Notes: generated by a model from the letters alone, not told the origin. Shown: positions 1-45,400, numbered from the stretch's first letter. The stretch: DNA of 45,400 nucleotides from Macrostomum lignano (GCA_002269645.1 NIVC01003673.1:1-45400); one strand, 5' to 3'. Numbers and translations are program-made.

Positions 1-372
1 CCTGGAGCTGGTACAGCCGGTCCGCCCACAGTCTTCAACTCCAACGCACTGGACCAGATAACACATGCGTAGGTAATACTGGGTCGAATGATGCCAGTGT
101 AGATCCACCTGACCGTCTTGGGAGATTGTCCCCAGGTAGGCCCAACGTGCTTGGTTAAGTCCAACGCAGATCGTGAGTGAGCGTCACACCTAGATATTTT
201 GTTTCCTTGACTAGGGGATGTCCTTACCATAGATGGTGAGGTTCCGCATGCTCCACTTCCGCTTCCTGGTGAAGATAATGGCCATCGTCTTAGCAGTGCT
301 AATGGTTAGGCCGTGCCGGGTAGCCCAGGCTTGCGCCTTATCGGCGGAGCCGTGCCATTTCAGTGGTTTTAA
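1..372 (-). mobile_element. Decayed non-LTR retrotransposon fragment (RT C-terminal region, LOA/R1-like), runs off the window start
   Basis: Minus-strand translation across frameshifts gives [20 protein letters not shown](L)[43 protein letters not shown]. This is homologous to the RT C-terminus of the element at 16-18.6 kb (KTVAIMFTSRRNW..CLGVTLDHRLSW..TWGLTPRRLWWIYTAIVRP). It has several frameshifts and an internal deletion. Confidence 0.85.
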
Positions 373-374
373 GG

Positions 375-529
375 TAACCTTTTTACAACTGGTGAACTGA
401 AGCAATGCAGAGTTAAGTATCTTGCTCAAGGACACAAATTGTGGGTAGAGACCGAGTGGGTCGAGAATTGAATCCCCAACCTTTCAGTCGTGAGTCCGAA
501 GCTCTAACCACACTATAGGCTGCGACCCC
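375..529 (-). mobile_element. tRNA-derived SINE-like element
   Basis: The minus strand reads GGGGTCGCAGCCTATAGTGTGGTTAGAGCTTCGGACTCACGACTGAAAGGTTGGGGATTCAATTC (A- and B-box-like). It continues TGTGTCCTTGAGCAAGATACTTAACTCTGCATTGCTTCAGTTCACC, resembling CORE/V-type central SINE domains. Similarity judged by eye. Confidence 0.6.
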
Positions 530-1598
530 ACTAGCTTCAAGGCCAAGCGCTCTCCTATTAATGATGAAGTGGAAGCAGAACCGAAAACTGTCGACATTGA
601 TTATATAGTCACGCAAGAATTCAACGAGCGGCCCATCTAGAGATAATTAGCATTTAACAATACATCGTATTTTTGGCTTCATGAAGTGAAAAAATAGCTA
701 ATGTTTTTTCAGACAGCTTTAATAACATAAGTTTGGAATCAATATACACTTGCAAAAATACGTACATTTATGTATACGCAATCAATGTTTTTCCTGCCTA
801 CCCTGAGCTTTAGCGCGGCTCTTCAAGTGAACACTTAAAAGGAAAAGAGCTGAAAAATGAGAAAAGGGAGGTTGCTGAAGTGTACCGAGCGGGAAGTGCT
901 ACCCTTCTTGGGAAACTAGGAAAAATTAGTCAAGAACCAGAGAGTTTTGCCCAATTGACGCCTAAACACCACCTGTCGGCACTCTGTGGCTGTTTTTACG
1001 TGTATACATCGGAGTTGTCTATTTTATCGCGTTGTGTCAAGCGCTTTAATTGTTTGTGCCGCCTTCTGAGTCAGGTTTACCCCACCTCTACAGAAGAGTA
1101 GGAAATGAAGCCGCTTTCCATCTCCGTGTCAGCTTCTCAACTTCCTAGCCAAGTAGCTCCTACTCTCGATCTTTCTCCCAAAGCCACTCGACTCATCCCG
1201 TCACCCTTAGTTACTGGTCCAACAACTCAAGCTAAAGTAACTTCTGTAGAAAATATTTCTTTTGTTTTTATTCCCAAGTTAGTCCCAGCCGCTGTCAAAA
1301 ATAGGAACAGGAAACATAAAGCAGGCGTGCATCTTCAGACAGCAAATGCAGCGCTTGAGAAAGGCTGGCTTATTGATTCGCTGAGAGGGTTGCGTCTTCA
1401 TTGTGGTCCAAGCATTTTGACTATTTAGCTGACGCCTCTCACGGAAATATGGACGCCACTCTCTCAAGGAGGAGGAGAAACTTTTCAATTGGGTATAAAA
1501 AAGTAAATTTAACAGCAAGAGACGAAACAGATAAGATTACGAAAAATCTTAAAATTTTTATTCCATTCCGAACTACTCGTAGAACTTTTTTAGCTGAA

Positions 1599-3301
1599 AT
1601 GATTTCGCAACTAATAATACTTTGCCTGCTCTCCACCGGTAAGATACCTAATCCATTCCGCAACTCACTTTGACCCAAATATCCCTGAACTCCCAATTAA
1701 TTTGCTGATTTCAGCCACCTGCGTGACTGCCAGCCAAGCTCCTGAGCAAGAGTACTACCTGGTCGATGAGCCCGTTACCATCAACGCCTCGGTGAGCAGC
1801 GAAGTGATCAATGTGACGGGGTGGCTTCCGAGATCGACTGCGTGACGAGGTGCCTGTCGAGAGGCTGCTCAGTGGCGGTGGCTCACGAGAGCATCGGGCT
1901 CTGCCAAATGGCCATGGTGTACGAAGGCCACTCGTCCGGGAGTCGCGTGCAGAGGCTGCTGGGCTCGGAGGCCGGAGCCAGGGTCTGGACGTTCGACGCA
2001 CCGCTAATTCACCTAAACTTCAGCATTGAGTTTCTCAGTAAGGACTTCTGCAAAATTCCAAAGTTTCGTTAGATCTGCGAATATTTATCTCTCTATGCTA
2101 AACTCCATCTTCCAGACTCCAGCACCGGTAGAAACGGCACCATCCAGCAGCTGCTGATCGACACCACCCACTGCTACCGGATTGAAGCTGCCGGTGCCAG
2201 CGGGAGTCCGGGGCTCGACAACCGAGCGGTCGAGGAGCTGTCATGGCAGGCAACTTCAGCCTGACTGCCGGCACCCTGCTGACCATTGTTGTCGGACAGC
2301 AGGGGGCCCCGCTAGCGGTGATGGCGGCGGAGGTGGCGGCGGAGGCAGCTTTGTGTACACTGTCAACGCCTCTGGCAACCCGCTGCTGCTGCTAGCTGCT
2401 GGCGGAGGCGGCGGTGGCTGCTACTATGACGCTGGTAAGTGCCAGAGCAGGGTCTCGTCTGACTGCTGAATCACCTGTTTGAGATGAGAGCCTTCATGCG
2501 AACGCGAGCATTGGTTATCAAAGAAGAATGAAGCGGATTAAAAAAAATTAAAGAGATAATTAACAATTATTTTCTTGATTAGGACTCATTATTTGACATC
2601 ATCAGGGTTGAATTATTTAACGAACGAGTGACTGAGCAAATTTAAAGTATGTACAGCTAGAGGAGAATGAGCAAAAGCAATGACTATGGCCCTAACCTTT
2701 GATTGATGGATTGGTTGATTGATTGATTGACTTATTGATTGATTGGTTATTTACAAGCTTACTACTTACTATTAGTAGTCAGTTATCAAAGTTAAAGCTC
2801 CTGTCGTGTTTCAAAATTCAGGTGCTGATGGCTCAGGAGACGAAAGAGGCACGAACTCAGTTGCTGGGATTCTGATTACTCTGGCTACGGCGGCAGCAAC
2901 GGTCAGGCGGGCTTCAGCAATTCTGATAATAATGACGAAGACTACTACCCGGCGGCTGCGGCGCCGGCTGGTTTGGCAAGAATACCAACGCTAAAGCCAC
3001 GCAGCACGACGGCGACCACGGTGGAAGCTTGGCTGACGGCTGGGTCGGCGGAGCCGTTAACACCAACTATAACGGCGGAACCGGAGGGTTCGGAGGCGGC
3101 GGCGGTGGCGGCAGCACCCCCACGAACGACAATGGCGGCGGCGGAGGCGGCGGCTTCAGCGGTGGCGGCGCCGCTGGCAATCACGGTGGCGGAGGCGGCG
3201 GCTCCTTCTGCGGCGGCCGCGGCTGCGCCGCCATCAGCGGCGGCAACACCGGCAGCGACCAGGGCTTCGTCAAGGTGCAGTCGGTCCTGGATTGCGATTG
3301 A
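1599..3301 (+). CDS. Secreted PAN-like + ALK/LTK-type glycine-rich domain protein, copy 1 (frameshifted as assembled; ~388 aa if 5 missing bases are restored)
   Basis: Exons 1599-1638, 1715-2037, 2116-2434 and 2822-3301, all GT-AG with phase-1 introns matching copies 2 and 3. Signal peptide MISQLIILCLLSTATC; motif CVTRCLSRGCSVAVAHESIGLC; GTIQQLLIDTTHCYRIEAAGASG..GRGAVMAGNFSLTAGTLLTIVVGQQG..GGGGGSFV..LLLAAGGGGG. There are 1-bp deletions near 1817, 2220, 2304, 2867 and 2949. Confidence 0.85.
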
Positions 3302-5082
3302 ACAGTTTTGATGATAAAACAACTTTGGTTGAGAATTCGAACGTTTTTGTCAATGTTATTTACCAGCCTAAGTAAGATTTCTAGTTAGTTAGAGGCAGGC
3401 GGTTGTGTGTAGCCTGGCGCACTTTAGGCGCGACATTGGCACACAACCGGCGAGAGCCATTACTGGCGCCCATTCCGCCGAATCCCCTGAGCAGGCACAC
3501 AAGCCCGCGGATACGTACGCAGTCATACGCACAGGCACACACTCACACAGGAGTTTACAGCGGCCCTGACTTTATTTATCGTTAGGCATGTACACTTCAC
3601 TGTGCCTTGGGGGTTGGGCCTCAAAGACGTTAATTTCAGGAGCAGAGCCAAGCCGAGATTCCAATTCAGCCCCAAATTAATGTGACTGCACTTGGTATCG
3701 AGCCTGGGCTGCTGGCACATCAGAGCGCCACGTTGGACCGCTGGGCTTCAGCCCCCTACCCGTGACCTGACACAACAATTCTATATAGCACATGCATACG
3801 GTTATTATTACTACTAGTACATTTTCTTCTTCGTAAACATCATGTACTTTCTGCTAGAAATTGCCTTCATAGTTGCTCCTGTTCTTTTTGCTTTTTTTGC
3901 TGTATTTTTCTTTCACAAAGTAAAAAAGGTTTTTCAATCTGTGATATTTAATTTGGGCCCTTTGGGCCAGTAAGCAACTTCTCTCGGACCTCCCCATGAG
4001 GGTGTAATTCGAATTTGTAATTTTGCTGTTACACCCTATCGCTCAGCGTGGTGATTACGTAATATACGCCCCGCAGTGTAAAGTGGAAGTTGTGCAACAT
4101 GCAATTAGGGAGATTCAAGAGAAGTTGTTTACTTGTGCAAGTTTTAAATGTTGCCATTTCTCTAAGCTCTGCATCATTAACAACCCGATTTGTTCGATTT
4201 CGATCGCAGCTTGTGCACTATGCAGTTCTTTATAACAAATAAACATTGCACAAAAGAATTTTAACACCTGATTCTTATTGTTATTTGAAAATCGTTGTAC
4301 ACGCCGCAGAGGTGTTCCATTTTAATTATTTAAGCTAAAGTTAAATGTTTGCGGTTAACAATCTTCTCTGTCAAGTAATGTCGCCATGGGCCATACTACC
4401 GAACATCGGTTAAGGAAGCAACTTCTTCGGTTCTAGGAAAGTCTGTTTCTCAAAAAACCTGTGCTTAATGTGCTTAAAAAGCAGTACAGAAGTGTTTTGA
4501 GTGAGTATTGTCAGCTCAACTAAAAGGGTCTGAAAGTCAGCAGAAAATTGAAAGGGGAGGAGAGAAGCCTCCTACCCTGCTGACGCTGAGCACCTGTCCT
4601 CCTGCCCCTCTCGTCCATTTAGTTGCCAAGTGCCTTTGTTGCCAAGGCGATCTTCTAAGTTATTAACCCGGCCCCCGCCAAAAGAGGAGGAAGATGCTTC
4701 TAACTTCTCAACACCCAACAAGAGTTTCTACTCCTGATCATTGTTCTTTGCTCAGCAAGACTCGCCTGCCGCCTTACTGGTCTTTGCTTTTGTTTTAAGA
4801 GGCTCCCAAATTCACTGGCAAAAACTGAGACAAAAGCTGAAAGCTGCCAGGGAAGCCTGACAGGATTGAGAGGCTGGCGTATTGACCGAAGGGTAAAAAT
4901 AGCGATGAAGAGGTTGTTTACCTGCCTTCCTTGTGGTATACTTAGGCTATTTAGCAAAATTCTCGCACCACAGAAATTGTGAGGCTCTCCTAATAAGCAG
5001 GGGTTCAAGTCTTTTTTCAAGGCGATACAAATCAAGACTAACCCTGATTTTATAATATTCAATCCTAGTTTTCTTTACTGAA

Positions 5083-7412
5083 ATGATTTCGCAAATAGTA
5101 CTACTTAGCCTGCTCTCCACCGGTAAGATACCTAATCCATTCCGCAACTCACTTTGACCCAAATATCCCTGAACTCCCAATTAATTTGCTGATTTCAGCC
5201 ACCTGCGTGACTGCCAGCCAAGCTCCTGAGCAAGAGTACTACCTGGTCGATGAGCCCGTTACCATCAACGCCTCGGTGAGCAGCGAAGTGATCAATGTGA
5301 CCGGGGTGGCTTCCGAGATCGACTGCGTGACGAGGTGCCTGTCGAGAGGCTGCTCGGTGGCGGTGGCTCACGAGAGCATCGGGCTCTGCCAGATGGCCAT
5401 GGTGTACGAAGGCCACTCGTCCGGTATTCGCGTGCAGAGGCTGCTGGGCTCGGAGGCCGGAGCCAGGGTCTGGACGTTCGACAAGATAAGCTCGGGACCT
5501 CGGGACAACAGGACTTTTATAAGTGAGCATTTATTTCTACTCTTTCACTTCGGCTTGTCTGGAAAGTCGAGAAAATGTGTGAAGCAAGCAAGAAAGAAGC
5601 AAGCTGTTGACATGGTGGACAAAGCTCAAGATCCTGACTTTATCGCCAGCCAAAGTAATAAAAGATCGTTGGCACAGTTCCCTAACAGCAGAAGTCGTAA
5701 ATTTCAGACACCGGAACCGGCCGGACCGGCTCCATCCAGCAGCTGCTGATCAACTCCACCGGGTGCTACCGAATTAAAGCTGCCGGTGCCAGCGGCGGCT
5801 CCAGCACAGCCAAATCAGGCGGTCGCGGAGCCGCCATCGCTGGCACCTTCAGCCTGACAGCCGGTATCCTGCTGACCATTGCTGTCGGACAGCAGGGCGG
5901 TGCTGGTGGATCGCTCAGCTGGGGGGGCTACACAGGAGCTGGCGGAGGCGGAGGCAGCTTCGTGTACACATTTAACACGACTGGTTTGCCAACACTGCTT
6001 CTGGCCGCCGGCGGTGGTGGAGGCGCCTGTTACACTACTAATGGTAATGCTTTTAATGCCTGTTAATCCAATACACTAAAAATGTTCTGTCGGTATGTGT
6101 GTGATCGGGCCTGACAATGATCAAGGTGGAATGCTGAGGCACATGTAACAAAGCTTCTAGTCTAAGAATTCTTGCTAAAAGGGGCTACTTTTCCTGCTGA
6201 ATCTCTGACATGAATAACAATAGAGACTATCAAACATGGTTGAATGTTTTTTTAGATTTTTTCTTTAGCTGCCTAAAACACATTGCAGTACGAGACCCCT
6301 TGCTACCCCGGCCCTGTCCCCCAGCGACCATGAGAGTGAAATGTAGTATTGTTAGTGGTAAATGTTTCATTCGAATTTAAAGAAGTTGGAAAAACATCGC
6401 AATGGGCCCGTCAACTTAAGCCCATAAAGTGGAGCCTGAGTAACATATGTACACAAATGATACGCCATTATTGTCACAATGGCACTAGAAGGAAGCTGGG
6501 TGGTTGCACTAAAAAGCGACGAAAATTGGACTACGTAGGTAGAATAAAAAATTAACATAGAATCCGATTTTTCTGAACGAGAAGCTTTATGAATATCAAT
6601 AGAGCAATAAGAAAGGCGCAAATTATCAAAAGACGAACACTGGATCTGCCTCCTATCAAAAGCAATAACAATTTTTGTGCTGAAAAAATGAAAACTTCCT
6701 ATCTCCGCTGTGTATTTTTTTCGGAGGAAACCTGCCTTCAAACATTTTTCAAAAACGAGGTTTCCTGTCCTTCCACTTAAGCCGTCCTTGATCCGTAACC
6801 GTAGCCGCCACTAGCTAGGCAGGATCTCCGTAGTCGCAATCCGTAACCGAATTAAGTTTTAGGGTCCTTCTGCTTCGGTTGTCCATCAGTGACTCTAATA
6901 TCTCGTAAATATACCCCTCCATGGTTAATATTTCAGGCGCCGCCGGTTCCGGAGGAACATCCGGTACGGCTTCGATACCCGGTGACACTCCATACTACGG
7001 CTACGGAGGAGCGAACGGTCAGCCCGGATCCAACAACCCCGCTGGAAGGAAAACAGACTCTTACGTCGGTGGCTGCGGCGCCGGGTGGCTGGGAAAGGCA
7101 GCAAACCCACCAAGTAACATGTACGATGGAGGTCGAGGCGGCAGTCTGGCTGATGGCTGGATTTGTGACAGCGCTGGGACTGCTGGCGGCTTCGGTGGCG
7201 GAGGCGGAGGAGCTAATTACCCGATGACGAGTCTCAACGCCGGTGGCGGTGGCGGCGGCTACAGCGGCGGCGGTGCCGGCGTCGCTGGCAATCACGGCGG
7301 CGGAGGCGGCGGCTCCTTCTGTGGCGGCAGCGGCTGCGCCGCCAGCAGCGGCGGCAACACCGGCAGCGACCAGGGCTTCGTCAAGGTGTGGCCGATTGAT
7401 CAATGCAATTAG
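5083..7412 (+). CDS. Secreted PAN-like + ALK/LTK-type glycine-rich domain protein, copy 2 (intact, 391 aa)
   Basis: Exons 5083-5122, 5199-5522, 5708-6043 and 6937-7412 sum to 1176 nt, open throughout, with GT-AG introns. Signal peptide MISQIVLLSLLSTATC, a 4-Cys PAN/apple-like core, then TGCYRIKAAGASGG..GGRGAAIAGTFSLTAGILLTIAVGQQG..GGGGGSFVY..LLLAAGGGGG, typical of the ALK/LTK glycine-rich domain (Pfam PF12810-like). Confidence 0.9.
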
Positions 7413-8316
7413 TGGGGCTTTTTGGGAGAAAAGCTAAAATGATGGCGTATCGAAGGAAACTGGAAGCGAAAATTGCCAAAGCCCTTATAACAAATCATTT
7501 TAAAAAGTTTATTTGTTAATTTATTTATAAAATCTCTTTTCGAAGTCATGCAAGATTTTTTGTGGCAGAGTCAACGAAATTTTGAATAACGCTTTTTCTG
7601 CTTTTGAATTTTAATGTTACAATCGTTTTAAGGAAATTTTTACAAACTAAGCCTAAATTATCATTATTAAACTTTTCTCTGCCTCCAATTTCACTCGCAT
7701 GCCCTATTGAATGCTGTAGTGTTCGTTGTCGCCAGAATATTTATATTTTTTTATTCAAAAGGCACCTTTGGCTTTCGCCATTTTTTGTTAAAATCGATTT
7801 TTTATTGAAAAATGATTCGTATGCGATAATAGTAGTCCATATATACTTAATTTTCTCTGGTGATAATTTATCTTGTTTATGAAGTTATTTTTCTCAAATG
7901 CCGGCACGTCAATCAATGCTTTTATTTTGTACCAGATTCTTAATCTTTTTTTGTTACTCAAGTCCAGCTTATTCTTTTTGTTTATTTATTCTAAACTAAA
8001 CTTATTGCTTAACTTTTCAACCGTATTTATCCGCTACGACGCGTCTATTTTAATTGAAACAGTTGAAACTCACTACTCGAATATACGAAATATACTACTA
8101 CCCTTGTCCACGTAGTTTTGCACATTTTTGCATGAAGCACTATCAGCTAGCTACTCAGATACCTATAATGTGCCCGTTGTTTAGTTTTGGAAGTGCAGCG
8201 GATAAAGTGAGGTACAAATAACATGCAAGATTGGATCAGCTGATAGACATCGATGCAGTCTGCTGGACACGATAACAATAATAATTATGATTGCACCTAC
8301 CCTAATTGGGCCAGAT

Positions 8317-8545
8317 GTGCAACCGTTAGACGCAATGCAACCTATTAGACAGAATGCAACCTGTTAGACACAATGCAACCTGTTAGACACAATGCAACCT
8401 ATTAGACAGAATGCAACCTGTTAGACACAATGAAACCTGTTAGACACAATTAAACCTGTTATACACAATGCAACCTGTTAGACACAATGCAACATATTAG
8501 AAACAATGCAACCTGTTAGACACAATGCAACCTGTTAGACACGAT
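8317..8545. repeat. 19-bp tandem repeat (AATGCAACCTGTTAGACAC), about 11-12 copies
   Basis: Read directly from the sequence. Confidence 0.9.
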
Positions 8546-9548
8546 GGAATAGATTTTTTGGAGCAGTCGTGGCAGTTGGGTACGATGGCTGACAACCAGG
8601 AAAGGGGACCTTAAGCGGCTCAAGGAAGGAACTGGAGTAGCCTCTTCTTGGTGTGTCAGGATACAAACTAAGATCCTGCTTGCTTCTGTAACGGCCTATT
8701 ATAATGTTGTATAACTACGAGTACATAACTCTTTTAATCATTGTTGCATACATAATTCTTTGTTCTCAAAACTAGCCTTATCTATTAACTCTTGCCTTAT
8801 CGATTCATATTTGCGCATAAATAGAATCTTAATACTTACCGCCTTTTTCTTGCGTATTTTACGAGTAAACTGCTGACACTTTATTATTAGTATTAGATGT
8901 TTATTTTGTTAGAAAATTAGTAACTTCAGCGCGCATCTCTGATAAAAACTTTTCAATAAGAATATTTTTGTTTTAAACTATCCGCCATTTTTAGTAATAA
9001 GAGTATAAATACAAGCGTATTAGCCTCTCTAGAAGGCAACTTGTGCTGGCTTGAAATTAGGCCTGGCGCCGAAAGAACAGTTTGTTCTAAAAATAGCCTT
9101 GTGTCAGACGTGTTAAACATTCGCCGACACTTATTCAGAAACTTCTACAGACACTTTAGTTTCTGTCGTACGAATCGTAGGAACAAGCATTAAATTTGTT
9201 TATTCCTAACAAACTTTCAGTAAAATGCTTTATTTTAAGCTTTTTTTGCTTTATTTTATTAAATATGAATCATGAAATTTGTTATTCTGCATAGATTCTC
9301 TTCACGTGAAGAAGAATGTCAAATTTGTCCAGGACACTTCCTAATTCATATTTAATAAAATAAAGCAAAAAAAGCTTAAAATAAAACATTGGCTTTTTTG
9401 GCTTAAAAACTGTGGGAGGGTAAGGGAGTGAGACGTCCCTCTGGTAAATAAACCAGATAACACCACAAGATAATTTGCGAATCTTGTCAGATTCACTACC
9501 GATTTCCTTGTTTGAGGTGCGAAACTGGTGAAACCACCAGATTCGTCA

Positions 9549-9890
9549 CCAGGTAATTTTTTGTTTTCTTGTTTGACTGTTATCTGGTGAGTTATCTGAA
9601 TTTCACCAGATAACATGGCCCGAATCTTGCTTAGAAATCAGATTACATGACAAAATTTGCCACCAGATAATTTTTTGTTTTCTTGTGTGATTGAATCTTG
9701 TTTGAATCGGAATTTCACATGATAATATGGTGCGAATCTTGTTTGAAAATCAGATAACAGTACAAGATTCGCCACCAGGTAATTTTTTGTTTTCTTGTTT
9801 GATTGAATCTTGTTTGAATCGGAATTTCACAGGATAACATGGTGCGAATCTTGTTTGAAAGACAGATAACAGTACAAGATTTAAATCAGG
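9549..9890. repeat. Left subterminal ~112-bp tandem units (about 3 copies) of the CACTA-like element
   Basis: Units start CACCAG(G/A)TAATTTTTTGTTTTCTTG at about 9548, 9661 and 9773. Confidence 0.8.
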
Positions 9891-10390
9891 ATAACTGTGC
9901 TTTATCTAGTCTGTAAGAAACCTGTGTGAATCTGAAATTTACCGGATAAAAGGATGCGAATCTGGTTTGCAAACCAGATAATGGAAAAAGATTTTAATCA
10001 AGATGCCTTTGTGTTATCCGGTCTGTAAGAACCCGTTGTACTTTTCACCCATATTTTTTTCAGAATTTCGTGATCCAGGCCTGATTTATTAATTGATTTC
10101 CAAATGAAGGCCCGGATCAGCATTTTTAGCCCGGAATAGCCCTTTTTCCGGAAATGTGATCCTGCAAAAGTTCGGGAAAAAGGAAAGCTGTTCCGGCTGC
10201 ATTTTCCAAAATTTTTCACCTTGAACACTGCTAAATTCTAATTGTAGACCCAAATTTCAGGTTTTCCAAATGAAAATGTTCTGGATGAGATTTCAGGAGT
10301 TCAGTCGGAATTCCTCAGTGATCTAGACCAAGTGATTCGGCAAATCCACAGGGATCAGCTCCCATTGACTCGAATCTCTATGAAGTTATG

Positions 10391-10856
10391 GATAAGACTG
10401 GACTTCGCGTCTGTTGTGGCTCAAGGCAGCTGCTATGCTGACCTGCGATGGATAATCAATCCTCGCTTCTGTTGTGGCTCAAGGCAGCTGCTATGCTGAC
10501 CTGCGATGGATAATCGATCCTCGCTTCTGTTGGGACTCAAGGCAGCTCATAAGCTGACCTGCGATGGATAATCAATCCTCGCGTCTGTTGGGACTCAAGG
10601 CAGCTAATATGCTGACCTGCGATGGATAATCAATCCTCGCTTCTGTTGGGACTCAAGGCAGCTAATAAGCTGACCTGCGATGGATAATCAATCCTCGCTT
10701 CTGTTGGGACTCAAGGCAGCTCATAAGCTGACCTGCGATGGATAATCAATCCTCGCGTCTGTTGGGACTCAAGGCAGCTCATAAGCTGACCTGCGATGGA
10801 TAATCAATCCTCGCTTCTGTTGGGACTCAAGGCAGCTGATAAGCTGACCTGCGAGG
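10391..10856. repeat. 58-bp minisatellite, about 8 copies
   Basis: Unit GATAATCAATCCTCGCTTCTGTTGGGACTCAAGGCAGCTNATAAGCTGACCTGCGATG, starting at 10451, 10509, 10567, 10625, 10683, 10741 and 10799. A stray copy lies near 11265-11320. Confidence 0.92.
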
Positions 10857-12403
10857 GGTAAAGTGCCATATATCAGCAAACGCTAGCGCTCGTAATGTGA
10901 GGCCGTGCCCACCCTCCCTGCAGGTGATAGCTTTGTTTGCTCCGACAAACTATTGCATTCTTATTGTGCTGGAGAGGTTTGACTCCCAATGGCATGTAGT
11001 CTGTCGCGGTTACTTAGTGTATCAGATTACCCTATTATCTGGTGCAGCTGAGTGTCTAGATGGAGCTGTGGCATGGTTCCAAAAGCTCCTACTGGCCCAG
11101 TTCTAAGGTAAGCCTTTTTTAAGACAGACGTTCTTCTAGCTCTTGCTAGAGCATGCTCCATTGGGTTGTCTAAAGCGTCTGCAGTGTTGGTGTATGGTCA
11201 CCAGTGAGTGATAATTGAACCCCGCTTCAACCGATGAATCAAAGTTGAGCAGTTGACTGAAAATGCTGACCTACGAGGGGTAATCAAACCTCGCGTCTGT
11301 TGTGGCTCAAGGCAGCGGCTAAGAGTAGTCACTTTTATTTGACTACGCGGGTCAATCTTTCATCCGAGGGGTAATAAAGCCTCGAAATTGCAAGGTGAAT
11401 TGATCTGCTTTTCGGCGGCTCTGTAGCGTCCGTAATGTGAGGCTGTGCCCATCCTCCGTACAGGTGACAATAGAAAAATTGTTGCGCCCTGATTGTGTGC
11501 GAGAGGTTTGACTACCACTGGCATGTCGTCCATCGCACTAGCGACATCTGGAACGCCAAGTCGGTTGGATATTACCTTTGGCATACGGGATTGCGAAGAC
11601 AATTAGGTAAGAGTTTCCAGCGTAGTCGGCATTTCGTGGACGCAACGAAGCCAGCGCCGCGCGAGCCGGCGCATCAGATGATAGCATTCACCTTGTCTCC
11701 GGTCTACGAGCAGCCGATCAACGAAAGCCAGTTGATTCCGGACGACGACTATGCTACGAATGACAATTCTATCGACGCAGCTGACATTACTAGTGAACAG
11801 TCTTACAATCTGGCAATGATTGTCGGCGAACCGTCGCTGTCTGTTAGAGCTAGACGATCGAGCGTGTATGTACATTACTGTTTCTTTATAACTGTGTATA
11901 TTTCGGAGAAACTGCCTTCCATCGCCATCGCCATTTAATTTAACTTTAATAATGCAGAGTCGTTCCATTGCGCCGGCATATAATGCAAGCCCCCGTCAGT
12001 GGTCTCATTAATCGCCTTCCGTGCGCGCGACCCGATCTTTCAAACGTCTGGCTCACGCGTCGACTGCCATCAGAGTCGCGTCCGAGTACAGCAGGTCCGA
12101 CCTGCGACTCAGCACCAGCTCGCAGCAGATCACCAATTCAGTAGTATCAATTAGTAGCCACAGTATAAGTAGGTCTACTTATAACTGGACTGTCGAAACT
12201 CATACGTATGCCACGCTGTTCTCCAGAAGTTTTCGTTCCTGTTGAGCTTGTTCCTGTTCCTTGTTTAGTTTGTATAAGGCGCTTACAAAGTACAACCCGC
12301 TGTTAAATATAGAGATGCTACTCATAAAATCTTGAATCACCAACTTCTTATACGCATCTTTACTGCGAAATTTGATGTCAATGCCTTCCGGCTTCTTTCG
12401 CAT

Positions 12404-12640
12404 GGATTACCCGACTGTTACCTGCTCAGCGAATCCTTTTTGCCAGACAGGATAACAAACAAGATAACAAACAGGATAACACGATGTTTCCCTGCAGGAT
12501 TCGCATGAATTACCCGACTGTTACCTGGTCAGCGAATCCTGTTTGCCAGACAGGATAACAAACAAGATAACACGATGTTTCCCTGCAGGATTCGCACGAA
12601 TTACCCGGCTGTTACCTGGGCAGCAAATCCTTTTTGAATC
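12404..12640. repeat. Right subterminal ~90-105-bp repeats of the CACTA-like element
   Basis: Three units ATTACCCGACTGTTACCTG..CAGCGAATCC..GGATAACAAACAAGATAAC; the third is cut by the LTR insertion. Confidence 0.75.
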
Positions 12641-12643
12641 TTG

Positions 12644-14630
12644 TGATGAGGACGCACTTTTTCCCAAATCCCGCGCTAGCACATGGGCTCTAAACTTACT
12701 AGCCTACTAACAGTGGGCACTGGGCATTTTTATCCTTTTTCTGCGAATTTTCATGGAATCTATACTAGATATAATGTCTGGCCATACTAGTAGTCATAAT
12801 AACATAGGCATTGCTTTTGGGTCATAAATCATCGCTTTCGAAGCTGGTCTGACAGCCACCTGCGCCTCACTCAGTGTTGAGGCGGGCGCCAGATGGTCTG
12901 AGAGGATGCGGGCGGTAGCTTTTTTCTCATCATCTTGACAGGCCAACAAGATTTATGAGGTCAGAGCCTATTGTTCGGATTCACTCAAGCGTGTGACAGC
13001 TTTGACAGCTATGCGTTTTACCCCTAAAAGTACCTTGGGATTAGCGATTAGCGATTTCTCTTCATTATCTTCACTTTCTATTTAATAAGAGCTTTCTAAT
13101 GTATATTTTTTCATTAATTTCTGTCAATCCTACGCGAAAGGTCATAAATCATTTTGTTGCGATTTTGAGTGATTTATGGCCGCACCTGTCATCTTTTTAC
13201 GACCCTGTGGGAACTGATAGGATCTCTCGGTCACGTGATTCTGGGTAGCAACAAGCTTAGCCAATCAGAAAATTCGGCGCTCATTTTAACAAAACGGCTC
13301 AGCCAATCAGAATCGACGTGTTCCATTATAACAAACTGCGGTCCAGTTGGCGGCTATTTAAACCGGAGTTTCTGGCCCGCTCGGAGGCATCTCTTGCTCG
13401 GGCCCAGCACGCAACTTCTGGTTCCCGGAGCGCGACCGTCGTTTCTTGATCCCCGGATTGCGACTTTCCCCCATCATCATCAAGGACGAATCCCCCGGTC
13501 GTCAGCAGCGAACATCAAGCGAAGATCATCACCTGCTAGCTATCAGCGAAGATTGTGTCAGCATCATCCCGAGTCTACGGCTACAGAGCATCGAGCCGAT
13601 TCGGTCACTGTGGATTACCTGGTCTCCGGCTGTTGAGTTTCTGATTGGTTGGGTGAGAGGCTACATAGACTTGCTTGATTGGGTGATCCCTTATCTGTCC
13701 CCTGTTGCAGTAGCTGAATTAGGCGCACACTTTTGCTCATTTTGTTCAGTAGTGCTGTTGCTGAGGCAGAAATCATTCAATAATACTGCTAGTAGTCGAA
13801 GGCTCCAATTCAATCTGAAGTGTGAAGTGAACTAAGGAGAAGGTTAAATCTAACAGTTATTTTTATCGGTTTTAGTTCTTTGTTCGCCGATGGCTCAGAT
13901 GAGTAGCTAAGCTAGTAGGCGCCGGTCACAGTGGACCAATGGCAAGGCAGTTCTCAGTCGACCAATCTATCAAATCAGTGAGCAAAACTGCCAGAAGTGC
14001 AGAATCGGCGCCAGAGATGTACTTTGTGCACTCTAGGGTAGCCAAGCGGCTCGGGTAAATGAATTATGCGGTCTCTGAAGTTCGAGTTAGTCTATCATCA
14101 GCGCCATGGGAGGCTAGTTGGCGCGTTGAAGGCCAAAAGTACATATCTTCGTATTTAGCAATGTAATAGTACATGTAGCTACCCCATAGACTCGCCACTG
14201 CAAGAATCCCCTGCACAAGTCCCCTCTGTACCTGCATGGCCAATGCGATCTAGTCCCAGCAGTGTCCCTTATCATCGGCTATGACTTTGAGATGGACAGC
14301 AAAAAGACACTAGCTGGCAGGTAGGTGCAAAGCCCCTTCTAGTCGGAAGCCCGATTTCGAGAGTCCCGGTGTGGTGAGCCAGGGCGCACGGGCTGGTGGC
14401 AGCAAGTTAGTTGATCTGCGGATTAGCTAATTTCTACTTTCAAAATTCTCCCTGCTCGTCTCTCGCTGTCCCTCCCTTAGCTATAGGACCTAGACTGCTC
14501 GCCACACGATCAAGCTACCATGGGGCTGACCATCTGACAGGAGTGGGGGGCCAGGTCTCTAATAGATTTATTTCTGAGCCTGAGGCCCGAAGGCTTCCCT
14601 AACAAGGAGCCCGAAGGCCGAAACCCATCA
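12644..14630 (+). mobile_element. Solo LTR-like element, copy A (1987 bp)
   Basis: Ends TGATG..CATCA with a 4-bp TSD CTTG on both sides. It is homologous end-to-end to 28353-30322 (inverted), has a TATA-like TATTTAAA near 13355, and no credible ORF. Strand is inferred from the TATA-like motif. Confidence 0.8.
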
Positions 14631-15098
14631 CTTGTTTGAAACAAGGAAACGTAAGATTTCGTCACGCAAACAAGATTCATACAAGATAACATTTTGCATA
14701 ACCGGAATAGGGCATGTTATCTTGTTTGAGCGAATGTTATCTTGTGGTGTTATCTGGTTTATTTACCAGAGGGGTGCCTCAAGCTTTTTAGCTTCTGCTT
14801 GAACACTCTATGGCAGCAGAGCTGCTGTGGGAGGTAATGGGTGTGAGCAAAAATAGGCACGGGAGGCTAGTGGTTAAGATTACTCTACCTTCCTATTCCA
14901 TTAGGCTTTTCGGGAGACGGGAGGTAGAGCTTAACTCCCACTTATCCCACTTACCCACTTAACTCCCCCAACTATTAGGCACCCGGCTTTCATTCAATTC
15001 CCTATTAAGCGCATCCCTCCCATGTCAGCGTCCCTTATCAGTTATTAGAATTCCCCTAGTGCGCCAGTTTCCCAAGCAACTCTGATCCACCGCGAAGC

Positions 15099-15157
15099 CC
15101 TTATTCCCCTTCCCCTCCTTATTTCCCTTCCCATCCTTATTCCCCTTCCCCTCCTTA
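15099..15157. repeat. 18-bp tandem repeat (CCTTATTCCCCTTCCCCT) x3
   Basis: Read directly from the sequence. Confidence 0.8.
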
Positions 15158-15989
15158 GATATCCGGACTGAGTAGAAATATAGTGCCTTGCCGCTCGGAC
15201 ACACCACGCCACCAGGAGCAACCTAAGGCTTACTCCTTCTAGTAGTAGAAATTGTATATTTCTTTCCAAATCCTAAGAAATCCCCGGCAACCCCGACCCC
15301 TCTTACAACAAATTTGATTGCAGCATTGGGATTGTTAAACATAGAGCTAAGAGGCCTGTAACACTTCTAGCTATCAATATTTGCTTCTAATAGCTACTGC
15401 TGTACTGTACATAATAAAATACCGCATATTTGTTAAAATCATCGAATACTCCAGATACAGCTTTTAAAAGCTCGTATACGCCAAGCACTTAAACCAAAAT
15501 CAAACTCTCTTCACTGACTAACCAAACATCTAAAAGCCTTACGGATTATGAAATCCATCATCCTCCTCTCTACACAGCTAATTTATTTCGTACCCTACTA
15601 AGTTTTCAGTTGCTACCACTCAGATTTTCGAAGATGACAGATGAATCGACTTGTTTATTATTTTAACAGTGTTTATGAAGTAAATTTTAAAAATTAAAAG
15701 AAAAGTTTTAAATTTTATTAGAAAATAATTATTGGAAATAAGACGCGAAACAAGAATAAAACAAAGAATAGAAAACTGAAATTTATGTTGTGACTGAGTT
15801 CTAGGACAGGTTTCCGCACAAAGATTGATTATAAATAAACATTTTTAATCCGCAAATAGCACTACAGAAATATTCGCGTTTATATTGCGTAAATTGATCT
15901 TTTGAAAACACGATTTCATAAAAAGAAAAGAGAAAAAAAATTAAAATAAACACAAATATTTGCAATCAACAAATTTAGTGAAACGAGTG

Positions 15990-18580
<2,591 letters not shown>

Positions 18581-19075
18581 GCTGCTACATTACATGAATA
18601 GATTGATAGATAGTCAGAATTTAATAGGCAGGTCATACACTGTTAAAGTATAAAATTATAATTATATGCGTCGAAATCCAATTATATATAGTTAGAAAAT
18701 TCAGACAACATTATAAAACAGAAAAATTTGCATGCAAGTTTTTTAGTTTCATTTATAGAAAATAGAATAAGGATTGATGTAATCAATGTATCAATATTAT
18801 TCTTTTTAAATTGGTTCTTCCCAATTTTTTTCAATCCTACGAGTGACGATCTACATTAACACAAACTGCATCATTTTCTTAACGTCCAAGATTTTGAATT
18901 GGACAATCAAAGCTCCCTTATTAAGATAACCATGAAGTTTCTTTTCGTTGTTACCTGAACCTGAAGCAAAGAAAGTTCTCGAATGCCTAAACTCTTGCCA
19001 ATTAATTTTGCAAACTGAAATTGGTCTCTGCTGAAAATCTTCTACTGAATCGACGAAAGTTAAGTCGTAAAATTT

Positions 19076-22000
19076 TCAGCCACAAGTCGGAATCGACTGC
19101 ACCTTGACGAAGCCCTGGTCGCTGCCGGTGTTGCCGCCGCTGGTGGCAGCGCAGCCGCTGCCGCCGCAGAAGGAGCCGCCGCCTCCGCCACCGTGGTCGC
19201 CAGCGATACCGGCGCCGCCGCCGCTGTAGCCGCCGCCGCCGCCTCCGCTATTATCATCTTGTGAATATTGGCCCCCACCGCCGCCGCCGCCGCCGAAGCC
19301 GCCAACACCCGCGCCGCTTCCTTCGCCGGCGGCGCCGCCCAACCAGCCGTCGGCAAAGCTGCCGCCCCGGTCTCCATCAGTCGTTAAGTTTCTGGCGTTG
19401 ACAGCCTTGCCCAGCCAGCCGGCTCCGCAGCCGCCAATACCATGGTCGTCTTTCCTCATAGAGGGATTGTTGGATCCGGGCTGACCGTTAGCTCCGCCGT
19501 AGCCGAAGTACGAATTGTCCCCGCCAACCGAATTCGTCCCGTTCACTTGAGCTGCCCCGTCAGCTCCTGTAGGCAACAATTACATTTGCACTTGCAAAAC
19601 ATTTTTACAACCGAACTGAAAATTAATTTTACTGAGTCTGTTATATAAAGACCAGGCTAGTGAAAAGCACAACAACCTGTAACCGTACAAAGATGACTTT
19701 ATCTCTATGCGTTTGCTTAAGTTTGCTATCTTCATTTAAACGTTTTTTGAAGATCTATCGAAGTTAGTACTATCGGTAGATCGAACCAGAATCCGACTAG
19801 TCAAACATCCTGGACAACTGAGGCCATGCAGTTCTGGCTCCAAAATTAATTACCACTTTGTGGCAATATTTTAAATTCAATATTTAACCCGCCTAAAGTC
19901 TTGATGATTTTACCGTCTTTTCTGTGGCAGCCACCGCCGCCTCCGCCAGCAGCCAGCAGCAGCAGCGGGTTGCCTGAGGCGTTGACAGTGTACACGAAGC
20001 TGCCTCCGCCGCCACCTCCGCCGCCTTTATCGCTAGCGGGGCCGCCCTGCTGTCCGACAACAATGGTCAGCAGGGTGCCGGCAGTCAGGCTGAAGTTGCC
20101 TGCCATGACTGCTCCTCGACCGCTCGGTTTTTGGGTTCCAGGACTCCCGCTGGCACCGGCAGCTTCAATCCGGTAGCAGCCGTAGGTGGCGTTGATCAGC
20201 AGCTGCTGGATGGTGCCGTTTCTACCGGTGCCGGTGTCTGGAAGATGAAGTCTATCCAGGTGACTTGAGCAGGTCAAAGGTTTCAAGGAAAAAACATTGC
20301 TAAATGAGCGATGAAAGGTCAAATGTACCATTGTTTGCATCATTGCAGTTGTCTAACAACTAAACTTGTACTTTGGCGCCCCTTGGTGCTGGCGCCCCTT
20401 GGTGCTGGCGCCCCTTGGTGCTGGCGCCCCTTGGTGCTGGCGCCCCTTGGTGCTGGCGCCCCTTGGTGCTGGCGCCCCTTGGTGCTGGCGCCCCTTGGTG
20501 CTGGCGCCCCTTGGTGCTGGCGCCCCTTGGTGCTGGCGCCCCTTGGTGCTGGCGCCCCTTGGTGCTAAAGCCCCTTGGTGCTGGCGCCCCTTGGTGCTAA
20601 AGCCCCTTGGTGCTGGCGCCCCTTGGTGCTAAAGCCCCTTGGTGCTGGCGCCCCTTGGTGCTGGCGCCCCTTGATGCTGGCGCCCCTTGGTGCTGGCGCC
20701 CCTTGGTGCTGGCGCCCCTTGGTGCTGGCGCCCCTTGGTGCTGGCGCCCCTTGGTGCTGGCGCCCCTTGGTGCTGGCGCCCCTTGGTGCTGGCGCCCCTT
20801 GGTGCTGGCGCCCCTTGGTGCTGGCGCCCCTTGGTGCTGGCGCCCCTTGGTGCTGGCGCCCCTTGGTGCTGGCGCCCCTTGGTGCTGGCGCCCCTTGGTG
20901 CTGGCGCCCCTTGGTGCTGGCGCCCCTTGGTGCTGGCGCCCTTGGTGCTGGCGCCCCTTGGTGCTGGCGCCCCTTGGTGCTGGCGCCCCTTGGTGCTGGC
21001 GCCCCTTGGTGCTGGCGCCCCTTGGTGCTAAAGCCCCTTGGTGCTGGCGCCCCTTGGTGCTAAAGCCCCTTGGTGCTGGCGCCCCTTGGTGCTAAAGCCC
21101 CTTGGTGCTGGCGCCCCTTGGTGCTGGCGCCCCTTGGTGCTGGCGCCCCTTGGTGCTGGCGCCCCTTGGTGCTGGCGCCCCTTGGTGCTGGCGCCCCTTG
21201 GTGCTAAAGCCCCTTGGTGCTGGCGCCCCTTGGTGCTGGCGCCCCTTGGTGCTGGCGCCCCTTGGTGCTGGCGCCCCTTGGTGCTGGCGCCCCTTGGTGC
21301 TGGCGCCCCTTGGTGCTGGCGCCCCTTGGTGCTGGCGCCCCTTGGTGCTAAAGCCCCTTGGTGCTAAAGCCCCTTGATGCTAAAGCCCCTTGGTGCTGGC
21401 GCCCCTTGGTGCTAAAGCCCCTTGGTGCTAAAGCCCCTTGGTGCTAAAGCCCCTTGGTGCTAAAGCCCCTTGGTGCTAAAGCCCCTTGGTGCTAAAGCCC
21501 CTTGGTGCTAAAGCCCCTTGGTGCTAAAGCCCCTTGGTGCTAAAGCCCCTTGGTTCTAAAGCCCCTTGGTGCTGGCGCCTTTAGTAGAACCCAAAATTAG
21601 CACCCAAACACGGTGCCCACAAGATGGTCGCTGCATGTCGGTATAAAATGCTAATGCCCAATAAAAAATCCTTTTCTGTTTTCACGAAGAACTGAGTGAC
21701 TATAGAGTCCAATGTAATATTTCTAGTTCCTAAGAGAAGCTTTGAACACATAAATTTAGAAAGTTTTTTTCGCTGAAGAATAGAATTTTTTCAATTTCGA
21801 TTTCTGCTAAATGCTCGTTTGCAGATTAACAATGACGCTTACTGAAAAACTCCCTGCTGAAGTTCAGGTTAACCATTGCCGATGTGGTTGGCGGGTCTGC
21901 TGTTGTTGTTGTTATTTCGGGCGGCGAAGTAGCTATCGTTGTTGTCGTTGTTGCTTGTTGGGTATCGAACGTCCACACCTTGGCTCCGGCCTCAGAGCCC

Positions 22001-22357
22001 AGCAGCCTCTGCACGCGACTGCCGGCCGAGTGACCTTCGTACACCATCGCCATCTGGCAGAGCCCGATGCTCTCGTGAGCCACCGCCACTGAGCAGCCCT
22101 CCGCCTGGCACTTAGCCGCGCAGTCAATGCTGGAGGTGATGCCAGTGACATTGAAAACCTCGCTACTCACCGAGTCGTCAATGACAAACGGCCCGGCTAC
22201 CAGTTTGAAGAATTTGCTTTGTGTCGAATTGCAGGTTGCTGGAAAAGTTTTTTAACTACGAATTAAGTAACGTTCTTAAAATTTTAAGCGATTATTAATT
22301 CGAGAAGCTATACGTACCGAAAATTAGACAAAAAGCGAAGGCTCTTAGCAAAATCAT
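19076..22357 (-). CDS. Secreted PAN-like + Thr-rich linker + ALK/LTK-type glycine-rich domain protein, copy 3 (intact, 416 aa)
   Basis: Exons 22357-22318, 22238-21843, 20237-19914 and 19566-19076 sum to 1251 nt, open, GT-AG, with the same phase-1 structure and the same 40-nt first coding exon (MILLRAFAFCLIF). CAAKCQAEGCSVAVAHESIGLC core; ends GFVKVQSIPTCG. Confidence 0.9.
20375..21579. repeat. 16-bp minisatellite (GGCGCCCCTTGGTGCT; variant AAAGCCCCTTGGTGCT), about 75 copies, in intron 2 of copy 3
   Basis: Read directly; it explains the WCWRPL/LAPLGAGAP ORFs. Confidence 0.97.
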
Positions 22358-24289
22358 ATTTTACAAAACTTTTCGCTTGGAGTAAAACTTCAATTTGAGC
22401 CTGCAGGGAATTGTCTTTCTGCTTTTTGGAGATGGCGAGTGTATCTTGCGCTGATTATGCTGATGCTGATTATATTGAGAGGCTGCTAGCTAAGGGCCAA
22501 TATGTATTCTTACCAGCCCAGTGTTTTTAATTGGTGCCAAAAAATTGCATACGGGTAGCAGAAAAACTTCTAATTGGCAGTCTCCATTGTTCCTTGTTCA
22601 TTAAATATTGAACATTTCATGAAAAGAATGAAAAAAGAAAACCCATTTCAAAAGAAGGCTAGCTCTAGCTAATTCCCGCACACTACGGAGCCCTTAATTG
22701 GATTTCTTTTCTCCAATTCAAAAGTAGCTACGCATGTAGACCTTTAAAATATGCAGACATTTTTCTGCATTTTTTGCGCAAAAATTGGCTTAGGGAGGAT
22801 GAAGTTGGAACGCAATTAACAAGGCGCACAGCTGTGTATGCGCTGTCTGCATATGTATTAAAAATTCTTGATAGAGCCTAAAACGAAGTGTGACGTTGTC
22901 AGTTGAGGTGGCCCTGACAAGGGCCGTTTTAGCGAAAGCAGTGCCAATGCCATTCTATAATATTGTTAATTTGATGGTCTCGTACTCTAACGTCTGCTTA
23001 TAGTAATGCCCAAGGAATTTTAACAACATTGCATGACGTTCGTAAAGCCTATATGTACGTACAATGCGATCGATAATTCCTGTTTTTCAAGTTGGTTTTC
23101 GCGCCAGCCAATAGGAAAGCCGCGCATATATTATGCTAGCCTGAAATTAAGCTTTGTGGTGCACCCACCCCCAGCCCGCTCGTTATCAGTCCTGTCTGGC
23201 TGGGGCGCCCGGGGTTAGGCCTTGTTTACCCTTGTTTTCCGGCCCGCGCTCTCTCGCTCTCCCTCTCCGCCTCTGCCAAGTTTGCTCGGGCAAGTCCACT
23301 CTGCCAAACTTAAGTCACGCCACTGTCCCGAATGGGAATCACGCCACGCCTTCACCGTCGCCACTTCATCGCCGTAGCCCATTTGCTATCCATCGCCATT
23401 TTTGTTGCCTCCCGCAGTGCCCAGAGTACCATAGCACGGATTCAGCGCCAACCAGGCCCAGTCCCACTCTTATATTGTTTAAGTCTGAGTGCTACCGCTA
23501 CACAATTTGCCTCCGTTGTTATTCGCCTTCGTCATTTGATCCTGGGACTGAGTCTGCCTTTAAATCGTCACAGAAGTCTCATTTCTATCAAGTCACTGGA
23601 AGCGGAGAGATTTGAGAGAGACCCTTCTGGCTCGTACGTACATGCATGTAAGTTCTTAAGACTTAGACTCGAGGCTAGCACAAGTCAGGTTGCTTTCAAT
23701 TCGTGTAAACGGATTTTTTCACGAACAGCGAAAGTATCCTATTTGCAACGATCGAAGAGCTATCTATCTGACCCGAAGACGAAAAAACCACACGAAGGCG
23801 GTCAGTTACCAGGCACAGAATACAGCGGCGCCACATTTCGCTTACTTTTACCACATTTGGTTTTGTTATTTTGAAGGTAGGACCTAGACAACTATTTTTA
23901 GAACTCTAAAGCTCATATCCAAGCCATAGAAAAATTGCCAAATTCGAAAATTCTTTTTTACATCGGGCTTGAGAAGGTATAGTCAGTGGGGAAACCCATA
24001 TTAGATAAGCTATAAAATAGATTTAACTCTCAGTAGTAGTAGTAGTAGGGGATAGTCTATCTTCCAACCTATGATTTTTGGACAACCAATTTAGTAATTC
24101 GAGCACTTTTAGTCACCTCCCGTGTCATTGGGGGCTGTTTTATAAAGCTGTGTCCTACGACTGAGTCATAAGTCCCAGCTTAAGTGTGTTTTATAAACAT
24201 TTATGGCTCACTTCTAACTTCGATCGTAGCTAAGATCGAGCTTATGCGTTTAGGGAAGAGCTGACGGCCATAGACGATTGTCATAATGG

Positions 24290-24586
24290 CTTTACAGCGG
24301 CGGGTATAGCGGCATAGCCTGATTCCTGTGCGTTCTGGGCTCCACATTCTGTCACATGTTGTCCAGCAATTTCACGATAGCGCCTCTTGGAAACCGGTAT
24401 TGTTTCAGTAACTCGTTGTCCGCTAAGGCGAGGGGATGGCTCCTAGAAAGTCACAGACGAATGTTAGAAGCCATTCATGCATTCAGGCAAGTAAAACCAT
24501 ATCGTACAGAACACTTACCTGTCTCAAAACACTCGTGGAACTCGATGCCTCTCATTGTTCCATCGGGCCAAAATAATTGCCAGCAT
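24290..24586 (-). pseudogene. Harbinger transposase N-terminal remnant with one intron
   Basis: Exon 24586-24519, intron 24518-24443 (GT-AG), then the next exon. Translation MLAIILARWNNERHRVPRVF*DR|SHPLALADNELLKQYRFPRGAIVKLLDNM*QNVEPRTHRNQAMP matches the RVFRDR..PL..D.EL..YRF..T.R..A pattern of HARBI1-like transposases. Confidence 0.75.
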
Positions 24587-24624
24587 TTTGAAGCAACGAA
24601 GATGGGTGGATTTACTAATGACTA

Positions 24625-25728
24625 CACCTAATTTTTGCATTCAATTTCAGCAACAAGCTGGCATTCAGAATCGGCAATCTAAATTTAGCCAACCAAATCT
24701 TCATTCAATTTAAGCATGCTCGCATTCCATTTCAGCGAAGCACATTCAATTTCGGCAATCTGCATTCAATTTAATTTTGTCTCAAACTTGTCTGCTCTTC
24801 TATGAATAAATTTTATTGACGCGTGCAGATTTTGCACTCAATTTCGGCAGTCTGCATTCAAATTCAGCAAAATTTTATTAGCTAAACGTAAAACGAAATA
24901 AATGTCGTCCAATACATGTACAGTGTCATAGGGAACAGAAGCAGAAAATCGAAGTCACGTGAAGTGTGGCCCTTCAGTCTCCATTGATGTGCATCCTGGC
25001 CAGGCATCTCGGTAAAAGCTGAAGCAGTGATTGTACCACTGGAGACACTTGTCCTGAGTGACGCTGTCGTTCACTGTTAGATCGGCAAAGCGCATCAGCT
25101 CGTCCCTTCGATATTCAGCCAGTGTACGCCCAGCGCGAGCTTCGTCGGATGGATTGATGAAAACTTCGCGGCTGTCACTGAGTTCACTTTTAATGGCCGC
25201 CTTCCATGCGGAGATGGCGGTCTCAACGGGTGTTAAAAATGGGCTGTATCTAGGGAGTCGACGGAACTCAGCCAGTCCCACAACCTCTTGTAATTCAGCG
25301 TCATTATGGCTGCTGACATTATCAAAAATAAGGTATGCAAGTTGGTGCGACCAGGCCATTTGAGCGTTACCCATCACAATTTGCAGAAATTCGGCGAATC
25401 TCTCCTTTGTCATGCCGCGAGTGTACATGGAACTGAACATTCGTCTGTGGTTGAAATCAAATGTGTTTTGCTGAATTTGAATGCAGATTGCCGAAATTGA
25501 GTGCAAAATCTGCACGCGTCAATAAAATTTACCCATAGACGAGCAGACAAGTTTGAGACAAAATTAAAATGAATGCAGATTGCCGAAATTGAATGTGGTT
25601 CGCTGAAATGAAATGCGAGCATGCTTAAATTGAATGAAGATTTGGTTGGCTAAATTTAGATTGCCGATTCTGAATGCCAGCTTGCTGAAATTGATGCGAA
25701 TTTGGTTAAAATTGAATGCAAAAAGGTG
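24625..25728 (-). mobile_element. Internally deleted Tc1/IS630-like element with ~250-bp TIRs
   Basis: 24625-24872 and about 25467-25728 are near-identical inverted repeats starting CACCT. TA lies on both sides (24623-24624, 25729-25730). The repeats enclose a DDE_3-type transposase C-terminus. Confidence 0.85.
24974..25430 (-). pseudogene. DDE_3 (IS630/Tc1-like) transposase C-terminal fragment
   Basis: TKERFAEFL..LIFDNVSSH..LPRYSPFLTPVETAISAWKAAIK..VTQDKCLQWYNH. Adding one T at 25014-25017 gives FLPRCLARMHINGD-stop. The N-terminal half is absent. Confidence 0.85.
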
Positions 25729-25815
25729 TAAATGACTTAGGCTCTCGATGTGTCTTAAAGTTAGGATCGAAGTTGGGGTTTTCAGCCATAGAATGCTATC
25801 TTTATAAAACACTTT

Positions 25816-25931
25816 GGGCCCGTTCTATAAAGCCATCGTAAGATAAGATCGTTCTTAGCTCCTATCTCCGCAGTGTAAAAGTTCCGACGTAAGATCGAAC
25901 TTACGCTACGACAGCTTTATAGTACGACCCC
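25816..25931. mobile_element. 116-bp Harbinger-type MITE, copy 1
   Basis: Imperfect TIR GGGCCCGTTCTATAAAGC / GCTTTATAGTACGACCCC with a 3-bp TSD TTT. Confidence 0.85.
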
Positions 25932-26020
25932 TTTGACCATAAGTTTAATCTTATCTTACTCTGGGTCGCACCTAAGTTGGTTCCCAGCTAAGACTCACAT
26001 TTATCTTTATAAAACATGTC

Positions 26021-26136
26021 GGGCCCGTTCTATAAAGCCAACGTAAGATAAGATCGTTCTTAGCTCCTATCTCCGCAGTGTAAAAGTTTCGACGTACGAT
26101 TGAACTTACGCTACGACAGCTTTATAGTACGACCCC
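26021..26136. mobile_element. 116-bp Harbinger-type MITE, copy 2
   Basis: Four substitutions relative to copy 1; 3-bp TSD GTC. Confidence 0.85.
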
Positions 26137-26379
26137 GTCACCCCTAAGTTCATGCGTAAGTTGGCACTTAGATCAAACTTAGCTTTATAAAACACCCCAC
26201 TGGTGTCGCTTTCGAAGCAAACAGGCGCACACATTCAACACGGTAGAAGAATAGGAAGCCATGCAGCGAGCTTTTGGAGGAAGATAGGAGAGCTTTGTCA
26301 CCGCAGGATAAGCGCTAGATGAACAAGATCACGTAGCACGTCAGGTGGCTCCTATGCTATGACAAGATAAGCAACTAAA

Positions 26380-26945
26380 AGTACGAGCTGACTGTTAGTG
26401 CAATTGAAAGGGGGTGATAGCGCCCATGCCCTCTTTTCACAATGGCTGAAGGTGAAGCTGCAAACTTTGTGATCAGACCCCTGAATGTCATCTGATCTAT
26501 GTTGACGAGATTGCGGATTTAACATACATGTACGTGGATCGACAAGACACACATGCGCAACGATCGAAGAGCGTAGCAAGTGAATATCATCCAGTCAATT
26601 TCACCGGATCTTGGCCTGGTTCTCTATAAGATCGTGAGCCAGACACTGACTGCCGACATACGAGTATTACTTACAGGTGTTCATCGAGGAGCTGCTCAAT
26701 TCTGGCCCATAAAGGCGTCGAAAAACAGCCGACCGTGCATTTTTGCATAATTATGGATGCAGGCGCTCGCTTTCCCAACGGAGTGAGGATCCCACAACAG
26801 CTTGAAATGAACATGGCGCGTGGTGTAGCTGCCACCATAGTGGCTTTTCTAAATCCAACTGAGAGCGCACATTCCTGCTTGAAGGCGGCAATCAAGCGCC
26901 AACTGTTTCAGCCGCGAGTACAAGTCGAATTGGACAGACCCCCCC
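26380..26945 (+). pseudogene. Heavily decayed IS630/Tc1-like transposase
   Basis: Across frameshifts: CHLIYVDE, CGFNIH, VNIIQSISPDLGLVLYKIV, CIIMD, FLNPTESAHSCLKAAIKRQL, in the expected DDE order. Confidence 0.65.
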
Positions 26946-26964
26946 TAAGTAAGTGGTCGCCATC

Positions 26965-27515
26965 ATAAGCTCGAAAAATCACTATAGCTCGAAAAGTCAC
27001 ATCGTCAAACTGATTTAGCAGACACCATCACAAGCTCGAAAAGTCACAGGCTCGAAAAATCAAATCGTCGAAAAGTTAAACAATCACCATCGCAAGCTCA
27101 AAAAGTCACAAACTCGATAAGTCACATCGTCGAAAACTGATTTAGCAGACACCATCACAAGCTCGAAAAGTCACAGGCTCGAAAAATCAAATCGTCGAAA
27201 AGTTTGACAATCACCATCGCAAGCTCAAAAAGTCACAAACTCGAAAAGTCACATCGTCGAAAAGTCACATCGTCGAAAAGTCACATCGTCGAAAAGTCAC
27301 ATTGTCGAAAAGTCACATCGTCGAAAAGTCACATCGTCGAAAGGTCACATCGTCGAAAAGTCACATTGTCGAAAAGTCACATCGTCGAAAAGTCACATCG
27401 TCGAAAAGTCATATCGTCGAAAAACTGATTTAGCAACAACCATCACAAGCTCGAAAAGGCACAAGCTCGAACCCTAACCATAACCAAGGCACAGTTAAAC
27501 CCTAACCCTAACCCT
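26965..27515. repeat. 16-bp (AAAGTCACATCGTCGA) array with a 127-bp higher-order unit, ending in (CCCTAA)n-like hexamers
   Basis: CTGATTTAGCA recurs at 27010, 27137 and 27425. Near-pure 16-mers span 27241-27420. ACCCTAACCATAACC..ACCCTAACCCTAACCCT lies at 27471-27515. Confidence 0.88.
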
Positions 27516-28352
27516 ATGGAATCGTTCGTTGAACTACATTTATTTTTTGCTTGAATTCGGTTCTTTCCATATTTTTAGAGTTCAAAAATATGAAACAGGT
27601 GAAAGAATTAACAGTTTATGTACTGGCAGCTAAAGTGCAGCCTGGATAGTTTCGACACATCTGCATGCTCCGCTTCATTCCCCACTGATACTTACACATG
27701 TAGAATAATTTCAGTGATATGTTTTTGCTAATTTTCTGCCCAGCTATCAGCTATTGATTCAGTTTTTGCTCGATTGTGCTCCATGCAGTTATATTTCTCA
27801 AAAGTGTGTGCAATTATTGCTTTCTCACCCAAATACAGTGTTAAATGCAGCTCCAGTTGACGCTGGACTGACTATAACTGAGTGCTCGGATTAATAAATT
27901 AGTTATGCCCCAAAGTCCTTAATTAGTTTGAATTATAAAGACTACTGCTGGGAATTTGAGAAATCTGTCTTCAATTATAGCGCTGATTTTCCCTGCGGAC
28001 TACATGGTGTATATCTAAATTAAATTATTGGCTTGCAAAAATATATTTATCTTAGAGTTTATACGATCGCAGGTAGCGTGTTGTTTCCACCACCGTAAAT
28101 CAACGTACGTACTACAGACCGTTAATTCTCAGAGCTGGCTTAGGTTTGAGAATGGGCATATATTTTTACGCCCAAGTGATCAAAGACGACGCTTAACTTT
28201 ATGATCAAATTAGAATACGAGCTAAATAGGTTTTATTGCAGTTTATTATTTACTGCTGGAGCCGTCCCGTGAGCCTAGCGTTTGGCAGAGCCGCGCGGTG
28301 CAAAATCAAAACTAGAGGGTTGCGCTGGGTCACTAGATTAAGTAGAGTTAAA

Positions 28353-30322
28353 TGATGGGTTTCGGCCTTTTCGGCTCCTTTGTGGAAGCCTTCGGGCCTC
28401 AGGTCTCAGAAATGAATCCATTAGAGTCCTGGCCCCCCCACTCCTGTCAGATGGTCAGCCCCATGGTAGCTTGATCTTGTGGCGAGCAGTATATAGGTCC
28501 TATATCTAAGAGAGGGACAGCGAGAGACAAGCAGGGAGAATTTTGAAGGTAGAGATTAGCCAATCCGCAGATCAACTAACCCTCTGCCACCAGCCCGTGC
28601 GTTCTGGCTCACCACACCGGTACTCTCGAAATCGGGCTTCCGACTAGAGCGGGCTTAGCACTTACCTGCCAACTAGTGTCTTTGCTGTCAATCTCCAAGT
28701 CATAGCCGATGATAAGGGACACTGCTGGGACTAGATCGCATTGGCCATGCAGGTACAGAGGGGACTTGTGCAGGGGATTCTTGCAGTGGCGAGACTATGG
28801 GGTAGCTACAAGTACTATTACATTGCTAAATACGAGGAATTGTACTTTTGGCCTTCAACGCGCCAACTAGCCTCTCGTAGCGCTGATGATAGGCTAACTC
28901 GAACATCGGAGACCGCATGATTCATTACCCGAGCCGCTTGGCAAACCTAGAGTGCACAGAGTACATCTCTAGCGCCGATTTTGCACTATTGGCAATTTTC
29001 CTAACTGATTTGATAGATTGATCGACTGAGGACTGCCTTGCCATTGGTCCATTGTGACCGGCGCCTACTAGCTTAGCTACTCATCTGAGCCATCGGCGGA
29101 CAAAGAAACGAAACTGATACAAACGACTGTCAGATTTAACCTTCTCACTAAATCACTTCACACTTCAGATTGAATTGGAGTATCAGACTACTATCAGTAT
29201 TATTGAATGATCTCTGCCTCAGCAACAGCACTACTGAACAGAATGAGCAAAAGTGTGCGCCTAATCCAGCTACTGAAATAGGGAACAGATAGGGGATCAC
29301 CCAATCAAGCAAGTCTAGGTATAGCCTCTCACCCAACCAATCAGAAACTCAACAGCCGGAGACCAGGTAATCCACAGTGACCGAATCGGCTTAGTGCTTC
29401 GCAGCTGTAGACCCGGGATGATGCTGATGTCACAATCTTCGCAGATAGCTGGCAGGTGATGTTCTTAATCTTGATGTTCGCTGCTGACGACCGGGGGGAT
29501 TCCTCCTTGATGATGATGGGGAAAGTCGCGATCCGGGGATCACGAGACGACGGTCGAGCACCGGGAGGTCTAAGTTAGGCCAAGGTCCCAGGAGGCGGAT
29601 CAGGAGGTTGAGTCCGAGTGGGCCAAAAACACCGGTTTAAATAGCCGCCAACTGGACCGCAATTTGTTATAATGGAACAGTTATAACGCACGTCAAATTT
29701 TGCGATTGGCTGAGCTTGTTGCCACCCAAACTCACGTGACCAGAAGATCCTATCAGTTCCCTCGGGGCCATAAAAATACGCAGGTGCGGTCATAAATCAC
29801 TCAAAATCGCTACAAAATGATTTATGACCTTTCGCGTAGGAATGACAAAAATTAATGAAAAAAATATGCATTAGAAAGCTCTTATTAAGTAGAAAGTGAA
29901 GATAATGAAGAGAAATCGCTAATCGCTAATCCCAACGTACTTTTAGGGGTAAAACGCATAGCTGTCAAAGCTGTCACACGCTTGAGTGAACACGAACAAT
30001 AGGCCCTGACCTCATAAATTTTGATGGCCTGTCAAAATGATGAGAAAAAAGCTACCGCTCGCATCCTCTCAGACCATCTGGCGCCAGCCTCCGCATTGAG
30101 TGAGGCGCAGGTGGCTGTCAGACCAGCTCGAAAGCAATGATTTATGACCCAAAAGCCGCACATATGTTATTATAACTACAAGTATGGCAAAATCATATAA
30201 CTAGTATGAAGTCTATGAAAATTACAAAAAAAGAGAAAAACACCCATAGCCTGCTGTTAGTAGGCTAGCAAGTTTGGAGCCCATGTGCGAGCGTGAAAGT
30301 TGGAAAAAGTGCGTCCTCATCA
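28353..30322 (-). mobile_element. Solo LTR-like element, copy B (1970 bp)
   Basis: Reverse complement of 12644-14630 (roughly 85-90% identical by eye), with TGATG..CATCA ends and a 4-bp TSD TAAA on both sides. Confidence 0.8.
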
Positions 30323-30403
30323 TAAAAAAATTTAAGCAAATTACAAAGCAGTAAAACATAAAAGTGTAAAGAGAAATGAAAAGGAGAGGAAAGGAGAGTT
30401 ACA

Positions 30404-31519
30404 TGTCAGCCCGTTTAGTGCGGGTTTAAATAATGCGCGTAAGTTCCATCCCGGGAACTTTAGGGGGCCTGACAGTGGGGCGATAATGCCCCGCGAATGG
30501 CGAGCACTGATACGCAACAAAGAGCAATTAGAAAAGGGGGCCGAATCCGGACAATGGACACCGGGCTCCGACGGATGGACCGCTGAGAGTCCTGACGGTG
30601 GAGGTGGGAGGGATCCCGGCTGCGGGCACCAAAGATGACGAAAGATTTTCGTTATCTCGCAGACGAGCCCGTCCGCATGACTTACACGCGTTCCAGTGGA
30701 GGACTAAAAAATTGCATGAATCACGCGCTGAAGAAAATAGAAATTAAAAATTTAAATGGTCAAAAACACGTAAAGTGCTAGTGTGGTAGTGTGAGCTACA
30801 TTTACCACGTTCGAGTAATCTACTGCTCGCGCGAACTTGATCGTTATCGTCCAAGGTTTGGCCCCATTTGTACCTCCACCTTGAGGTGCTGCCCCGACGT
30901 CTTTGCACCTTCGTCATCGTCCCAATTCCCGAGTTGGCCCATCTTTTCCCGTGTTTGGCACCCCGTTTCCCAGTCCTAGTCTTGTCATCCCAATTTTTGG
31001 TTTTCGTAATTTTTGCTTATGCCCCCCCTGTAATTTTGTTATGTACCAGGCGTTGACTGCGGTGTGCACCAACTTCTGCCCGCACCCGGCCATCTGATAT
31101 ACAATTTGCGTCATCGCCGGAAACCCGTGAACCTATTCAATTATTCGTGCGCATGGTGTTTTTGCTTTTCTACTTCTTTTCTCTCTGGAAGATTACGTTA
31201 TGCCCATTTAAGTTACCGTTATTTTCACCGCTTATTTGACTTTCTTTAATCAGCTACAAAAAAATTAACTTACTGATCCCTAATTAGCGAGCCTCGCGCA
31301 CCGCGGCTCCCCCGTTTATCGTCATCCCTCGTTTGTTACTTTGGTTGACTCCGATCCTAATTTACTAAATTTAACTCAATAAAATACGCCTATTTAAGCA
31401 CATTAGCCTCTCTTAAGTGATTTGCCCGTGGGGCGTAAAATAACAAAATTAATCTCAATTCCGCACGAGCTCTGAGAAAAGCAACTTTCCGTAATACGTA
31501 AATTACGGTGGTGGCAGCG
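30404..31519 (+). mobile_element. Possible LTR followed by a primer-binding-site-like sequence
   Basis: Starts TGTCAG, has AATAAA near 31380, and ends TTACG-G-TGGTGGCAGCG (31509-31519; complementary to the 3' end of tRNA-Leu as I recall it). The 3' half resembles the reverse complement of 28087-28330. No TSD. Confidence 0.4.
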
Positions 31520-32119
31520 CTTACTCTACTGACAGTAATCAGCTAAGCATTTTCGACGTACACTGAACTTCGGTGTCTAAGGACCCCATTTGAACGACCG
31601 TGCCTAACGAAGACCGCTCGACTACGACCACAACTACCCTCCCCCCGGAATTGAGGACCCCGGCAGATATAGTATCAAGGAGAAAACTCGTGGAAAGTTA
31701 AACTGAGCGATTTCCGGCTTTAATTCGTGCAAACTCAACGCCGGCGGAAATTCAAAATATTATACCGCCTCCTTTTTGAAGCCTAGTGGACCAGTGACCG
31801 CGGTTTTTTAGTTCCAGTTCCCGATAAGAAAATAATAACAAAAAGATCGATTTGGCAAAAAACAGTTGAATGTAAAAGGATTTTTGGCTCGAAACTAAAA
31901 TTTACCATCTGAAATCTGTGTTTACATAAAAAATCAGCTTCACAGACCTTACTGTCTCTTCAGTGCACGTCTCCAATCTTGCATAGCGTGATGTTGAAAC
32001 GTCAGAAACTGTCGGATTTCGTAGCTACAAGGGTTTGTAACTTTGAATTTGTAAAATAACCGGCTACTTATACTCGTAGGTAATTATAGAACAACAGTAA
32101 CAAAAATACGCAGTCGCCC

Positions 32120-33470
32120 CAGTAGTCAGTGGAGGGAGTGTCAGGTGACATGTCAGCAGGCGAAGAATCAATTGTCCGGCCCATTGATCGACAGTGTCGG
32201 GTGGCCCAACGTTGCTCAGGATGCAGTTCACGTATCTCCGTGTTCTCGGTCCTCGGCTTGGGCAATAGCCCGGATAACGTACCGCCTGTCATTTGGAGTC
32301 GCCGTCTCGTTGCAGGAGGGTACATCCTTGGACAGGACGCTTTTGTCAGCCTGAACGCATAGAGCAGCCCCGCGGGCCGAGTGCTCCAATTGTCCAGCTG
32401 TTGCTCCAGCGTGGCCGTTAACATCGGGACGCTAGAATTCGCGCGACTGGATTTCGCGTGACTGGATTTCGCGCGATCTGGCATTCGAGCGACTTCATTT
32501 GGGCGACTGGAAATCGCACGACCTGGAATTGAAGCGCGCGACTTCTTTCTAGCGACTGGATTTCACACGACTGGATTTAAATCAAGTCGATCGAAATCTG
32601 GTTGCGCGAAATTCAGTCGCGCAAAATCCAGTCGCACGAAATTCTACGTCACGCGAAATCTAGTCACTTGAAGTAAGTCGCGAGAAATGATGCAGTCAAA
32701 TTCAATTTCAGGTCGCCTAAAATCTTCCGATTCGCGCAAAATCCTGGTGCGCAGAAGACAATTAGCGCAAAATCCAGTAGCGCGAATTCTAGCGTCCTTC
32801 GAACATCCACGTCTCTGCAGCGTTGTCGAGCAACACAGTCTCAACAGCCGAGCCCTCTGACGATCGGGCAGCGCTTTGGACTGAAGGATGACGCGAATCG
32901 ACTGGTAGGCCGTCCAGGCAAGTCCTCTCGATCTAGATCGTCGTCGCCGAATTTCGTCCTCAACGTTGGGCATCAGATTGGCGAGGCGAACCGCTGACAG
33001 CGCGCGAGGTTGGTCGTCTGCCCGTCTGCGCCGCGGCATGTCAGCTCCGCTGGGATATCGGCTCGCTGAGATGGTCATGCCAGCGCCTCGGTCTTTCAGC
33101 GTGTAGACAAATAGGCCGACACCTTGATGCCACCTCGACCAACCTTAATCTAGCGCTGTGCACCATCAACAGTTGAGGACAGGAGTGTAAGGTCGTCGGC
33201 GTAGCACAAAACCGCTCAGGCGGCAACCGATGTGTCTGCGCAGCAGGAAGCCGTCGCCTGCTGAAGGGGGTCCGTTCGGAAGCTGCACAATCCATGCCAG
33301 GAGTAGCACGAAGAGGAACGGCGCTAGAATGTGTCGCTCTGTGTAGCACTCTTAAACGAAGTTTCAGACAAGGTCAGACAAGCCGTCTGCCGTCACCACA
33401 GCGTATCACCATACAACGATATGATGGCGTCAACTAGCTGCTGGGAACTCGACAGGTTCGTAGGACAAAA
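32120..33470 (-). mobile_element. Decayed RTE-type LINE fragment (RT core to C-terminus)
   Basis: LVDAIISLY..ADGLSD; LAPFLFVLL; YADD at 33203-33192; GLAWTAYQSIRVILQSKALPDRQRA; ETVLL; LTATLEQQLD; RRRLQ. Multiple frameshifts. Confidence 0.85.
32427..32797. mobile_element. 371-bp foldback element with inverted arrays of 15-bp units
   Basis: Perfect 18-bp TIR GGACGCTAGAATTCGCGC. The left arm has GCGACTGGATTTCGC-like units and the right arm their complements. It interrupts the RTE frame. Confidence 0.85.
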
Positions 33471-33534
33471 GGAAGTGCTGCTCTTAGCACTGAATCAAAT
33501 GCCATAAAAATTAAAAACCCTAAAAATGCCGAGT

Positions 33535-33576
33535 AAAGGCCGAGACCTTTCACAGTCGTGAAAGGTCTCGGCCTTT
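33535..33576. other. Perfect 19-bp stem, 4-nt loop hairpin
   Basis: AAAGGCCGAGACCTTTCAC-AGTC-GTGAAAGGTCTCGGCCTTT. Confidence 0.9.
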
Positions 33577-35196
33577 CGGAGTTGTAACTCCTCTAATTTC
33601 CAATTTTTCCGAGGTTCATGCTGGCGCGTACAGACTTCATTCATATGCAATTGTTTCCAGCTTGTACATTGTTTCATTTTTACGAAATTGTACCTTTAAA
33701 TGCATAATCACATGCAAGGGCCCGTGTCACCACACGGGACAGGGGCCGACATCGGGACAACTTTGCATATGCCCCCCCCCCCTGGCCTGAGTAAAATCTA
33801 TGAAAAATCGAACAAAATGAGTGTCTGTGTGGCATAATTGAGTGTTAAAACACCGATATAAAAATATTGTACTGATTTCGTCACTCAGAATTCTTGACTT
33901 TGTCCCCCACCATAAAATCCATAGCGACGCGCTCACGCCCCTGATCACATGCAAGCTAAGAATTACATCTAGTTGTGCAACATATTTACATGTTTAATAT
34001 TTGATCAATTAGATTTGTAACGTCTGCAGAGAAATTACAATTAATCATTCAAGGTGCACTATTGGATTAATTTACGTAATGACTGTATTAAATTATTGAT
34101 AGAATTTTTACGAAAATTACATGTATTCTTCTGCAGAAGTAACATCATAATCTTATAAATTGCATGTATCTCATCTTATATTTTTATCTCAATATTTTTA
34201 TTTCACATGTAATATTCAAAACCCATGTTTTATAAGGACCTTTAACTTTTACGCACTTTTAGGCGTCAATTAAAACCATTATTTGAATTGCTATTAGTTA
34301 ATTTCTTAATTTCCCACAATATTTGTGAGTTTAAATTAATTGTAGTTAACTTAATTGTAGTTAACTACTGTATTTATCAAGTGTAAAAAGAACGAAACAT
34401 TTTTTTTATAAATGTCTACTAGTTTATTTGTTTATTCATTCTAAATATTAATTTTTTATTTTTATCATATTTTAAGGAGTTCTTACTTCATATCGTTATC
34501 GTCACAGTATCACATATAACGATAATGTAGATCGAGCTGCTTCGAGTGGAACCGTGCTTTTTGGAATATTCACCTCTATTTTAGTACTTGTTTCTACAAA
34601 AAATAGAGATAAAATAAAAAAAGTTTGAATAATATAGTATTTTATTCAATTTTTTGAACCTTAATGTCAATTTCATTCTTAAAGCAATAAAAAATTGTTT
34701 CAATATGCATTTTAACATCCGTTACGGCGGGATTTTAAAGTACGATTTGGGAACTGGAACTAAAAAACCGGAGGCTTTTTATTACCTTCCAGAATCAGAA
34801 TCGGTTCGGATCTTCCAAGAAAAATAGCAGTATAACTATTTAATTCTGTTGAATGTTTGACTGCCTTAACAACTTCACTTAGCACCATTTTTCACTTTCT
34901 TCTTGGCGATTGTCATTCAATAATAAAAACTTTATAGCAGTTATGGAGACAAAAAGTTATAACTTCACAAATTGGTTCTGGTTCTGGAACCAGAACAAGC
35001 AATATGAAAAGGCCCCCCGGTCATAGACTCGTAGTGGACCAACAGCCGCCGACCACAAAAATTTTCATTTTCTCCGCCGCCACCTCACTAGCACCATCAC
35101 CACTACTACACTCTGAGCCTTTCCGTTTATAAACCATGGACAGGAGAAATTCTAAGTGTTTGAGTCACGAAAAATTGATACTGACATACTGTCGCC

Positions 35197-36001
35197 TAGG
35201 GATGTCGACCCTGGGGAGTGCTCCCCGGGGCCCGGGGGAGCTTGTCGGGGAATACTCCCCGGGGAATTGAAAAGGGGACCCGGGGAGAAAAAAAGCATTT
35301 TTAACTTAATTTTCGCCATTTAAAGAAGAAAATCATTCACAGAAAGCTGATTGAAACTCTGTCTATGCTTTTTTTTACAGCAAAATGCTTATTTCAATGT
35401 ACAGTATTATTTTAAACACAACACACGTTTGAATGTTTTTTAATTTCCACTACATGAGTCTTTCAATCTAGCAAATTGCGCGTACGAGCGTAGAAACCCG
35501 TCAGGAAAAAGAAGCCTTACTGACTATTGTGTTAATCTGCGTTGACGGCTTGACGCATTTGACGCAGGCATGCAGCGCTGTGTCCTGCGTCAGTCACTGA
35601 CGCATAGGGGGGTGTCATTACAATAACAAAATACTCCCTATTATACAAGGACAAAATGGTGATGTATCTGCAACTGCAAGAAATTAAAATTCCGATTATA
35701 AAAGCAGTCTCATTCATTAATTATCCTCCCACGAGTGTAGCTGCTGAGCATGCATTTTCCGCCTCCGGAGTCTGGACTCTTTCTGACAAAGGTAGGTGCG
35801 CGCACGATTTGGTGATGTCACGTTGTCAAATTAAATACAGTTTTAAACAAACATTGCTTAAAGTTTTTATCCTTGCGCCTTGAACATGTAGTCCGAAGCT
35901 TTAATCAAAGTTTTAAAAATGCCACTTTATTACTTAAGATCTAAGTTATCCGCCGTTTTTTACTTATTTTTTCTTTTCCCCGGGGAATCGCGACATCCCT
36001 A
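35197..36001. mobile_element. 805-bp non-autonomous hAT element
   Basis: TIR TAGGGATGTCG / CGACATCCCTA, a perfect 8-bp TSD CTGTCGCC and CCCCGGGG subterminal motifs. An internal PPTSVAAEHAFSASG (about 35725-35770, +) resembles the hAT dimerisation motif. Confidence 0.93.
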
Positions 36002-36761
36002 CTGTCGCCTTTGTATATAGCACATTAGCCCTTTGCTTTGGCTAGGGATGTATGGTCATCGAATTTATTGGTAATGGTAAGTTATCAAGTTAGTCAGTCT
36101 GCAAAGTTTAGCCTACTAGGCAGTTCTATCTCATGTCATAAATTTGCCATTTGCCTGACTTCGAGTTAGACAAATTGATAGTTTTGTAATGTTAATTAAG
36201 TAAATAAAAGCTAGTCTAGTTCTAATCTATAAAATTAAAGTAATATATAATTAGAGTAAAATTTTCATTTTTAGTATATTTGATTTTCTTTCATAAAATA
36301 TTAGTTTAGCTAGTTTAGGGCCTAGGCTTTTAGGCTTACTTTAGGGTAGGGATAGAACTAGAACATAATTATTATTAATATTAGGCCTATTTATTATTAA
36401 GACTTACTTATTAATTAATTAATGCCAATGACAATGAGAAGCATATGCCTAAGGCTAAGATAGCCCTAGCCTAGCCACACTTTAAATCGTATATAGTATT
36501 TGCCCAAAAAATAAGCAAGCATTGGTCTTGAATGTAACATAGGGCTAACTTTTGTCCCTTAGAATAATCCTATTGTCAAAGGGCTAACCTTTTGTATTTA
36601 TAAATAATCTCACAATGCCACCAAAGTTGATGTAGGGGTTAGTTCCCTCTATTAATATCTCAGTAATTAGCCACCAAAGTTGTAATAGGCATGGTTAAAC
36701 TTCTCTCTATTAATGTACTTTTGTATCAATGTACTTATACCTATTAGTAGTGTCTAGTATA

Positions 36762-37312
36762 GGCAATCCTACACTTCCGTTCGGTAAATTATTTTGACAT
36801 TGAATTTTGAACAGGCGTGGTAAATAACAATGTAACCAAACAAAACTAAAACAGTGGAACATGGTAGCAGTCTGTTAGAGCGCATAGTCACTTAGAGTGT
36901 GTCTGCAGGTCATTAAGGTGTCTACAATAGATAGTAATGTCCAATCCAGTACAGGATAGCCCCAAATGGACATTGGGGATACAGACGACGCCAGAGAAAT
37001 TCCTCAATGTGTGCATCGAAGAGAGCGTCGCTCGTGCCATGCATGTTGCGGATCTTGCGCTTCGCGTGGGCCCATGTGCCCTCCACGGTGTTGGTGTGGA
37101 CATGTCTCCATGGCAATGAAGACTGGAAGATATGAGAAATTGAAGCTCAATAATGAGCAGCTCACAAGCAACAGCTCCCTTAAACTGACACCCCTTTAAA
37201 CTCTGTTCGCTCAAACTTTTGGCCATAGACACATTGCCAATCAACGTCATTTGACTCAGTGGTACGAATTCAAATGTGAAAATAATTTACCGAACGGAAG
37301 TGTAGGATTGCC
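36762..37312 (-). mobile_element. 551-bp Merlin (IS1016-like) deletion derivative
   Basis: Perfect 34-bp TIR GGCAATCCTACACTTCCGTTCGGTAAATTATTTT. Remnant HTNTVEGTWAHAKRK..GTSDALFDAHIEEFLWRR..FGAILYWIGHYY at 37116-36922. The right flank GTGTCTATA versus left flank GTGTCTAGTATA suggests a 9-bp TSD with a 3-bp insertion. Confidence 0.88.
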
Positions 37313-37431
37313 GTGTCTATACATATACTATACTCTTTGGCCTGAGCGGTCTAATGGCACAGTCTACTCTATTTACTCCTATAAGTTTTCTCTCAGTCCT
37401 TGACCTTGGCATTCCCTAGCCTAGATCAAAG

Positions 37432-37891
37432 CCATAGTCCGGATCATGGCAGGCGTACGCCGGAGTGAAAATTCGTATCTTTTCAATTTTACGCCGACGT
37501 AAAGTTCAAAATTTTTTTATGCCAAGTCAAAAGTTGTTTATACACCAACTTTTTAAAGAATTTGTATTTTTTAAAACTTAAAAATAATTATTTACTTGAA
37601 AACGGCTGATTTTTTCCAAAAACTAATATTCTTTGTTTTAATTTTGTTTTTCTCGTAAATTTCGTTAATATTTTCTGTTTTGTTAACCGTTTATATTCAG
37701 AAGAGCTTTGGTTAATTGATATTTAACTACACGATTGCATCAGCCCTGAACTTTTCTATTTCTTGTATGCCAGTTGTTTACACTTCATGTTGAACCTGAA
37801 TATTCTATACGCCAAATGTACGCCAAGATTGTCAGCGAGTGCAAAATTACGCCGGAAAATTCCGGCGTAAAGGCCACCTTCCGGACTATGG
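37432..37891. mobile_element. 460-bp MITE of the CCATAGTC family
   Basis: Ends CCATAGTCCGGA / TCCGGACTATGG, a perfect 8-bp TSD GATCAAAG, and TACGCC subterminal motifs shared with 38060-44201. Confidence 0.92.
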
Positions 37892-38266
37892 GATCAAAGG
37901 TCATAGCCTTATGCATTTTCTTTGCCCTGAGGCCAAGATGGAATTCTTGCACAAAAGTTGTTATGCATTTGTACGTGCTTGTCAAATTTGTTTGCGCTTG
38001 CGCGCTGAAAAGGAGCCTACTTGGGCACTCTTAAAGAAGGTGTGTGCACGCTCCATTGTCCATAGTCAGGAAGGTGTCCAGTGTACGCCGGAATGAAAAT
38101 TAAGAAAAAATGTTGTTTACGCCAAAATTGAAAAGCCCTAAAAAAGCGCTTTTTGACGTATGCCAAAATTGAATAGCCCAAAAAAGCGTACGCCAAAATT
38201 GAGGACCCAAAAAAACGCTGCAATTTACAGATTTAAAATTTATGTATTAATTACCTATTAAAAAGT

Positions 38267-41200
38267 TCATTTGTTTTCAGACAACGATTCTGACAGAGAC
38301 TTATCGGCTCCGACGAACAGACACCGACTACCCTGTTCCCGGCGCCGATCAATCACTTTGCTAGATTCATACTTCTTGCGAGCGTGGGCTTTGGGGTCGA
38401 AGAAGAGTGGTCCACGGTGTTGCCGCAAGCTTCTTTGACTGTCGCCAGTGTAATAAAGTTTCGCAGCTCGTCCCAAGAGTCGCTCATTGGCACTGGTACC
38501 CACTGGCAGCAGCATCCAGCGCAGCTTCATTCTTACCTCGAGCGTGTCGTTGAGCTGACCGCCGATTTTTTGCTGCGAGCGTATTGTCGCGTAGTAGGAT
38601 TCGACAATCACTTCTAAAAAAACGAAAGTTTCCATAATTACAAAGTATTAAAATTCTGCATACCTAAAACTTTTCAGACTAGCTCATGCTCACCTGTGCC
38701 GCCGCGGTGAAGAGCAAAGTCGAGCAACAGACATGTGGCTTGACCAGCGCGGGAATAAACCCGAGGGTCCTTGTAAAAAGCCGCATATACTGCTGACTCG
38801 TTAAGCGTGGCGCAGACAGACTCGCCTGGCTCTGTAGTCAGTCGCAGTCGAAGCGCCAGATCGCCTGACTTGCGGGGTTCCGCAGAGACCTTAATAATGC
38901 GACCCTGTACAGCAGGTGTGAGCCAGTTATCTCGGCCGTCGCCTGAGATGAATGCCTCGTGAATAGTCGTGATAAAAGCCTCCAAATACTTCCGTGATAG
39001 GGACGACTTCACGTGCGGTGCGAGACGCTCGTGCTTTTCAGCAAGGCGGACGAGGTGCTTCATCTCAACGGCATGAGTTGCATTCTCGACTGCCTCTTCG
39101 ATGTCCTCGGCAGTCAACAGGCTAACGGCAGATGCTGCATCCAGGACAATTGACGGATCCCTGACGCAGCATTTCTCCAATCGCGCAAGAAAGGAGCGGT
39201 GCAGGCTTGAAGCCAACTGGACTAGGTCCTGGAGAGAATTATAAATATATATAAGTGCGTTAATACACTAATCATGACATGACAGAAGTTTATACTTTTA
39301 CACAGTAGCGGTGCTAAAACTCAGAGTTAAAAATTACCCGCTCCATATCCTGGGACTCTCGGAGTTGCCAGTCGACCCTGCTGCTTGGCCTACCGGTGCG
39401 TTGGTTGCCTCGAGCGGTCACCGTGGGCTTGTCCGGCAGTACAAGCCATCCGCCCATCAATTCGACCGATTTGAATGAGCCTCCCGGTTTGATGGACTCA
39501 TAGAAGGGCTGTAAAAATTGAAGTGAAGTAGGAAAGAAATGAATGCGCAAATTTAAGCCCTTTAAATATAATTTAAGCCCTTACATATAGGCCCAAATCA
39601 TTTACCTGCAGTCGTGGGTAATCCTCAACTCGGAAAACCTCTGAGTGATCAGCAAAATGCTTCGCTACCCGATCGGCCAGCACGGAAACCTTCCAGTGAG
39701 GCAACTGGAGGTTCTGAGCCACTTCCATCAGGGAGACTAGTGGACCAAAAAGGTCCTGCAGGCACAGCAAGTCAAAAACGAAGTCGCTTCCGAACATTGC
39801 ATATTGCGACTCTTCGTCATCAGAGCAGCACGGATTTTCTGCTCGAAATGCGGTGTGCAGAGCGGCGTAACTTGCCTCAATGGCGGACCACTGTCTAAAA
39901 AAAGAAGCGTAGTGGGAGGACATTAAATAAATTTTTATTTACGCTTTTCATCACCATTTTTATTAGACTATTTATTGATAAAAAATAGCTGGTACTTACT
40001 TGATTGCAGAGCTCGTGAAACGCTGGGCTGCGAAATGCGACATCGCTCGAGCTGAACCGTCTGACGCCTCTTTCAGTGCTGCCTCACCACGACCATGGCT
40101 GAAATAGGTAGCAAAAAAATTCGCTCGCTTTATAAACCGGCGCAATGACTCCCCATCAGGTCCATCGCGAACATCAGTGACGGCCAGATTCAAGTAGTGT
40201 GCCGCATCCCACATCACAGGAATCTTTTCGACGTCATCGACAGGGGCCCCGAGCTCGGTCCGAATAGCGCGGCAGAATGTGCCAGCTTGGTACTGGCCAT
40301 CAGCGACGATACCCATGATGCTTGCAGTGGGCGTCTTCAACACCTGATAGATTCAAAATGATGAAATTAAGCACTCGTCTAATTTAAAGTTTAAAACTGT
40401 TAGAATCCCTTCAATCGTCCAAAAAATAATACGTTAGTGACGGTTACCTTAAGTGTCTGCATTAGTCTTTTGGCCAGGGCTTCCCCATCTGCTTGCATTG
40501 CAGAGTCGTACACAGCAGGTGCACCCGCAGGAATCGCTACGGCTTCGCCATTTTCGCAGCGAGCTAGAAGGAGTGCCGCCTGATTCGTTGTGCGGCCTGG
40601 GGTGCTTTTGTCGCAGGTGATGGTCAGCAGAGGCGGCTGTCCAGTCGAAGGCAGAGGACACCGCAGAAACTCTGCACTTTCGTCGTTTACGCAGGCGTCT
40701 AATAACTTCCAAAGTTCTTTGCAGAATGCACTTTGTAAGGAGGGAGGGTAGGTGAAATGACAAAGTTATTATTTATTAAGTATATCTGATTGCATTTAAA
40801 TAAAATTATTTATAGATATGTTTGCAGGTAAACTTACAAGCCATGGCCAATCTGACCAACTTCACAATCAGACGCATCGAGCAGACTCATTAGAGTCTCG
40901 TAATGCGAACCCGCAGCAGCCATTTCAATTGTCGCAATAGCACAGCGGAGAAGGGTGCGCACAACCTTGCCTTGTGCCGTCTGTTGTACGACTTCGGTTC
41001 GGTAGTCCTTCACAGCCGAATAGTGGGTCTTGCTTGTCGAACAGTGGTTTACGAGTTCATTGCGAAATTTGGAGAACTCGTCCACACCACTTAGCAAACC
41101 TGCGACTCGTTCGGCTGAAAGTCGTAGCCCTCTGCTGAAGGACTTATTCTTTTCAGTGGTGGTGGGGTTCCTGGAAAAGTGAAAAGCTCGGTACATTAAC

Positions 41201-43371
41201 ACCTTAAGTACTTCTTTAAGACTATCCCGTCTAAACGGACTCTACATACAGTACATTTAAAAAACATTCGACTTACAGAATGCTGTAGATTTGCTCGGCT
41301 GTACAGTTGGTAGGCATCAGTTTCGACTTGCAGAGGAACGTGACACAGGGAACGCAGTTAAAAATCGAGTCACCATTCTCGCACGACTTGAGCGAACAAA
41401 ACTCAAACTGCAGTAACTCAGCGAAACTATTTGTGGCCGCCACATCATCGTTGCCGAGGTCGATTTTGGACTTATTTTCTTGATTGCTGCCCTTACTACA
41501 TTTAGATGTAGCAACAGCATTGACGGATATATTTTCAAGCAGTTTTTTCATCTGCACAATCTCCTGCGTCTGTGACTCGAACGCCTTTTGCAGAGCAGTG
41601 ATCTTCTTAGCCATGTTTTCTGGAGCTGGTGCTGAATCAACAGCTTCGAGTCGCAACTGTAGACGACACTGCAGGTCTGTCTGCTGCTGCTGACCGGATG
41701 ACTGCTGCTGACCAGATGACTGCTGCTGACCGGATGACTGCTGCTGACCGGATGACTGCTGCTGATCGGATGACTGCTGCTGATCGGATGACTGCTGCTG
41801 ATTGGATGACTGCTGCTGATCGGATGACTGCTGCTGATCGGATGACTGCTGCTGATCGGATGACTGCTGCTGATCGGATGACTGCTGCTGATCGGATGAC
41901 TGCTGCTGATCGGATGACTGCTGCTGCTGCTGTTCAGACTGATCAACCTCAGCACTCAAGTCGTCCTCTTCGTCTTCCACAGTAGCTACATTTTGCAGGG
42001 CACGCTCATTCAACAGCCTTCGAACCTCCTGGTTATCTCTTCGAGCGAAATCAGGAGGTGCATGTCCAACACCTTTGCGCCCCTGGTGTTGACTCTTACA
42101 GTGCCGATTAAGATCATGTGGAAGACCACGGACTGTTCGGCAGTTTCGCAAATTTCGACCAGCCCTTAAGCAGGACAAACAGTAGTGCACATCCTGTGCA
42201 ATTACTCTTTTGGGTTGCTTGGCTTCTAACTGACTTGGGCCAGAATTACTAACAGACTTTCGCTTGCGATTGTTAGAATTAGAAATAGGCTGCAGCTGAT
42301 TTGGGGTTGCAAAAAATCCCCAGCCTTCTTTAAGACCTGTCTTAGGACCAGCTGCCTTTAATGAAGTAGAAGCAGCCGAAAAACCTGTTTTAGTGAAAGG
42401 GTTTTATTGGGGCTACTTAAGGGGTTTAAAATAATGTTGCTATAGAATAGATAGAAAGGGCGGGGATTAATATAATATGGTAATAATGAAAATGGTCTTG
42501 GTCTGATGACTCTGATTTTGAATGCTACATACATTCTACCTACAGGCACAGCCTACAGCTTTGGATTGCATTGCTACATATATACAAAACTAATTAACTA
42601 ACTGTATTGTCTAAGAAAAGTAAGTCAAAAATTTATAATAAGTTAACAATAAAATAAAGTTAAGTATGAGTATGGCAGTATCAGCTATCACCTATCAATC
42701 ACTATCAAATCAATGTATGAGTCAGAGTCAGATCTCATGTAAATAATAGAATGTGAAATTAAACAATATACATACTTTATACTTATTGATGTTTGACTAC
42801 ACTACACTAAAATAGAACATATACATATATTGGATTTGGATTGGATAAAAACTGGCCTACTTGTCGGAATCTGACAATCAATAACAATAACATGAATCAT
42901 CATAAATGAATGACTAGACTTAAGACTTAATGACTAGACTTGTCAATGTTAACAAAAGTATAGGCAAGGCTGTAGCCTGTAGCCTGTACTGTATGTATCA
43001 TGTATGCTATGGGCATGGCTGCATTAGCTGATTAGCATAATATATTTAAAAGCAAAATTTGAGAATCAAGGCTATTCATATTGGTCCCTAGCTCAATGTT
43101 TAATATTCTGTCTAAAATTTATTTTCTTCAGAACTTATAATTTATAATAAAATATAAGAAAAGAATATTGAAAACAGGCAATTAGCAAACAGGCAGCCAG
43201 GCTCAACAGCAACAGGCCACACTTACTAGAATCAATAGCTGAGCTAAGTGAGCTTGAAGTTGAATCCAAAGCTTTATCAATAGCATTGACATTATCAGAA
43301 GAAACTTCCATCTCCTCGACCTCGTCCTCAGTGTCAGTGTCAGTGACAGTGACAGTGTCACTAGTTTCCAT
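38267..43371 (-). CDS. hAT-like DDE transposase, 9 exons, ~1184 aa, no stop or frameshift in my model
   Basis: Exons 43371-43227, 42384-41277, 41170-40838, 40730-40448, 40343-40000, 39894-39606, 39508-39338, 39228-38694 and 38613-38267 total 3555 nt, all GT-AG and phase-compatible. Motifs: CLSC..C..HDLNRHCKSQH, ITCDKST (D1), GIVADGQY (D2), WDAAHYLNLA, FAAQRF, GGTEVIVESYY (E). The first exon and start codon are the least certain part. Confidence 0.8.
41681..41933 (-). repeat. Coding 18-bp repeat, (QQQSS[D/N/G]) x12, in transposase exon 2
   Basis: Read from the sequence and from ORF 41273-42190. Confidence 0.93.
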
Positions 43372-44328
43372 TGGTGTTGCAACTTGCAATGGTATGGTTA
43401 AAGTTTCTGAGCCGATGAGCCTGGCTATATCAACACGACAACACAGTCGAGTCAACACTGAATATTTATATTTCACTTCCTTCCTTGTGGATTCGATTGT
43501 GCTTACAAAGTTACACACAAGTTACACAATAACACAACACAAGTCAAGACAACAAGCGAAGCAATCAGTATATTAGTATATACAAATACAATAATAATAG
43601 TTGCAAAAATCCAGGAGAGAGAACAGATCAATTTGAATGGTCTGAAGAACGAACTTGAAGAAGACGAACTCGACGACGAAATTGCTAACAAATGTAATAA
43701 AATAAAACTGCAAATTCGCGAAATTTGCAACTTAAATCTTAACTTACCTGTATGTCATCTGTTGTAACGTGAAGAAATCTAAAATACTAAAGTAATTATT
43801 GTACAGAATTAGTTAATAAGTTAAAATAAATAACTGACTTACACAAAACTTTAGTAAAGTTTTGTTAACAATAAATTAGATTCAAAATTTACGTAATTTC
43901 AGCGTTTTAAAGATGAAAATAGATTTACCAATTCACTAAAATTGAACGATATACAATACTTTGTCGAAGTAATTGGGTTGTTTGCAGGTTTTTTAAACGT
44001 TTGTTCTTACGCCAATCACATGCAAATATTGTAGGCCGATTTTTGGACAGATTTTTGCATGCGAAAACTGTGTTGTGTACGCCAAGAACTCTGTACGCCA
44101 TTTTCGGACCGCGTGTACGCGAAACTGTACGCCATTTTTTTTGGGGGGGGGGCTGATGTACGCCGGAAAATTCCGGCGTACGGACACCTTCCTGACTATG
44201 GTCCATCGTATGCGCTTGCAAAGAAGCTAGCTGTTTGCCACAAAATCACAGATAGGATTTGACTTTTATATGTATTCAACATGGTTATGTGCCATGTAGT
44301 GTATACGTGCTCAAATTCTCTTATTTTT

Positions 44329-44548
44329 CATAGTCCAGAAGATGTTTTTACACCGGAAAATTTTAAACAAAAGTAAAACAAATAATAATAGTTTTTTAGC
44401 AAAAACAGTTACTTAAAAGTTTAGTAAAACTTTTGTTCAAGCTATTTTACACTTAAAGTACAACTTTCTAATTTATGTCGGCGTTAGAATTGAAAAACTA
44501 GAAATTTTAATTTTTAGTGCATGGGCCTGCCATGACCTGCATCATGAC
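44329..44548. mobile_element. Older, degraded CCATAGTC-family MITE
   Basis: Starts CATAGTCCAGAAGATG..ACACCGGAAAATT. Its 3' part resembles the reverse complement of the left end of 37432-37891 (ATGTCGGCGT..AATTGAAAA..GCCTGCCATGA). Confidence 0.55.
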
Positions 44549-44568
44549 TTTTTTACAACTGGCATGCG

Positions 44569-44615
44569 CCATAGTCAGGAAGGTGGCCTTTGCCATGGAA
44601 AATTCTGGCATACAC
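44569..44615. mobile_element. Isolated CCATAGTC-family terminus
   Basis: CCATAGTCAGGAAGGTGGCCTTT..GGAAAATTCTGGC; no partner end found in the window. Confidence 0.65.
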
Positions 44616-44632
44616 AAGGGGTCCTTGGCACA

Positions 44633-44745
44633 CAATCATGGCGCACACTGAAGTCCCTGGCGCATGCAGCGCTCAATCATGGCACACACTGAGGTCCCTA
44701 GCGCATGCAGCGCATAATTGCGGCGCATAAGGTCCCTGACATGCA
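44633..44745. repeat. 41-bp tandem repeat, about 2.7 copies
   Basis: CAATCATGGCGCACACTGAAGTCCCTGGCGCATGCAGCGCT repeated. Confidence 0.75.
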
Positions 44746-45039
44746 TGAAAATTGTAATGCAAATTAACAATTTTATGTAAAACACGCTGTTGAAACCCGC
44801 AGAATTTGAACCCAGGGAATTCCAATCTGAGAAATCTGAAATCTGAGCTGAAACTGAGCCCATACTGAAACAAAAACTTGTTAATAGTTAGTTAGTAAGA
44901 TAGAGGTAAACAAAATGGAGTACATTCGCGTACATTTAGAATTTGAGGCAAACATTGATATTGTTGGCTGGGGTGCTTTTTACTTTAAATAGGCAATTAA
45001 TGTCTGTCTGACTCTAAAACATGTATTGGCAAACTCTGG

Positions 45040-45400
45040 CCTCTGCTTCTGACTCTCCCTACATCCATTGGATCCTTTGAAACTTCTATCTTCTCTTCTG
45101 TTTCCTCTCTTCTCTCTCGTCCCTCGTCTCTCCTCTCTGAGCTCTCTCTCCTCTCCTCTCTTCTCTTTTTCCTCTCTCCTCTCTCCCCTCTTCTCTCGTA
45201 TCTTCCCTCATTTCTCTTCTTTTTCATCTCTCTTATCTCATCTCTTTTCTCTTCTTTTCTCTTTCCTCTCCTCCCACTCTTCTCTTGTCTTTTTCTTCAC
45301 CTCTCTTCTCTCTCGTCTTTATTTGCTCTCTGATCTCTCCTTTCTCTTCTCTTTTATCTCTTTTCATTTCTCTCTGCTTCCTCCCTCTCTCTCTGCTTCC
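45040..45400. repeat. CT-rich low-complexity tract
   Basis: Almost pure pyrimidine sequence to the window end. Confidence 0.92.

Follow-up and report, generated by a model that had tools for sequence, protein, structure and literature searches.

Three paralogous genes, each with four exons, lie within the 45.4-kb stretch of DNA that was analysed as a whole (the window). Copy 1 (1599-3301) and copy 2 (5083-7412) are arranged in tandem on the plus strand, and copy 3 is inverted (22357-19076, minus strand), copies 2 and 3 standing tail-to-tail. Positions 1599 and 22357 are the ATG codons of copies 1 and 3, respectively. Every intron in the three copies has GT-AG borders and is in phase 1, and the three intron positions per gene are homologous. 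These features confirmed the limits and the four-exon structure given in a preliminary description of the locus; all three paralogues are present, but only copies 2 and 3 (391 and 416 amino acids) are intact as assembled, the reading frame of copy 1 being broken by five 1-nt deletions. Similarity between the copies is far above chance (tblastn E values of 1e-35 to 1e-112), copies 2 and 3 are 66% identical, and a tblastn search for a fourth copy across the 45.4-kb window found none. In each copy, a short hydrophobic leader is followed by a C-x3-C-x4-C-x11-C module, a glycine-rich domain (GRD) and a stop codon, which is located 6-7 residues past the sequence GFVKV in all three. None of the three genes is present in databases, and an exact database look-up of the exon 4 open reading frame returned no record.

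Exon 1 of copy 2 (5083..5122, plus strand) supplies the ATG and a signal-peptide-like leader, MISQIVLLSLLST, and exon 2 (5199..5522), a symmetric phase 1-1 exon, encodes the C-x3-C-x4-C-x11-C module, which is PAN/apple-like. The ALK/LTK-type GRD is divided between exon 3 (5708..6043; N-terminal half) and exon 4 (6937..7412; C-terminal half), the latter ending in GFVKVWPIDQCN immediately before the stop. Copy 3 follows the same plan on the minus strand, with the ATG and leader MILLRAFAFCLIF in exon 1 (22318..22357), the PAN/apple-like module in exon 2 (21843..22238), the N-terminal half of the GRD in exon 3 (19914..20237), and its C-terminal half, ending in GFVKVQSIPTCG and the stop, in exon 4 (19076..19566). 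Exon 2 of this copy additionally encodes a 27-residue Thr-rich, mucin-like linker. In copy 3, a 16-bp minisatellite (20374..21579; ~75 copies, 1.2 kb) occupies most of intron 2. The array is open in all three frames, and a coding role was considered and rejected, since the phase-1 donor (21843) and acceptor (20237) that flank it are conserved with copy 1; the minisatellite was thus read as intronic.

The neighbourhood of the cluster contains many transposons and satellites. An M. lignano gene model includes TE-derived sequence that shares 80-91% protein identity with one retrotransposon in the window. A reverse-transcriptase search gave, as its best matches, unnamed metagenome proteins of 54-83% identity. 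From the shared transposon and the affinity of the gene family to M. lignano, the window is probably derived from a macrostomid flatworm, one with no proteome among the database entries. Searches of the intergenic open reading frames against Pfam, and of the whole window against Rfam, returned nothing relevant.

Mosaic structure and selection

Copy 1 combines segments related to each of the other two genes. Its first exon (1599..1638, plus strand), containing the ATG, the hydrophobic leader MISQLIILCLLST and a phase-1 donor (G|GTAAGA), is 90% identical to exon 1 of copy 2, and the two copies do not differ in intron 1 (76 nt; 100% identity). Within the initial ~300 nt of the coding sequence, the 60-nt windows that follow the first one are 97-100% identical to copy 2. 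Exon 2 (1715..2037) encodes the PAN/apple-like module and carries a frame-shifting 1-nt deletion at ~1818. Exon 3 (2116..2434), which encodes the first half of the glycine-rich domain and has 1-nt deletions at ~2210 and ~2305, shares 92% identity with its counterpart in copy 3, indicating that copy 1 is a mosaic of copies 2 and 3. Exon 4 (2822..3301), with 1-nt deletions at ~2868 and ~2949, encodes the remaining half of the glycine-rich domain, with the stop. The spliced sequence of 1162 nt is therefore out of frame, as five single bases present in copies 2 and 3 are missing from it, yet bridging the five gaps gives a 388-aa reading without stops. Judging from this pattern, copy 1 would be either a very young pseudogene or the product of assembly indels.

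Divergence between the copies is unevenly distributed. Within the PAN core and at the 3′ end of exon 4, synonymous divergence (dS) amounts to 0.08-0.31, compared with 1.1-1.8 in the remainder of exon 4. In unconverted segments dN/dS is 0.2-0.35, and for copies 2 and 3 it is 0.27-0.34 although dS exceeds 1 in their unconverted parts. Values of dN/dS approach 1 only in short tracts that were converted recently and contain few differences. The possibility that selection has diversified the paralogues was also considered, and the dN/dS comparison gave no sign of positive selection. The cluster thus appears to evolve under purifying selection, its copies being shaped by duplication and by gene conversion that is patchy.

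Identity of the two domains and the absence of receptor parts

The C-x3-C-x4-C-x11-C motif is found in all three copies (DCVTRCLSRGCSVAVAHESIGLC). An AF2 model of the copy 2 exon 2 module (window:5201-5521; pLDDT of 75, with a core of 80-91) consists of one helix and strands, and a Foldseek search of the PDB with this model returned PAN/apple folds as most of its top matches, including all of the best 16. The scores were modest: the best match, HGF NK1, had an E value of 7.6e-3, a probability of 1.0 and a TM-score of ~0.5, and the others included plasminogen PAp, the Sarcocystis lectin SML-2, and the AMA1 and MIC4 apple domains. The N-terminal PAN domains of HGF and plasminogen and the apicomplexan apple lectins, which are the best structural matches, share with the exon 2 module a helix lying on a beta-sheet and a C-x3-C...C...C core. 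They differ from it in sequence (10-17% identity), and the window module has four core cysteines and lacks a Pfam PAN match. When the module of copy 2 itself was searched against Pfam, no match to any family was obtained even at E≤10. Pfam PAN_1 did match 6 of 12 aligned modules (2 from the window and 10 from M. lignano or ENA relatives; best E of 2.5e-5), the copy 2 module not being among them, and the window module is linked to its flatworm relatives by phmmer at E = 7e-15. The model and the profile matches together support the earlier suggestion that the cysteine module is PAN-like, and identify it as a probable divergent PAN/apple module.

Several approaches supported the glycine-rich part as a genuine ALK/LTK-type domain, that is, a TNF-like plus polyglycine (TG/GRD) domain. 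Copy 2 matched the Pfam family PF12810 (ALK_LTK_GRD) over residues 138-303 with a score of 31.5 bits, above the gathering cutoff of 24.5; copy 3 alone scored 11.9 bits, below that cutoff. Among PDB chains, a profile built from 47 family members matched only the ectodomains of ALK, LTK and SCD-2 (E values of 1e-15 to 6e-9), with the LTK match spanning positions 19-307 of the 311 in the profile. A single-sequence phmmer search of the PDB with copy 2 gave no ALK/LTK chain at E≤0.01, and no match at all. The full-length fold test was performed with an M. lignano homologue that is 39% identical to the window's own protein (PAA57358.1, P0053). Its AF2 model had a pLDDT of 83.8, with values mostly of 85-97 in the GRD and down to 79-80 in two blocks, and the glycine-rich stretch, at a pLDDT of ~80-97, was assigned neither helix nor strand by DSSP, as expected for polyglycine II (PGII). 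Foldseek searches with this model yielded 21 matches at E≤1e-3, all of them TG domains of ALK, LTK or SCD-2 (E values of 8e-10 to 2e-5), and nothing beyond ALK, LTK and SCD-2 below E = 1. The structural match to ALK/LTK, whose absence had been named beforehand as grounds for abandoning the assignment, was thus found on the homologue model. The ALK, LTK and SCD-2 TG ectodomains (PDB 7nx1, 7lrz, 7n00 and 7lir), which have PF12810 in common with the window's proteins, are the sole PDB matches by both profile and fold, and identity in the structural alignments is 16-28% (20-28% for ALK/LTK and 16-17% for SCD-2).

In contrast to ALK, LTK and SCD-2, the window's proteins lack MAM, LDLa and EGF-like domains, a transmembrane helix and a kinase. 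Pfam detected no domain in them besides PF12810, and no C-terminal hydrophobic segment was found. A six-frame scan of all 45.4 kb for kinase motifs (HRD, DFG, GxGxxG) and for EGF and LDLa patterns found none, and the intergenic open reading frames of the window gave no kinase match in Pfam. Together with the position of the stop codon, these results bore out, for the window, the earlier observation that no transmembrane, EGF or kinase region follows the glycine-rich domain. The N-termini are hydrophobic (MISQIVLLSLLSTA and MILLRAFAFCLIFA), with short leaders of 13-14 residues (mean Kyte-Doolittle value of 1.8-2.5), and copy 2 has small residues at positions -3/-1 (S-T-A). The model of the homologue PAA57358.1 begins with an N-terminal helix at residues 2-17. 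From these sequence features, we infer that the proteins are secreted and soluble.

Relatives in Macrostomum, corals and bacteria

The closest full-length relative is the M. lignano protein A0A1I8GD17 (45% identity over 79% of the query). This protein, A0A267E764 (PAA57358.1, BOX15_Mlig028980g1) and A0A1I8JP14 all consist of a signal peptide, a cysteine module and a GRD, and end at the same C-terminus; the stop in the window's genes coincides with the C-terminus of the full-length PAA57358.1 and of coral homologues. The M. lignano proteins with an apple module and a GRD are 39-45% identical to those of the window and are uncharacterised. They comprise ~26 UniProt entries in ~12 clusters, which supports the proposal of a multigene family, and bear automatic names such as “Apple domain-containing protein” and “receptor protein-tyrosine kinase”. 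With the PAN-like module alone as query, a word-indexed search gave no match. An exhaustive phmmer search with the module, against 1.84 billion representatives, gave 8 matches, one of them an artefact caused by a repeat. Of the seven real matches, six were from M. lignano and the other was an unnamed ENA fragment, and a GRD follows the module in all of them except this partial fragment. The cysteine module is nearly confined to this family.

In corals, the GRD is found together with EGF or PAN, and the GRD of these coral proteins is ~40% identical to that of the window's proteins. Two proteins of Porites harrisoni (ABFA07_017308 and ABFA07_017842) have a PAN_1 domain preceding the GRD, and likewise lack a transmembrane segment and a kinase. 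However, the PAN module of the coral proteins is of the canonical PAN_1 type and can barely be aligned with the flatworm module; hhalign placed the cysteine core in register, but at P = 0.009 and a probability of 4%. The coral gene also has an extra linker exon and carries the whole GRD in one exon, compared with two in the window's genes. The 'loricrin-like' proteins of Acropora and Montipora are further coral GRD proteins without a transmembrane segment or kinase. Stand-alone GRDs are common both in corals and in bacterial surface proteins. The bacterial PF12810 'glycine-rich proteins' (Bacillus FN3-GRD, Bacteroidota GRD with a T9SS tail, and PEP-CTERM proteins) resemble the window's proteins in having a stand-alone extracellular GRD, but differ in their partner domains, none of which is a PAN module; the bacterial GRD is found in the company of T9SS sorting tails, FN3, Calx-beta, pilin-type leaders and PEP-CTERM. 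Copy 2 scored up to 105 bits against the coral stand-alone GRDs and 59-73 bits against the bacterial ones.

The cluster therefore consists of new members of a known but uncharacterised family. Neither its architecture nor the kind of system it represents is new. The preliminary description had allowed that the architecture might already be annotated in invertebrate proteomes, and it is present under automatic names in M. lignano, and also in Porites harrisoni. That description had also known of no functional account, and none was found in the searchable literature for receptor-less GRD proteins of flatworms, corals or bacteria; the single paper citing PF12810 states that its function cannot be inferred.

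Proposed role and alternatives

ALK and LTK are important receptors in cancer and development. To our knowledge, the TNF-like/polyglycine-II domain is functionally known only as their ligand-binding part. Taken as a whole, the sequence and model data are probably best explained by a lineage-specific family cluster of soluble, secreted binding proteins with an apple and a TG domain. Each protein of ~390-415 aa would begin with a short, putatively cleavable signal peptide, followed by one divergent PAN/apple module and then a short linker, in copy 3 the Thr-rich, mucin-like segment. The last part would be one complete ALK/LTK-type TG domain, with a TNF-like beta-sandwich and a polyglycine-II lattice, at which the protein ends. 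The genes belong to an expansion of apple and GRD proteins that is lineage-specific and best known from Macrostomum lignano. The PAN/apple module may dock onto a glycan or protein partner, and, on the rigid GRD, the non-glycine loops that separate its conserved glycine motifs may form a second surface for binding or assembly. These loops are the most divergent parts between the paralogues. A soluble extracellular binding protein is the likeliest reading of the sequences, and a role in mucus, matrix or surface recognition seems more likely than one in signalling. The functions in mucus, adhesion or microbe binding put forward in the preliminary description are putative.

A signalling role would be expected if the proteins were soluble decoys or co-receptors of the ALK pathway, the free TG domain capturing a Jeb/HEN-1-type ligand or heterodimerising with the ALK ectodomain. 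The same fold does bind ALKAL in ALK and LTK (ligand complexes PDB 7nx0, 7ls0 and 7n00), and the window's proteins lack the transmembrane segment and kinase, as a decoy would. However, copy 2 is much nearer to the coral and bacterial stand-alone GRDs than to ALK/LTK, which, with the failure of the single-sequence search to reach an ALK/LTK chain, argues that the genes did not arise by recent truncation of an ALK gene. A decoy acting in one pathway is also a poor fit to a dozen diverged M. lignano paralogue clusters. Moreover, ALKAL/Augmentor has no invertebrate homologues, and the invertebrate ALK ligands are of another kind, namely LDLa proteins (PMC10605310). The suggestion that these are ALK-pathway decoys is accordingly disfavoured, and we regard it as most improbable. 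Hardly more credible is a decaying cluster or an annotation artefact, with the genes being either duplicates that are not expressed or exons belonging to a larger gene. The frame-breaking deletions in copy 1 and the transposon- and satellite-rich surroundings would fit decay, but copies 2 and 3 are fully open, with intact splice sites and low dN/dS despite their high dS. An artefact is opposed by the agreement of the start and stop of copies 2 and 3 with those of the full-length annotated homologue, and by the lack of receptor-type coding exons elsewhere in the window.

The alternative with the most in its favour, although still unlikely, is that the proteins are a structural secretory material, in which PGII proteins would form the bulk of mucus, rhabdites, eggshell, cement or adhesive and assemble via flat PGII surfaces. 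A glycine content of 24%, the mucin-like Thr-rich linker of copy 3, and a family that is multicopy, in tandem and evolving in concert are all consistent with such a material, as are coral homologues of the same composition that were automatically named 'loricrin-like' or 'glycine-rich cell wall structural protein-like'. On the other hand, the glycine runs lie inside a compact globular domain, confidently folded in the homologue model, rather than in long low-complexity repeats, and the proteins are small, with a single pair of domains and no repeats. This alternative overlaps with the preferred reading of soluble binding proteins, and sequence does not by itself separate the two.

A broader evolutionary proposal, which we consider doubtful and which draws on analogy, is that stand-alone PAN and TG proteins may represent an ancestral, pre-receptor use of the TG domain as a soluble extracellular module for recognition, common to cnidarians and flatworms, which a tyrosine kinase would have acquired afterwards by exon shuffling. 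The paralogues might then constitute a recognition repertoire or a set of ligand traps, with variable loops on a PGII scaffold. An analogue for such loop display is gp38 of phage S16, in which hypervariable loops are carried on a PGII sandwich. Macrostomum is a practical system for studies of these proteins, being amenable to RNAi, in situ hybridisation and transgenesis. The cluster, considered with the flatworm, coral and bacterial proteomes, suggests that the ALK-type domain is in wide use as a free, secreted module, joined in this cluster to PAN/apple, and learning the binding partners of the soluble GRD proteins would reveal the role of the domain before it became part of a receptor.

Three paralogous genes and the sequence they share

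Three-frame translation together with DNA alignment yielded models for copy 1 (exons 1599-1638, 1715-2037, 2116-2434, and 2822-3301, forward strand), copy 2 (5083-5122, 5199-5522, 5708-6043, and 6937-7412, forward strand; product of 391 aa), and copy 3 (22357-22318, 22238-21843, 20237-19914, and 19566-19076, reverse strand; 416 aa). The limits of 1599-22357 set in the preliminary description were exact, the ATG of copy 1 lying at 1599 and that of copy 3 at 22357. Copies 1 and 2 are arranged head to tail. Copy 3 is inverted, and the 11.7 kb that separate its 3′ end from that of copy 2 contain satellites and the remnant of a retrotransposon. No additional copies were detected in the window by tblastn with the two intact proteins as queries. 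All nine introns have GT-AG borders and are in phase 1 at positions homologous between the copies, which makes the PAN-like exon symmetric (1-1). Thus, the proposal of three four-exon paralogues was borne out in gene and exon number, but the frame of copy 1 is broken as assembled.

The spliced length of copy 1 (1162 nt) is not a multiple of three, and compared with copies 2 and 3 single bases are missing at about 1818, 2210, 2305, 2868, and 2949, each in G/C-rich surroundings beside short G or C runs. The first deletion sits in a tract differing from copy 2 by only a handful of bases. Bridging the five gaps gave a stop-free reading of 388 aa in which the conserved motifs are all retained except for a few substitutions, GQPG to GQAG among them. 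A very recent pseudogene and consensus indels left in a duplicated region that is hard to polish are about equally probable accounts of copy 1.

Copy 1 proved to be a mosaic of the other two when identity was measured in sliding windows. In the first ~300 nt of coding sequence, copies 1 and 2 are 97-100% identical in every 60-nt window past the first, and their first introns are 100% identical, while exon 3 of copy 1 shares 90-100% identity with that of copy 3. The second half of the PAN exon and the last ~150 nt of exon 4 are shared by all three copies at 88-95% identity, whereas identity outside the shared tracts is 50-70%. The dS values of 0.08-0.31 in the shared tracts, compared with 1.1-1.8 across the rest of exon 4, argue for gene conversion and not constraint alone, and conversion among the three copies was patchy. 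In the unconverted parts dN/dS was 0.2-0.35, copy 1 comparisons included, so purifying selection acted on all three copies through most of their history; the same comparison of the three paralogues gave no sign of positive selection. In unconverted exon 4, 37 of 50 glycine columns are conserved compared with 36 of 73 non-glycine columns, and most differences between the paralogues thus fall in the loops that separate glycine motifs.

Two extracellular-type modules and the absence of receptor parts

Copy 2 scores 31.5 bits against Pfam PF12810 (ALK_LTK_GRD; curated cutoff 24.5), and copy 3, scored alone, reaches 11.9 bits, under that cutoff. In ALK/LTK the domain is known to be a glycine-rich PPII bundle (PMC13243192), and it belongs to the conserved ectodomain (PMC10605310). 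A profile made from 47 sequences of the family matched only nine distinct sequences in the PDB, all of them ALK, LTK, or C. elegans SCD-2 ectodomains (E 1e-15 to 6e-9), with the LTK match spanning positions 19-307 of 311. The full-length fold was modelled on P0053 (PAA57358.1), a 39% identical M. lignano homologue and not the window's own protein, from an alignment of 59 rows, among them the window's exons. Mean pLDDT was 83.8, and the glycine-rich stretch (pLDDT about 80-97) had no assigned helix or strand, which is how polyglycine-II segments appear to DSSP. Foldseek comparison of this model with the PDB gave 21 matches at E<=1e-3, all of them ALK/LTK/SCD-2 TG or GRD structures (best 7nx1, E 8.4e-10), and the next match had E>1. 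The profile and structural matches, with the PF12810 score of copy 2, uphold the assignment of the glycine-rich domain (GRD) to the ALK/LTK type.

The C-x3-C-x4-C-x11-C pattern is present in all three copies. The window's own module matched no Pfam family even at E<=10, and its AlphaFold model (pLDDT 75, core 80-91), one helix packed on a sheet, retrieved mostly PAN/apple folds, including the best 16 matches and most of the others. Among these were the HGF NK1 N domain (E 7.6e-3, probability 1.0, TM 0.5), plasminogen PAp, the Sarcocystis lectin SML-2, AMA1, and Toxoplasma MIC4 apple domains. Exhaustive phmmer against 1.84 billion representatives returned eight matches, one a repeat artefact; the seven real ones are six M. 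lignano proteins and one ENA fragment, and a GRD follows the module in all except that fragment, which is truncated at 133 aa. PAN_1 was matched by six of 12 aligned modules (two from the window, ten from flatworm relatives; best E 2.5e-5), copy 2 not being among the six, and several relatives bear the UniProt name "Apple domain-containing protein". Fold and transitive homology thus justify the earlier label "PAN-like", and the module appears to be a divergent, lineage-restricted PAN version.

The proteins end directly past the GRD, as had been described. Only six or seven residues separate GFVKV from the stop codon in each copy, at a position that agrees with the C-termini of P0053 and the coral homologues, and no hydrophobic segment is present at the C-terminus. 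When the whole window was scanned in six frames, no kinase, EGF, or LDLa motifs were found, and no meaningful Pfam match was obtained for any of the ten longest ORFs lying between copies 2 and 3. Copy 1 is followed 3′ by copy 2, and copies 2 and 3 by each other's 3′ ends.

Repeats, mobile elements, and other ORFs

The stretch between copies 2 and 3 consists mostly of repeats. It holds an R1/jockey-like non-LTR retrotransposon remnant (~16013-18581, reverse strand; RVT_1 at 17238-18368, E 3e-32; RNase H tail at 16088-16702) in a region of 61% GC, with coding sequence divided among three frames, and 80-91% identical in protein to a TE-derived stretch of the chimeric M. lignano gene model A0A1I8G307. 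Most of copy 3 intron 2 is occupied by a 16-bp minisatellite (20374-21579; about 75 copies of the unit TGGCGCCCCTTGGTGC, 94% matches); since 16 cannot be divided by 3, its three frames give the same, largely open 16-aa repeat, yielding many spurious forward-strand ORFs. AT-rich satellite arrays lie at 8318-8546, 9539-10031, 10405-10861, and 26960-27471 (19-bp x12, 112-bp x4, 58-bp x8, and nested repeats of 16/32/62/127 bp), and the end of the window carries a (TCTTC)n microsatellite (45089-45394). A reverse-strand ORF of 186 aa (24955-25515; Pfam DDE_3 endonuclease, E 8.8e-9) is probably what remains of a Tc1/mariner-type transposase, and is flanked by 20-bp repeats (24702-24772 and 25468-25642). 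Seven further ORFs of 104-305 aa (38267-42190, reverse strand), without a Pfam match even at relaxed threshold, may represent a gene that is decayed or has several exons, or else a mobile element of unknown type; one holds an 18-bp repeat (41684-41926, about 13.5 copies) encoding SSDQQQ.

Relatives and possible function

The best full-length relatives of copy 2 are M. lignano proteins (45% identity across 79%), and the layout is common to about 12 clusters at 90% identity (roughly 26 UniProt entries), in line with the multigene family proposed; the databases searched had no record of the window's own proteins. Taken with the M. lignano affinity of the family and of the retrotransposon, this makes a macrostomid flatworm distinct or divergent from the M. 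lignano lines sequenced so far the most likely source of the window. Porites harrisoni also has PAN_1+GRD proteins (P0015, P0044). In the coral gene (L001, contig JBDLLT020000386.1, 10001-13388; three exons) the whole 299-aa GRD lies in a single exon, whereas in the window genes it is split by a phase-1 intron. The middle coral exon encodes a motif, SIPELPAVSCEEIK...YWM...AYCNM, that the flatworm genes lack and that may resemble the fibrillar-collagen C-terminal propeptide. Acropora and Montipora have EGF+GRD proteins, bacterial GRDs occur with T9SS tails, FN3, Calx-beta, pilin leaders, or PEP-CTERM, and ENA metagenome contigs hold many GRD ORFs of about 300 aa, presumably coral-derived given their close similarity to Porites proteins. 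Stand-alone GRDs are widespread. Copy 2 matched coral and bacterial examples at 59-105 bits, some scores possibly inflated by compositional bias, and did not match ALK/LTK in a single-sequence search; the family thus did not arise by recent truncation of a receptor gene.

The proteins comprise two folded extracellular-type modules without a membrane anchor or catalytic part, and belong to a multigene family under purifying selection in which all relatives are extracellular or surface proteins. They would be secreted, with the PAN/apple module contributing docking to glycan or protein, the established general role of that superfamily, and the GRD may serve as a rigid platform whose variable loops give a second binding or assembly surface. 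The Thr-rich linker of copy 3 and several N-x-S/T sites suggest possible glycosylation. The earlier suggestion of ALK-pathway decoys is unlikely because the family is distant from ALK in sequence, invertebrates lack ALKAL homologues (PMC10605310), and the family is large. The favoured role is soluble binding or association with a matrix, in mucus, in secretions, or in recognition at surfaces.

As the preliminary description had allowed, the apple+GRD architecture is already in public proteomes under automatic names, and no functional description of receptor-less GRD proteins was found in the literature searched. The finding is real and cleanly annotated, and the window genes add members to a known, uncharacterised kind of protein.
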